This document shows, piece after piece, positions 1 through 64,000 of a stretch of DNA of 64,000 nucleotides. The DNA comes from Macrostomum hystrix (Eukaryota > Animalia > Platyhelminthes), in the NCBI GenBank assembly GCA_950097015.1, contig CATNEN010000001.1, positions 17,794,001 to 17,858,000 of the forward strand, given 5' to 3'. A program made the position numbers and the translations under genes. Position 1 is the stretch's first letter. Each line of letters opens with the position of its first letter. The notes under the pieces are model-generated. The model had not been told where the DNA came from, did no database searches, and saw only the letters and a program-made list of their open reading frames with translations.

Positions 1-285
1 TGGGGATAGTTTTTTGCTGTATACTGTATTGCCGAATTAGCTCTTCTTCTGCTTCTTTTCTTGCCCCCGATGGGAGTGGACCTGAGAGTTCCTTAGCTAG
101 GTCCGACCTCAGGCCACTGCCCAGGGGCTCTCCTGGTCTTGTGTTTACCTCATTCTCTACTCTTGTCCAACCTTTCCTCTCGTCTCTCCTATCTTGACTT
201 CTCTTCCTTTTCATTTTCCCTTCCTGTAGATATTCTCACCGTCTTTTTTATACGTGAATAAATGTGTACTGTACAATGTTTTAAT
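1..285. repeat. Direct repeat of 10157-10441 (3' flank of the LOTUS-like ORF)
   Basis: tggggatagttttttgctgtatactg...gtacaatgttttaat reads identically at 1 and at 10157. Confidence 0.95.
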
Positions 286-321
286 TTCTTGTAACATGTT
301 TTACGGCTTTGCGCTTTGCTG

Positions 322-534
322 CCCGGTGGGACAACCGCGCCCAACCCGCGCCCTCCAACCAGCGCCCCGCTGTACGCCCCACTATACGCCCACCCACCGG
401 TCACTGGTGGGAGGGCGTATAGTTTGGCCAGGCGGCGCACTGGTGGCCCACCAGTGTGGGGCGCGGGTTGGGGTGGGGGGTCGACGGGAGGTAAATAAAA
501 TTCGGGGCATATCCTCAAAGTCTACTGTTAGTAG
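322..534 (+). repeat. Left terminal inverted repeat with GC-rich hairpins
   Basis: Hairpin actatacgcccacccacc...ggtgggagggcgtatagt and G-run cluster at 457-480; inverse of 9460-9647. Confidence 0.85.
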
Positions 535-544
535 AAATGTTAGT

Positions 545-975
545 TTGAAATCATGAAGCCAACTCAGTCGTGTAGGAAATCATTTCTAGATTGATTTTCA
601 ATTGAATCCGACTCGATAAACTGTGCTCAAATCTATTGGGACACCGACGACAGCCATATAGTACTGACATGACTTTCCAGGTTAATAAGTTCGAGTGGAA
701 ATCATTTGAAATCATGAAACCAACTCAGTCGTGTAGGAAATCATTTCTAGATAGATTTTCAATTGAATCCGACTCGATAAACTGTGCTCAAATCTATTGG
801 GACACCGACGACAGCCATATAGTACTGACATAGTCAGAGTCAAGATAATATTTTCTAGGTGACTTTCCAGGTTAATAAGTTCGAGTGGAAATCATTTGAA
901 ATCATGAAACCAACTCAGTCGTGTAGGAAATCATTTCTAGATAGATTTTCAATTGAATCCGACCCGATAAAGTTT
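545..975. repeat. ~190-bp tandem repeat (about 2.3 copies)
   Basis: gactttccaggttaataagttcgagtggaaatc recurs at 671 and 861; same unit at 56958-57543. Confidence 0.9.
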
Positions 976-1011
976 GGCATGCTTATAGTCACTCTTTAAC
1001 TGAGCATATAT

Positions 1012-1113
1012 ACCGATAAGCTTCTAAGTCTAAGCTTCCGATATGGGCGGCACCGGCCGCCTCCTCGCTGCGTCCGTCATGGAGGCTCCCTGCCGCTAAG
1101 TCAAGTAAGTCAA
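1012..1113 (+). mobile_element. Short retroposed insertion (5'-truncated LINE/RTE-like tail) with 10-bp TSD
   Basis: gagcatatat flanks it at 1002-1011 and 1114-1123; it ends in aagtc-type repeats; the equivalent site in copy B (~57758) is empty. Confidence 0.6.
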
Positions 1114-1287
1114 GAGCATATATTGATTTAATTATTTATTTATTTAATGATTTGTATTAGTAAATTAAAAAATTTAAGCAATGAAATGAACCAAGTCTTG
1201 ATACAACACTGATACAACACAACAACAATGATACAACATTGATACGATACAACGATACAATGATACAACAATATATAAACATTTAAA

Positions 1288-2242
1288 GCTCAGTTTAATG
1301 ACAATTATCCCAGATCCTCAGTTTGGTGACAACCCCAGATCCTCAGTTTCGTGACAATCCCAGATCCTCAGTTTAATGACAATTATCCCAGATCCTCAGT
1401 TTGGTGACAATCCCAGATCCTCAGTTTGGTGACAACCCCAGATTCTCAGTTTCGTGACAACCCCAGATCCTCAGTTTCGTGACAATCCTAGATCCTCAGT
1501 TTAATGACAATTATCCCAGATCCTCAGTTTGGTGACAATCCCAGATCCTCAGTTTAATGAAATGAACTAAGCCTTGATACAACACAACAACAATGATACA
1601 ACATTGATACGATACAATGATATATAATTGTATCGACAACAATATATAAAAATTTAAAGCTCAGTTTAATGACAATTATCCCAGATCCTCAGTTTGGTGA
1701 CAATCCCAGAACCTCAGTTTGGTGACAATCCCAGATCCTCAGTTTAATGACAATTATCCCAGATGCTCAGTTTGGTGACAATCCCAGATCCTCAGTTTGG
1801 TGACAACCCCAGATTCTCAGTTTCGTGACAACCCCAGATCCTCAGTTTCGTGACAATCCCAGATCCTCAGTTTAATGACAATTATCCCAGATCCTCAGTT
1901 TGGTGACAACCCCAGATCCTCAGTTTCGTGACAATCCCAGATCCTCAGTTTAGTGACAATCCCAGATCCTCATTTTAATGACAATTATCCCAGATCCTCA
2001 GTTTGGTGACAATCCCAGATCCTCAGTTTGGTGACAACCCCAGATTCTCAGTTTCGTGACAACCCCAGATCCTCAGTTTCGTGACAATCCTAGATCCTCA
2101 GTTTAATGACAATTATCCCAGATCCTCAGTTTGGTGATAATCCCAGATCCTCAGTTTGGTGACAATCCCAGATTCTCAGTTTCGTGACAATCCCAGATCC
2201 TCAGTTTCGTGACAATCCCAGATCCTCAGTTTGGGGACAATC
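1288..2242. repeat. 22/25-bp minisatellite (gatcctcagtttggtgacaatccca)
   Basis: Dozens of tandem units, interrupted by a gatacaaca-rich block. Confidence 0.95.
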
Positions 2243-2333
2243 AGTCCATGACAACTAAATAAAAAAACGACGAAACTAATTCACTAAGTTGACTTATGCT
2301 GGAATGCCGGATGCTGTTGCCAGGGGCCGGTTA

Positions 2334-2699
2334 TCAAGGACGCCACACAGGCTGGGCTCCCTCCTGGTCCATCGACTGGCTAGATTCTTCGTCAGTAGAC
2401 AAAGCCGACACCATTGATGAGGCCGAAGACTTGCAGCAGAAGCTCATGGCCGTAGATTGAGTCTTGGCTGAGCCATTCAGCAGCAGCTCCACAGTCAGCT
2501 CCAGGATGTCGGCCTTCTCTAGGCGCTTAATCCGGTACGGTTTTATCACCTTGTTGGCCTGCAGCAGCTCTTTGAGTCTGTCCAAGCTGGCATTAATTCT
2601 GGCTCTGCGCTGCTGCTCCATCACCTGCTTGCTGATTCTCCTATGCTCCATCAACTCTACTGGGCGCGTGGTTCGTGTTTTTTTAATTCGGAGCTCCAT
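2334..2699 (-). CDS. hes: Hairy/Enhancer-of-split (HES) bHLH protein, intronless, no Orange domain; C-terminal WRPW truncated to WRP by TGG>TGA
   Basis: bHLH ME..RRARINASLDRLKELL...RLEKADILELTV; ends PVWRP*. The paralog at 61692 ends WRPW. TATAAAA lies ~35 bp upstream on the minus strand. Confidence 0.9.
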   Translation of the reverse strand: MELRIKKTRTTRPVELMEHRRISKQVMEQQRRARINASLDRLKELLQANKVIKPYRIKRLEKADILELTVELLLNGSAKTQSTAMSFCCKSSASSMVSALSTDEESSQSMDQEGAQPVWRP

Positions 2700-3794
2700 C
2701 GAAATTTCGAAATCGACCGGCCGAGTTTATAATTTTATAAGTACCCCCTGCACCGCCAACCCCCTGTTTCCTTTCCTCTATTCCCCGCTATAAGTCTCTT
2801 ATAGCAGCTCAAGTTCTGTGTTTATCTATATTAGCAAATTTTGAAATGTCAACTAGGGATAAAAAGAGGGCCTCAGTTTAATCAATATTCATAAAGGCAT
2901 TCAGAACAAGATAGTTTATTCACAGTTAGTCAATCATGTCTTTTTGGTTGGCACTCAACAGGCTGTTGTTGATTGTTGGTCATTCAGCTTCATCACCAGA
3001 CTAGGATTCTTGGGACTCCTTGTCCTGTTAGATAGGCTCTCCTTGTCCTGTTAGGTGTGAGAGGTGAGACAGTTGGTTTGCTGTTTGTATTTAGATCTAT
3101 AGCTAGGCAAGAAGGGGCAGAAGGCTGATAAGAGCTTATACAGGATTGTTAGCTATATTAGGTTAAATAGGACCACAATTGAGGTAATTATACAGGGCTG
3201 GTATGAACTGTGTATGGGGCTTGAGCATAAATGTACAAGATCTGATAGCTCAAGTGTACACTCTAGTACATCAGATAACTCAGTAAAGATAGCTAGCAAT
3301 ACCACAATTCTAGCTAGTGTTATAAAGACCTGGGGAAAATAGTGTTCATAAATAAATAGTCATTAGCTAGAGGAATTTCATAAACAGCAGTTTCAAGGCA
3401 AACTACTGCTCATGCAGTATCAAAACCAATAGCTCAAGGCAAACTGCTGTGCGTGCATTATCAAAACTGAGAGCTCAAGCAACCAGCAAAAAATTTGTCT
3501 GTTGGGTATCTTGGGCTGGGTTGGGCTAACACTAAAAATGATTATGTACTCAAGCACTTACCATAGCCTTTAATCATATGTGATTAGTTCTCATATGCCC
3601 TTAGCTATGCTATGAGAGTGAAGACAGCCAGATGCCACAATTCCAGCTAGTGAGCCAGTGTGATAAAGACCTGGTAAAATAAAGTTGATAAATAAATAGT
3701 CATTATTAGGAAATTTCATAGCAAAGTTATATAACTGTACCAGACCAAATAACTCTAGTGTACACTAGGATCACTTATATTGCTTATAGAAACA

Positions 3795-3940
3795 AGAAGA
3801 GAAGAGGAGAAAAAAGGACAGGAGAGAAGAGGAGAGGAAAGAAGAGAGGAAAGAAGAGCAGAGGAAAGGAGGGGAGAGGGGGAGAGGAGGGGGGAGAGGA
3901 GAGGAGAAGAGGAGGGGGGAGAGGAGAAGAGAAGAGGAGA
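3795..3940. repeat. Polypurine (GA-rich) low-complexity tract
   Basis: Almost pure G/A; related tracts at 24325-24550 and 24845-25080. Confidence 0.9.
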
Positions 3941-4943
3941 GAATTTCATAAACAGCAGTTTCAATGCAAACTAACTGCTCATGCAGTATCAAAACCAATA
4001 GCTCAAGGCAAACTACTGTGCATGCATTATCAAAACTAAGAGCTCAAGCAACCAGCAATTGTGTGTTGGTATCTTGGGCTGGGTTGGGCTAACACTAAAA
4101 ATGATTATGTACTCAAGCACTTACCATAGCCTTTGATCCTATGTGATTAGTTCTCATATGCCCTTAGCTATATCATGAGAGTGAAGACAACCAGATGCCA
4201 CAATTCCAGCTAGTGAGCCAGTGTGATAAAGACCTGGTAAAATAAAGTTGATAAATAAATAGTCATTATAAGGAAATTTCAGAGCAAAGTTATATAACTC
4301 TAGTGTACATTGGGATCAATTGTTATTGCTTTGCAGGAGCTAACCAACAATTTTGGGTTGGGTACCTAGCAAACACTTTATACAAGAAATGATTAGCCAA
4401 GCCTTACCAGTTCTCAGATGCCAGCCTGAAGATAGCAAGCAAAGCCACCATTCCAGCTTGTGTGATAAGGACCTGTTAAGATGTACTATCCCTCACTGCA
4501 GCTTGCTAAGTTTTTACCATCCTTTTAACAGCTTTCACTTTCTTGAATCCATAATTCCTTTCAGGCTCTTCAATTATTTGTAGCCACATTTCACTTTTCT
4601 TTTAAGCTTTTAGCTGAAATGGCTCTGACATCATCCATGAGCAATGAGCTGCAGCTCAGGAGCATTGAGCTAAAAGCTAGGTTTCTCTAGCTAGTGAAAC
4701 CAAGCTATACACTTTTACCATCCTTTTAACTACCTTAAATCCATTTGAACATTTTAAAGACCCTTTGATACACTTATTTTACTCTTATTCACTTCTACTT
4801 TTGCTTTACCTTTACTTTTACTTATTTACTTTTCAATTTTCAGAGAATTCGGATCGAGATTCTACTTCTTATAGAGATAGTTACTTCAATAATTACTTCT
4901 ATAGTTACTTCTACTCTCTTCTATATCTCTATAAGAGATAGTT

Positions 4944-5286
4944 ATGGATAATAATAAGCAGCAGCAGCAGTTCGGCTAAGAGTGCCGGGACTCGGTCACC
5001 GCTCCTCTCCAGGGGGCGGTGGTTGGGGCTCCACCTGGCGGCGGCCTCGTGGGTCCTTCTTCCTCTGGGAGGCTGGGCCTCGCGGGGTGGCTGCTGGCTG
5101 CTGCTCCCAGTCCGTACCCAACAACAACAGCAGCAGCTGCAGACGAGCAGCCCATGGAAGCTGCTGCCCACCACGGTGGCAGGCAGAAGCTCTGCAGTCC
5201 AGTGGTGGAAGGAGAAGGGAGGGGCCGGGGCGGCCACCAATTTCACGCCGCCTAGGCCCCGGTGCCCTCCCTCACAGAAGAAATAA
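4944..5286 (+). pseudogene. Small Q-rich orphan protein family, copy 1 (frameshifted 5' part)
   Basis: ATG at 4944 gives MDNNKQQQQ; the C-terminal SPWKLLPTTV...VQWWKEKGGAGAATNFTPPRPRCPPSQKK is in another frame. Homologous to 21394-21723 and 25768-25968. Confidence 0.6.
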
Positions 5287-7434
5287 ATAAGGTTTGTCTA
5301 AGCTACCTATATGTGATACCTTTATTCCTTAATTCTTAATCCTTAATCGTTAATTCTTTAAATAAGCGCTATCGTAGTAAAATTATACCCGTTTGCAGGT
5401 GTAAGTTTTCATTGACTGTGGTAAAACAATATTTACTTTTAGCCATTATAGCACAATTTATCAAAATGCGATTGTCACACTACAATGCTAATGCAATATT
5501 ACAACGTCGCAAAATGTACTCACATTCAATATGATTGTAGCCATAATGTCATATGTCGTGTCGTGTCGTGTTCATGTTTAACCAGAAAATTGCATGAGCC
5601 ATCCTGCAAGCCCTATAGCAAGTTTATCTGCAAATTTAAAGAAGCAGATAGCAACTGCGTACGAAGATAACCCCTCACTCCACCTTCATGCTGTCCAATA
5701 ACGAGCTGCTAACACACCTCGAAACCTCCCGCTTCGTCATTTCAGACGCATTTCAAATGAAAGGATCGACTCCTTTCATCCTTTCATAAAGGATTATATT
5801 AGGAATATTTTGGAATATATCTTTGCTTGTTGTCTTCCTTTATTTCACTCATATTTATTTATTAGCTTGATGCACAGCCTAAATGTTTAGCTTCTTAGCT
5901 TTAGCTTAGCATGATAACCAACATATTTATCGAGCACTCCTTGCTTCGTGTTCCTGCACTTGCTCACTTGCTTTGCTTGCCTGCTTTGCTACAATTCGTA
6001 GCAAAAGTACATTTTTTCATTTCTACTAACATTTATACTAAGCTGCTACTAACATTTACACTCCGACCCTTAAGCTGGCTAACACTTAAAAGATTCGCAT
6101 GCTTACCATCTGACCTCTGTGTCCCTGTAGCTAAGAGTTTGCTACAATTCGTAGCAAAAGTTCATTTTTCATTTCTACTAACATTTATACTAAGCTGCTA
6201 CTAACATTTACACTCCGACCCTTAAGCTAGCTCACTTAAAAGATTCGCATGCTTCCCATCTGATTACAGGCAATCGTTATAGACAAATGATAAATATGTA
6301 AATTGGGTCTGAAACATTCCATATTTTTTCCAGACGTTCTCCATGAACACCTGACGCCTGGTACACGGTCAGGCGTGTCAAGAAACGGAAGCTGCGGATG
6401 ACATTGATATTAGTGTATATTCTAATTCAGTCAGCTACTCAGCGTCGAGTAGCAGTTGGCCCAGCATCCCGGCGAGCTGTATCTGGCCGAGTTTAGCAGG
6501 TTAGATAACGACAGCGACCTTCACGTACTCCATGTCACGTCAATGGAGTTCCACGGCTGCGCTCGCAACAAGGTTGAATAATCTTTTTGTTTTGTTTGTT
6601 GTAGTTTATGAAATAGTGTGCAGCAACAATTAGTTTATTTATAGCATTTATAAGTAGCATTTATATAGCATTTATAAGTACTTGTAGTTATCTCATACTT
6701 TTATAGGAAACAGTCTGTCTTAATTACATGTCTTCAAAATCAAGGTTTAATTACAGATGATAAGTCATGCATGGGCAATATGAGAAAACACGAGAAAACA
6801 GAACAAAAGATATCCGTAAGAAAAAAATAGTTTTCATGAGTGAAGTTACGCAACTGAGAATCGGACAATCCGTACTTTAATTCTGAGTCATTGTCTGGAT
6901 CATGTGATTTCTAGGGTATTGTTGGGTAATGTGCATCCCCGCTTCACTCGTGAAATGAATTCTGTTCTAGAATTCCTATCTGTGGTTTTAGATGTCATGT
7001 TCAGACTAGATTCCCCCAAATGTGCCTTGTCTAAAAACAAACCTCATAAGCAAACAAGGTAGATTATTTTCTTCGAGAACCCCTCAACAATTAGCTAGTT
7101 CTCAAAAAAACTCCTCGCAACGAGCGTGTGAATTAAAAAATGACTGTCAACACAGGTGTATTTATTCTAGCACAGGTAGTGTTACACTTAAAATAAAAAA
7201 GCAAGAAAAACAAAACCCAATTCATTTTTAATACTGCAGTACACCGCTAGCTGGACATTTCAGATCTCATACTTGTTTACATGAGTGAAGTAGCGCAACT
7301 GACAATCAGACAATCCGTGATGTAATTCTGAGTCATCGTCTATTTGTCTGGATCGTGTGATTTCTAGGGCAACGTAGGGATTTCTGAGGTAATTAAATTA
7401 TGGGATTTCTGATTTGGGTGTCATTTTGTCTAAG

Positions 7435-8160
7435 TCATTTTTCTAAAAAAAGTTTTACTTTCTCGTGGTCGAAGTGAAATTTGTAAAAGTGCTTGTCTCT
7501 TGGGTGGGTCTTGGTGATAAGCTTGTCCTCGTAGTAATGCCTCAGCGCTCGCTTCATCGTTTCAAAGCTCATGTCCCGCCGCTTGTGACTGCTCCAGGCC
7601 TCTGCTAGGCCGGTTGGGTTTACAATTTGGAAAATGCCCTCCAGCTTGTTCTCCCAGCGCAAGCATGGTGGCGACAGGTCAGCGACAGACGGAGTTTCGA
7701 GTAAGTGGTACAGAAACTCCCACAGCCAACAATTCCTGTCTGAGATTGGGCAATGTTAAGTTTTAATAGCTAATTGTTGGTAAATACTATAGATTCCCAA
7801 ATCCCAAATTTTGCAGCTCAAAAACACTAACCGATACCAGCACGCTTCTTCCTTGTTCTTTTTATGACGCCTGGTGGCTGCACATGCGTTGGGAGATGCG
7901 AAGGAACCAACCAAAGGAAGCTATCAATCGGAGGCAGCTGCTGCTGATGCTGTTGCTGTCCGATGGACCTGATGGTATGCTGCTCATTTTTGCCTGCAAA
8001 GCACTCCGATGCGCTCATGGCCCCCGTGGCATCTTCGTCGGCAACCGGCTTATAGAGATCGAAGAGGGCAGCGCTGTCGTAAGATTGGAGGTCACCGAAT
8101 TCACGGCGCATCACGGTGAAGTCCAAGGCGTCTAGACCGCTCAGGTCATCGACGGGCTGG
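7435..8160 (-). CDS. ETS-domain transcription factor, copy 1 (exons ~8160-7832 and 7739-7435; start uncertain)
   Basis: GTTAGT donor and ctcag acceptor join in frame to DRNCWLWEFLYHLLE...CLRWENKLEGIFQI...LAEAWSSHKRRDMSFETMKRALRHYY...FYKF, the canonical ETS signature. Confidence 0.85.
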
Positions 8161-9029
8161 TAAGAATTAAATGAGTTTGCGATTAGCTTGTCTCCCGTGA
8201 ACAATCAATCTAGACAGCGTGTCCCATAGCTAGACAATCTAGCCAGTCTCCGCAATAAAGTGTTGCTATAGTAACTGTCTCCCATAGAACTACCAGTCTC
8301 TGTCTTGAATCATAGATTTACCTTTAGGGATTCAGTTGTATTTCGGCTATCAAACTTCATGGTCCCAGTGTCTGGCACAGCCTCAAAGAGGAAGCAGTTA
8401 ATATTACTCTTGGCCGCTTCCGCTTTGTTGCTTATAGTTGTTGGAAAAATATTGTGGGTGCATGTATCCGCTTTAGACAGCTAGCCAAGTTACAATGTAA
8501 GCTATCTATATGCTACCCTAAAGAAACGCTTTGTTTGCCACCTCACCTAAAGCCACCTCACCCATCTCACTCAACCTCACTCTATCTCACCCAATCTCAC
8601 TTAATCTCACTCAATCTAACCCAATCTCACCCTTTCTCTCCCATAACAATCCAATGTCCCTCAATCTCACTAAATCTCATGCAGTCTAACCCAATATCAC
8701 CCAATTCTCCCTATTCATCCCCTTAACAATTAATCAATTATTCAAACGAAGAATAAAATGAATCGAATTAAACTATGTCCAACCCAGCAACCAATTAGAA
8801 GGAGGACCATAGAGCACTCACTTTAAATCGAATTCTCATTGGTTGCCGCTCAATTTATGCCGCTCGATTTATGCCGCCCATTTAAATATGCAATTCGTAT
8901 CGCATATTCCCCTAATGGATAAAGCTTACAGGATACAGGATACAACCCAATCTCAATGGATACAGCTTGGGATGTGTCCAGTAAATGCTTTTTAGCAGCT
9001 GTATAATTTTCAGCTTTTTTACAGCTACA

Positions 9030-9420
9030 AAGATCCCCCAGTTGACAATGATCTCTCAGTTGACAATGATCCCCCAGTTGACAATGACCCCCCAGTTGAC
9101 AATGACCCCTCAGTTGACAATGATCCCCCAGTTGACAATAATCCCCCAGTTGACCAGGATCCTCCATTTGATGATGACTACCCATTGATGATGATCCCCA
9201 GTTGACAATGATCCCCTATTCGATGATCCCCCAGTTGATGATGATCCCCCACTTGACAATGATCCCCCAGTTGACAATGATCCCCAAGTTGACCATGATC
9301 CCCCAGTTGATGATGATCCCCCAGTTGACCATGATCCCCAAGTTGACCATGATCCCCAGTTGACAATAATCCCCCAGTTGACAATGATCCCCCAGTTGAC
9401 AATTATCCCCCAGTTGAAAA
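9030..9420. repeat. 18-bp minisatellite (gatcccccagttgacaat)
   Basis: About 20 tandem units directly inside the right TIR; shares its core with the 22-bp array. Confidence 0.95.
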
Positions 9421-9438
9421 TGGTCGATTAATTACTGC

Positions 9439-9647
9439 GCTCAAAAAATACAACACAGCCTACTAACAGTAGATTTTGAGGATGTGCCCCGAATTTTATT
9501 TACCCCCCACCCACCCCAAATCGCGCCCCACACTGGTGGGCCACCAGCGCCCCGCTGTACGCCCCACTATACGCCCACCCACCGGTGCCCGGTGGGAAGG
9601 CGCATAGTGGGGCGTACAGAGGGGCGTATAGTAAATGTCCCACCGGG
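9439..9647 (-). repeat. Right terminal inverted repeat with long hairpin
   Basis: Inverse of 322-534 and 56723-56954; contains a ~38-bp-stem hairpin cgccccgctgtacgccccactatacgcccacccaccgg / ccggtgggaaggcgcatagtggggcgtacagaggggcg. Confidence 0.85.
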
Positions 9648-9681
9648 TGTCTGCATACTCCTTTAATGTAGCCGTCCTATA

Positions 9682-10038
9682 ATGGATATTCGCGACGTCG
9701 TCCAGCGAGCCATCTCGCAGATTATCGACTCTGTTGGCGGCGTCGTCGAACTGCTCCGATTCTGTACGGCTCTCCGAGCTGTCGGTATCTCACGGGGCGA
9801 GGTGCTGGTAGCCGGCTACCCGTCCTTCATCGCTGCCATCCAGTCGACGCCTGGCATCAGCGTCGTACGCATGGAAGACGACCGCGTCTTTGTGCTCCGA
9901 GGCCCGACAACACGTGAGCGAGTGCGTGAGTTATTGGCTGCGCCAATAAACATTGCGGACTTTTGGCTGCGCACATGGGCTGAGCGGGTCGATCGGGAAG
10001 GTGGTGGTGGTGCTAGGCCGGACCAAGGTCGGAATTAA
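9682..10038 (+). CDS. Stand-alone LOTUS/OST-HTH-like protein (118 aa)
   Basis: VQRAISQIIDSVGGVVELLRF...LVAGYPSFIAAIQSTPGISVV follows the OST-HTH pattern (helix, GxVxLxxL, GYxSFxxxLxSxP, beta strand). Clean ATG-TAA intronless ORF. Confidence 0.6.
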   Translation: MDIRDVVQRAISQIIDSVGGVVELLRFCTALRAVGISRGEVLVAGYPSFIAAIQSTPGISVVRMEDDRVFVLRGPTTRERVRELLAAPINIADFWLRTWAERVDREGGGGARPDQGRN

Positions 10039-10756
10039 TTCGACAAATGGCAACCTAGAATTGGGGATAAATTAGGAACAGGGGTTTCAGGGAGATTAAC
10101 TGACTTGGAGATGGATGGGAGCAAAATGGGGATACATTTTTAACATGGGATTGAATTGGGGATAGTTTTTTGCTGTATACTGTATTGCCGAATTAGCTCT
10201 TCTTCTGCTTCTTTTCTTGCCCCCGATGGGAGTGGACCTGAGAGTTCCTTAGCTAGGTCCGACCTCAGGCCACTGCCCAGGGGCTCTCCTGGTCTTGTGT
10301 TTACCTCATTCTCTACTCTTGTCCAACCTTTCCTCTCGTCTCTCCTATCTTGACTTCTCTTCCTTTTCATTTTCCCTTCCTGTAGATATTCTCACCGTCT
10401 TTTTTATACGTGAATAAATGTGTACTGTACAATGTTTTAATGTAATTTAATGTACTTTCATGTAATGAAATATTATTAAATGTAACTTAATGTAATATAA
10501 TTCATTATGTACTTTCTTAAATTGTAACCGCGTATATTTTTTAATGTGAATGTGAAACTAAATAAATAAAATTAATAGTAGTAAATGAAATACATTACAG
10601 TTAAAGAAAACTTAAATATTTGGTAGTGAGTTAGCAGATGTCGCAGCGCCTTTTACTTCGTTTCTTTCCTCAAATAACTAAAATATCAGAGGTTATAGCC
10701 GCGTGCATGACTAAAAGCGTTGCACTATGCGCAACACAGTGCTTAGTGAATTCTCT

Positions 10757-11609
10757 ATGTATGCAAGAATTAAGTGCTATGGCAGCTTGGGTCTGAGTCA
10801 GTTGAGATATTGGCCAATTGAGACGCGCGACATGCTACTCTTAAGCCATAGAGGACACAGGGGCAGGGGCTTCGATTGGTTAATCGACCATAAGCAGCTA
10901 TTCCGCCAGCACCAGGGTGCAGTTGCGGAGAGCGGGCCGTCTGCTGCCGATCTGGCCGGCCATTCGCACCTAGTCCTGCCGCTGAGTGAAGAGTGACCTA
11001 GTGACCACACTCCGGTGACCTAGCCAGGATGGTGCTGCCCGATAAATTTTGTGAGGCCTTGCTGCGAATGAACGATGAGTAGTACATCGTGCCGTCGCTC
11101 GCTGCTCGCAGCATTCACAGCTGCCAACCGACGAGCACGGTGTTCCTGGATGTTTTTGGCGGCATCTATAGCCAGTCGGCGATGAGCCGCATGATTAGTG
11201 CAGGCGGTCAGCGAGTCCTCAGCCGGCACTACGTGGCCACGCACTGGCGTCGCACCCTCTGCGCCGTTGTGCTAATGATGGAGCCGGAGCACCTGGATGT
11301 GTTCGCCAGAGCGCATGGCACATCTGCAGCTGTCATTCGGTACAATTATGGGCACAATGCGCAGATGGCCACCGAGATGGGCGCGGTTATTCATAGCCGC
11401 GATTTGTCCGCCGGTTTGCGGTGCCATTAGGTGACGAAGAGATGCGACCAATAGTTAGGCCGCCGACCCAGGGACTCATCAGCAGCCTGGCTGGTGGAAG
11501 TGGTGAGGTGGCGGCGAGCACCCAACGAGCCAACGCAGTTCTGCACGGTAGACCGGTGGCCCGAAAGCGACGGCGGCTGCACTCAGTGGCGGAACATAAT
11601 TTTGAGTGA
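10757..11609 (+). pseudogene. Degraded tyrosine-recombinase-like gene 1
   Basis: Across frames: IDHK, FVRP, VFLDVFGGIYS, ATHWRR (HxxR-like box), ARAHGTSAAVIRYNY (A..xG[HT]S..V...Y box) and a C-terminal RKRRR. Contains stops and frameshifts. Confidence 0.55.
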
Positions 11610-12203
11610 TTCGCACTGCCTGCCTGCCTGCCTGCGTAAATATTTATAAAAAAGGGCCGCCGTGATAATTGGGTTATACATGTTTGTATAATATCAATAT
11701 ACATGATATAGAGAAAACAAAAGCACCACTCATGGTTAGCGGGAGACGGAGACGTTAGAACTCAGACGTTGGTGTTGTATTGATTCGGCCCAGTCACACT
11801 GAGTACTGCGGCACGCATGAAGCTTTTAAATAGTGAGTCAAAAACACCGTGGGGCAGATAAAGGGGGGTTTGTGTGACGCCTGAATGAGAAATGACGCAT
11901 GAGATATATGCGTAAAAACAAAGATCCATGCTTGTTCGAAAACTGAATAAAGAAAGGTGTATATTTAAGCACGGCAAAAACAAAGACAGAATTAAAGTTC
12001 TAACCGCAAAAAGAAAAAGAAAATCTAAAAAACCACAGCCAATTGTCTTGGTACATATCTTTTTAATTATAAAATACTAACAACTATTTTTTAATCTTAA
12101 AATCAAAATATTAACACACTAAAAGTGTGGGTAAAGATGTGAAAAAGCTGTATATACATGTATGTGTACATGTGTGTATATGGTCTACATATACATATAT
12201 CAG

Positions 12204-14319
12204 CGTGGCGTGGTCAGCGCCTACTTGGATAGCCTGACTTACTCCATGCTAAAACAGACAGTTTCCGCCCTTGAGAAGGTCGGAAAATTTTTGATAATGG
12301 CACGCTACCAGCGCATCTTCGATGGTGGGCTGCAGCAGCAGCTCACCTCGTACAGGCAGGCCACGAAAAATTGGACGGCGAGCTCAATGGGGCCGAAGGC
12401 GGAATACTACGCCGGGCTGGTGGACCGCCGAGAGGAGGAGCTGCTCACCGGCGAGCAAATCAAAGCGGTGTTTGACATGAAGGCCACTTTTCTTGAAGAA
12501 TCGCGGTCTACAAATTACAGGTGAGTTTTTTAGGTTTATTCTTGTTAAGGCTTTTAATAACAATCTGACAATAATTTTGTCAGTGATTCAAAATGGCACT
12601 AGCATTCAAAATCAGCTAAGAAAAAATACTATCTTGAATTCCTATCCTCACAGGACAGTGACATACCTTGCCGTTGGGATGGTGATCTGCTTCGGCGATG
12701 GCAACGCCAACCGGCAAGGTGTGGCCTCGACCTGTCTCATCTCCGACACCAGGCGCTGGCTTAAATCCCCCAACGAGCCTTTGAAGGTTAAGACACAAGT
12801 CAAACGGAAAGCACGGATCGGCTTGGGCCAGCGTCACGCCGTGCGCTGATCTGCTGATGCAGCTCCTGGCCCAGCGATTCGCAGAAGGCCCAAAGGACGA
12901 AGACCTGGCGCTCGTCATCCCCTACGGCTCGTTTGACCACCTTTTAATCAGTACCGAGAGCGATACTCGCCATTACTAAAAAATGTGAGTGTCAAAATTT
13001 CAGACGTGGCTGGAAACTATGGGCCTCGAAAATTCATCTGCGGAGGAGCAGCGGCTGATGGCCGACCACCAAAACCATACGAAAGTGTGCAGCGCCAGTT
13101 TAATCAGGTAAGATTTGCTACATTCTATACAAAAACCTTGCCAATTTTTTAGCTAATAAGCCCTCCTTTTTAGGATTAACTTTATCAAGATTAATAATAT
13201 TTATTAGTTGTACTGCCCGAATCAAAACAGGCCCGAACAAAGGAGAGGCGCAGAAAGGGCCGCGAGCTGACGAAGAAGCTGGTCTCCGGTGTGGCCTCGG
13301 TGAACCTGGAGACCTTAAACACCAAGGCTCCACTCCATGGTCATCAACTGCAGAGGGCGGCAAACGCACTAGCAGGCGGCATCGATGGCGGCAGTGAGTG
13401 CAGCATGATTGGTTAACTTTTGCGGGATATAAAAATTCAAATTATAGTGTAAAACTAAAAGGCGAAAACTATCCTTTAAAAAACTGCATAAAAATTATCA
13501 AAATCATGAACACTGTCCTCTAAAATGATCGAGTAAAAATGTCTGTGAGAGAGTCGATTCTAAATATTCATCCTACGTAGATCCCACTTAAAAATATTTT
13601 TCTTTCTATAGACTACGACTTGGACGGAATGCTCCAAACTATTGATAATCCGCCATATGAGGAGAGCGGCTCTGCTGGCACATCAAAAGCTACAGCAGAT
13701 GCCGCGCACAAGGAGCCTCCGCCATGCAGATGGGAGAAGAAAACGGCGCAAACAAAAAGTCAGAAGCGACCGGCTGCTGCCACTGGCGTCACCACTACTT
13801 CCGCTGGCGCCGACCTGCCTGCCGCTAGCGCCGACCTGCCTGCCGCTGGCGCCAACCTGCCTGCCACCGCTACTCCAATGCTTGAATTTTCATTTATCTC
13901 GGACAATCTTAACGGATTATTGGATGAAATGTACGAGAACATTTACGGCGCTGACGATGCTGGAGCTACTGATGCCTCTTCTTCCGCAGTCCTACCTGGC
14001 GCCAACCTTGCCTGCCGCTGGTGCCAAACTGCCTGCCGCTGGTGCTAAACTGCCTGCCGCTGGTGCCAACCTGCCTGCCGTTGGCGCTGTAGTCGACTCT
14101 GCTAAGCTGCCGGGTAACCGCGTGGCTCGAAAGCGACCTCCACAGTTCAGTGCCAGCACCAGCGCCGCTTGTTCAGCGAGCAACCGGCCAGAAGTTGAGC
14201 CAGGCTGTCTAGTTCTCGGTTACTGGCCAACGGACGGAGAAAATTGGAGGCCGGCAATGGTTTGCCTACCCAGGCGCGGCTCAAGCTGCACGAAAGGCTT
14301 TTGCTCTCAACAAATTTGA
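12204..14319 (+). pseudogene. Spliced tyrosine-recombinase-like gene 2 with low-complexity linker and C-terminal Tudor-like motif (frameshifted)
   Basis: Exon 12204-12520, intron 12521-12653, exon 12654-13107 with NANRQGVA, HKSNGKHGSA, NFRR and LMADHQNHT in shifting frames. Later exons at ~13209-13395 and from 13612, ending PGCLVLGYWPTDGENWRPAMV. Confidence 0.55.
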
Positions 14320-14698
14320 CTTCAAAATTTGAAAGCATCTTATCCAAGCAATTACTATCTAAATCTGAAATCTTTTCAAGCCTTCAATCTGTAGCTATAA
14401 TATTCGGTTTTTGTTACGCTATTTATTTGTATTCTACTACGTTATATATAATTATTGTACAATATATTGTATTCTACAAGTACAAGTTTTACTTGCATGT
14501 AATTAATTTAATTGTTACCTATTTACACTGTAAGTGTAAGTTTATAGTTTTATTTTTAATACTAACTGATGCATAGTATTTGAATAATATTTTATTATTC
14601 AAACTGTCTTTACTTTTAGAAGGCGCAGATAGTTAAGCAGATGTGTTTGATTATTAAATGAGATTCTTAGCAGTTTAATGCAATAATGCAGTTTTTGC

Positions 14699-14804
14699 TT
14701 GTCCGCTTACTGATAATATTGTCCGCTTACTGATAATATTGTCCGCTTACTGATAATATTGTCCGCTTACTGATAATATTGTCCGCTTACTGATAATATT
14801 GTCC
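14699..14804. repeat. 20-bp perfect tandem repeat x5 (gtccgcttactgataatatt)
   Basis: Five identical units with no spacers. Confidence 0.95.
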
Positions 14805-15850
14805 CATGTAGTTAATATGCTAGTGCCATAGACGGTTGGGTCTGGAATGCGGCCTTGAGTAGCGGATTTCCGACTTTCGGCACTTGTACATAGGGGAATC
14901 AAAGTCTAAGCTGGGGTCCACCGGACAGAATAATCAGATTGTTGGGGTCTGCTTGCCAAATTATCCGATGCATATTTTGTACATCAAATAGTTACGATAA
15001 TCACTAGCTTAATAAAATAACTGCATAATGAATCATAGTGATTGTATTATTTTACATTATGACGTTATGACGCCTCTGCCTCTTCAGCTGCGGCATACAG
15101 AAGCTCGTCGTCAACTGCATGGGTCTATGCAATTTCTATATATAGTATTACGCATTCAATCGAATGTATATCCAAAGTGTCAAAGTATTGATGAATAATA
15201 TTCATGAAGGTATTCATGAAGGTTCATGAAAATATAACGCCTTCTAAATGGAAAGTAAATATACAGTATTTTCGCGAAAAGACTGATATGTTCTTAAACG
15301 AAGGAAAGGGCAGTATTTTTGCAAAAGTTCTTGAAGTAACGTGGCCACATCTTATGGTATTTTCGCGAAAGTGCATGCGTATTCTTAGACGAAGTGTCTA
15401 TTACCTTTTTTACCATAGACACATTTATAGTATTTCTGCAAATTGCCAAGAATCATGAATATATTTTTTTCGCGAAAAGACTATACACTGTGTACTATAT
15501 TGAATACTTATGAGTGAAAAATAATGGCAGTTTTTGCCAGAATACTAACGATACGATGACGAATATATTTTTGCGAAAAAAACGTGTTCTAAAACAAATA
15601 CAAAATGCTGTATTTGTGCGAAAGTACTTTGAGTACTAAAATATATTGAACGTTTGCAAAAAAAATACAAACAAGAATGCTTAACGTAGTGCTGATGATT
15701 GTTGGTAATGGTATTTTCACGAAAAGATTAGTGTATTTTCAATCACTTACAAAGCAACACCAATATGTATATCAAATAGTTATGATAATCACAGGCTTTA
15801 TAAAATAACTGTTATGAATCATAGTGAATGTATTATTTTATAATATCATT

Positions 15851-16519
15851 TCAAACTTTTGCCTCCTCAACTGCCATCGCTGCTGCTGCTGACGCCTCCG
15901 CCTCTTCAGCTGCGGCATACAATAGGCACTCGTCAGCTGGGTCGAATGAACAGCTACTGGCTGCCATCGCTGCTGCTGACACCTCTGCCTCTTCAGCTGC
16001 GGCATACAATAGGCAGTCGTCAGCTGGGTCAAATAAGCAGCTACTGGCTGCCATCGCTGCTGCTGACGCCTCCGCCTCTTCAGCTGCGGCATACAATAGG
16101 CAGTCGTCAGCTGGGTCAAATAAGCAGCTACTGGCTGCCATCGCTGCTGCTGACGCCTCTGCCTCTTCAGCTGCGGCATACAATAGGCAGTCGTCAGCTG
16201 GGTCAAATAAACAGCTACTGGCTGCCATCGCTGCTGCTGCTGCTGACGCCTCCACCTGTTCAGCTGCGGCATACAAAAGCTCGTCGTCAGATGGGTCTAA
16301 GCAATTGACTGCCATCGCCGCTTCGACCTCTTCAGCTACGGCGTATAACATATGGTCATCTGCCAAGCCCAATACAAAACTACATGATGAATGGTATGTT
16401 TCATCATACCCGAAGTCATCATAGCCTGGCTCTTCGTTCAGCCCAACGTCCTCGTCGTGACAGTTGGATGTTTCCGCGTCGTTTAGAGTTGGCGCTGATG
16501 ATGATGGTGATGCAGGCAT
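15851..16519 (-). CDS. Acidic protein with 27-aa (81-bp) repeats DPADDCLLYAAAEEAEASAAAMAASSCLF
   Basis: ATG-initiated 222-aa ORF with 5-6 repeat units; one more unit at ~15070-15115. Confidence 0.45.
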   Translation of the reverse strand: MPASPSSSAPTLNDAETSNCHDEDVGLNEEPGYDDFGYDETYHSSCSFVLGLADDHMLYAVAEEVEAAMAVNCLDPSDDELLYAAAEQVEASAAAAAMAASSCLFDPADDCLLYAAAEEAEASAAAMAASSCLFDPADDCLLYAAAEEAEASAAAMAASSCLFDPADDCLLYAAAEEAEVSAAAMAASSCSFDPADECLLYAAAEEAEASAAAAMAVEEAKV

Positions 16520-16744
16520 GGCGAGACAATGGGGGTAGTATTTAAAATGCTTAACTTGTTTAATTTACTTAATTAATTGTCCAAAGTTTAAACTGCATTG
16601 ATTGCATACTCTTAATAACATAAGATTATCAGCAAGCTGGTTACCATAGACTAGCAGTCGGGTTTTTTAGTTATTTTTTTTACTCAGTTAAGTTGCGTAA
16701 ATTATTTACACATTAATTGTTGTTTCAAATAAAAAAACTACAAC

Positions 16745-17188
16745 ATGTCATCCCTGGGTGGGCGGCACAATGGCGGAGATCGAGATATCGACAGAGAGGA
16801 TCACAACTCTGGCAACGACAAACCGATCTCGTGCCCTACCGTCAGTAGCAGCACGGATGTCGTGATTGGCACTGAGCGACGTCGACGAAGGCACAGCTCG
16901 GATAGTAGTTCAGACTCCGATTTTGCTATTCTGCCTTCACGTCAACGTGTTCAGTACGTATGGCATCGTCCAGGTGTTGTGCGCATTTACAATCAGAGAT
17001 TTTCTATTGTGAACGCCAATCCGACACGTGATTTAGCCGGCCAATTGCAACTGCCGCAGCATGCGCAAGTGACCGATATACAGTCACCAATTATAAGCAC
17101 TAGCAACAACAATGGCGGCACTGGCACTGAAAGAGAGCGCGGCAATGCCAATCGTGCTGCAAATAACCCAGATTTGAATGACATGTAG
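16745..17188 (+). CDS. Orphan 147-aa protein with RRRRR basic patch
   Basis: ATG in good context (caacATG); GC-richer than its flanks; divergent from the 15851-16519 ORF. Confidence 0.45.
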   Translation: MSSLGGRHNGGDRDIDREDHNSGNDKPISCPTVSSSTDVVIGTERRRRRHSSDSSSDSDFAILPSRQRVQYVWHRPGVVRIYNQRFSIVNANPTRDLAGQLQLPQHAQVTDIQSPIISTSNNNGGTGTERERGNANRAANNPDLNDM

Positions 17189-17665
17189 CAATTCTTTTGT
17201 TAAGCACTGTTTCCATTAGATATAATGAAATTAATTAACTGATTAATATAATTAAAAGTTGCAGGTATTTGATTAACACATCTGAGTATTCAAAGTCGAC
17301 AGTTCATGATGCCTGCAAATGTTTTTAACTACTTTAACATACACTAGCTCTCGTTCACCTTCACGTGGTATATTCAAAGCATAAGAGTTTGCCGTCACTA
17401 TTGACAATATATTGTCGCGTCCACCATTAATCATAATCAGACGACTGATGAGATCAGTCAGTAATAAAATATTAATACACGAACACAGATGTGCGCAGCT
17501 AGTCAACAGGTTATTATTAATACGGTTATTATTAATACGGTTTTTATTAAATTTCACCAATACATATAGAGTATAAATATATATAGAATTTCATTGATTG
17601 AACAAATAATCGTGCTATTCTACAATTAGTCTGATTTGCAAAGTCGCGAGAGCAAAAATAAACGT

Positions 17666-18240
17666 CCCGGTGTAAAAGTCATCGTCCGCCGGACGTCTTT
17701 CGGACCCCTACGGTCCCATTTTGGCCTTCGTCAGCTCAGCTAAAAATAATCGAGTTAGCTGCTGAAAACGTCTTAAGAGGTCTTGATTTCAGTGATAAAT
17801 GCATTTAAAAGATTTAAAAATGTGTATTTCGTACAGTCCGATTTTAGTCCGAAAAAGGCCGACGCGTCGACCGGCTCCAAAATGGTCCGATTTGAGTCCG
17901 AAAAAGGCCGACGAGAAGGACGATGTTCCAAAAAAATCACTCGTGAGTTAGCTGCTAAAAACGTCTTAAAAGGCCTTGATTTCAGTTCTAAATGCATTTA
18001 AAAGATGAAAAAATGTGTAATTCGTACAGTCCGAAATTAGTCCGCAAAAGGCCGACGCGTCCGCGGTCCGTTTTGAGTCCTCAATAGAGCGACTAGGAGG
18101 ACGATGTTCCATAAAAAATTACTTGAGTTAGCTGCTGGAAACGTCATAAAAGGCTTTATTTTCCGTTACTTATGCATTTAAAAGATGAAAAATTGTGTAA
18201 TTCCAACAGTCCGATTCTAGTCCGCAAAAGGTCATTTTTT
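17666..18240. repeat. ~180-193-bp degenerate tandem repeat preceded by CCCGGTG (possible EnSpm-type end)
   Basis: gagttagctgct at 17752, 17945 and 18125; many agtccg motifs; no partner TIR found. Confidence 0.6.
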
Positions 18241-19934
18241 GATCTACTGTACAGAACCTAAAATGCTTGAAATACTACTCGTATTTAAACGTTAGTAGTG
18301 CAGCAAGTTAAATGTTTGGTTTGTATAGTCGTAATATTTAGTTTTTAGATATAAATTATTTACTATACATATACTTACTGTTTTACTGATCAGTGAGAGC
18401 TAGGAAATAAAATTTGTGTGCATCAGTGAAACAATTTACGAGTATATAGTGGAATCATCAAAATATTCTGAGCGTGTATACAATTCGATCTTCTGGTCGG
18501 CCATGCATATTCCGGCTGTCTGCAGTAAACCGCTCAATAGCCGTATAAAATGATTGATACTGCGGCAACTGCTTTAATTGCATTACATCTCGAATAGCTA
18601 TGTATTTAGGAGTATATAGAATAGGTAGAAATCGCATAATTGTGATGGTCCGTTTTCCGTCCGATTTGAGTCCGTAAAAAGGCGACGTGAATGTAAAATT
18701 TAACAAACACATGTATTTTGACCGCAGGCAATAAAAAGTTTTGTCGCAGAAGAAGCCAGTTGCACTAAACTTAATAAGAAGTAGGAATCAATTTTTTAGT
18801 TTCAAATTGCAGCTTAAAAACGAAAGAATGGCCTGAGCAAAGTTTTTGAAAGCGCATGCACTGCAAACTTTCACTTTGACCTGACCGGATCCTCAATTAA
18901 TTAGCTATTATGTACGTGAGAATTCTCGATTCGATCAACGAATTCTCAAAAACTATTCACAGTAAGACACTAAAATTCATTAGACAAGACAAAGTGAATA
19001 TAAACACCGATATCAAACTCGCCATCACTTTGTGGTTTTATATATAAGTTAATTATTAAGTGAAAGTCTATTTGATCAGCAATGTCAGTGTAGCTTAGTT
19101 AGGATATATTATGAAGCTACAGGAATATTTTTTACAAAAAAGAGTGTTATTTTAAAGCGCATAGTGTATATTTACTTTAATTTAGCAAAAAATACATATT
19201 TTTGCAACTATAATGAATTGTACCATGTGAGGCTTAAATGCCTATATACTATATAGCTAGGTTACAACTCCTATTTTCTGCTCTAGATACTTCAAGTCTA
19301 ACTTCTGTTTATTCTTGGGCTTTCACAAGTGCCTATTTAATTGAAACAGTGAAAGAAAGAAACTGTTATATAGCTATGATATGAGAACTAATTGTCATGA
19401 AAAATGTATTATTACTTATTAGCTGGTTTAGGTATGTGGCATGCAGTTTTGTTCATGCTTAGGCATTAAGAACAGCAAAGATCTGTCAGTTAACAGTGAG
19501 CTAGTCAATCATGCCTTTCATAATCTTGGATGGCAGCAGCATTCAGGCTAGCTCTTGTTGGCCAAGCACCAGATACAGTAGAAGTTCCAGTAAGCTCTCG
19601 TACATGCAGATCGAGAATCTTGCCATTCCTTAACCTGCTTGAAAAGGATAAGGTGGTTAAGAGAGTTGTTAGTTAGCTTGTTAGTTTTAGATGTATTAAA
19701 CAGAGCCGAAAAATAAAAAACACAGCACATATTATGTATAGGCTAAGTAATTAATATAATTTATTATACCTATCTGGCCAATTGTGCAGTATGGTCAACA
19801 GCACAGCCACAGCTATTGTGCAGCATACGCTCGTATCTCAAGACTGGGCATGGCTGTTCAGTCCATGGACTTAGGGATGCCAGACCCACCTTCAGTTCCC
19901 CTAGTTAATATTGGTACCCATTTTACAGCTGGGT

Positions 19935-20268
19935 TGTAGCTTGTAGCCATGCAGCAGTTAGAGCGTCGGACTCGCATCTTGAAGCTTGATGGTTCGATTC
20001 CTGACTCCTATTTCAATTTGTGTGTCTAAGAAAGACACTTAACTCTGAATTGCTTCAGTTCACCTAGCTAGCTATTAAATGGATGGGTACCAGTATTAGC
20101 TGTGGTAACTTATGGTGGGTGTAGCCTCCCCCCAGTCCATGGACTGTACTGGCTGTAGTCCATAGCCGTACGCAGTCTTCAGATGCGCTGCAAAATAGTT
20201 GCAGCTGTGCTGTCGGCTCCACATCTGGCCCAATAGTGACAAGTAATTAGTTATTGCATTATTATTAA
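19935..20268 (+). mobile_element. tRNA-derived SINE with CORE-like central domain, nested in an older antisense copy
   Basis: B-box ggttcgattcc; central aagacacttaactct..ttgcttcagttcacctagct..gggtacc; (att)n tail; imperfect 14-bp TSD at 19921-19934 and 20269-20282. Confidence 0.7.
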
Positions 20269-20707
20269 TTTTATAACTGGGTGAACTGAAGCAAGCAAGT
20301 TAGGCCTCTTGCCAAAGGGCATAAGTTGTACCAGTAGAGTTGGGAATCAAAAACCCCACCCTAATTCCCCCTGCCTCATCTATCCCATGTCTAATCCCTG
20401 CCCTTTCTCAGATTCCTACATTTAATACAGCCGTCGTCTTTTAGGTTCTGTAAGTGGCCCACTGGCTCATTGCCGACCCCTAGCTGCTAAATACCATTGA
20501 ACCAGACCAAATAACTCAAGTATACACTGGGGTCACTGGCTATGGTAGGACCAAATACTAGTTACCAGTACAAGTAACTTGACTTGCCTTAAATTGCTGC
20601 TGTTTCAAGAGCGTCTGATTTACTACTACACCTCCATTTTTAAAGTAATCAGAGCTACAAATCAGTGAACAAAAGTGCTTAGAACCAACCTTGTACATGA
20701 ATGCAAA

Positions 20708-20930
20708 TAACAATAATAATTGAGTACACCAATCGGGCCAGATGTGCAGCCGACAGCACAGCTGCAGCTATTGCGCGGCTCATCTGAAGACTGCGTACAG
20801 CTGTACAGTCCATGGTCTGGGGGACGCCACACCCACCTTCAATTATCCCAGCGAATGCTGGTACCATTGAACAGCTGGGTGAACTGAAGCAATGCAGAGT
20901 TAAATTAGTGTATTGCTAAAGGACACAAAT
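20708..20930 (-). mobile_element. SINE copy of the same family, antisense and 5'-truncated
   Basis: Reverse complement of ~20020-20265. Confidence 0.7.
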
Positions 20931-21393
20931 AGTCTCACATGAATGCAGCAGACCAAATAACCCTAGCTAGTACCAACAGCTGTCAATAGCTAGTGAATGG
21001 CTATAGTTTTTATGACACTAGGGTTTAGGGTCTGACATAGTCTATGTTTAGTAAGCTTTTGAGTTCAAAAATGCATGCATAGCACCTTTTTAGACAAACT
21101 GAACCTGTACACATGTATTATCTAAACCAATGGCTCAAAATTAATTTGAGTTACAATTGATAGTAGCTATCAATTGTGGGTTAGGTGTTAAGTATTTCAC
21201 AAAAGGATCATGATTAGTCAAGCACTTACTATGTCACCAGCAGTTCTCAGATGCACTGATGTAAGGAAAGCAGTTGCTATAGGTAGTACTGCCTAAGCCA
21301 GTCAAAAATGCCACCATTCCTGATTCCTGAATATTTCATATTTTCAGAAAATATCAGAATATCAAAAATCAGAAAATATTCACTGAATATTTC

Positions 21394-21723
21394 ATGATGA
21401 ATTAGCAGCACCAGCAGCAGCAGCAGCAGTCTCCTAGAGCTGTTTCAGCTTCGTCCGGCAGTAGTCGGCAGCTAGCTAGACCCACGCCTCATATTCCCGC
21501 GAACCCGCCGGGCAGTCGTTCCGTATCCAATGGCGTTCCGAATTCGTATCCTCCGCAGGCCCAAAGCAGCCAGCAGCAGGGCCCTGGCTCACCGTGGCTT
21601 ATTGAGCCACACACGGTGGGCCAGGGCAGAGGCCGAGTTGTAGTGTGGAAGGTGAAGGTAGGTGCCGGGGCATCTGCCAACTTCACCCCGCCCCGGCACC
21701 TACCTTCGGGCGGAAAGAAGTAA
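21394..21723 (+). pseudogene. Small Q-rich orphan protein family, copy 2 (divergent; premature TAG at codon 4)
   Basis: MMN*QHQQQQQQ...SPWLIEPHTVGQGRGRVVVWKVKVGAGASANFTPPRHLPSGGKK*, all in one frame. Confidence 0.6.
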
Positions 21724-23366
21724 AAGGTTTGTTAAACCACGTACTTTTTGCTATTTTATACTAATGGTTTTTCGCAATTCTTGACAGTTTTTTTATAATT
21801 CTTAAAATATGATTTTAAACGTCCTAAAAAATTATACCCGGTTTTGCAGGTTTTACTTTCCCTAAAAAGTTCATATTGGTGCTAGGTGGTAAAACTAAAT
21901 ATCTTTCTAGCCATTAGCTACACGTCGTTTAACATGCTGCAATTCACACAACACACAATATTACAATAAAGCAATAAAATGCACTCACCTTTAATATGAC
22001 AGTAATTAAATGCTATAACGTTAGTCTTTTTGTCGTACGTGCCGCACTTCGTGTTTAACCATGCAGCTCATTCCATAAGCCAACCCTAAGCATTTGCTTA
22101 GAGTTGGATGCATGCCCTTGTTGCCATTGGATAAAGCATTTATTAAAGGTGCATGTTTTTACTAAATAATGATATTTGCGTTGCATGCCAAATATTAATT
22201 ACGTATTTAAATTATCACATTTGTGCCTTAAAACTCCTTTTCGCCTTTCAGAGCATGCATATACGGCTTAGTCAGCACGGCTTAGTCAGCGATATAGCGC
22301 CAATTAATAATTAAGCTGCATTTTTGGATATCTATGCCTTCGTGTCTTTATTTATTTCACACTTGTTTATTTATTACATGCACTGCATGCATTAAGTATT
22401 TATAAATTGCTTTAGCTTTGCACGACAACAAACGTATTTATTGAGCTATTGCACCTTGCTTTGTGTTTAAGATGCACTTAAGATGCATGCATGCAATTAG
22501 CTTCTTAGAATGACTTGATATAATAGCTGGCTATCGCATCTGTCCCTTAAAGGCTTGCTGAAATGTAGCTGAAATTCAGAGTTGACCAGGGATCAAATTT
22601 CAACCGAAAGCAAAAACTGTATACTGTCAAATTCCAATTTTAGTTTTCCCCGTTCCAGAAAATCCTGAGACGTGTGTTGCAAGGTGGTCGGCAGAAAATG
22701 TACCGACGAGACATCGCTCTTAGCTTTTACCTCGGATGTACAGGTATGCAGTTACTTTCTTCTTAAGCAGTTTGAGTTTAAATTCACATTAGGAATTCAA
22801 AATGAGATAAATGAATTGATCTAACCCTCTGCAGCATGGGGAATTTCAGTCAGCGTCGAGCACAAGTTTGCCCAGCGTCCCGGCTAGCTGCATCTGGCCG
22901 AGTTTAGCAGGTTAGAGAAAGACAGCGACATTCACGAACTCCTTGTCATGTCAATAGAGTTCCACGGCTGCACTCGCAACAACGTTAAGTGTGCTTTTTG
23001 TTTTTTAGTTTATGAAATAATGTGCAGCAACTATTAGTTTATTTATAGTATAGCATTTATAAGTACTCGTAGATATCATACTTTTATAGGAAACAGTCGG
23101 TCTCAATTACATGTCTTCAAAATCAAGGCTTAATTACAGATGATAAGTCATGCATGGACAATATGAGAAAACACAAGAAAACAGAACAAAACATGGCCGT
23201 AAGAAACAATAGTTTACATGAGTGAAGTAGCGCAACTGACAATCAGACAATCCGTGATGTAATTCTGAGTCATTGTCTGGATCATGTGATTTCTAGGGCA
23301 ATGTAGGGATTTCTGAGGTATTAATTAAATTATGGGATTTCTGATTTGGGTGTCATTTTGTCTCAG

Positions 23367-24090
23367 TCATTTTTCTAAAAAAAGTTTTAACTTCTCGTGG
23401 TCGAAGTGAAATTTGTAAAAGTGCTTGTCTCTTGGGTGGGTCTTGGTGATAAGCTTGTCCTCATAGTAATGCCTCAGCGCTCGCTTCATCGTTTCAAAGC
23501 TCATGTCCCGCCGCTTGTAACTGCCCCACGCCTCTGCTAGGCCGGTTGGGTTTAGAATTTGGAAAATGCCCTCCAGCTTGTTCTCCCAGCGCAAGCAGGG
23601 TGGCGACAGGTCAGCGACAGGCGGAGTTTCGAGTAACTGGTACAGAAACTCCCACAGCCAAAAATTCCTGTCTGAGGTTGGGCAATGCTAAGTTTTGATA
23701 GCTAATTGTTGTTAAATACTAAAGATTCTCAAATCCCAAATTTTCGCAGCTCAAAAACACTAACCGATGCAAGCACGCTTCTTCCTTGTTCTTTTTATGA
23801 CGCCTGGCGGCTGCACATGCGTTAGGAGATGCGAAGTGGGCGGATCAAGCGAATGAACCCAGCAAAGGGAGCAATCAATCGCCGAAGCATTCAGTCGCTG
23901 CTGCGGATGCTGTTGCTGTCCGATGGACCAGATGGACTCCGATGCGCTCATGGCCCCAGTGTCATCTTCGTTGGCAACCGGCTTGTACAAATCGAAGAGG
24001 GCAGCGCTTTCGTAAGACTGGAGGTCACTGAATTCGCAGCGCATCATGGCGAAGTCCAAATTGTCTAGACTGCCCAGGTCATCGACGGGC
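23367..24090 (-). CDS. ETS-domain transcription factor, copy 2 (exons ~24090-23765 and 23671-23367; start uncertain)
   Basis: Same splice sites as copy 1; DRNFWLWEFLYQLLE...LAEAWGSYKRRDMSFETMKRALRHYY. Confidence 0.85.
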
Positions 24091-24322
24091 TGGTAAGAAT
24101 AAATGGGTTTGCGATTAGCTTGTCTCCCGTGAACAATCAATCTAGACACCGTGTCCCATAGCTAGACAATCTAGCCACTCTCCGCAATCAAGTGTTGCTA
24201 TAGTAACTGTCTTTCTAGCTATAAGCTAGCTACCTAGAAAATCTACGAGATTTTGATATACTCCTAGTAGATACCCACTGTCTCCCATAGAACTACCAGT
24301 CACTGTCTCGAATCATAGATTT

Positions 24323-25500
24323 ACCAAGAAGAAAAAAGGAGGGGAGAAGAGGAGAGGAGAGGAGAGCAGAGAAGAGCAGAGGAAAGGAGGGGAGAGGAAA
24401 GGAGAGGAGAGGAGGGAGGAGGAGAGGAGAGAAGAGAGTAGAGAAAAGCAGAGAATAGGAGAAGAGAGAAAAGGAGAGGAGAGGAAAGGAAAGAGGAGGT
24501 AGGAGGGGAGGAGAAGATGACAGGAAAGAGAGAAGAGGACAGGAGAGAATGAGTATCTTGAGCTTAGTTGGGCCAACACTGAGAAATGATTATGTACTCA
24601 AGCACTTACCATAGCCTTTAATCATATGTGATTCGTTCTCATATGCCCTTAGCTATGCCATGAGAGTGAAGACAGCCAGATGCCACAATTCCAGATAGTG
24701 AGCCAGTGTGATAAAGACCTGGTAAAATAGAGTTGATAAATAAATAGTCATTTTTATAAGGAAATTTCAGAGCAAAGTTATATACCTATACCAGACCAAA
24801 TAACTCTAGTGTACACTAGGATCACTTATATTGCTTGTAGGACCAAGAAGAAAAAAGGAGGGGAGAGAAGAGGAGAGCAGAGAAGAGCAGAGGAAAGGAG
24901 GGGAGAGGAAAGGAGAGGAGAGGAGGGAGGAGGAGAGGAGAGAAGAGAGTAGAGAAAAGCAGAGAATAGGAGAAGAGAGAAAAGGAGAGGAGAGGAAAGG
25001 AAAGAGGAGGTAGGAGGGGAGGAGAAGATGACAGGAAAGAGAGAAGAGGTATGAGGGGAGGAGAAGAGGACAGGAGAGAATGAGTATCTTGAGCTTAGTT
25101 GGGCTAACACTGAGAAATGATTATGTACTCAAGCACTTACCATAGCCTTTAATCATATGTGATTAGTTCTCATATGCCCTTAGCTATGCCATGAGAGTGA
25201 AGACAGCCAGATGCCACAATTCTAGATAGTTAGCCAGTGTGATAAAGACCTGGTAAAATAGAGTTGATAAATAAATAGTCATTTTTATAAGGAAATTTCA
25301 GAGCAAAGTTATATACCTATACCAGACCAAATAACTCTAGTGTACACTAGGATCACTTATATTGCTTGTAGGACCAAGAAGAAAAAAGGAGGGGAGAGAA
25401 ATGATTATGTACTCAAGCACTTACCATAGCCTTTAATCATATGTGATTAGTTCTCATATGCCCTTAGCTATGCCATGAGAGTGAAGACAGCCAGATGCCA
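24323..25500. repeat. ~520-530-bp tandem duplication containing GA tracts
   Basis: accaagaagaaaaaaggaggg at 24323, 24842 and 25373; homologous to 3530-4290. Confidence 0.85.
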
Positions 25501-25767
25501 CAATCCATTTGAACATTTCAAACACCCTTTGATACACTTATTTTACTCTTATTGACTTCTACTTTTGCTTTACCTTTACTTTTACTTATTTACTTTTCAA
25601 TTTTCAGAGATTTTTCAGAATTCTGAAATTCTGATATTACTCATTCTAGTGTAATAAAAAACAGCTATTCTGCAAGGAGTCATTAAACCATCTTGATAAC
25701 TAGGCACTGAACATACAGGGCACTGAAATTTAGTAAAATTTACTGAACTTTGAATTATTTCAGAATT

Positions 25768-25968
25768 ATGGATACAGAACAGCAGCAGCAGCCACAGCAG
25801 CAGCAGCAGAACCTAGTTTCTAACAGCCCTTGGAAGCTGCTGCCTACCTCAGTGGAAACCTCCAATTCCAAGGTCCAGTGGTGGAAAATAAAGGGAGGGG
25901 CCGGGGCGGCCACCAATTTCTCGCCACCGAAGGTGCCCCGGTGCCCTCCCTCATCGGCAAAGAAATAG
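25768..25968 (+). CDS. Small Q-rich orphan protein family, copy 3 (intact, 66 aa)
   Basis: MDTEQQQQPQQQQQNLVSNSPWKLLPTSVETSNSKVQWWKIKGGAGAATNFSPPKVPRCPPSSAKK; a ttttcag acceptor lies just upstream. Confidence 0.6.
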   Translation: MDTEQQQQPQQQQQNLVSNSPWKLLPTSVETSNSKVQWWKIKGGAGAATNFSPPKVPRCPPSSAKK

Positions 25969-27087
25969 AAAGGTTTGTCTAAGCTGCCTATATGTGATAA
26001 CTTTAGTCCTTAATTCTTAATCCTTAATCGTTACTTCTTTAAATAAGCGCTAGTAGTAAAATTATACCCGTTTGTAGGTGTAAGTTTATATTGACTCTGG
26101 TAAAACAATATTTACTTTTAGCCATTATGGCACCATTTATCAAAATGTGATTGTCACACTACAATGCTAATGCAATATTACAACGTAGCAAAATGTACTC
26201 ACATTCAATATGATTGTAGCCATAATGCCATATGTCGTGTCTTGTCGTGTTCGTGTTTAACCAGAAAATTCCATGAGCCATCCTCCAAGCTTTAAAGCAA
26301 GTTTATCTGCAAATTTAAAGAAGCAGATAGCAACTGCGTACGAAGATAACCTCTCACTCCACCTTAATGCTGTCCAATAACGAGCTGCTTTGGGTCTTAA
26401 CGGTCATAATATAGTATCTGGATGGCAGAGCGAGCATGTACATGCACAGTCCAACAATCTAGCAAATTATATGGAAATATGGAAATATGAAAATCTAGCA
26501 AATTGGCACGCACCTCGAAACCTCCCACTTCGTCATTTCAGATGCATTTCATACGATTCAGGAAGCTGTTATTTCGGAAGATATGAGACATGATATCAGA
26601 TATGATATGATATTATGATATGTGATATAAAGAAGAGAGGATTGATAAAGAAGAGAGGATTGATAGTTTGATAGTTTGATAGTTATGATATTTTGGAATA
26701 CATCTTTGCTTGTTGTCTTCCTTTATTTCACTCATATTTATTTATTAGCTTGATGCGCAGCCTAAATGTTTAGCTTCTTAGCTTTAGCTTAGCATGATAA
26801 CCAACAAATGGAGTATATGGAGTAATAGAGTATACATACACCCAGTTCTGGAGAAATGGAGTATACATACACCCAGTTCTGTGAACGGGATAATTTTTTT
26901 ATGTCCAGTAACATGTATGTCTGTAACAAATAGCAATTAAAGATCCTTGCGGTGGGGCAAGGTAGCAACTTAAAATCCACTATTCAATGGACGAAATTCG
27001 AAGCAGATAAGATAAGTGTCCTGACTAGCTGAGTTGCCAACTCAGTTGCCAACTCAGTTGCCAACTCAGGTAGTCAGGGGATCGACA

Positions 27088-27308
27088 CCTCAGTTTGGTG
27101 ACAATCCCAGATCCTCAGTTTAATGACAATCCCAGATCCTCAGTTTGGTGACAATCCCAGATCCTCAGTTTAATGACAATTATCCCAGATCCTCAGTTTG
27201 GTGACAATCCCAGATCCTCAGTTTGGTGACAATCCCAGATTCTCAGTTTCGTGACAATCCCAGATCCTCAGTTCGTGACAATCCCAGATCCTCAGTTTGG
27301 TGACAATC
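27088..27308. repeat. 22-bp minisatellite (same family as 1288-2242)
   Basis: Tandem gatcctcagtttggtgacaatccca. Confidence 0.95.
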
Positions 27309-27386
27309 AGTCCATGACAACTGAATAACAAAACAACGAAACTAATTCATTAAGTTGACTTGGAATGCCGCATGCTGTTGCTAGGG

Positions 27387-27510
27387 TTACCAAGGACGCC
27401 ACACAGGCTGGGCTCCCTCCTTGTCCATCGACTGGCTAGATTCTTCGTCAGTAGACAAAGCCGACACCGTTGATGAGGCCGAAGACTTGCAGCAGAAGCT
27501 CATGGCCGCA
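27387..27510 (-). pseudogene. HES C-terminal fragment (…QPVWRPW*), bHLH missing
   Basis: Near-identical to the 3' third of 61692-62060. Confidence 0.85.
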
Positions 27511-28080
27511 GAATGTTTGTGTTAGGAAAAAAGGGGAAATATTTGTAACGATAATTCAAGTGCTAACAATTAATGCACGAAAATATATCAAGGAATAGCT
27601 AGAAGAGCTACATGAATAAAATTAATATACATAGACATCGCTACCTATCAAGCAATCAAAGTGCAAAACTCCCTTAAATGTGCCTTATCGAAAAACAAGG
27701 TCCCTGTCTTTAGGTCCATGTTCACAAACTTTTAGTTCTGAACCATTCGGTACATTCATGGGTGAATTGCTGACTGGGTGGGGAGCACAGACTAATTAGA
27801 TAAGACTTTACTTCTGGGGGGAGACCCACAGACTAGGTAGCCACGGTCAAAACTCTAAATATTCTTATCAGTTTTTTATTCTGCTGTTACCTCAGCTCTT
27901 TCGGCCTTGCAAGTTCTGTGACTATGTCGAAGAGCTCTATATGCTCTATATGCCAACTGTTCCTAGAAGTCACTTTAATAACAAAGTAGTTTACGACAAA
28001 GAGGATACATAGTTATACATATACACGGATGCAAGTTACGCAAAATAAACTAAACGAGTCATAGAAACTTGTTTGTATAC

Positions 28081-28647
28081 CTAATCTCGCAGCCATGGGT
28101 TCTTAACAAAAACGTCACTATCAATTTTTTTACCAGCCGTGTAGTCGAACGTAAGTTCTGTGCCGGCTGAAACATATTGGGTTGTCACAAAATAAACGAC
28201 GGGTCGGAGCCCCTGGTTGATGATAATTAACTTCGCTTTACAGTTGGGAGCAGTAGCAGAATGATTTAGATACCTCCCAAATCCATCGCTGTTGCTGGCG
28301 TCAACTATCCATAATTTACCGTTAAATTTAAATTCAAATAGAAGCCAGTCAGAGTTGGGTTCAACTTCACGCCGAATCGCTTCCTGCTCGTTCAGCAGGA
28401 TGCCGGCGAACTCGTCGACATAAGCCCCGGCAGCTAGGTTGATTTTCGCAAAGGCGCCCAGTCCCTTCACGCCCGCAGGTGCAACGGCGATCGCGGTGTC
28501 CGTCTTTCCGTTGATGCCCAGAACGCGTTCCGTAATATCTTTAGTGGTTGTCGGGGGACGATAATTAATGGTAGACCGGCTCAGCCTCCGAGCCGGCCTC
28601 GTCTCAACGGTTGGCACAGGCTCAGGCTGCGGGGTGTAGTTAAACAT
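28081..28647 (-). CDS. SET-domain lysine methyltransferase, SETD8/KMT5A/PR-Set7-like
   Basis: KGLGAFA, EFAG.L..QEA..RE, WIVDAS, GRYLNHS, PNC, ELTFDY and C-terminal PWL; no pre- or post-SET Cys clusters. Confidence 0.9.
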   Translation of the reverse strand: MFNYTPQPEPVPTVETRPARRLSRSTINYRPPTTTKDITERVLGINGKTDTAIAVAPAGVKGLGAFAKINLAAGAYVDEFAGILLNEQEAIRREVEPNSDWLLFEFKFNGKLWIVDASNSDGFGRYLNHSATAPNCKAKLIIINQGLRPVVYFVTTQYVSAGTELTFDYTAGKKIDSDVFVKNPWLRD

Positions 28648-28966
28648 GTTTTAATTTGCTTTCTCGTCCGTCTAAATCGAAATCTCCCCTTTTAGAATCT
28701 AAATTCCCCAAAGAGAGACAATTACGCAAAGAGAAACTTGGGCTCCTAAATCAATTTTATACAGCCACACCAATCGCTATTAGTTGACGTACCTCTAATC
28801 CACATACGGCTAGGGCGATGCGAAGCGATTGACCACTCGTGACTTGCCTTCTTCGCCCTCTTCCTCGCTGTCGGTGAAGGACAAATCGACGTTGCAGATG
28901 GGTTCAACATCAGGGACGGCGCGGTTTTTAGTCTGGGAAGTTGTGCAAAATTATAATTTATCAAAC

Positions 28967-29515
28967 CTCTCACTCTACCTGTCACACCACCTCTCACTCT
29001 ACCTCTCACTCTTCCTCTCACTGCACCTCTCACTCTTCCTCTCACTCTACTTCTCACTCTTTCTCTCACTCTACTTCTCACTCCACCTCTGACTCTTCCT
29101 CTCACTCCACCTTTCACTCTACTTCACACTCCACCTTTCACTCTACCTGTCACTCCACCTTTCACTCTTCCTCTCACTCTTTCTCCCACTCCACCTCTCA
29201 CTCTACCTTTCACTCTTCCTCTCACTGCACCTCTCACTGCACCTCTCGCTCTTCCTCTCACTCTACTTCTCACTCTTCCTCTCACTCCACCTCTCACTCT
29301 ACTTCTCACTCCACCTTTCACTCTACCTGTCACTCCACATTTCACTCTTCCTCTCACTCCACCTCTCAATCTTTCTCCCACTCCACCTCTCACTCTTTCT
29401 CGCACTCCACCTCTCACTCTTCGTCTCACTCCACCTCTCACTCCACCTTTCACTGCACCTCTCACTCTTCCTCTCACTCTTCCTCTCACTCTTTCGCTCA
29501 CTCCACCTCTCACCC
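28967..29515. repeat. 12-bp pyrimidine-rich minisatellite (ctctcactccac); second block at 30010-30190
   Basis: Tandem degenerate 12-mers. Confidence 0.95.
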
Positions 29516-31534
29516 TACTTAAGTTTAACATAACAGACAGAGACTGTTAAAAGAATAAAGCAGGTGTAAAAATAGCTGTGAGTTGCTGCTTCTGATGTCT
29601 CACCTCACTTAGGGCGATCGATGCGCGCTTCAAACGAATTTTTAAACTGGGCCTGAATGTGCCCGCACCTTCGCAGTCGGATATTAGCCACTGATCACTG
29701 TTATCCATGGAATGGTAATTGCTTCTGTGATGACAATGAATCGCAAAAGAATTTCATGTGCGCTGACAATGAATGTCAATGTTAATATTTCAGAGCTTAA
29801 AAACTCGCAATTTAACGGCTGCCTAACGGGGTTATAAGCACCCCCACCGCCGCCAATCCCACTGGCCCGCTGTCCAGGAATGTGTATACTGGACTTCGAG
29901 TGTCATGTTCAAGTTTTCAACCTAGATTTTCCCAAATGTGTTTTCAAATGTTTATTTAGAAACAAAACTCATCAAGCAGCTCACTTATAACTAATATTTT
30001 ATACTTACCTACCTCCACCTTTCACTGCACCTCTCACTCTTCCTCTCACTCTTTCTCCCACTCCACCTCTCACTCTACCTCTGACTCCACCTCTCACTCT
30101 TTCTCTCACTCCACCCTTCACTCCACCCTTCACTCTACCTCTCACTCTTCCTCTCACTCTTTCTCCCACTCCACCTCTCACTCCACCTGCGCTGATAATG
30201 AATGTAATAGATTCTAGCCTAGATTTTCCCAAGTGTTTTCAAATGTTTATATAAAAACAAAACTCATCAAGCAGCTCAATCATAAATTATCTTTTACATT
30301 TTAAAAAATATAGACAATAACTTGTTTTTCGTTAAAAAATGTACTTTTTCGGAAGCTAGGCCTTTTGACATTGATAGCTTCCAGACTTTTTTCAATTCCT
30401 TCTCGTCGTGGCTCGGAGGCATGACTGCAATTTAGGGAATTAAATAGTAGTCAGCTTCCTTTCTTGGTTTGATCGTCAGGGTCTTTTGTTAACCGAGAAG
30501 GAGGCCCTTCCCTGCCGCAGCAGCAAGCATATAGCCTATGCTCTTGAGAACATTTCGGAATTATGAAGTGGTGTTGATTACCCGAGACTAGTTTTTTATA
30601 ATTTCCTTTGCTTATTATGGCCAAGTGATATCACTTGTTTATTTAATTATGCTTGCTGCTGAAAAACCAAGTCGAAGCCACTATCGCATGTAAAATATTG
30701 GTTTAAAAAGAATGTCGAAAAGAACAGTGCAGGTACTTGCTACGGTGCTAGGTGCTAGGTGTGCGGGCATGTGGAAAGTAATTTATTGTTTTTTCTGTCT
30801 ATTTTTCAGATGTAATGATGCGGGAGTTTATCATGACACAATTGTATGAACAGGATAAATTGTATGTCTCATATATACAGCTTAGCCAAGACAAACGATT
30901 TGTAATTTTTTTGTGCTTTTTGTACAATTTTAAGATGCGATGATGCCAAAAGAAATGGAGTATACATACACCCAGTTCTGTGAACGGGATAATTTTTTTA
31001 TGTCCAGTAACATGTATGTCTGTAACAAATAGCAAAAGTCCTGACTAGTTGAGTTGGCAAATAACAGTAACTGTTATTTGCCAACTCAGCTAGTCAGGGG
31101 ACACTTGTCTTATCTGCTTCGAATTTCCATAGAATAGTGGATTTTAAGTTGCTACCTTGCCCCACCCCAGAGGCAAGTCAAGTCAAAGTCAAGGGTAAAC
31201 AAAGTAACCTATTTCTTATTGCACGCCAGACCAAACGCCCTTCAGCTTATCTCCGTCTGTTGTGGTCCCTGGTCGGCTCGTCTGAGTTGCAAGCGAATTT
31301 GGGAAGCCGAAAATCGGCGGCCGTTTTGTCAACATAGGTGGGTGGATTCTGCCTAGGGCTCAAGTTCCCACACTATTTGCTCCTTATATCTCCTCACGTC
31401 GATAAGGGCGCAAACGTGTCCTGAACAATTTGCAAAGTTTCCTGTTTGCTAAACCCAAATCCAAGTTTAGAGTTGTGTAGAGTAGATAAGAAAATTTATG
31501 AACATGTGGCACTCGTAGAAGGGGATAAACAAGG

Positions 31535-33520
31535 CTAGCTTTCCTGTCCCGTTAGCGGAATGACGTAAAAAAAGTCGTCATTTTGGGCCGGTCTACTAAG
31601 AGCTTTCGGAAGCAGCCAACATTTTTGCCCTGGGCGGCCAGTTGCGATTTCGGATGTTAGGCGGTAAACTCCAATCCTAAGTGCCAGAGAGTCGTAAGGA
31701 TAGTTGTAGACATTGTCGAATTCCTGGAGCACTCTGCCACTTACCATGCCGTCCGGTTTAACTTCATCAATATGAATGCATGTCGTCCCAACGAAGCAGC
31801 AATTGTCACCCTTCTTCGTGCTGAATTCTATAGTTGTTTCTGCTGGCTGGCTGAGGTACATATTTCGTACTTGTAGTACTTGACAAACTGAATGAGCGGC
31901 GACATGCCTGGTGACTTTGACCCTTCTCTTGATTGCTCCCAGATAGCTTTCGAATGGAAATGTACTAAAATTATTTAAGTTACCTAGCCTTCTAACAAAC
32001 TGGTCGAGGTGAAGAAGTGCATGAATATTGTAGCTAATTGATTTTTGGCCAAATATCTTTGACATCTGTTCGACGAATACCTCGATGCAGCTTTTCGCTG
32101 AATCCCATAGATTAGCATACCTTTCCGTGGAATAGCAGTATACGGCGAAGTGCAGTAGGAGAAAATTTTTGTAAAACTGTTTCTCAACATATCCCTTAAA
32201 AATTATTGGTCCTAGGTAAAGAATAATTTGTCTGAACTCTGTCGCCTTAAAATGGTTAAGACACTTATCTATGCGGCGAGGTCTTCTCTGGAAATTAGAC
32301 GGAGTCCAGCTGGCAATACCGGCAATGATGTCCGACAAAGACTTCATATTCCTGCGACTAAAGCGGCAGCCTCCTTCTCCAAAATAAAAGTGCATTAACT
32401 TCCTTACTGCTCCCAGACAAACGGCATGTTGAAAATCCAGAGGAAAACAGTTGACGAAGTCAATGTTGGGCAGGTCCAACAGTGGTGACTTGATGACCGC
32501 TCCTGTGGCGTCTTTTTTCTGGTTGTTCTCTACTAGGGATCGGTACGCTTCCCCACATCTATTCTGGCCAGCAGTTACGGAAAATGACACTCTGCCTTCA
32601 GCACGCAAGCCCACAGCTCGACAGTAACTGCATCCTAAGTAGCTTGTGTGACCCAGAGTGCACATTAAAAAACTGCGGGCAGGGGTGTCGCAGACAAAAT
32701 AAATAGTGGAGAACATGATGCTGATTTTCTCACTGATTTTGACTGGACCAGACAGAAAGTTTTTTGCCTCTTGGCAAAACTGTTGCAGGTACTCCTGTAC
32801 TGGTGGCTTTCCAGTGCCGGCCCAAACAGCCACTGGAAAAGGCTTAGCGAATGCGGATTTAATTTTCATTAGGAGTGGCCATAGACTAATCGTACTGGAT
32901 CGATAGAGGGGAAGTCCGTCACTGTTTAGAAATGCATCGAATTTGTAACACTTTGTTTGACTTTCATGCAGCAAATTTTCTGGTCGCAGTGTCAACAAAT
33001 TCTTCGAAAGTAGTTGCTGCAGATTCTCCAGAATAGAAATATAACGAAAGTGCCCGTCTCCCATGGCCACCAAGTCACCAGTAGGACAGTTTTCTCTGGC
33101 CAGGCGTTCAAATGTTTTGTAAGATTTTGTGACAGGCAAACCAATGTCGCGTAAACCCGCAAGTAGGAAAGCCATGGCGTCACGGGGAATGTTGTATGTA
33201 GAAAAGAACAAAACAAGGAGTGCCTGTAGCCTTACCTCCAAGGGCCGATTGTCTTCAACCTTTTCGCTGTCCATGTCGTCATCGCTTTGAGTTTCCTGCT
33301 CAAACTCGTCGAATTCTACCCTACTAAAATCTTCTTCCGTCTCCATGTCCACATCGCCTTGACTTGCCGACTGCCCTCCACTGCCCTCCACTGCCCTCCA
33401 CTGCCGACTGCCCACTGGCTGAGGGGACACTGCTGGGCCTCTCACTCTCAGCTTCTTCTCTAAACATGGCCAACAAGCTCTTGTTTGTCTCTCTCCTAAT
33501 ACTCCTGCTCGACATGCCAT
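31535..33520 (-). CDS. EnSpm/CACTA(Mirage)-type DDE transposase, intact 661 aa
   Basis: NSDGLPLYRSSTISLWP, VCDTPARSFL..GHTSYLGCSYC, PLDFQHAVCLG, FKATEFRQ, YNIHALLHL and FSTFPFESYLG are motifs of animal EnSpm transposases. Confidence 0.88.
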   Translation of the reverse strand: MACRAGVLGERQTRACWPCLEKKLRVRGPAVSPQPVGSRQWRAVEGSGGQSASQGDVDMETEEDFSRVEFDEFEQETQSDDDMDSEKVEDNRPLEVRLQALLVLFFSTYNIPRDAMAFLLAGLRDIGLPVTKSYKTFERLARENCPTGDLVAMGDGHFRYISILENLQQLLSKNLLTLRPENLLHESQTKCYKFDAFLNSDGLPLYRSSTISLWPLLMKIKSAFAKPFPVAVWAGTGKPPVQEYLQQFCQEAKNFLSGPVKISEKISIMFSTIYFVCDTPARSFLMCTLGHTSYLGCSYCRAVGLRAEGRVSFSVTAGQNRCGEAYRSLVENNQKKDATGAVIKSPLLDLPNIDFVNCFPLDFQHAVCLGAVRKLMHFYFGEGGCRFSRRNMKSLSDIIAGIASWTPSNFQRRPRRIDKCLNHFKATEFRQIILYLGPIIFKGYVEKQFYKNFLLLHFAVYCYSTERYANLWDSAKSCIEVFVEQMSKIFGQKSISYNIHALLHLDQFVRRLGNLNNFSTFPFESYLGAIKRRVKVTRHVAAHSVCQVLQVRNMYLSQPAETTIEFSTKKGDNCCFVGTTCIHIDEVKPDGMVSGRVLQEFDNVYNYPYDSLALRIGVYRLTSEIATGRPGQKCWLLPKALSRPAQNDDFFYVIPLTGQES

Positions 33521-33886
33521 GCATGTTTTGTCTTAGTCTTAGTCTTGGGCTTAATATTAGTATTAGTCTTAGTATTAGTCTTAGTCTTAGTCTCAGTATT
33601 AGTCTTAGTCGCAGACTCAGTCTTAGTATTAGTCGTAGTCTTAGTCTCACTTTTAACGCACTTTTAACTGCTGCAATACGAATATTCGGAAGCTATTCGG
33701 CGCCAATGGCACAATCGGTAGCTATCGGTGGTTAGAGGATTTTTCATAACTAACCAATGAGCGCGCGACGAGCCTTCCCACTGTCTGGGCCGTGCAGTTT
33801 GATCTGACATATATTAAAGCTCTAGCTTATCGTTACACTCCCCTAACCTCCTGTCGTTCTCAAAGTTTCAAACTTTTGAAGCAACC

Positions 33887-35912
33887 ATGAAGTTCTTGAT
33901 CGTATTCGAGGCCGACAGGCAGGTTATCGAAATTGAGGAAAGTGATTTAGTTGAATGTGAAAAGTTGAAAAGTCTGACAGTAACTGAGTTGTCACTGTTA
34001 AGAGACAGTGAAGAGAGGTGGCACTGCACGGCCAAATATGCAGGCTGTGTCTACGCTGCTGAAGTCCTCCAGGTATACATGGATGACACTCTGGAGCCAC
34101 CCAGCCTAAGCTTTGTCCGCAAGCTGATTCAGAAGAAACGGACAATTGTCGAAATAATTCGGCAATTGAAACCGAGGGTGCTCAACGCTGAAGATATGCG
34201 GCGGGTGCGACGCGAGTTTCAGTGTGTTGTAAGTTACATTTTTGCTGTTTAAAAGTCTCATCCTAGATTCTCATCCTAGATTCTCATTCATCGATTATCT
34301 TAAATTCTCATCCTAGATTATCATTCTAGATTATCATTCTAGATTCTCATCCTAGATTTTAATCCATCGATTATCCATCGATTATCTTAGATTCTCATCC
34401 TAGATTCTGATCCTAGATTCTCATCATCAAGAACCCTCATATATTTTGCTGTTTAAAAGTCACGTTATTCATTTTTAGTTACATTCTGTTTTGTCTGTCC
34501 ACTGTCTCTTTTTCTCCATCTCCATACGCACACATCTACCTATCTTACCTATCTACCTATCTCTATCTACCTATCGAATCTCAATAAATCGATAATCAAT
34601 AATCAATCACTAACAACGATTATCCACCAAAATTGGATTATCTAATTACAATCACTATTATTGATAATCAATCAATATTGATAATCATCCAATGCCAGTA
34701 ACCCCAACCTTTTCCTGACTTATTTATCCTCCAACTTATCCGACCTAACAGGACGTATCCACTGGTTCTGCGTCCGACACCGACGGCTTTTTTGGATGTT
34801 CGGAGGAGCCAGTTGAATCTGAAGCGCCGATTCTAAAGCTGCCCTACGTAGACGTGCCGTCTACTGTCGCAAAGCTGGTGCCACTGCCGTCTACGATTCC
34901 GAAATCTGCGTCCACAGCATCTGCAAAAGCCGCGGCAGCTAAGGCGGCAGCTGCAAAGGCAGCAGCGGAAGCAGAGGCAGCAGCGGAAGCAGAGGCAACA
35001 GCGGAAGCAGCAGAAGCAGCGGAAGCAGAGGCAGCAGCGGTGGAAGCAGAGGCAGATACAGAAGCAGCGAAAGCAGACGATGCCGAGGTGACTTCAGCAG
35101 TTTTCCGAAACATCCCGGGCATCTCCATCACACGACTGGAGCAGCAAATACAGTCGGAGGTGGATTTCCCATTAGGAAGCAATCGCGGCCTTCTGTACGT
35201 CGCCCTGCTCGCATTGCACGAGAGTACCCAAGCGAATAAGAAGATGGAAGCCAGACAGGAGAAACTAGCCAACGAGCTGGCCTCCGTTAAGGAGGAAGTG
35301 CAGCAACTGCGCCTGTCGATAGCGAAAGACCAGCAGCCAGTGCAACAGCTCCAGTTATGGCCCATCGACTCTTGGGAGACGTATGTCCACTACGCGGAGA
35401 ACACGCCTGCAGAGTGGACTTACCAGTTAAAACAAGCCCTGCCCAACCAAAAAACGGCGACTGTCGCAGCCACCTTCCGCTCGTGGTTAGACACCTGCTT
35501 GACTTCAGAGATGCAGATTAAGGTTAATTACAGCGGTGTAGGCCTTCGCGCAAAATGCATCCAGGACGGAGTCGTAACGCGGTTGTCCGACACGGAACTT
35601 GGGTTCAGGAGCGTCCTTTTGCGACATGTCCAGAATGCCGCCACCAGCATCTACGGCCCGACTATCACAGTGGACGCCGTCGAATGGATGACGGCCACGT
35701 TCGTCGGTAGCCGCATCGTCGACATGCTCCATCGAGCCAAGGACCGCCGAGGAGCCAGACCGCATCGACGCCTGTCAGTTTCAGGTCCAGGGTCATCTGC
35801 CACGAGTTCGCCAGCCGTCGCCCCGCCAGCCGGCGGTAAAAGACAAAATAATAATTTGAGTAAGTATACTAGTATATGGTATGAAAAGCTGACTGAATGC
35901 ATTAATATGTGA
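33887..35912 (+). CDS. DUF4806-like accessory protein of EnSpm element (exons 33887-34228 and 34752-35912)
   Basis: Phase-0 GTAAGT...AACAG intron joins in frame. An Ala/Glu coiled coil precedes WPID...FRSWLD.CLT...NYSG...LHRAKDRRGAR. Head-to-head with the transposase; 3' end runs into the palindrome arm. Confidence 0.7.
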
Positions 35913-38812
35913 ATAAAGGACATAAATCAAGAAAAAGCATTCGATCAAGAACTACATGTAGTAGACGGTACGTATGCATATGAAAAATCGGCAATTAACT
36001 AATTTAAGATGAAAATCAACAAGCGGCATCTGCAATAACAAGCAATTAAAATACATTACTCGTAGTAATGATGTGTGCATTAAAATACAATTTGGATAGA
36101 CGCAAAAAGCTATACATATAATACAGTAGTACGATTTAATAACGGCAATTAACAGCTGCATATAGTGCTACTCAGTTATTTATAGATTTTATATAAGAAA
36201 CTAAAATTTCAATTTCGCGCTAAATTCTACGAAATTCAATGTGTACAGTCTGTAGTGCGCGCACATTCACTGACCAAAAGCTAGCCGCACCTCAGCCGCA
36301 TCGATTTTGAAAGCAGCTTGGGCCAGCAATAAAACCCATCAAATTTTATTAAACTAATCAAAATTTCTCTGGGCCACACATTTCCAATTAAGCCGGACAT
36401 GTATGAAAAAAATTTGAGGTGATTAAACTCAGACCATATGCGGCTGGCATGCGGCTGACATGCGGCTGAGCTCTAGTGCTCTTGGCTTAAAAGGGAATCC
36501 TGGGCCATTTCATTTTCCTAAAACTGCAATAGAAATCTCATCTTTTAAGACAATGAGGCACATTTAATATTCTGTAATAAGCTTTTTACAACTCTTCAAA
36601 GTTTCCAAAAAATGCAACAGCGATCTACTTCGTGGCAGTTCTCACACAAAAGACGAAGGAAATCCTGGGCCAAGTTTTGGGCCAGAAAGCAAAGTCTTAT
36701 AACTAGTGCATAATAAAAAACTGGCTCGATTCAATTTGTTGTTGCAAAGATATTCCGCTTTTAGTTTCCACCTTCCATAGTTTCTAAGCGGTTGTTTACG
36801 TTACGTAAAAGTGCGGTTTTTTAAGCCAGTGTCCTGCACGTGTATTAACAGAAAAGATCTATCGCTTCCTTCAAGCTAGTGAATGCATTATGGAATAAAA
36901 TGTATATTTATTGATTTAGTTAGTCTAAAATTCTGATTCTCAGAAACCATGATGCACTGCAGTAATGACTAGAACTAGTTATCAGAACATAATTCATAAT
37001 ATATGTCAACTATCTAAATATTTAATTGAGTTCATTGACTTTAATTTAGTTCATTGAGTTTGAGTCTAATATTTAATTTTTAAGAAACAGTCTCGTAGTA
37101 ATACCAACGGATAATACTAAAATTAAAGAAAATACTTTTTTGAAAGTTCATTCCTTCTTCTCATCATTGTCAAATTAAACAATTATAAATATAGGCCTAC
37201 TTTAGCTATGAAAATCTGTTTGATTTGCACTATCAATATTTACATATTGCATGCAATTAAGCCCATGCACTTATTTCCCAAGCTTGTACATTACAATACA
37301 AACAAGCTGGTGTGTACAAAAAGTGCATATGTAAATAATAAATGTAGTTACTTTTTATTTAGCCTATGATATGTCATAGCTGACTATTGTGAAACTCAGG
37401 CTTGATCCTTGACATTATTAGGCAAGAAACTTCAAAAGTTGCTAGGCCTAGTCCTAGAAGGTTTTGGGTTGGCTGTCAAGCTAGAACTATTCTATTCTAT
37501 TAATTCTTGTAGAACCAATCAATAAATTGAAGAAAGTTTACTATTTCTACATAGGATTTCTACAAGGATAGGATTTCAACAAGGATTTTAATTTTTGAAT
37601 CAGTCTCATCTATTATGTTTAGCTTCCATTTATGTGCACAAATTACTGACTTTTAATTTTACTGTCAATATTTAGTGCCAATTATATATATTAGGATATA
37701 TAAATTAGGCAAATACTATACCAAATAGTCATATACTAGCTATTTTCAAGTTGTTATATATATTAAACTGTGTTTGATATGTTCATCTTTATTTACTTAA
37801 TAGTCAATTGTATACTCAATCACTCATACCCAAAGGCTTGATTACAAAGAATAACAAACATTCTTAAATTTCTTAACAAGAAACCACTTCTGTGTCCCTT
37901 TGTTTAGTCAGCTAATGACAATTAGCTAAACACATAAAACACATAATTTCGTGTTTTTGTGTTTCTACCTAATAAGCATCCTTGTCATTTGTATGCACAA
38001 TCACAAGTAACTGAATGCTTGACTTGATGCTCTCTTAATAAAAAAGCATCCTCCTGAATCACTTTGTCGTTGAGTTAAGGACAAATTAGCTAAACACATA
38101 AAACACATAATTTCGTGTTTTTGTGTTTCTACCTAATAAGCATCCTTGTCATTTGTATGCTCAATCACAAGTAACTGAATGCTTGACTTGATGCTCTCTT
38201 AATAAAAAATCATCCTCCTGAATCACTTTGTCGTTGAGTTAAGGACAGATTAGCTAAACACATAAAACACATAATTTCGTGTTTTTGTGTTTCTACCTAA
38301 TAAGCATCCTTGTCATTTGTATGCTCAATCACAAGTACCTGAATGCTTGACTTGATGCTCTCTTAATAAAAAATCATCCTCCTGAATCACTTTGTCGTTG
38401 AGTTAAGGACAAATTAGCTAAACACATAAAACACATAATTTAGTGTTTTTGTGTTTCTACCTAGTAAGCATCCTTGTCATTTGTATGCACAATCACAAGT
38501 AACTGAATGCTTGGCTTGATGCTCTCTTAATAAAAAAGCATCCTCCTGAATCACTTTGTCGTTGAGTTAAGGACAAATTAGCTAAACACATAAAACACAT
38601 AATTTAGTGTTTTTGTGTTTCTACCTAATAAGCATCCTTGTCATTTGTATGCACAATCACAAGTAACTGAATGCTTGGCTTGATGCTCTCTTAATAAAAA
38701 AGCATCCTCCTGAATCACTTTGTCGTTGAGTTAAGGACAAATTAGCTAAACACATAAAACACATAATTTCGCGGTTGCGAGGGCCCGCCTCCTTCTTCGC
38801 TCACCTGCTCTT
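35848..38812 (+). repeat. Left arm (~2.97 kb) of a large inverted repeat
   Basis: Near-perfect reverse complement of 41817-43006 plus 51545-53154. Confidence 0.95.
37921..38770. repeat. 164-bp tandem repeat, 5 copies plus partial
   Basis: attagctaaacacataaaac at 37921, 38085, 38249, 38413, 38577 and 38741; 4 copies plus partial, inverted, at 41859-42543. Confidence 0.95.
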
Positions 38813-39539
38813 TGGAGTGCCGGAAACTTCCTTCTCTGTGAGCCAGATGGCTCTATCCGGGCAAATCTATATGAATCCGACGTCGATATGGCTGCTCGAC
38901 TTATTGGAGAGACGATCGCCTATGAACGCCTATCGATTTGCCCAAAAGAAGCATGCCCTGATGGAGTTCGAAGACTCCTTATTGCCTCACCTATCATGGT
39001 GGAGAATTGCGTCCCTCTGCTCCCCGCCGTGCAGTTCCGCCATATCATGATGCAAGTTTCCCATGGTGTCTGCAGGGCCTGTGAAGCTGCCGATCGTGAG
39101 CTCCTTGGTGCCGATTTCGTCATCCAGCCGCCTCCCATCTTAGCCCTCGGCTTCCCAGACGATTTACATCTGACATCGATGGATCTCCCAAGCATCATTC
39201 AGCCAATGCCAGGTCGCGACACTCAGTAAGCTATCTTTTACTTTCCTTCCTTTTCTATCAGTAACATGCAAATAAAAGTGCAAGTGTCTGATTCAGTAGT
39301 CTGCTGGAATGAGAAAGAAAAGCGATAAGGAAAAAAGAGAAATTATTTGATCATATTTCAGGTACCATCTTCTGTGTGTTACATATCTGAACAATGGTCA
39401 CTACGTTGCTCGGATTTTCAAGCAAGATGGCCCGATTCTCTTCGATGACCTAGACCAGACCAGAACAGCGCGGGCATCTGGGAGGCGTCACACCCGGGGT
39501 CCTCTTGGAAGAATGAGCCTCGTTCTGTACTCATTGTAA
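38771..39539 (+). pseudogene. 5'-truncated USP/C19-like cysteine protease fragment (intron 39226-39361)
   Basis: CPKEAC..CRAC, PPILAL, then a spliced YHLLCVTYLNNGHYVARIF...ILFDD...LVLY His-box; the Cys-box is absent. Confidence 0.6.
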
Positions 39540-40878
39540 CTGTGTGAGCTTCTGTCTAGTGGGTGTGGGTGGCAGCTCCTGGCGTCTCGTCGTACGAGGG
39601 TCATCCCAAAAGTGACCGTAACTCGCAACTGTATTTGCTGTAATTTTGTAATACATATTATATTTCTGCGCCTTTCTCACTTTGCTTTTACCATGTGTAC
39701 TTTACTGTTATGTGTAGTCCAAGTAGTGGACAATTAGTCCAGATCTGTCCGTGGTCCAAATTTTGCAGCTTTTATATTTTATTTCTCCTTCTATTGCGAT
39801 TTTGCATTTTAATTATCAGGTTTATCTTTATTATTCATATTCATTGTTTTTAGCTTACTATATTTATCTACTCGAGCGTATTGCAATTTTGCATTTCCAT
39901 GTGTAGTGGCAATAATTGCCTGATTTCATTGATCGGTTGTTGGTCACTCATGCCTTACCGAGAATCATTTATTATTATGAATGCGTCACTTATAGTGCTG
40001 TTTCTGATAAAGTGCGCCATGCTGTTCCTGATAACAGCAGACAGTCTTGTCTAACCATCCTTATTGGCGACGTGCTCAAGTCGTTCTGCGCATAGCGGTT
40101 GCTGCTCAAAACCGTTCCGCCGAATATCAAAAAGCGGTAAAGACGGAATGTAATAGTACAAAAAGTGGAAGTTCTTGCCTGTTTTCGGATTAAGCGAAAT
40201 GGCTGGTTTAGACCATGAATTCTATAAATTTTGTCAAAATCAAAGAAGTTTTTATTCTAATTTTCTAATTCATATTTTTAAGCTCCGCAGCGTTAATGGC
40301 CATGATATACAGGAAATATCAACTCAGATACTTAATGCTTAGAAAACGTCATATATTTACTATAAGAAATATTAGGCCACGCAAGTACAGGAAGTATACA
40401 TAATAGATAAATACCGCTACACAAGCTGCAAAGCATTGCAACACGCTGATAATTGAATTGAACTAAGAAAAATTTAGAAAACTTGCTTTCATGTACATTT
40501 TTAGAAATGCCTAACAGCTTTGAGCAACATAATCAGAGAATAAAAACAGTGTTCAGCCTATCAACATAAAAATGAGAACAGCACACTAAAGCGATTTAGT
40601 AAGCAATTGTACACTGCTACTTAAAAAAATCCACAAGTCACAGCTACACTAGCAGAATTGATACTCGTAAGTACCCTACAGTCTATGTATGTTCATAGAC
40701 TAGTTAGCTCGCCGTATCTATTATACTAAGAAACGAATTGTGTGAGAAAAATTTTAGACCTTAGAGGGACTTAATGGAGTCACAACGAACTATTGTACTG
40801 GGCGAGTAGACTTTCTAGAAGTCAGACAAGCTCCAGAGGCGCAACATCGACAACATGCGGACAATGTCAATATAGTAT

Positions 40879-41656
40879 TTATTTCTTATTCAATCTGCAC
40901 CTCAAGCTTCTTTTCACGCTTCTTTCTTCCGAAAGTCGCTTCCTTGATATGCTCATGGCTGTTGCTATCTTCTCCTCCGCCTGCTTTCGCGCCTCCTCCT
41001 CCGCCTGCTTTCGCGCCTCCTCCTCCGCCTGCTTTCGCGCCTCCTCCTCCGCCTGCTTTCGCGCCTCCTCCTCCGCCTGCTTTCGCGCCTCCTCCTCCGC
41101 CTGCTTTTCCACTGCCTCCTCTAAGTTGATCGGATTTTCAATATCTGCCTGAATTTGATTCTCAACTGCAAGTTTCAGCTTGCCGAGACACGAAAGCGAA
41201 ATTTCAACAGGTAAAGAAAACTTCTCTGTAGCATATGATAATGCAATCTCCAATTGCTCCAATGAGCTTCTGAAATACTTACTGGCAAGTAAATCGCTTT
41301 TGATATTAACTTTGTTAGAGCGCTTCCAATTATGCCCTTCGAGAAAAACGCGACCAGATTCAACAGCTTGAGAGCGTTTTGCCGAATCAAAACGTACGCC
41401 AGAACCTTTCCTTTTGCGAAAGATAGCGATGCTGCCAGTAAATGCCAAAGCGAGACCATCTTTACTGACATACTTTACGTTGGTCCCACGAGCTGTGCGA
41501 AGTGCTGAACTATCGAAATTCAGATTCAGAATGCGTGCTGCATCACGAACATCTTTTGCCTCAACTTGTACACCGACAACAATGTCACAATCTGGGCAGT
41601 CAGGAGGAAGCGGACCCTGCCACTCGAATACGCAGTAGGGATCGTTAATAAACGCC
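40879..41656 (-). CDS. Orphan coding exon with (EEEARKQA)n single-alpha-helix repeat
   Basis: About 260 open codons after a cttttccag acceptor; 24-bp repeat x5-6. Confidence 0.5.
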
Positions 41657-43006
41657 TGGAAAAGGTGGGTATACAACCAATTAGCATATATACAAGTTTC
41701 TTGACAGTTTAATATTTTGCAAGTATTACTAACCGTAGCAACAAGAAACCAAAAAGCAGCACATGCATTGTGATTTCCATAGCTAGCAAAAGGCTACATC
41801 AAACAGGGTAGCGAAGAAGAGCAGGTGAGCGAAGAAGGAGGCGGGCCCTCGCAACCGCGAAATTATGTGTTTTATGTGTTTAGCTAATTTGTCCTAACTC
41901 AACGACAAAGTGATTCAGGAGGATGATTTTTTATTAAGAGAGCATCAAGTCAAGCATTCAGGTACTTGTGATTGAGCATACAAATGACAAGGATGCTTAT
42001 TAGGTAGAAACACAAAAACACGAAATTATGTGTTTTATGTGTTTAGCTAATTTGTCCTTAACTCAACGACAAAGTGATTCAGGAGGATGATTTTTTATTA
42101 AGAGAGCATCAAGTCAAGCATTCAGTTACTTGTGATTGTGCATACAAATGACAAGGATGCTTATTAGGTAGAAACACAAAAACACGAAATTATGTGTTTT
42201 ATGTGTTTAGCTAATTTGTCCTTAACTCAACGACAAAGTGATTCAGGAGGATGCTTTTTTATTAAGAGAGCATCAAGTCAAGCATTCAGTTACTTGTGAT
42301 TGTGCATACAAATGACAAGGATGCTTATTAGGTAGAAACACAAAAACACGAAATTATGTGTTTTATGTGTTTAGCTAATTTGTCCTTAACTCAACGACAA
42401 AGTGATTCAGGAGGATGCTTTTTTATTAAGAGAGCATCAAGTCAAGCATTCAGTTACTTGTGATTGTGCATACAAATGACAAGGATGCTTATTAGGTAGA
42501 AACACAAAAACACGAAATTATGTGTTTTATGTGTTTAGCTAATTGTCATTAGCTGACTAAACAAAGGGACACAGAAGTGGTTTCTTGTTAAGAAATTTAA
42601 GAATGTTTGTTATTCTTTGTAATCAAGCCTTTGGGTATGAGTGATTGAGTATACAATTGACTATTAAGTAAATAAAGATGAACATATCAAACACAGTTTA
42701 ATATATATAACAACTTGAAAATAGCTAGTATATGACTATTTGGTATAGTATTTGCCTAATTTATATATCCTAATATATATAATTGGCACTAAATATTGAC
42801 AGTAAAATTAAAAGTCAGTAATTTGTGCACATAAATGGAAGCTAAACATAATAGATGAGACTGATTCAAAAATTAAAATCCTTGTTGAAATCCTATCCTT
42901 GTAGAAATCCTATGTAGAAATAGTAAACTTTCTTCAATTTATTGATTGGTTCTACAAGAATTAATAGAATAGAATAGTTCTAGCTTGACAGCCAACCCAA
43001 AACCTT

Positions 43007-43719
43007 TGTTGTAGGGCTCTTTTCTAAAATCTCACAGCCGTCACTATTTATCGTAAAGCCCTTCTCTTTATTTTATTCTTTATAAATTACTTATATTTAT
43101 CCACTGCAAAATGCTTATTAAATGTCAACTTTCGTTATGTTTAAAAATCTCCCAATTTATAGGGAAGTATAACACTTTAATATATATTCAATTACTGCGG
43201 TAGCAAATCATAAGTGCCCGAGCGGTAAGACACTTTTACTTTTAACTGTATAGAATTACTCTTTTAATACTTATTAATCACACCCAGTCTTTAAAGGCTC
43301 CAATGGATTGGAGGGTACCAAACAAGCACAACGTATGTATTAGTTAATAACTCTATTGCTCGATTCTGAAGCACCAATAACCAATCAGGTTTCGCTTCCC
43401 AACAATTACTAACATAGAACACAAGTGATTTGAGTAAAAGAACTTATAGGTTTTATCAAACGTTTATTATTTGAACCTCCGACTTGCGGACCGTTGATTT
43501 TTAGACTGAGAAAGCGTTCGTATATATAGAATAAAAAAGAGGTGGGTAGACATAGTAAAACAAAGAATTTTCGGCGTATTAAAACAAAGCAAAATTATAC
43601 GTGAATTTCACAGTTTTCTAAGAATTAGCATGAATACGAAGAACAATATATTCTATTATGAAGCGTAAATACGGTATATTATAAAAGCATAGATAAAAGT
43701 ATAGATATAGCCTATTACA
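43007..43719 (-). repeat. 3' LTR
   Basis: Appears identical to 50828-51540. Confidence 0.95.
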
Positions 43720-43776
43720 ACTGGCTTCCCTAGAGACATTTTTCGAATAAGTAATAGAAATGAGTGAGAAAAATGG

Positions 43777-44802
43777 CTAGAAATTGCACTCTTCAGGGAA
43801 TGGCAAATGACGCGGCCAGCCAACTTGGTTGGCGGCCCATCTTGACTCAATATTTAAAAGAATTTTGTTAAAGTCATATGGGTTACGCGTAATTACATGC
43901 TTGGCGTAGCTTGAAGCCCGTCGCCAAGCTGCGATGAGTACTTCACGGCTGAATCGGGCCTGCACAATCCGGAATGCCGGCCGGACATTCTCGCGCTGCG
44001 GCGTCAGGCGGTCCAGGCGAGCATAGGCAACGTGCAGTAGGTGTTTCTTAATTATCTGGATCTGCCGTTTAAGCACCACCTGCTGCGCCTCGGTCATCTG
44101 CGCCATGATGGCCGGGAAGTTTCCTCCTGGGCCATCGCCTGGGGGCTGGTTGTCCTCGGCTCCGGCCTCCGGCAGCGGCTGATGCTGCGGCTGCGGCGGC
44201 GGCTGTTGCTGCGGCTGCGACTGATGCTGCAGCTGATGCTGCGGCTGATGCTGATTTGGGTGACCTGCTGATTTCGCTCCGGAATGCCGCTGCCTGCTTT
44301 TTCCTGTCTTGGCCGGTGCAGCCGGTTGTTGTTGTTTTGGCTGTATCTCGTGCAATGGCGGCTTAGGCAGTATTGCACGGTGGCCAGTTTTCCGCTTGCG
44401 CCCAGGCTGCGATTTGTCCACCGGCAATACGATAGCTGAACGCGCTCCAGGCGGGTGGCGATTGGCGATTTCCGCCGAGGCAGGCACTTCCGCGCTGCCC
44501 AATGTGCGCACCAACGCCTCTCGTTCCACCGGCACCGGTATTTTTGATGCCGGGTGGTTTCGCTTGCTAGGACCAGGCTCGCTAACTTGCGGTGCGCCCG
44601 GTCGCTTGCATACCACTCTTGGCAATTGCGGAGCTGTGGGCTGCCGAACCGGAATTTCGCATAGTTCTTCTTTGCCTGGCACTTCGGCCTCCATAGTCAC
44701 AATCTCCACAGGGCTATTGCTCGCTGAGCCCTCGGGTGTCAAATCGACTGTAATTGCTTCTAGCATACGGTCAAACTCTTCGGCATCCAGAACGTCCTCC
44801 AT
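43777..44802 (-). CDS. Gypsy extra ORF3 (341 aa, Pro/Gln-rich, helical C-terminus, not env-like)
   Basis: Intact ORF between pol and the 3' LTR, same strand; no signal peptide or TM segment evident. Confidence 0.75.
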   Translation of the reverse strand: MEDVLDAEEFDRMLEAITVDLTPEGSASNSPVEIVTMEAEVPGKEELCEIPVRQPTAPQLPRVVCKRPGAPQVSEPGPSKRNHPASKIPVPVEREALVRTLGSAEVPASAEIANRHPPGARSAIVLPVDKSQPGRKRKTGHRAILPKPPLHEIQPKQQQPAAPAKTGKSRQRHSGAKSAGHPNQHQPQHQLQHQSQPQQQPPPQPQHQPLPEAGAEDNQPPGDGPGGNFPAIMAQMTEAQQVVLKRQIQIIKKHLLHVAYARLDRLTPQRENVRPAFRIVQARFSREVLIAAWRRASSYAKHVITRNPYDFNKILLNIESRWAANQVGWPRHLPFPEECNF

Positions 44803-44875
44803 TATTACTCAATACGAATGATATACCTGGCTCAGAACGAGGTGATATATGCCTCTTTCTCCGCCCAGGAGGTCT

Positions 44876-44995
44876 CCCTTATATAGGCGCGAAAAATGGG
44901 GTAAACCTCCCCTTATTGGCTGCCCTGATTTTACCACGCTGTCCAATGACTTCTCGGCTCCCGAACCCCTACTAAAACAATTCCTATTGGTTAGC
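44876..44995 (-). promoter_or_regulatory. Putative internal promoter for ORF3 (TATATAA plus CCAAT boxes)
   Basis: Minus strand reads cctatataaggg ~75 bp upstream of the ATG, with gccaataa and aaccaatag further upstream. Confidence 0.45.
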
Positions 44996-45058
44996 CGAGA
45001 TTTCCCTTGTTTTGTTCCCTACCCATTGTTCGATTCTTCGCACCTTTTGACTTGGTGT

Positions 45059-48000
45059 TTAATATTGAATATTACTAAGCCACGCAATCGCTGTGGACAG
45101 ACGCTTCAAATAATCCCTAAATCTGGCTGGAGGATTAACACTTCTCCTTGTGTTATATGGGCGCGAAGCAAATTCATCACCTTCGCCATTCTGGCTTTGT
45201 TCTTCCTCTGAGGTGTTAATATCCTCGCTTTCATTCTCGCTCTCGCTTTCACTCCCTTCTTCGGTGTTTTCATTGTCAGACTGATTGTTTATATCGTCTA
45301 TTTCGACTTCAGCTCCAATGTCCAATAAGCTTCCTCTCAATTCATTGTCTTCATTTCTATTGTCGCAATACCACATCAGTCTTTCTTCATCTTCAGACTC
45401 GGAATCTGATGGGTTTGTTTGCTTTTCCTCAGATTGTTTATTCCGATTCCTCGGGTGGCTTCCCTTAATGCTTGATCCTGTCTTTCTAGGATGAGTTTTC
45501 TTATTTGTTATCTTTTCCTTCTCGATCACGGCGCTGGGGTGGCTTCCCTTAACGATTGCCTCCTTGATCGAGTTGGGCACTGTAGTTAAATTATCTCTAT
45601 GCGCTATCATAATATTTCCTACTAGCTCGCCTTCTTCTTCCTTTTGAACTTTGAAAACTACATCAGAGATCTGTTCAAGTACTCTGAATGCAGATCGCTT
45701 TTTCCGATGGAATTTGTGCGACTCCTCGCTATCAAGTTGTGGGTTATTCATTAAAACTAAACTGCCAATCGGCACTTCTTTAGGTAATTTAGTTGTCTTA
45801 GCAATCTCTTCTCTCTGATCGACTACCTTTTCTAATTTCTTCTTAACTATTTCGGCGGCTACTTTCAGTCGTTCAGCATGATCGGCCACATATGATGGAT
45901 AATTGGCATAAGATTTTGGACTCTGTATCTGACTGTCGATCGGCAATACAGCCTCTCTTCCGAACAGTAGATAGTGTGGACTATAACCTGTCGTTTTATT
46001 CACACTTGTGCGTACCGCAACTAGAGCTGCTGGGATCATTAGGTCCCAATCATTATGATCCTTTTCAATAAGACAGGTAATGATGGACTTCACCTGCTTA
46101 TTGAAGCGCTCTACCAGCCCGTTGCTTTGAGCATGGTAAGGAGTAGTACACGTGTGTTTGACATTATAAAGGTCGCAAAAAGCCTTGAATTGCCTACTAG
46201 TGAAGGTTTTGCCATTGTCAGTATGGATCCAATGGCATTGGCCATACTCTGAGAATACCCTCTCCTGTAGCAGTTTAATTACTGTATCTGATTTTTGATT
46301 CCGAACAGGAAATGCACATGGATATTTAGTGGTGCTGTCAACCACAGTTAGCACATATTTGTGCCCTCTCCTGCTCTCCTTAGATACAGGGCCGATTAAA
46401 TCGATGTGTAAGCGATGGAATGGCTCACAAATGGGAAATGATTGCACAGGGGCTTGGATATAATTGCCCTTTTTACTTTCTAGACACGGAATGCACTTAG
46501 CGATCATTCCTTCAATAGCTGTGACCAATCCAGGTCTCCAAAATCGCTTCTTTACTCGCTGAAGTGTTTTGTCCCGTCCCAAGTGTCCTGCTAGTGGGCT
46601 CTCATGCAGATCGCTAAAGACTAGCATGTCCACGGACCGGGGCAAAACAACCTTCAATTCTCCTTCTTCTTTAATCATTAATAATCCTCTTTCAATAAAC
46701 ATTGCCTCAAATGCTTTGCTCATTTGCCTCAGCTCAGAGCTCATGTCATTCGACAATGGGGGTTTGTCTAAGCCTTTGTGCTTCCATTCGATTAAGGTGC
46801 GAATCGCTGGGTCTGCACGCTGGGCTTCTAAAATCTGTTCGCGCTTCAGAGGGGAAGGCAGATAATCTGTCAAAAGCTTGTCACATCTATGCTCTCCTAA
46901 TTCTTGCGTTTCAATCTGCGACTTAGGAAAGAACTCCTCGGCGTCGGGACTCAATTGCATAATGCTAGAGTCAATGGCGAGATCGCCTTGGATTACTTCC
47001 TTCTCTCCTCCTGAGATCAGTGACTCGATCCTGCAAATGGGATCTATTGTCGGGATCTCTCCCTCACAAGGATCAGTCGGCGACTGGGTCAGGCATATAG
47101 CACTGTCCTGGGTCATTGCCTCTTGTCCACTCTCTGCACAAACGCGGCTCTCTGCCTCTTCTGCACTCTCTTCTTCTCTCTTCTTCTCTTCTGCCATTTC
47201 AGCGGGTCTCCTTGACAAACTGTCAGCATTCTGGTGGGAAGTACCTTTCCGGTGCTCAATTTCGAATTGAAATTCATTCAATCTTTCAATCCATCTACCT
47301 AGAATGCCTTGCGCTTCTGTCTGCCTTAATAGCCAAATAATTGCTTTATGATCTGTCCTAGCTAGAAATCGCTTCCCTAATAAATAAAATCTAAAGTGCT
47401 TCATAGAGTCGACTAACGCTAGTAATTCTTTCCTAGTGATTGGGTATCTTTTCTCAGATTCTTTCATTGCCCGACTAAAATATGCAATTGGCCTCTCCAC
47501 GCCATCAGATTGGATTTGGCCCAAGCAGGCGCCAATTCTACCATCGCTGGCATCGGTGTCGAGGACCATTCGCACACTCTCATCGTCAACGAATTCTGGA
47601 TAAGCTAATACTTCGGTAGACATCATCCGAGTTTTTAATGACTCAAATGCTTCGTCGTGCACTGCACTCCATTTTTCTTGGAAGTTTTGGATATTCTTCC
47701 GTGTAAGTTGAAACAATGGGTGGGCGACTTCGGCATAATTTTTCACAAATCGGCTATAGTAATTGCACAGACCTAGGAAACTTCTTAGTTCCTTTACGTC
47801 TTTCGGCTTCGGCCAAGTCTTGATTGCCTCAATCTTAGACTCGTCAGTACGAATTCCTTCAGTGCTAATCACATGACCTAGATATTTTAGTTCTTGGTGA
47901 AATAGATTGCACTTTTTCGGTCTCAGCTTAAGTCCTGCTGTAATCAACCGCTGGAAAACTTCCTTTAAATGTGCCAGATGTTCGGCAAAAGTTTTCGAGT

Positions 48001-49864
48001 AAGTGACAATATCGTCAATATAGGACATCGCAAATTTATGCTGTATGCCCAGCAATACTAAATTCATTAATCGCTGAAAAGTGCCCGGAGCATTAGAAAG
48101 ACCTTGGGCCATAACTTCATACTCGAATTGGCCCCTAGTTAAGGTAGAAAATGCGGTCATAAATTTGTGCTCTTCTTTTATAGGCACTTGCCAATATCCG
48201 GAATTTAAATCTAGGCTGCTAAAATATTGACTACCTGATAGATAAGAGAAAGTTTGGTGAATATTAGGCAACGGATATGGCACATAATTTACACGTGAAT
48301 TTAGCACTCTAAAATCGCTGACTATTCTAATTGTTCCATCTTTCTTAGGTACTATTACTAAAGGTGTTGAATAGGTAGAATAGCACGGGCGAATTAAATT
48401 TTTGGCTAGCATATCGTCAAGCTGAGCATCCACTTGCTTTTGAAGGTGTGGTGGAATTCTTCTCGTGGGAATTCTCACTGGAGTCTCATCCTTCAGGGAT
48501 ATTTCGTGGGTGACCAGATGAGTCAATCCCATGTCAAGCTCATGCTGAGAAAATGCCTCTCTGTGCTCCTTCATAAGATCAATTACTGATTTCTTCTGCT
48601 CTTCCGACAGATTCGGTCCAAGACTGACCTCTTCTATCCAAGCATCTGTAACAGTCTGAGTCTGATTCACTTTCACTGTGGGCTCGGATTCATCCTGCTT
48701 AGAACTTTCGAAGTAGTCCAACTCCCTAGCTTTCATAGGCTTGGCTACACCAATTAAGGCGGACTTTGCCAGTTTCACATCAACTGGATGCCGATTCACG
48801 ATTTCGACAACGGCAGAGCCTTCACGCATAGTAACAAGAGTGGGGACCATTTCTAAAGTCCACTCTTTGGCTCTTACGCCTTCTCCAACTACTTCGATAG
48901 TCATCGGTGTACCATAATTACATTCTGAGCCTTTGGCTAGCCGCACAGGAATTCTTAATGCACTGTTAGCTGGAATAACAGTTCTCTCCTGAGTGTACAC
49001 ACGGCAAACTTTCACTGGGAGATGCGTAAACTGCATTGGGATACACGATCCTTCATGGAGTACTAACATGCCGTTGGCAATGTTAATGCTCTCACAGTAT
49101 CCAAGGAAAAACTCCATTCCAAGTATATTATCACATTCGTGACTACATAACAAGAAATCGATTTCTACCTGGATTTCGCCAAATTTCACAAAAATGCAGC
49201 ATTCTCCTTCTAGTTGTACTCGTGTGCCATCAAAGGTGGAGACTCTTTTATTAGTGCTTTTGACCTGGTCAGACTTAATCAGCTTTGTCCATACGGACTT
49301 ACTCAGGAAGCTGTTTCTTGCTCCCGTGTCAAGGATAAAATTCACATCGGTCTTTTTGATGCTTCCTACTACTACTGCTTCGTAACCTTCGGGTTGCACT
49401 AATTCTAGTTTAATATTAGAGCAATTTTTAAAAATGTTCTCACGTGTCCTTTGATTTTTCTTCGCAGGCCTTCCGACAAGAGTCTGCGGCTCTAGTTCCT
49501 CTGCTGAATCTTCTTCGGTCGCTTCGTCGATTGCTGACTCTTCGAACACTGAGACTGCTGATGACCTGGGTGCTGGCATGCTGAGTGATGACGCAATAGG
49601 TGCTGATACTCGGGGTGCTGACGCATTGGGTGCTGATACTCGGGGTGCTGACGCATTGGGTGCTGATAGTCGAGGTGCTGACGCAATAGGTGCTGATAGT
49701 CGAGGTGCTGACGCATTGGGTGCTGGTGCTGACGCAATATGTGCATAACGCCTTCCTCTTTGGTAAAAACACTGGGACTTCACGGGATATCGAGATTTCT
49801 GGGAGGCCTGGGTTTCACAAGAGGGGCGTGGCCTCGACTGTCGTCCCTCGGCCTTCAGTTTCCC
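45059..49864 (-). CDS. pol: Gypsy Pol polyprotein (protease-RT-RNaseH-integrase), expressed by -1 frameshift
   Basis: FILDTGA, YIDD, DTDAS, H..GH..C..C, DLIGP/TDNG/NGLVER; uninterrupted ORF. Confidence 0.97.
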   Translation of the reverse strand, partial: GKLKAEGRQSRPRPSCETQASQKSRYPVKSQCFYQRGRRYAHIASAPAPNASAPRLSAPIASAPRLSAPNASAPRVSAPNASAPRVSAPIASSLSMPAPRSSAVSVFEESAIDEATEEDSAEELEPQTLVGRPAKKNQRTRENIFKNCSNIKLELVQPEGYEAVVVGSIKKTDVNFILDTGARNSFLSKSVWTKLIKSDQVKSTNKRVSTFDGTRVQLEGECCIFVKFGEIQVEIDFLLCSHECDNILGMEFFLGYCESINIANGMLVLHEGSCIPMQFTHLPVKVCRVYTQERTVIPANSALRIPVRLAKGSECNYGTPMTIEVVGEGVRAKEWTLEMVPTLVTMREGSAVVEIVNRHPVDVKLAKSALIGVAKPMKARELDYFESSKQDESEPTVKVNQTQTVTDAWIEEVSLGPNLSEEQKKSVIDLMKEHREAFSQHELDMGLTHLVTHEISLKDETPVRIPTRRIPPHLQKQVDAQLDDMLAKNLIRPCYSTYSTPLVIVPKKDGTIRIVSDFRVLNSRVNYVPYPLPNIHQTFSYLSGSQYFSSLDLNSGYWQVPIKEEHKFMTAFSTLTRGQFEYEVMAQGLSNAPGTFQRLMNLVLLGIQHKFAMSYIDDIVTYSKTFAEHLAHLKEVFQRLITAGLKLRPKKCNLFHQELKYLGHVISTEGIRTDESKIEAIKTWPKPKDVKELRSFLGLCNYYSRFVKNYAEVAHPLFQLTRKNIQNFQEKWSAVHDEAFESLKTRMMSTEVLAYPEFVDDESVRMVLDTDASDGRIGACLGQIQSDGVERPIAYFSRAMKESEKRYPITRKELLALVDSMKHFRFYLLGKRFLARTDHKAIIWLLRQTEAQGILGRWIERLNEFQFEIEHRKGTSHQNADSLSRRPAEMAEEKKREEESAEEAESRVCAESGQEAMTQDSAICLTQSPTDPCEGEIPTIDPICRIESLISGGEKEVIQGDLAIDSSIMQLSPDAEEFFPKSQIETQELGEHRCDKLLTDYLPSPLKREQILEAQRADPAIRTLIEWKHKGLDKPPLSNDMSSELRQMSKAFEAMFIERGLLMIKEEGELKVVLPRSVDMLVFSDLHESPLAGHLGRDKTLQRVKKRFWRPGLVTAIEGMIAKCIPCLESKKGNYIQAPVQSFPICEPFHRLHIDLIGPVSKESRRGHKYVLTVVDSTTKYPCAFPVRNQKSDTVIKLLQERVFSEYGQCHWIHTDNGKTFTSRQFKAFCDLYNVKHTCTTPYHAQSNGLVERFNKQVKSIITCLIEKDHNDWDLMIPAALVAVRTSVNKTTGYSPHYLLFGREAVLPIDSQIQSPKSYANYPSYVADHAERLKVAAEIVKKKLEKVVDQREEIAKTTKLPKEVPIGSLVLMNNPQLDSEESHKFHRKKRSAFRVLEQISDVVFKVQKEEEGELVGNIMIAHRDNLTTVPNSIKEAIVKGSHPSAVIEKEKITNKKTHPRKTGSSIKGSHPRNRNKQSEEKQTNPSDSESEDEERLMWYCDNRNEDNELRGSLLDIGAEVEIDDINNQSDNENTEEGSESESENESEDINTSEEEQSQNGEGDEFASRPYNTRRSVNPPARFRDYLKRLSTAIAWLSNIQY
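49818..49864 (-). promoter_or_regulatory. -1 ribosomal frameshift signal (G GGA AAC plus pseudoknot-like stems)
   Basis: GGGAAAC immediately precedes the gag TGA; downstream ggcc/ggcc and gaggg/ccctc can pair; pol is in the -1 frame. Confidence 0.8.
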
Positions 49865-50769
49865 TGATAGGAATTCTGAGGTGCAAACTGCTTCTGCGGA
49901 TACTGCCTTGAGTTTTGACAGTTCTTCGCGATATGGCCTATTTTTTGGCAATTATAGCAAGTCGGCGGAGGCCTTGACTGCTGATATGGCTGCTGGAACC
50001 TCACCTGCTGCTTCATGAGCGGCTGGGGTTGTCTGTTCTGGCTTTCTGCCTTACTCTTCGCCTGGATGAGAGTCTCAATCATCTTCCTCTGTTTATTAAT
50101 TTCCATCTTCTGCTTTTCGATTAGATCTTCGAGATTTGTCTGCTGTTCATCGCCTAGTTCACCCTTCATCACTCTCAAGCCGTTCTTATGAGACATGTGC
50201 CAGGCGGCTTCTATCCTCCTCAGCATACGTCTGGCTTCTTGCAAACTGGCGGGTTGTGCGAAAATCAGTTTCTCTCGGGTGTCTGCAGGGACTCTGGCAC
50301 CTTTGATAAACTGTTCCACGACTTCCTCCTCACGCTGTTCAGCATTCATGTTAGGGAATGCGCGGGATGCTAGTTCAATAAGGGCATCCGCGAATGAGTC
50401 AGTCGCTTCATTTCGTCCTTGTAGTCGTCCACGAAATTCTTCTCTGAACTCCGATGAACTGCCCAATCGGCCAAATCTTTCCACCAATCTCTCCTTGAAC
50501 TCATCATAGGTCAATTCTTCAGGTAAGTTCAATCGTTGGACTGCTGCAAACGCAGTAGCCAAGTCCAGATTAGCCAATAATTCACTCTTTCTGTGTTCCT
50601 CTTGTTCGATCCCTTCGGTGTCACACCTTTGATCGAAGGCTGTCAGCCAAATCCGAATGTCCTGACTCGGTGTATATTTTTGAATTTTCACGTGCCTCAT
50701 CGGGCCTAATTCCAAACGATTCCTCAACTCTTCTGCTAGTAGCCCAATGGCATCATTGATTCCTGCCAT
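49855..50769 (-). CDS. gag: Gypsy Gag with CCHC zinc knuckle
   Basis: CYNCQKIGHIAKNC; capsid-like Q.RNE..D.F and QFIKG motifs. Confidence 0.95.
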   Translation of the reverse strand: MAGINDAIGLLAEELRNRLELGPMRHVKIQKYTPSQDIRIWLTAFDQRCDTEGIEQEEHRKSELLANLDLATAFAAVQRLNLPEELTYDEFKERLVERFGRLGSSSEFREEFRGRLQGRNEATDSFADALIELASRAFPNMNAEQREEEVVEQFIKGARVPADTREKLIFAQPASLQEARRMLRRIEAAWHMSHKNGLRVMKGELGDEQQTNLEDLIEKQKMEINKQRKMIETLIQAKSKAESQNRQPQPLMKQQVRFQQPYQQSRPPPTCYNCQKIGHIAKNCQNSRQYPQKQFAPQNSYQGN

Positions 50770-50811
50770 AACGGTTTATTTTAGTTGTGCCTGACTGGAT
50801 TTCCAATCCTT

Positions 50812-50825
50812 CACCGCTGTCACCA
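50812..50825 (-). promoter_or_regulatory. Primer-binding site (tRNA-Leu-like)
   Basis: TGGTGACAGCGGTG two bases inside the 5' LTR boundary. Confidence 0.7.
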
Positions 50826-50827
50826 AT

Positions 50828-51540
50828 TGTTGTAGGGCTCTTTTCTAAAATCTCACAGCCGTCACTATTTATCGTAAAGCCCTTCTCTTTATTTTATTCT
50901 TTATAAATTACTTATATTTATCCACTGCAAAATGCTTATTAAATGTCAACTTTCGTTATGTTTAAAAATCTCCCAATTTATAGGGAAGTATAACACTTTA
51001 ATATATATTCAATTACTGCGGTAGCAAATCATAAGTGCCCGAGCGGTAAGACACTTTTACTTTTAACTGTATAGAATTACTCTTTTAATACTTATTAATC
51101 ACACCCAGTCTTTAAAGGCTCCAATGGATTGGAGGGTACCAAACAAGCACAACGTATGTATTAGTTAATAACTCTATTGCTCGATTCTGAAGCACCAATA
51201 ACCAATCAGGTTTCGCTTCCCAACAATTACTAACATAGAACACAAGTGATTTGAGTAAAAGAACTTATAGGTTTTATCAAACGTTTATTATTTGAACCTC
51301 CGACTTGCGGACCGTTGATTTTTAGACTGAGAAAGCGTTCGTATATATAGAATAAAAAAGAGGTGGGTAGACATAGTAAAACAAAGAATTTTCGGCGTAT
51401 TAAAACAAAGCAAAATTATACGTGAATTTCACAGTTTTCTAAGAATTAGCATGAATACGAAGAACAATATATTCTATTATGAAGCGTAAATACGGTATAT
51501 TATAAAAGCATAGATAAAAGTATAGATATAGCCTATTACA
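50828..51540 (-). repeat. 5' LTR
   Basis: Appears identical to 43007-43719. Confidence 0.95.
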
Positions 51541-54268
51541 CCTTCTAGGACTAGGCCTAGCAACTTTTGAAGTTTCTTGCCTAATAATGTCAAGGATCAA
51601 GCCTGAGTTTCACAATAGTCAGCTATGACATATCATAGGCTAAATAAAAAGTAACTACATTTATTATTTACATATGCACTTTTTGTACACACCAGCTTGT
51701 TTGTATTGTAATGTACAAGCTTGGGAAATAAGTGCATGGGCTTAATTGCATGCAATATGTAAATATTGATAGTGCAAATCAAACAGATTTTCATAGCTAA
51801 AGTAGGCCTATATTTATAATTGTTTAATTTGACAATGATGAGAAGAAGGAATGAACTTTCAAAAAAGTATTTTCTTTAATTTTAGTATTATCCGTTGGTA
51901 TTACTACGAGACTGTTTCTTAAAAATTAAATATTAGACTCAAACTCAATGAACTAAATTAAAGTCAATGAACTCAATTAAATATTTAGATAGTTGACATA
52001 TATTATGAATTATGTTCTGATAACTAGTTCTAGTCATTACTGCAGTGCATCATGGTTTCTGAGAATCAGAATTTTAGACTAACTAAATCAATAAATATAC
52101 ATTTTATTCCATAATGCATTCACTAGCTTGAAGGAAGCGATAGATCTTTTCTGTTAATACACGTGCAGGACACTGGCTTAAAAAACCGCACTTTTACGTA
52201 ACGTAAACAACCGCTTAGAAACTATGGAAGGTGGAAACTAAAAGCGGAATATCTTTGCAACAACAAATTGAATCGAGCCAGTTTTTTATTATGCACTAGT
52301 TATAAGACTTTGCTTTCTGGCCCAAAACTTGGCCCAGGATTTCCTTCGTCTTTTGTGTGAGAACTGCCACGAAGTAGATCGCTGTTGCATTTTTTGGAAA
52401 CTTTGAAGAGTTGTAAAAAGCTTATTACAGAATATTAAATGTGCCTCATTGTCTTAAAAGATGAGATTTCTATTGCAGTTTTAGGAAAATGAAATGGCAC
52501 AGGATTCCCTTTTAAGCCAAGAGCACTAGAGCTCAGCCGCATGTCAGCCGCATGCCAGCCGCATATGGTCTGAGTTTAATCACCTCAAATTTTTTTCATA
52601 CATGTCCGGCTTAATTGGAAATGTGTGGCCCAGAGAAATTTTGATTAGTTTAATAAAATTTGATGGGTTTTATTGCTGGCCCAAGCTGCTTTCAAAATCG
52701 ATGCGGCTGAGGTGCGGCTAGCTTTTGGTCAGTGAATGTGCGCGCACTACAGACTGTACACATTGAATTTCGTAGAATTTAGCGCGAAATTGAAATTTTA
52801 GTTTCTTATATAAAATCTATAAATAACTGAGTAGCACTATATGCAGCTGTTAATTGCCGTTATTAAATCGTACTACTGTATTATATGTATAGCTTTTTGC
52901 GTCTATCCAAATTGTATTTTAATGCACACATCATTACTACGAGTAATGTATTTTAATTGCTTGTTATTGCAGATGCCGCTTGTTGATTTTCATCTTAAAT
53001 TAGTTAATTGCCGATTTTTCATATGCATACGTACCGTCTACTACATGTAGTTCTTGATCGAATGCTTTTTCTTGATTTATGTCCTTTATTCACATATTAA
53101 TGCATGCAGTCAGCTTTTCATACCATATACTAGTATACTTACTCAAATTATTATAGCTCAATTATTATAAGTTAAATAACATAATTAGCGCCCAAATAAG
53201 CAAATAACAACTGCCTGTGTGTAAAATTATTTTTAGACTACTATTAATAAAAGGAATGCGATAAACTCAAGACATAGACAAAGGTTAGGCACATAGAAAC
53301 TAAATTTTATCAGGAAGGACTGTATTGCTCATCTTGAGCACACAAGTCAAAGAGAGCTAGCTCGCGCACTGATTGATTTCTCTATGCCAATCGATTAAGA
53401 CAGACTCGATCGTTCCCAAGCTACACTTTGATTTTCAATCCCAACTCTATTAATCAACCAAATCAGCTCCTTCGTGATCTACTGTTTCGTTTCGACTGCC
53501 CCCTACACTGTTCCGATTGCTCCGCTCCAGCTGCGACCCCAACGACGACGACTGCATTTAAAGTGATTTTTATCTGCGCTCCACAAGGTAGGCAATCATT
53601 GTTAATTATTCTAGCTGCCCATCTATCTAACTTGTTGGAGAGCAGCAACAGCAACAACAACAACTATTTGTTGGCGGTGAGGGATTAAAAAGTTTAATGG
53701 AGCCGGTACAGAAAAAGTAGAACGGCAATAAAATGGGGACAATTGAAATTGTCGACAGCCTGCGACATATGCTAAATGAAAATATTGACTATAAAATAAT
53801 AGAACTCAAAATAAAAGCAATCCGATAAGAGCGAGAAGCGATCCTGAGAACAAGTAATAAATGCCATCTCCATCTCTTAGCACATCTAGACTGACGAGCA
53901 ACAAAAACACTAGAATAAGGAAAACACTGCGCGCTATTTTATTCAATTAAACTAATCCCATCAAATGCTTTATAAATTGCTATAGTCCGCGCACATTTCT
54001 GCTACCCCGTTTTCTGCAACTGCGTGCCACGTATAGATTATATATGGTGCTGTTAAACAGCCGAACCCAAAAGCCATTCCTTATTTAGCCCAATAAGGAC
54101 TAATATTTTGTGTTATGTAATATTTTGTTATGTAATATTTTGGCCGTCTAGCTATTTCTGCCTGCATGCCCACATCTGCTAACCCGCTTTAAGATGGTGG
54201 TGGAGACAAAATACGGGTGCAGGGGTGAAATAATTTTTCAATAGACAGACAGACATTAGGCGGCCTCA

Positions 54269-56146
54269 TCAATTAATCCGCAGGAGCCGCCGGTCGCAGA
54301 ATTCATCCATGCCGACGCAGAGGCCCGGGCTGGACGCCAGGACGAGCTCGACACAGTGTGCCTCCAGAGCCTCGCCCAGATATACCTTGGCACGACCTGT
54401 TTATGTAGGCAGCATGGAAACAGTGGATGCCAGCTGGTTATATGATTCAAAGCTTAAGAACAAAGCAAGTGACTCACCGACGAAGCGCACGTTGTCGATG
54501 TGGAAGACGTGCAAATAGCGGCGCCCGGTCAGAATCCCGCTGTCCTCTGGCAGTCGCTCCGCAGGAGCAGCACCGGTCATTGCGAGCGGCCGGCTGACGG
54601 AGCGCGTCACCGTGAACTGCTGCTGTGCTGCTGCCGCATTAAGCAGCGGGTTTTGGCCCAGCCGTCGCACGCCTCTGCCGCCTCGTTGTCCTCTGGCGCC
54701 GCCGACCGCGCTCCTGCTTGCCTCGCTGTCCCCCTGCTGTTGCTGCATATACTGCATATACTGTGCCGCAGACGCCGGCGGACTGTAGCTGAATGCCATC
54801 AGCGAGGGAGGACGCTCGAGCTGCACCTGCTCTTGTTGCTGCAGCGGCTGCGGTGTCATTATGCGCCACCACTCCTGGCCGACAGGGACGGACTGGCTGG
54901 CCTCATTCATAGCGGCCACCACCGCTGCTGCGAATGCCGCTGTGCCAGGCGACACCACGTAGGCCGTCGTCTCATCTTCCGGACGTTGAGACGGTGTGGT
55001 CTTGGCGACGGCAAGTCGTCGGCCATCGGGTTGCGAGTCTGGCACCATGGCGCCCACAATGGAGCAGTCGGCACCAGCAGCAACAGCAGGAGCAGTCGTT
55101 TCGAGCCGCTGAAAACGGAACCTCCGCCTCCCTGGCTGCTGTTGTTGGTCGGCCGCGACTTGAGGCGGTTTCGGCACCGTGCTGGCGACCTCCTCCATTT
55201 CCGCATCAGCGCCCGACGGTGGGGGATCTGCAGCGACTGACAGCGCAACGGTGGACGCCTCGTAGTCCAGCAGTGCCTGCAGAGCATCGCGGTCGTCGCT
55301 ATCCATCGCCGCCTCCTGCTCGTTAGGCTCCGAGGGCTCCGCCTTTGGGCCGCTACTGCGAGTTGCCGCTGTCGGCCTGCCTATATCGTGGCGCTCGTCG
55401 TCGACGTCCTCAATCTCGATGACGACGGGGCTGCGAGGCTGTAGGGCTGCACTGGACCTGTCGGGCGCGTCAGACGCCGCACCGTCGCTGTCGTCACTGT
55501 TGCCAGCAGCCTGTCGCCCGACGTGCCTGATCACTGCCGGCGACGACCATCTGCTGGTGGCCTTCTTGGCACTCCGGTGCTGATCTCCGAGCCAAGCCAG
55601 CAGGCTCCCTTTTGGCGCAGTCGAGGCTGAGGCTGCCATCGCGTGGGAGATTGGTGCGTAGACGGTCGTGTTATTTGCCGACGTACTGGCAGGTGGTGGC
55701 TGCTGATTGCCTGCTGCCGCTGGCTGGGATACGACGCGGATGGACACAATCGACGCGTTCAGCAGGTCCACACTGCCTGATGCTGTGGACATCTGGTCAT
55801 TGGCAGGCTGCTGCTCTTCAGTGTTCAGGCGCATGACACCGCTCAGGGGCAGCAGGCTGAAGTCGTCGGCGTCACTGCTGATGTTAGCCACCGCTGCTGT
55901 CTGCACTGGACGGCAGCACCGCTTTGGGCCTGGCGTAGATTCTGCAGCTGCTGCTGCTGCCGCTGCATTGACAATGCGACGTTGAGAGGGAGCGCTCTTT
56001 CTTTTTCGCTGTGATGGTGGCTGGTGAGTTAATGACGCTACCGGCCCGGCGGAGTTGCTATCTTGGGCAGCTCTCTCAAACTCGTCCAGCGCGGCCGCAA
56101 TTCGTTCATCGTCGCTGTCGCAGCCGGTTGAAAAATTGAACGACAT
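54269..56146 (-). CDS. Orphan, largely disordered Ala/Ser/Gln-rich protein with short globular C-terminus (intron 54477-54397)
   Basis: MSFNFSTGCDSDDERIAAALDEFE...; a GTGAGT/aaacag intron gives in-frame FVGRAKVYLGEALEAHCVELVL...RLLRIN*; TATAAT ~20 bp upstream. Confidence 0.65.
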
Positions 56147-56504
56147 TCTGTGCTTCCGCGGGTTAATTATAGGCGCGTTCAAATTTGGATGTATGAAAAT
56201 GAGCAGGCTGCAGAAAGCCAACGCAGTCCCAGGTTCTCAACTTCTTCAACTGGGTGCAACATGGTGGGATTCCCTATTAATAAAGTCCCAAGTACATCAC
56301 AAGGAGAAGGAGCAGGCTATTTAGGATGAGCAGCAGATAGTACCACTGTTACTACTACTTATAGTAGATCAATATGCGCGCACATGTGCGCGCATAATGA
56401 TCTTATAGCTTTAAACTGATAGATTGAGATTCTATTAATAGGTGCTTAATTAGGTTAATTCGGATCCCGGTTAAGTTGATAGTGTGTACTTTTAGCGAGA
56501 AGTA

Positions 56505-56637
56505 CAGTTCATAGTGCGCGCACATTACTTAAAAATATATAAGGACTTGCCTGCTATTCTTAGGTAGATAAGCAGCAGCTCTAATCGAATCGTCTTATAT
56601 ATATATTTCTTAGGGATTGTGCGCGCACCACGAACTG
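56505..56637. mobile_element. Tc1/mariner-type MITE (133 bp)
   Basis: TA|cagttcatagtgcgcgcaca ... tgtgcgcgcaccacgaactg|TA. Confidence 0.65.
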
Positions 56638-56957
56638 TACTCTGCTGTCTATTTTTAGGTTATCCAAAATAAACTTACCGGTATCGAGTTGGATCTGCCA
56701 ACTTAGTTGATACTAAACCATTCCCGGTGGGACACCGGCGGGTTGGGCGCTAGCGCCCCTCTGTACGCCCCGCTATGCGCCCTCCCACCAGTGACCGGCG
56801 GGGGGGCGTATAGTTTGGCCAAGCGCCCCGCCGGCGGGGCGTATAGCCAAACCGGTGGGATTCACGCCGGTGGGAGGTGGGTGAGAAGGGTAAATTAAAT
56901 TCGGGGCATATCCTCAAAGTCTACTGTTAGTAGGCTGCGCTGTATTTTTTAAGCTTT

Positions 56958-57543
56958 GACTTTCCAGGTTAATAAGTTCAAGTGGAAATCATTTGAAATA
57001 ATGAAACCAACTCAGTCGTGTAGGAAATCATTTCTAGATTGATTTTCAATTGAATCCCACTCGATAAAGTGTGCTCAAATCTATTAGGACACCGATGACA
57101 GCCATATACTGCTGACATAGTCAGAGTCAAGATAAAATTTTCTAGGTGACTTTCCAGGTTAATAAGTTCGAGTGGAAATCATTTGAAATCATGAAACCAA
57201 CTCAGTCGTGTAGGAAATCATTTCTAGATTGATTTTCAATTGAATCCCACTCGATAAACTGTGCTCAAATCGATTGGGACACCGACGACAGCCATATACT
57301 GCTGACATAGTCAGAGTCAAGATAAAATTTTCTAGGTGACTTTCCAGGTTAATAAGTTCGAGTGGAAATCATTTGAAATCATGAAACCAACTCAGTCGTG
57401 TAGGAAATCATTTCTAGATTGATTTTCAATTGAATCCCACTCGATAAACTGTGCTCAAATCTATTGGGACACCGACGACAGCCATATACTGCTGACATAG
57501 TCAGAGTCAAGATAAAATTTTCTAGCTGACTTTCCAGGTTAAT
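56958..57543. repeat. 190-bp tandem repeat x3
   Basis: gactttccagg at 56958, 57148, 57338 and 57528. Confidence 0.95.
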
Positions 57544-57867
57544 ACGTAAGTCATAATAAGTAATACGTAATACAGGTAAGTCAGTTCTTTAAAATGGCAT
57601 GAGCAAGTCAGAAAGAGATCAAAGAAAAGAATTGATCGACAGTGAAAGCATTTAAATTTTTTGTTTCGCATTAGTTGATTTCTAATGCGGCGACATCGGA
57701 ACTGACTCTCGTAGGTACCAGTTAAGTTTGGCATGCTTATAGTCAAATCTTTTAACTGAGCATATATTGATTTATTTATTTAATGATTTGTATTCAACAC
57801 AACAAGAATGATACAACATTGATACGATACAACGATACAATGATACAACAATATATAAAAATTTAAA

Positions 57868-60800
57868 GCTCAGTTTAATGACAATTATCCCAGATCCTCA
57901 GTTTGGTTACAATCTTAGATTGGTGATAATCCCCCAGATAAAAAGTTTTAAACAATGAAATGAACTAAGCATTGATACAACACTGATACAACACAACAAC
58001 AATGATACAACATTGATACGATACAATGATACAACAATATATAAACATTTAAAGCTCAGTTTAATGACAATTATCCCAGATCCTCAGTTTGGTGACAATC
58101 CCAGAACCTCTGTTTGGTGACAATCCCAGATCCTCTGTTTGGGACAATCCCAGATCCTCAGTTTGGTGACAATCCCAGATCCTCAGTTCGGGACAATCCC
58201 AGATCCTCAGTTTAATGACAATTATCCCAGATCCTCAGTTTGGTGACAATCCCAGATCCTCAGTTTGGTGACAATCCCAGATTCTTAGTTTCGTGACAAT
58301 CCCAGATCCTCAGTTTGGTGACAATCCCAGATCCTCAGTTTGGTTACAATCCCAGATCCTCTGTTTGGTTACAATCCCAGATCCTCTGTTTGGTGACAAT
58401 CCCAGATCCTCAGTTTGGGACAATCCCAGATTGGTGATAATCCCCCAGATAAAAAGTTTCAAACAATGAAATGAACTAAGCATTGATACAACACTGATAC
58501 AACACAACAACAATGATACAACATTGATACGATACAACGATACAATGATACAACAATATATTCTCAGTTTGGTGACAATCCCAGATCCTCAGTTTAATGA
58601 CAATTATCCCAGATCCTCAGTTTGGTTACAATCCCAGATCCTCTGTTTGGTGACAATCCCAGATCCTCAGTTTGGGACAATCCCAGATTGGTGATAATCC
58701 CCCAGATAAAAAGTTTCAAACAATGAAATGAACTAAGCATTGATACAACACTGATACAACACAACAACAATGATACAACATTGATACGATACAATGATAC
58801 AATGATACAACAATATATCCTCAGTTTGGTGACAATCCCAGATCCTCAGTTTAATGACAATTATCCCAGATCCTCAGTTTGGTTACAATCCCAGATCCTC
58901 TGTTTGGTGACAATCCCAGATCCTCAGTTTGGGACAATCCCAGATTGGTGATAATCCCCCAGATAAAAAGTTTCAAACAATGAAATGAACTAAGCATTGA
59001 TACAACACTGATACAACACAACAACAATGATACAACATTGATACGATACAACGATACAATGATACAACAATATATAAAAATTTAAAGCTCAGTTTAATGA
59101 CAATTATCCCAGATCCTCAGTTTGGTGACAATCCCAGAACTTCTGTTTGGTGACAATCCCAGATCCTCTGTTTGGGACAATCCCAGATCCTCAGTTTGGT
59201 GACAATCCCAGATCCTCAGCTTGGGACAATCCCAGATCCTCAGTTTAATGACAATTATCCCAGATCCTCAGTTTGGTGACAATCCCAGATCCTCAGTTTG
59301 GTGACAATCCCAGATTCTTAGTTTCGTGACAATCCCAGATCCTCAGTTTGGTGACAATCCCAGATCCTCAGTTTGGTTACAATCCCAGATCCTCTGTTTG
59401 GTTACAATCCCAGATCCTCTGTTTGGTGACAATCCCAGATCCTCAGTTTGGGACAATCCGAGATTGGTGATAATCCCCCAGATAAAAAGTTTCAAACAAT
59501 GAAATGAACTAAGCATTGATACAACACTGTTACAACACAACAACAATGATACAACATTGATACGATACAACGATACAATGATACAACAATATATCCTCAG
59601 TTTGGTGACAATCCCAGATCCTCAGTTTAATGACAATTATCCCAGATCCTCAGTTTGGTTACAATCCCAGATCCTCTGTTTGGTGACAATCCCAGATCCT
59701 CAGTTTGGGACAATCCCAGATTGGTGATAATCCCCCAGATAAAAAGTTTCAACAATGAAATGAACTAAGCATTGATACAACACTGATACAACACAACAAC
59801 AATGATACAACATTGATACGATACAACGATACAATGATACAACAATATATAAAAATTTAAAGCTCAGTTTAATGACAATTATCCCAGATCCTCAGTTTGG
59901 TTACAATCCCAGATTGGTGATAATCCCCCAGATAAAAAGTTTTAAACAATGAAATGAACTAAGCATTGATACAACACTGATACAACACAACAACAATGAT
60001 ACAACATTGATACGATACAACGATACAATGATACAACAATATATAAACATTTAAAGCTCAGTTTAATGACAATTATCCCAGATCCTCAGTTTGGTTACAA
60101 TCCCAGAACCTCTGTTTGGTGACAATCCCAGATCCTCAGTTTGGGACAATCCCAGATCCTCAGTTTAATGACAATTATCCCAGATCCTCAGTTTGGTGAC
60201 AATCCCAGATCCTCAGTTTGGTGACAATCCCAGATTCTTAGTTTCGTGACAATCCCAGATCCTCAGTTTGGTGACAATCCCAGATCCTCAGTTTAATGAC
60301 AATTATCCCAGATCCTCAGTTTGGTTACAATCCCAGATCCTCAGTTTAGTGACAACCCCAGATTCTCAGTTTCGTGACAACCCCAGATCCTCTGTTTGGT
60401 GACAATCCCAGATCCTCTGTTTGGGACAATCCCAGATCCTCAGTTTGGTGACAATCCCAGATCCTCAGTTTGGGACAATCCCAGATCCTCAGTTTAATGA
60501 CAATTATCCCAGATCCTCAGTTTGGTGACAATCCCAGATCCTCAGTTTGGTGACAATCCCAGATTCTTAGTTTCGTGACAATCCCAGATCCTCAGTTTGG
60601 TGACAATCCCAGATCCTCAGTTTGGTTACAATCCCAGATCCTCTGTTTGGTTACAATCCCAGATCCTCTGTTTGGTGACAATCCCAGATCCTCAGTTTGG
60701 GACAATCCCAGATTGGTGATAATCCCCCAGATAAAAAGTTTCAAACAATGAAATGAACTAAGCATTGATACAACACTGATACAACACAACAACAATGATA

Positions 60801-61603
60801 CAACATTGATACGATACAATGATACAATGATACAACAATATATCCTCAGTTTGGTGACAATCCCAGATCCTCAGTTTAATGACAATTATCCCAGATCCTC
60901 AGTTTGGTTACAATCCCAGATCCTCTGTTTGGTGACAATCCCAGATCCTCAGTTTGGGACAATCCCAGATTGGTGATAATCCCCCAGATAAAAAGTTTCA
61001 AACAATGAAATGAACTAAGCATTGATACAACACTGATACAACACAACAACAATGATACAACATTGATACGATACAACGATACAATGATACAACAATATAT
61101 AAAAATTTAAAGCTCAGTTTAATGACAATTATCCCAGATCCTCAGTTTGGGACAATCCCAGATTGGTGATAATCCCCCAGATAAAAAGTTTTAAACAATG
61201 AAATGAACTAAGCATTGATACAACACTGATACAACACAACAACAATGATACAACATTGATACGATACAACGATACAATGATACAACAATATATAAACATT
61301 TAAAGCTCAGTTTAATGACAATTATCCCAGATCCTCAGTTTGGTTACAATCCCAGAACCTCTGTTTGGTGACAATCCCAGATCTTCTGTTTGGGACAATC
61401 CCAGATCCTCAGTTTCGTGACAATCCCAGATCCTCAGTTTAATGACAATTATCCCAGATCCTCAGTTTGGTGACAATCCCTGATCCTCAGTTTGGTGACA
61501 ATCCCAGATCCTCAGTTTGGTGACAATCCCAGATTCTCAGTTTCGTGACAATCCCAGATCCTCAGTTTCGTGACAATCCCAGATCCTCAGTTTGGGGACA
61601 ATC
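57868..61603. repeat. Expanded 22/25-bp satellite with higher-order blocks
   Basis: 22-bp units alternate with a ~130-bp gatacaaca-rich spacer block about ten times. Confidence 0.95.
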
Positions 61604-61691
61604 AGTCCATGACAACTAAATAAAAAAACGACGAAACTAATTCACTAAGTTGACTTATGCTGGAATGCCGGATGCTGTTGCCAGGGGCCGG

Positions 61692-62060
61692 TTACCAAGG
61701 ACGCCACACAGGCTGGGCTCCCTCCTGGTCCATCGACTGGCTAGATTCTTCGTCAGTAGACAAAGCCGACACCGTTGATGAGGCCGAAGACTTGCAGCAG
61801 AAGCTCATGGCCGTAGATTGAGTCTTGGCTGAGCCATTCAGCAGCAGCTCCACAGTCAGCTCCAGGATGTCGGCCTTCTCTAGGCGCTTAATCCGGTACG
61901 GTTTTATCACCTTGTTGGCCTGCAGCAGCTCTTTGAGTCTGTCCAAGCTGGCATTAATTCTGGCTCTGCGCTGCTGCTCCATCACCTGCTTGCTGATTCT
62001 CCTATGCTCCATCAACTCTACTGGGCGCGTGGTTCGTGTTTTGTTAATTCGGAGCTCCAT
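61692..62060 (-). CDS. hes: HES bHLH repressor with intact WRPW motif (122 aa)
   Basis: bHLH plus terminal WRPW*; nearly identical to 2334-2699. Confidence 0.92.
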   Translation of the reverse strand: MELRINKTRTTRPVELMEHRRISKQVMEQQRRARINASLDRLKELLQANKVIKPYRIKRLEKADILELTVELLLNGSAKTQSTAMSFCCKSSASSTVSALSTDEESSQSMDQEGAQPVWRPW

Positions 62061-64000
62061 CGAAATTTCGAAATCGACCGGCCGAGTTTATAATTTTATA
62101 AGTACCCCCGGCACCGCCAACCCCCTGTTTCCTTTCCTCTATCCCCGCTTCACTCGTGAAATGAATTCCGTTCCAGAATGTTCTAGAATGTTCTGCAGTT
62201 TTAGCTGTCATGTTCAGCCTAGATTCTCCCAAATGTGCCTTATCTAAAAACAAACCTCATAAGCAAACAAGATAGATCATCTTCGTTGCAACGAGCGTGT
62301 GAATTAAAAAATGACTGTCAACACAGGTGGACAGGCGGCTTATTCTGAAGTTCTGACGGGCTTTAAGTTCTCTGAGTCGTTGTTCCCTTTGAGAAAACAA
62401 ACTTCAGAATTTTTAGATAAGGGTCAGCATGGCGTAACCCAGTCCATGGACTGAACACTTCTGCAGCCAGCAGCTTGATCTTCGTAAAAATATTTTGTTT
62501 TATAAAATTAAAAAGCGAGAAAACCAAAACCGAATTGATATTTAGAACTGCAGCAGCATTACACAGTTGTAGTTAGAATTTTCATAATGTACAGCGCTAA
62601 TTTCCTACGGCATTGTCAGTCTTGACGCCACTTTGGCTTAACAACAGCCAGTGAAAAAGTGTTTTTGTCCTTCAAAAAGCCAGTCACAGCAATAGTTAGA
62701 AAATCATAAACATATTTCATATATCACATATTTCTCAAACGTAGAATTTGAGAATTCACATTTATTTTGGCTTGAGCAAATCACTTTTTAAGCTGCAATG
62801 CACTGCAAACCTTTGTTTTCACTTTCACTTTCACTTCTCCGTTAATCTAATGCACGTGTGAAATTTTAAACCGATCAACATAAGTTGACACTGAAATTAA
62901 TTAGACAAGACGAAATAAATACAAAGACTCATGAGATTTTTTCCTGCCAATTCTTCACGAAACATAGGGAAAGTTTATTTTGCAAAGCTAATTATTATTT
63001 CAAGCATTTAATTGCTAGGAATTTCAGCCATGTCATAATTATTTGAGTTGGCATTTGTATTTAGAGTATGTTATGTGAATACAGCAGCAAAGTGTGTTCT
63101 TATGAAGTTTGTGTATAGGTTCTGAAATATTTATGCACTGTAGCTACAGTTTTTACAGAAGGCACATTTTTACCTTTTTACCTTTAAGTCTCTTATAGCA
63201 GCTCAAGTTCTGTGTTTATCTATATTAGCAAATTTTGAAATGTAAACTAGGGATAAAAAGAGGGCCTCAGTTTAATCAATATTCATAAAGGCATTCAGAA
63301 CAAGATTAGTTTATTCACAGTTAGTCAATCATGTCTTTTTGGTTGGCACTCAACAGGCTGTTGTTGATTGTTGGCCATTCAGCTTCAACACCAGACTAGG
63401 ATTCTTGGGACTCCTTGTCCTGTTAGATAGGCTCTCCTTGTCCTGTTAGGTGTGAGAGGTGAGACAGTTGGTTTGCTGTTTGTATTTAGATCTATAGCTA
63501 GGCAAGAAGGGGCAGAAGGCTGATAAGAGCTTATAAATGATTGTTAGCTATATTAGGTTGAATAGGACCACAATTGAGGTAATTATACAGGGCTGGTATG
63601 AACTGTGTATGGGGCTTGAGCATAAATGTACAAGATCTGATAGCTCAAGTGTACACTCTAGTACATCAGATAACTCAGTAAAGATAGCTAGCAATGCCAC
63701 AATTCTAGCTAGTGTTATAAAGACCTGGGGAAAATAGTGTTCATAAATTCATTAGCTAGAGGAATTTCATAAACAGCAGTTTCAAGGCAAACAACTGCTC
63801 ATGCAGTATCAAAACCAATAGCTCAAGGCAAACTGCTGTGCGTGCATTATCAAAACTGAGAGCTCAAGCAACCAGCAAAAAATTTGTGTGTTGGGTATCG
63901 TGGGCTGGATTGGGCTAACACTGAGAAATGATTATGTACTCAAGCACTTACCATAGCCTTTAATCATATGTGATTAGTTCTCATATGCCCTTAGCTATAC

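Follow-up and report, generated by a model that had tools for sequence, protein, structure and literature searches.

Is the segment at positions 322-9647 of a 64,000-nucleotide stretch of the Macrostomum hystrix genome (the window) a mobile element and, if so, what moves it and how did it come to carry genes for developmental transcription factors? An earlier note, made from the letters of the window, had described it as a Pack-CACTA-like element with HES and ETS genes as cargo. Here the ends of the segment, its relatives elsewhere in the genome, the likely transposase and the cargo genes are considered in turn, and the features are collected in Table 1.

Ends, subtermini and related copies

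As the earlier note had observed, the 322-9647 segment is, by its sequence, a true cut-and-paste transposon; the perfect 12-bp terminal inverted repeats (TIRs) and the TG on either side are as described there. The terminus CCCGGTGGGACA at no more than one mismatch occurs three times in the 64-kb window (322, 9636 and 56723), where 0.08 occurrences are expected. Genome-wide the 12-mer gave 82 matches, against 12 for the control, with 51 of the 82 on contig C1. All family ends read CCCGGTGGGACA...TGTCCCACCGGG, that is, CCC..GGG. An empty paralogous site adjoining the element (L001:640-700) reads ...gctttgcTG followed directly by TCTGCATAC; it has a single TG, which means that the insertion duplicated exactly one TG. 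Perfect 2-bp target-site duplications (TSDs), all different (TG, TT, GG, GT, TC, AA, AC and CT), flank eight elements, namely seven large ones, 322-9647 among them, and a 561-bp miniature derivative with family ends and the CT duplication; no matching TSDs were found for elements E7 and E9. At more than 20 family ends, similarity between copies stops at the first C of CCCGG, and the flanks beyond it are unrelated. Neither of the two patterns that the earlier note had named as counting against transposition, flanks common to other copies beyond CCCGG and inconsistent TSDs, was therefore seen.

The palindromic subtermini of about 200 bp proposed in the note are real, with 85% complementarity between positions 363-534 and 9460-9626 and self-folding of the 5' subterminus at z = -6.0. 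Such subtermini and subterminal tandem arrays are common to members of the family. Inside 322-9647 lie no ORF longer than 125 aa and no transposase match, in agreement with the stated lack of a transposase. No candidate ORF in the element was validated as the small conserved ORF (a microprotein given without coordinates) that had also been claimed.

A second copy had been said to start from the same terminus at 56723, and it does: its left flank is unrelated and its body collinear, including HES. The backbone with HES is also collinear in E1-E5, E7 and E8. The large elements measure 9-27 kb and have more ORFs than the one or two that are usual.

Table 1. Positions in the window of features of the element, its relatives and the family transposase
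Feature	Position	Strand	Basis
Left TSD copy, TG	320-321	.	Direct reading and empty paralogous site
5' TIR CCCGGTGGGACA (A-type end)	322-333	+	12-mer search
5' subterminal GC-rich palindromic region, repeated CACCAGTG/CACTGGTG motifs	322-540	+	
Three subterminal repeat units, ~160-190 bp, common to other copies	544-1021	+	
Subterminal tandem array, ~32 copies of 25-bp unit ATCCCAGATCCTCAGTTTGGTGACA	1307-2242	+	
Mini-HES gene, bHLH and C-terminal WRPW, last Trp codon a stop here (WRP*)	2334-2699	-	
Deletion point; other copies hold ~0.9-1.04 kb here, ~90 bp upstream of HES ATG	2789-2790	.	
Exon c, upstream of HES; transcribed copies extend into the 1-kb segment missing from 322-9647	2791-3047	-	
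Intron, 514 nt, GTAAGT..AG; contig joint 3046->3561	3048-3561	-	
Exon b; alternative acceptor in duplicated unit gives exon starting at 4233	3562-3670	-	
Exon a; donor GTAAGG at 4407; intron 4407-4234 (174 nt) or 4407-3671 (737 nt)	4408-4849	-	
ETS exon 2, holding the whole ETS domain; nearest solved relative ETV6	7438-7739	-	
Predicted phase-1 ETS intron, 92 nt, GTTAGT..CAG	7740-7831	-	
ETS exon 1, N-terminal region, no recognised domain	7832-8204	-	
3' subterminal tandem array, 22 copies of 18-bp unit ACAATGATCCCCCAGTTG	9027-9422	+	
3' subterminal palindromic region, closing in the 3' TIR	9440-9647	-	
3' TIR, reverse complement of CCCGGTGGGACA (B-type end)	9636-9647	-	12-mer search
Right TSD copy, TG	9648-9649	.	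Direct reading and empty paralogous site
Rearranged partial backbone copy	22850-27512	+	
ETS with frameshift in partial copy	23397-24098	-	
HES fragment in partial copy	27393-27560	-	
SET-domain ORF adjoining transposase, here and in E9	28081-28647	-	
Intact family transposase, 661 aa, CMC type, no family termini nearby in window	31535-33520	-	
352-aa ORF beside transposase, divergent, in window, E8 and E9	34854-35912	+	
Second family member (D-type 5' end), truncated by window end	56723-64000	+	
Intact mini-HES in 56723 copy, ending WRPW	61692-62060	-	

The family transposase and its clade

The transposase at 31535-33520 had been linked to the element in the earlier note, and it does belong to the family: it recurs at 95-98% identity inside TIR-bounded E6 (TSD AA) and E8 (TSD AC), in neither of which an inner terminus was found at one mismatch or fewer. 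The family protein is 661-689 aa long, with at least three apparently intact copies (long open frames, no stops), and the neighboring 352-aa ORF may be the family's second protein. Both transposase and HES lie within one pair of TIRs in E8; E6 and E9 have the transposase without HES. The label Pack-CACTA suits 322-9647 in that it is non-autonomous and has the ends of E6 and E8, but it fits only partly, because transposase-bearing E8 also carries HES.

Sequence motifs and the predicted fold support placement in the CMC (CACTA/EnSpm-Mirage-Chapaev) clade, and the Pfam matches of some relatives point the same way. D201, D278, C297xxC300, H500xxxH504 and E524 do not vary among 25 aligned transposase relatives, and D-D-C(2)C-H(3)H-E is the signature of CACTA/Mirage/Chapaev transposases (PMC12730594). 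The short TSD of CMC elements (2 to 5 bp across the clade in its wider sense) is present, being 2 bp in the eight elements and at the empty site. Their 5'-CA..TG-3' termini, worded as occurring "in most cases" and hence usual rather than obligatory (PMC12730594), are absent, all family ends being CCC..GGG. By the 2-bp duplication alone, EnSpm, Mirage and Chapaev cannot be told apart. The transposase itself gave no Pfam match even at E = 10; 12 of the 25 relatives match DUF4218 (PF13960), and 3 weakly match Tnp2 (PF02992). No sequence-level match to solved chains was found. With an AlphaFold model (pLDDT 82.8), the best Foldseek match was RAG1 (1.7e-10, about 570 columns), followed by BbRAGL, a RAG-like transposase, and HzTransib. 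Transib transposase and RAG1, the best structural matches, have C(2)C and H(3-4)H in common with the predicted protein; Transib makes 5-bp duplications and has CAC termini, unlike the 2 bp and CCC of the M. hystrix family.

The cargo genes, their copies and transcripts

The HES gene of the family backbone is a complete 122-aa HES-type gene. Its ORF in 322-9647 matches Pfam HLH at 1.8e-10, and the best named matches are HES-3 and E(spl). Just about 50 residues follow the bHLH, and no match to the Orange domain (PF07527) was found in the protein. WRPW, a corepressor-recruiting motif, closes 6 of the 7 HES copies read, the exception being 322-9647 with WRP-stop. The HES-type bHLH and C-terminal WRPW are those of the HES/E(spl) bHLH-Orange repressors, but the M. 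hystrix protein lacks Orange and has a short build, as in M. lignano, where two mini-HES proteins of 149-150 aa ending in VWRPW are among the top matches. The cargo had been called apparently intact, which holds for most HES ORFs (open in 15/16 close copies) but not for that of 322-9647, where the last codon is missing; this intactness is largely a matter of young age, the substitution pattern being indistinguishable from neutral.

In the ETS gene, the exon part 7435-7662(-) matches Pfam Ets at 9.7e-16, and the full domain matches ETV6 (E = 1e-15) with KRALRHYY aligned to SRALRHYY, including the conserved recognition-helix arginines. Exon 1 gave no Pfam match, and thus none to a Pointed/SAM domain of the kind present in ETV6/Yan.

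Contigs from public runs, whose run type is unrecorded, hold canonically spliced family transcripts; the backbone is transcribed and spliced. The three joints in these contigs are on the minus strand and have GTAAG..AG ends. The contigs read TGG where the HES gene of 322-9647 has its stop, which means that expressed copies have kept WRPW. These transcripts bear on two statements of the earlier note. HES, described as intronless, has an uninterrupted ORF but spliced exons upstream of it. ETS, described as spliced, does need a 92-nt GT..AG intron to join its exons, but the contigs cover this intron unspliced and no spliced joint was seen among them.

Amplification of transcription factor genes by the family, as had been proposed, is borne out: HES is present in at least 22 copies and ETS in about 19, nearly all of them on contig C1; ETS is carried by part of the family, and none was seen in transposase-bearing members. 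The two genes differ in how far their copies lie inside or outside elements. On C1, 19 of 26 HES matches are within 10 kb of a family end (3% expected at random), but about half of the ETS copies are elsewhere, some 11 of 20 being more than 45 kb from any exact family terminus. The distant ETS copies share just ~330 bp upstream of ETS with the backbone of 322-9647, and several are near a second transposase lineage that is only 39% identical. Some ETS copies form spaced pairs.

A dN/dS-type comparison among copies, suggested in the earlier note, gave no signal beyond neutral decay. Among HES copies 6 changes are synonymous and 11 non-synonymous, a ratio of 0.55 that is not significant; transposase substitutions are distributed likewise (10 and 19), and conservation of the ETS exons does not exceed that of the ETS intron and flanks. 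The HES and ETS copies compared thus show no sign of purifying selection on the cargo.

Origin of the family and role of its cargo

The best explanation, which we hold with considerable confidence, is that 322-9647 is a deletion derivative, itself non-autonomous, of a large CMC family of M. hystrix that carries cargo. The family transposase would bind the ends and subterminal repeats and move copies such as 322-9647 in trans by cut-and-paste, and repeated, mostly local transposition on C1 would have raised the copy number of both regulators to about 20. Probably the cargo derives from host genes, since M. lignano has mini-HES proteins of the same build. Its genes would be passengers, and their copies would decay neutrally after insertion. 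That at least one cargo gene makes a protein with a biological effect is possible, although we rather doubt it.

Alternatively, the two regulators might serve the transposon instead of riding along as passengers. The mini-HES and/or ETS proteins would then bind subterminal repeats of the element itself, or targets in the host, and control when or where it is expressed or moves, like TnpA in plant CACTA elements. HES lies together with the transposase in E8 and is kept in nearly all backbone copies, with the open frames and the WRPW of expressed copies noted above, and 18 subtermini contain 31 CACNAG (N-box-like) motifs, against 6.2 in shuffles. The motif also resembles the terminal repeat, however, and is more simply a transposase site; its count is not independent, because the ends are related sequences. 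Since, moreover, E6 and E9 do without HES and selection gave no signal above neutral decay, we regard such a role as unlikely. The same low probability attaches to its wider form, in which such binding would set the timing of the element's expression or movement, in stem cells or the germ line for example, and about 20-fold gene dosage would alter host Notch- or MAPK-type regulation; if true, a TnpA-like DNA-binding accessory function would have been recruited from developmental regulators.

Two further explanations concern the movement itself. Duplication of a gene cluster, segmentally or in tandem, with incidental inverted ends, would suit a region rich in duplications, where the flank of 322-9647 is a tandem array, a scrambled partial copy lies at 22850-27512 and ETS pairs occur, but it does not account for the unrelated flanks of more than 20 ends, the eight different TSDs, the single TG of the empty site or the miniature with its own CT duplication. 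It is extremely improbable, being contradicted for the backbone copies; for the ETS subgroup it could apply if long flanks prove to be common to the copies. Alternatively, another transposase, for example of the PIF/Harbinger-ISL2EU type, might move the family, the CMC-type one being a neighbor or a nested insertion. The CCC termini are atypical for CMC, and 2-bp duplications occur in Harbinger relatives (PMC12730594). This is nevertheless very improbable, as two elements with matched TSDs and no inner termini contain the CMC-type transposase, and no Harbinger-type or Myb ORF was recognized among the long ORFs of nine elements, ten of these ORFs being scanned against Pfam.

A non-autonomous CMC derivative resembles the Pack-CACTA and other Pack-TYPE elements of plants (PMC6379663, PMC8903248), which are also non-autonomous, have CACTA-type ends and subterminal repeats, contain coding DNA of chromosomal origin and are mobilized in trans. 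Their cargo is mostly gene fragments, whereas that of M. hystrix consists of entire genes, each complete with its introns or leader; the M. hystrix family also differs in its animal host, 2-bp TSD, CCC..GGG termini and at least one transposase-bearing member with HES. Large CACTA-type elements of another host kingdom likewise have extra ORFs, but here the extra genes are recognizable developmental regulators in about 20 copies. Fungal CMC/KDZ-type transposons with a TET/JBP dioxygenase gene (PMC12730594) belong to the same broad DDE clade and also have a stable accessory gene of cellular type. That gene encodes an enzyme presumed to work for the transposon, in contrast to the putative sequence-specific DNA-binding regulators of M. 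hystrix.

Capture of whole genes in place of fragments by DNA transposons is reported to be exceptionally rare (PMC6431247), and Pack-type elements are presented as a phenomenon of plants (PMC8903248). The family appears undescribed, because the repeat content of the M. hystrix genome is uncharacterized (PMC10468722). In summary, an animal family of the CMC clade, apparently active in recent times, has copied two complete DNA-binding regulators about 20 times each, and a cargo of transcription factor genes is unusual for an animal DNA transposon. Transgenesis tools exist for M. lignano, so that tests are feasible in the genus. The family thus provides a system for asking how transposons expand regulator families and whether the resulting copies are functional, harmful or silenced.

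Termini, target duplications and an empty site

The earlier note described the element at window 322-9647 as a unit with inverted ends, TG on both sides and no transposase. This is borne out by the ends (Table): CCCGGTGGGACA opens the element, its reverse complement closes it, TG flanks both, and no transposase lies between them. Allowing ≤1 mismatch, three matches to the terminal 12-mer are present in the window (C1:17794001-17858000), versus 0.08 expected. Genome-wide, the 12-mer occurs 82 times versus 12 for a reversed control (assembly of 220,453,370 bp; 42 contigs of up to 35,345,953 bp). The second copy reported earlier indeed has the same 12-mer as its terminus and a collinear backbone, including the HES gene. 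The two subtermini of 322-9647 are 85% complementary, and the 5' one is strongly self-pairing (z = -6.0). The motif CACNAG is over-represented in family subtermini, although it resembles the terminal repeat and the ends are not independent of one another in sequence. In the motif test for HES/ETS sites, neither CACGTG nor CACGCG occurred in family subtermini, and GGAA showed no enrichment there.

Pairing of ends across the genome gave eight more candidate elements, 11.6-26.7 kb long; paired-end elements are called E1-E9. Seven large elements, including 322-9647, have perfect 2-bp duplications, each different (TG, TT, GG, GT, TC, AA, AC), and CT is duplicated around a 561-bp miniature derivative that bears the two family ends. 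The flanking 2-bp sequences of candidates E7 and E9 do not match. The element 322-9647 itself lies in an ~830-bp tandem array with units that are 96-99.9% identical and each contain a 118-aa ORF that has no Pfam match. A neighbouring unit keeps the uninterrupted target, ...gctttgcTG followed by TCTGCATAC, with a single TG, which fixes the element boundaries and the 2-bp duplication directly.

Flanks shared beyond CCCGG, as expected of plain segmental duplication, or the lack of a consistent duplication had been named beforehand as evidence against transposition. What was found is eight 2-bp duplications and more than 20 family ends whose flanks show no relation to one another as far as the first C; the unrelated flanks, the differing duplications and the empty site speak strongly against segmental duplication as the origin of the backbone copies. 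A 285-bp direct repeat (1-285 = 10157-10441), considered as an LTR or an assembly artefact, belongs to the ~830-bp flank array.

At the left end of E9, two family ends meet in head-to-head orientation (...AAAAGCTGTCCCACC joined to CCCGGTGGGACATT), and the first is three bases short at its tip; either an end-to-end junction or insertion into the tip of another element could explain this. Of the 82 termini, 51 lie on contig C1 (27.6 Mb, 12.5% of the genome), as do almost all copies of HES and every close copy of ETS, which reflects either strongly local hopping or a special, transposon-rich nature of C1.

Table. Features of the family and its surroundings (window positions unless a contig is named; L-numbers are local loci read from the genome)
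Feature	Position	Size or unit	Remarks
Terminal 12-mer	322-333; 9636-9647; 56723		second position reverse complement; third opens copy 2
Subtermini	363-534; 9460-9626
Array adjoining 5' subterminus	1307-2242	25-bp units
Array adjoining 3' subterminus	9027-9422	18-bp units
ETS exons	8204-7832; 7739-7438		92-nt phase-1 intron
Flank array	1-321; 9648-10441; C1:17793186-17794321 (L001:365-1500)	~830-bp array
Flank-array ORF	9682-10038	118 aa
Family transposase	31535-33520 (-)	661 aa
Accompanying ORF	34854-35912	352 aa	in window, E8, E9
Inverted repeat	35848-37462; 51540-53154	1,615 bp
Gypsy-type gag-pol	45059-50769		complete
ORF left of copy 2	54401-56221 (-)	606 aa	with surroundings, 52734-56708
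E6	C38	15.8 kb	transposase-bearing; duplication AA
E8	C1	26.7 kb	transposase-bearing, also carries HES; duplication AC
Miniature derivative	C1:8066369-8066929 (L007:1500-2061)	561 bp
Insertion in E3	C1:19957940-19982181 (E3); L034:1932-8274, L035:1103-2890	~14.5 kb	in family 5' repeats
Abutting ends	C1:14179411-14179437 (L048:486-512)		E9 left end
Repeated ETS unit	C1:15907706-15918192; 18586042-18595622; 18631514-18639615	≥12 kb	about 5 more places
HES 3'-end fragments	C9:1361674-1364936; C2:8158161-8165305	~50 bp	isolated, off C1

The family transposase

The 661-aa transposase of the window recurs in E6, E8 and E9 at 95-98% identity, and three genomic copies have long stop-free open frames. 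In E6 and E8 it lies between family ends, and no inner termini were found in these two elements at ≤1 mismatch. The proposal that it is the mover of the family thus gains support. E8 carries HES as well. Alongside the transposase there is a SET-domain ORF in the window and in E9, and a 352-aa ORF without a usable Pfam match in the window, E8 and E9.

The transposase itself has no Pfam match and its sequence profile found no solved structure, but its relatives in metazoans number in the hundreds. Among 25 that were aligned, DUF4218 was matched in 12 and Tnp2 in three, and D201, D278, C297xxC300, H500xxxH504 and E524 are invariant; the same D/D/C(2)C/H(3)H/E signature has been given for EnSpm/Mirage/Chapaev/Transib (PMC12730594). 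The best matches of its AlphaFold model (pLDDT 82.8) are RAG1, a RAG-like transposase and Transib. Since the family termini are CCC..GGG instead of CA..TG, we place the family in the CACTA/EnSpm-Mirage-Chapaev (CMC) clade and leave its sub-lineage unnamed.

Elsewhere in the window, 14 kb that includes a Gypsy-type gag-pol is enclosed by an inverted repeat whose 1,615-bp arms are 100% complementary; one arm extends into the 352-aa ORF at its end. A 606-aa ORF and its surroundings recur within E5 (L038/L039) at 92-96% identity, so the sequence adjoining copy 2 on its left is either associated with the family or a separate mobile unit.

Backbone and cargo genes

One collinear backbone is common to E1-E5, E7, E8 and copy 2. 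Its order is 5' end, 190-bp repeats, 25-bp array, HES, a ~1-kb segment (missing from 322-9647), the equivalents of 2788-4849 and 5119-7062, ETS in some members, 18-bp array and a 3' end of the B type. Large nested insertions lie at differing places from copy to copy. The large ORFs of the one in E3 include those for an rve integrase with a chromodomain and for an endonuclease VII domain, and this insertion looks like a nested Maverick/Polinton-type element.

The HES protein (122 aa) has a HES-type bHLH and WRPW and lacks the Orange domain; among named proteins it matches HES-3 and E(spl) best. It shares this build with two M. lignano proteins (149-150 aa), whose C-terminus is VWRPW. All seven copies that were read keep the frame open, and in 322-9647 the last W of WRPW is a stop. 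In runs X1-X3 (organism A), a 753-base contig matches window 2491-2651 only in the conserved bHLH halves, the middle having diverged; it is probably a related mini-HES of another Macrostomum species. Off C1, isolated stretches occur that match the 3' end of the HES ORF exactly.

Amplification of both regulators had been claimed, and it stands with no fewer than 22 copies of HES at >80% identity, nearly all of them on C1, and about 19 close copies of ETS, whose domain is closest to ETV6, in an exon-by-exon search. On C1, 19 of 26 HES matches have an exact terminus no more than 10 kb away, versus 3% at random. The claim is limited for ETS, only about half of whose copies lie within the HES backbone. 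The other 11 have only ~330 bp upstream of ETS in common with it, and several have in their neighbourhood a transposase of a second lineage, with identity of only 39%. A fragment of this second CMC-type transposase, the family 190-bp repeat and an ETS copy follow one another in a unit that is at least 12 kb long and recurs on C1; it may be a second ETS-carrying element type. The small conserved ORF ('microprotein') could not be upheld: several 41-64-aa ORFs are open in most copies, as expected by chance at 1-5% divergence, and none of them fits RNA-supported exons.

Selection, transcription and standing of the family

Among seven HES copies, 6 changes are synonymous and 11 non-synonymous, a non-significant ratio of 0.55, and two older copies, with indels, give 0.7-1.0. 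Between two ETS copies, identity is 96.4% in exon 2, 90.4% in exon 1, 93.5% in the intron and 96-98% in the flanks. The transposase, as a control, has a pattern like the cargo (10 synonymous versus 19 non-synonymous). These ratios of 0.5-1.0 come from few changes and are thus uninformative as to function; with such neutral-like patterns, the intactness of the copies is mainly a matter of youth.

Transcription was assessed in two runs of unrecorded type, X4 and X5, whose family contigs are mostly 95-100% alike. Three joints with GTAAG..AG ends on the minus strand come from spliced RNA, since the genomic copies retain those introns. The contigs run on into the ~1-kb segment and read TGG at the HES stop position, so the expressed copies keep WRPW. 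They cover the ETS region including its intron, and no spliced joint across that intron was seen in them.

The M. hystrix genome paper deferred the nature of the repeats to future work (PMC10468722). In summary, the original reading is supported with the qualifications described: this is a real transposon family of the CMC clade, apparently young and undescribed, that carries and multiplies complete regulator genes.

What the first reader, a model, noticed from the sequence alone, without database searches (positions are those of the whole stretch)
9682..10038. Stand-alone LOTUS/OST-HTH-like gene in a mobile-element island
Seen: an intact intronless 118-aa ORF matching the OST-HTH pattern by eye, with an extra C-terminal helix (RERVRELLAA). 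Known: extended LOTUS domains of Oskar, TDRD5 and TDRD7 bind and stimulate Vasa in germ granules and the piRNA pathway. Inference: a single-domain LOTUS protein next to recombinase genes could be a selfish-element decoy or anti-silencing factor targeting germline defence.
Basis: partly seen in the sequence, partly recalled or inferred. Interest (0 to 1): 0.8.

Follow-up and report, generated by a model that had tools for sequence, protein, structure and literature searches.

The report
Tandem LOTUS-like mini-gene beside a transposon
A short open reading frame lies in a duplicated 830-base unit, likely just outside rather than inside the neighbouring transposon; it likely encodes a worn copy of a LOTUS domain (the germline module that binds the Vasa helicase) that would at most bind and damp Vasa, so the proposed transposon weapon against germline defence is unsupported.

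Summary
The 118-aa ORF at 9682-10038 is real and GC-rich like coding DNA. LOTUS identity is likely but unproven. Pfam, PDB sequence search and a search of 1.84 billion proteins found nothing. In favour: the three best named ESM Atlas clusters are all OST-HTH (0.83-0.84, lead level), the predicted helix/strand order fits, the Ghxph motif is in place, and the low-confidence model resembles winged helices without singling out LOTUS. The ORF sits in an ~828-bp tandem unit. A 9.3-kb inverted-repeat transposon (322-9647, TG duplicated, carrying HES and ETS genes) has inserted into that array 34 bp before the ATG, and public contigs show the matching empty site. So the ORF is not its cargo. The downstream 'recombinases' were not confirmed. 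The basic tail that eLOTUS domains need to activate Vasa is missing, one public contig type skips the extension helix, and splice-like sites make 'intronless' uncertain. Best reading: a likely host-derived, fast-turning LOTUS-only duplicate family that would at most damp Vasa. The transposon-decoy reading gets about 7%.

The parts
9682..10038 (+). 118-aa ORF, LOTUS/OST-HTH-like (P0001)
   Evidence: ESM leads; models
9814..9828 (+). Ghxph motif G45-F49, between predicted helix 2 (20-33) and helix 3 (47-54)
   Evidence: motif defined in PMC2848206; position
9913..9939 (+). predicted extension helix (residues 78-86), candidate eLOTUS alpha5; overlaps donor-like sites at 9914 and 9926; 9905-9941 is skipped in one contig type
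   Evidence: table 5
9940..10035 (+). tail, residues 87-118: net neutral (5 basic, 5 acidic), no K/R in 87-96
9648..10441 (+). last copy of the tandem unit (794 bp plus a 34-bp spacer, about 828 bp) that holds the ORF
   Evidence: window 1-285 is identical to 10157-10441; joint 10441->9648 in runs X2 and X3
1..319 (+). 3' end of the previous tandem copy (1-285) and the 34-bp spacer (286-319); the inferred upstream ORF copy lies before the window
322..9647 (.). 9,326-bp inverted-repeat element (12-bp terminal repeats, ~200-bp subterminal repeats, TG on both flanks), inferred insertion into the tandem array; carries HES and ETS genes; the ORF is outside it
   Evidence: empty-site arithmetic
10356..10418 (+). 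acceptor-like pyrimidine tract ending at 10385, short open stretch and AATAAA at 10413: a possible second exon and 3' end
   Evidence: by eye, no RNA data
11083..11430 (+). broken frame resembling a tyrosine-recombinase C-terminal half by eye (recalled pattern); relatives in public contigs; identity not confirmed
12207..13416 (+). broken, exon-like frames with a recalled recombinase-like look; identity not confirmed

Best explanation
The ORF is likely a detached, strongly diverged copy of a host LOTUS-domain exon that has been amplified into a small tandem and dispersed family; a transposon likely landed beside it rather than carrying it, and if expressed the protein would likely bind Vasa without activating it. 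Shown: the ORF, the duplicated unit, the element's ends with TG on both flanks, the missing basic tail, and variant copies in public contigs. Inferred: LOTUS ancestry, origin from the N-terminal eLOTUS part of a TDRD5/7-type gene, the order of events (array first, insertion second), and any effect on Vasa. With no Tudor domain or long disordered region to hold it in germ granules, its likely effect is weak competitive damping of Vasa, and copies may be close to neutral and turning over.
For: LOTUS-like: the top 3 of 30 named-cluster Atlas hits for residues 1-90 all carry PF12872 (0.84, 0.84, 0.83). Predicted order is helix-helix-helix-strand-strand-helix, as described for OST-HTH plus the eLOTUS extension. 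Ghxph lies in the helix2-helix3 insert; a stricter pattern written after seeing the query is in 114 of 120 fetched bacterial OST-HTH proteins and 169 of 20000 shuffles. hhalign independently pairs residues 45-55 with the conserved-Gly block of a bacterial profile (E 0.045, probability 1.2). Model residues 16-75 align to Oskar LOTUS at Z 3.0-3.1, rmsd 3.5-3.7, 55 residues. Tandem array and insertion: 285 of 285 identical bases; the X2/X3 contig joining 10441 to 9648 leaves 96-62 = 34 unlaid letters, equal to window 286-319; the terminal 11-mer has 4 matches against 0.23 expected. Family turnover: X1 holds two versions (3 differences in 452 nt; 35 differences and 10 gaps in 325 nt); X2/X3 hold a version skipping 9905-9941 and a relative that diverges upstream of 9810. 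No activation tail. No Tudor or LOTUS hit in 132 downstream frames.
Against: No sequence method detects LOTUS: Pfam 0, PDB 0 relevant, 0 of 1.84 billion representatives at E<=0.001, 0 of 46 candidates. The bacterial OST-HTH profile gives 0.1 bits, matched by 93 of 3000 shuffles; that profile also misses the animal LOTUS chains in PDB, so it has little power. Atlas scores under 0.9 are leads only, and with no filter the top 3 hits were unnamed bacterial and phage clusters at 0.85. Models are poor (pLDDT 48 and 57) and other winged helices score as high or higher than Oskar (Z 3.8-3.9). No parent gene was seen because no genome is held. X2 and X3 give near-identical figures and, with X1, come from one study, so they count once.
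Confidence: 0.45

Rival explanations
1. It is not a LOTUS gene: either another small winged-helix protein or a GC-rich repeat unit whose ORF is fortuitous.
For: All sequence searches were empty. Fold matches are tied among many winged helices. Loose Ghxph occurs in 14327 of 20000 shuffles, 2579 of them at residues 40-52. An ORF this long arises in 50 of 2000 shuffles. A third of shuffled proteins reach an Atlas score of 0.8 (tool note).
Against: Secondary-structure order and motif position agree. Codon-position GC looks coding. None of 9 window proteins is in the 15-billion collection, so the genome is simply not represented there and empty close-homolog searches say little.
Confidence: 0.28
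2. The ORF is a coding exon, read through into an intron, of an ordinary spliced host LOTUS gene (TDRD5/7-like or LOTUS plus disordered region), and the window shows a partial duplicate of it.
For: Acceptor-like site at 9671, donor-like GTGAG at 9914 and 9926, acceptor-like site at 10385. Apparent introns elsewhere in the window start with GTGAGT, GTAAGA or GTTAGT. The relative in X2/X3 has, just before the conserved block, an in-frame TAA and an acceptor-like ending (my reading of a 30-letter loose end, assuming it abuts 9810).
Against: An 828-bp tandem period leaves no room for a full gene. No Tudor, NYN or LOTUS match in 132 frames downstream to 31535. AATAAA at 10413 suggests a short transcript; local spliced models give only 87 or 91 aa.
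Confidence: 0.15
3. One reading: a mobile element (for example a tyrosine-recombinase element starting downstream) encodes the LOTUS-only protein as a decoy that sequesters Vasa and weakens piRNA silencing.
For: The setting is transposon-dense. The tail is missing, and tail-less Tejas eLOTUS binds Vasa but does not stimulate it and fails to rescue fertility, which is what a decoy needs. Elements here do carry gene-like cargo (HES, ETS). There is precedent for transposons attacking piRNA machinery at the RNA level (TART-A/nxf2, abstract).
Against: The ORF is outside the only element with mapped ends. The recombinase identity is unconfirmed. Summed contig depth in X1 is 185-381 over the ORF against 786-1542 over 10904-11647 (the tool warns that depth is not copy number), which does not suggest co-amplification. 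One contig type skips the helix needed for Vasa binding.
Confidence: 0.07

Closest known systems
[quoted passage not shown]
   Same: Predicted three helices, a two-strand wing and a further C-terminal helix, at the very start of the ORF; Ghxph motif.
   Different: No significant sequence or structure match. No Tudor or SGNH partner domain. No basic tail. Sits in a short tandem unit. Binding untested.
C. elegans MIP-1/2 (EGGD-1/2), LOTUS plus disordered-region proteins (PMC8616582)
   Same: Described as LOTUS-domain and disordered-region proteins that recruit Vasa-family GLH-1; shows that LOTUS scaffolds of other architectures exist.
   Different: Those have several LOTUS domains and long disordered regions that anchor them. 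This ORF has one domain and a 30-residue tail.
Short OST-HTH-only proteins in databases (Atlas clusters of 72-91 aa; bacterial 77-151-aa proteins)
   Same: Size and single-domain layout, so stand-alone LOTUS entries are not unheard of.
   Different: Those entries carry PF12872 annotations (most rows) and some may be fragments. This ORF scores nothing against PF12872.
TART-A capture of nxf2 (PMC7785250, abstract only)
   Same: A piece of piRNA-pathway sequence next to transposons that might act against host silencing.
   Different: TART-A carries the fragment inside the element and acts through piRNAs. Here the fragment lies outside the mapped element and no parent gene or small RNA was seen.

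Membership tests
OST-HTH/LOTUS (PF12872) | profile score above the curated cut-off (23.8 bits) | tested here: not met
   0 families for the whole protein and for 6 of 6 pieces at E<=10; hence filed as LOTUS-like, not as a PF12872 member
OST-HTH/LOTUS (PF12872) | winged helix-turn-helix fold: three helices and a two-strand wing | tested here: inconclusive
   element order fits, but pLDDT is 48 and 57; Oskar Z 3.0-3.1 is tied with other winged helices at up to 3.9; no Foldseek hit at E<=0.001
OST-HTH/LOTUS (PF12872) | Ghxph motif in the insert between helix 2 and helix 3 | tested here: met
   G45-F49; weak on its own: 2579 of 20000 shuffles have it at residues 40-52
OST-HTH/LOTUS (PF12872) | language-model feature similarity to family clusters | tested here: inconclusive
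   top 3 named clusters are PF12872 at 0.83-0.84, below the 0.9 level
eLOTUS subclass | C-terminal extension helix (alpha5) | tested here: inconclusive
   H78-86 predicted in both models at low confidence; it may be intron read-through and is skipped in one contig type
eLOTUS subclass | small residue in alpha2 and Leu/Ile in alpha5 at the Vasa interface (Oskar A162, L228) | not testable with these tools
   no animal LOTUS sequence could be fetched to fix the register; by eye and from recall, A10 and V81 are candidates
eLOTUS subclass | conserved K/R and basic unstructured tail after alpha5 (needed for stimulation) | tested here: not met
   no K/R at 87-96; residues 87-100 have 1 basic and 1 acidic, residues 87-118 have 5 and 5
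eLOTUS subclass | binds the Vasa C-terminal RecA domain | not testable with these tools
TDRD5/TDRD7 gene | Tudor domain(s) downstream of the LOTUS domain | tested here: not met
   0 Tudor hits in 132 frames (131 of 150 plus-strand frames of >=36 aa in 10038-31535, plus one minus-strand frame); shorter exons were not tested
transposon-encoded accessory gene | lies between the element's termini | tested here: not met
   the adjacent element ends at 9647 and the ORF starts at 9682; empty site seen; the ends of any downstream element are unmapped
tyrosine recombinase (neighbouring frames) | detectable integrase catalytic domain | tested here: inconclusive
   no Pfam, PHROG or PDB hit; bacterial profile gives 2.9 bits (44 of 2000 shuffles as high) and -1.8 bits (1548 of 2000); divergent eukaryotic forms may escape this profile

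The most novel reading that the evidence does not exclude
A lineage-specific, amplified family of LOTUS-only proteins that bind Vasa but lack the activating tail acts as a natural dominant-negative brake on germ-granule and piRNA activity, spread by a selfish element or by selfish tandem amplification. It would be the first protein-level mimic of a piRNA-pathway scaffold.
Probability: 0.1. Interest if true: 0.8.

Novelty: new variant of a known kind. Interest (0 to 1): 0.35.

Why it matters
If the protein binds Vasa without stimulating it, it is a natural version of the tail-less eLOTUS mutants that fail in flies (10.64898/2026.03.28.715021). It would then offer a direct test of whether piRNA-pathway scaffolds get mimicked or antagonised in genetic conflict. 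If it is only a drifting duplicate, it is an ordinary case of gene-fragment turnover in a repeat-rich region. The side finding, a polymorphic DNA transposon that carries apparently intact HES and ETS transcription-factor genes in an animal, may deserve its own look.

Tried and rejected
Sequence searches with the ORF found nothing useful: Pfam, PHROGs, PDB, protein collection (9), 1.84-billion representatives (23), metagenome and genome contigs (32, 37), plasmids (61, six chance hits at E 3-8). The single viral locus L001 rests on a shared 8-residue word in an unrelated 202-aa phage protein, and PF12872 was not found in that record; rejected. A bacterial OST-HTH profile (16 sequences) did not score the ORF and did not find animal LOTUS chains in PDB. 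A bridge test adding the ORF to 10 bacterial rows brought in no animal LOTUS chain, the same as the control ORF. No LOTUS chain was among the 50 rows listed in either wide structural search; with such models this is no evidence either way. No RNA holder was listed. X4 covers only part of the ORF at low depth. A Helentron/HINE reading of the flanking repeat (PMC4067079 passages) was dropped once inverted ends at 322 and 9647 with TG on both flanks appeared. No complex prediction was run, because no Vasa sequence was obtainable and a bacterial helicase stand-in would say little. No whole genome is held. Four literature searches (listings only) showed no report of a transposon-encoded LOTUS protein. 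Three look-ups of earlier scan findings were empty.

Full report
1. The observation. The window holds an ATG-to-TAA frame of 118 codons at 9682-10038 on the plus strand. It is GC-rich (0.60) with a coding-like pattern by codon position (0.695, 0.492, 0.627), and 50 of 2000 dinucleotide shuffles of 9648-10099 give an ATG frame as long. The host is an animal by inference: the window has Hairy/E(spl)-type HLH genes (one ending in WRPW), ETS genes and a SET gene. No genome is held, and none of 9 window proteins is in the 15-billion protein collection, so the lack of close homologs says little.

2. Is it LOTUS? Sequence methods say nothing: 0 Pfam families for the protein and for 6 of 6 trimmed pieces, no relevant PDB sequence, 0 of 46 candidates, 0 of 1.84 billion representatives at E<=0.001. 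A profile from 16 bacterial OST-HTH domains gives 0.1 bits, equalled by 93 of 3000 shuffles. The same profile misses the animal LOTUS chains in PDB, so it is a weak test; PMC2848206 (part 2 of the main text read) states that bacterial and eukaryotic versions form distinct families.

(a) ESM Atlas, residues 1-90, named clusters: the best 3 of 30 all carry PF12872 (0.84, 0.84, 0.83; share of members 31%, 50%, 96%), followed by other winged-helix families. Unfiltered, the best three were unnamed clusters at 0.85 and OST-HTH came seventh. All are below the 0.9 lead threshold. (b) Both single-sequence AlphaFold2 models give helices 3-15, 20-33 and 47-54, strands 59-63 and 69-73, and helix 78-86 (pLDDT 48 and 57). 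(c) The defining Ghxph motif sits at 45-49 in the expected insert. It is common by chance (2579 of 20000 shuffles at 40-52); a stricter pattern that I wrote after seeing the query is in 114 of 120 fetched bacterial homologs, 9 of 16 profile rows and 169 of 20000 shuffles. hhalign pairs the same block (E 0.045). (d) Residues 16-75 of the trimmed model align to Oskar LOTUS at Z 3.0-3.1 and TDRD7 LOTUS at Z 2.1, but other winged helices reach 3.8-3.9, and Foldseek has no hit at E<=0.001. My estimate is about 70% for LOTUS ancestry. It fails the Pfam cut-off, so I call it LOTUS-like, not a member.

3. eLOTUS features. PMC5458760 (passages) shows that Vasa binding needs the C-terminal alpha5 helix. 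The preprint 10.64898/2026.03.28.715021 (abstract and sections 8 and 9; its supplements were not seen and hold the alignment that would fix the register) shows that a conserved K/R and a basic tail after that helix are needed for stimulation but not for binding. The ORF has a candidate helix at 78-86 but no K/R at 87-96 and a neutral tail (5 basic, 5 acidic). If it binds Vasa, it is therefore predicted not to activate it. This is inference; no Vasa sequence was available to model.

4. Context, which changes the reading. Window bases 1-285 are identical to 10157-10441. Contigs of runs X2 and X3 join 10441 back to 9648; 96 letters precede 9648, of which 62 are laid, leaving 34. The window has exactly 34 bases (286-319) between the duplicated stretch and a TG at 320-321; TG also stands at 9648-9649. 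Between the two TGs lies 322-9647, which begins and ends with the same 12 bases inverted, backed by about 200 bp of related subterminal sequence. The terminal 11-mer occurs 4 times against 0.23 expected, including at 56723, where a second copy begins. The X1 contig over the ORF also begins with 26 letters that do not match the element's end. The simplest reading: the ORF belongs to an ~828-bp tandem unit, and a 9.3-kb DNA transposon with a 2-bp target duplication inserted between two units, 34 bp before this ATG, and is absent from those contigs. X1-X3 are one study and X2/X3 look like near-duplicates, so this is one independent source. The ORF is thus a neighbour, not cargo. The superfamily is not settled; PMC12730594 (passages) gives 2-5-bp duplications for the CMCT clade but mostly CA..TG ends, whereas these ends are CC..GG.

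5. The family varies. X1 has two versions: 3 differences in 452 nt, and 35 differences with 10 gaps in 325 nt. X2/X3 have a version that skips 9905-9941 (codons 75-87, the whole candidate alpha5; whether the loss is 36 or 37 bases cannot be told) and a deeper-covered relative that matches only about 9810-9915. Reading its 30-letter loose end by hand, and assuming it abuts 9810, it keeps E40 but has an in-frame TAA at codon 36 and an acceptor-like ending before codon 40, so it is either intron-split or broken. In the window, donor-like sites at 9914 and 9926, an acceptor-like site at 10385 and AATAAA at 10413 allow a two-exon model of 87 or 91 aa. 'Intronless', and even the reality of alpha5, are therefore open. 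No Tudor, NYN or second LOTUS match was found in 132 downstream frames (131 of 150 plus-strand frames; 17 low-complexity and 2 others left out).

6. The recombinase claim. Broken frames at 11083-11430 and 12207-13416 look recombinase-like by eye (recalled patterns, no call). They have no Pfam, PHROG or PDB support, no homolog among 212 candidates, and score 2.9 bits (rank 3 of 442 window frames; 44 of 2000 shuffles as high) and -1.8 bits against a bacterial integrase profile. Contig depth over them in X1 is several times that over the ORF; depth is not copy number, but it does not suggest one co-amplified element.

7. Mechanism. Most likely (0.45): a host LOTUS exon, probably the N-terminal eLOTUS of a TDRD5/7-type gene, was duplicated away from its gene, amplified in tandem and is turning over; if expressed it would weakly compete for Vasa without activating or anchoring it. 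Rivals: not LOTUS at all (0.28); an exon of a spliced host gene (0.15); an element-encoded decoy (0.07).

8. Known context and novelty. LOTUS scaffolds with other architectures exist (C. elegans MIP/EGGD, PMC8616582 passages), short OST-HTH-only database entries exist, and an unchecked earlier scan note describes a Tudor-less TDRD5 duplicate in another genome. Transposons can attack piRNA machinery through captured sequence (PMC7785250, abstract only). Four searches of the held library (listings only) showed no transposon-encoded LOTUS protein. Verdict: a new variant of a known kind, with identity likely and function unshown; interest 0.35.

Noticed in passing
window 322-9647; second copy from 56723; rearranged pieces 22850-27515: Family of inverted-repeat DNA transposons (12-bp ends, TG on both flanks of the first copy, apparently polymorphic) carrying transcription-factor genes: HES at 2334-2699 (stop after WRP) and 61692-62060 (WRPW), a third HES 3' piece near 27350-27515, and two-exon ETS genes at about 7440-8111 and 23370-24047. 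It looks like a Pack-type element with developmental regulators as cargo in an animal.
   Followed up: partly
window 31535-33520 (-): Intact 661-aa ORF with no Pfam hit. By eye it has the C(2)C and H(3)H motifs described for CMC-type transposases; a possible autonomous partner of the element above.
   Followed up: no
window 28081-28647 (-): Intact single-frame SET-domain ORF, 188 aa (PF00856, E 5.6e-13), among repeats.
   Followed up: no
window 43006-51543: Young LTR retrotransposon with intact gag (49855-50769) and pol (45059-49579), a third ORF at 43777-44802, and 717-bp LTRs 99.86% identical. It is inserted in the right arm of a large inverted repeat (35848-38812 against 41817-43006 plus 51540-53154, about 96-99.9% identical) that encloses unexplained ORFs at 38750-39226 and 40882-41793.
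   Followed up: no
window 9027-9422 and 1307-2242, 27088-27308, 58073-61603: An 18-bp tandem repeat with extreme contig depth (about 10^6 in X1 against about 100 for unique-looking contigs) and a similar-looking 25-bp repeat lie inside the element copies; likely satellite families spread by it.
   Followed up: no
window 10140-10391 (-): An 83-codon charged, protein-like open frame on the opposite strand inside the tandem unit; no Pfam hit.
   Followed up: partly
window 54401-56146 (-), 34749-35912 (+), 15828-16424 (+): Long Ala/Gln-rich or repeat-built ORFs without family matches in the parts scanned.
   Followed up: no
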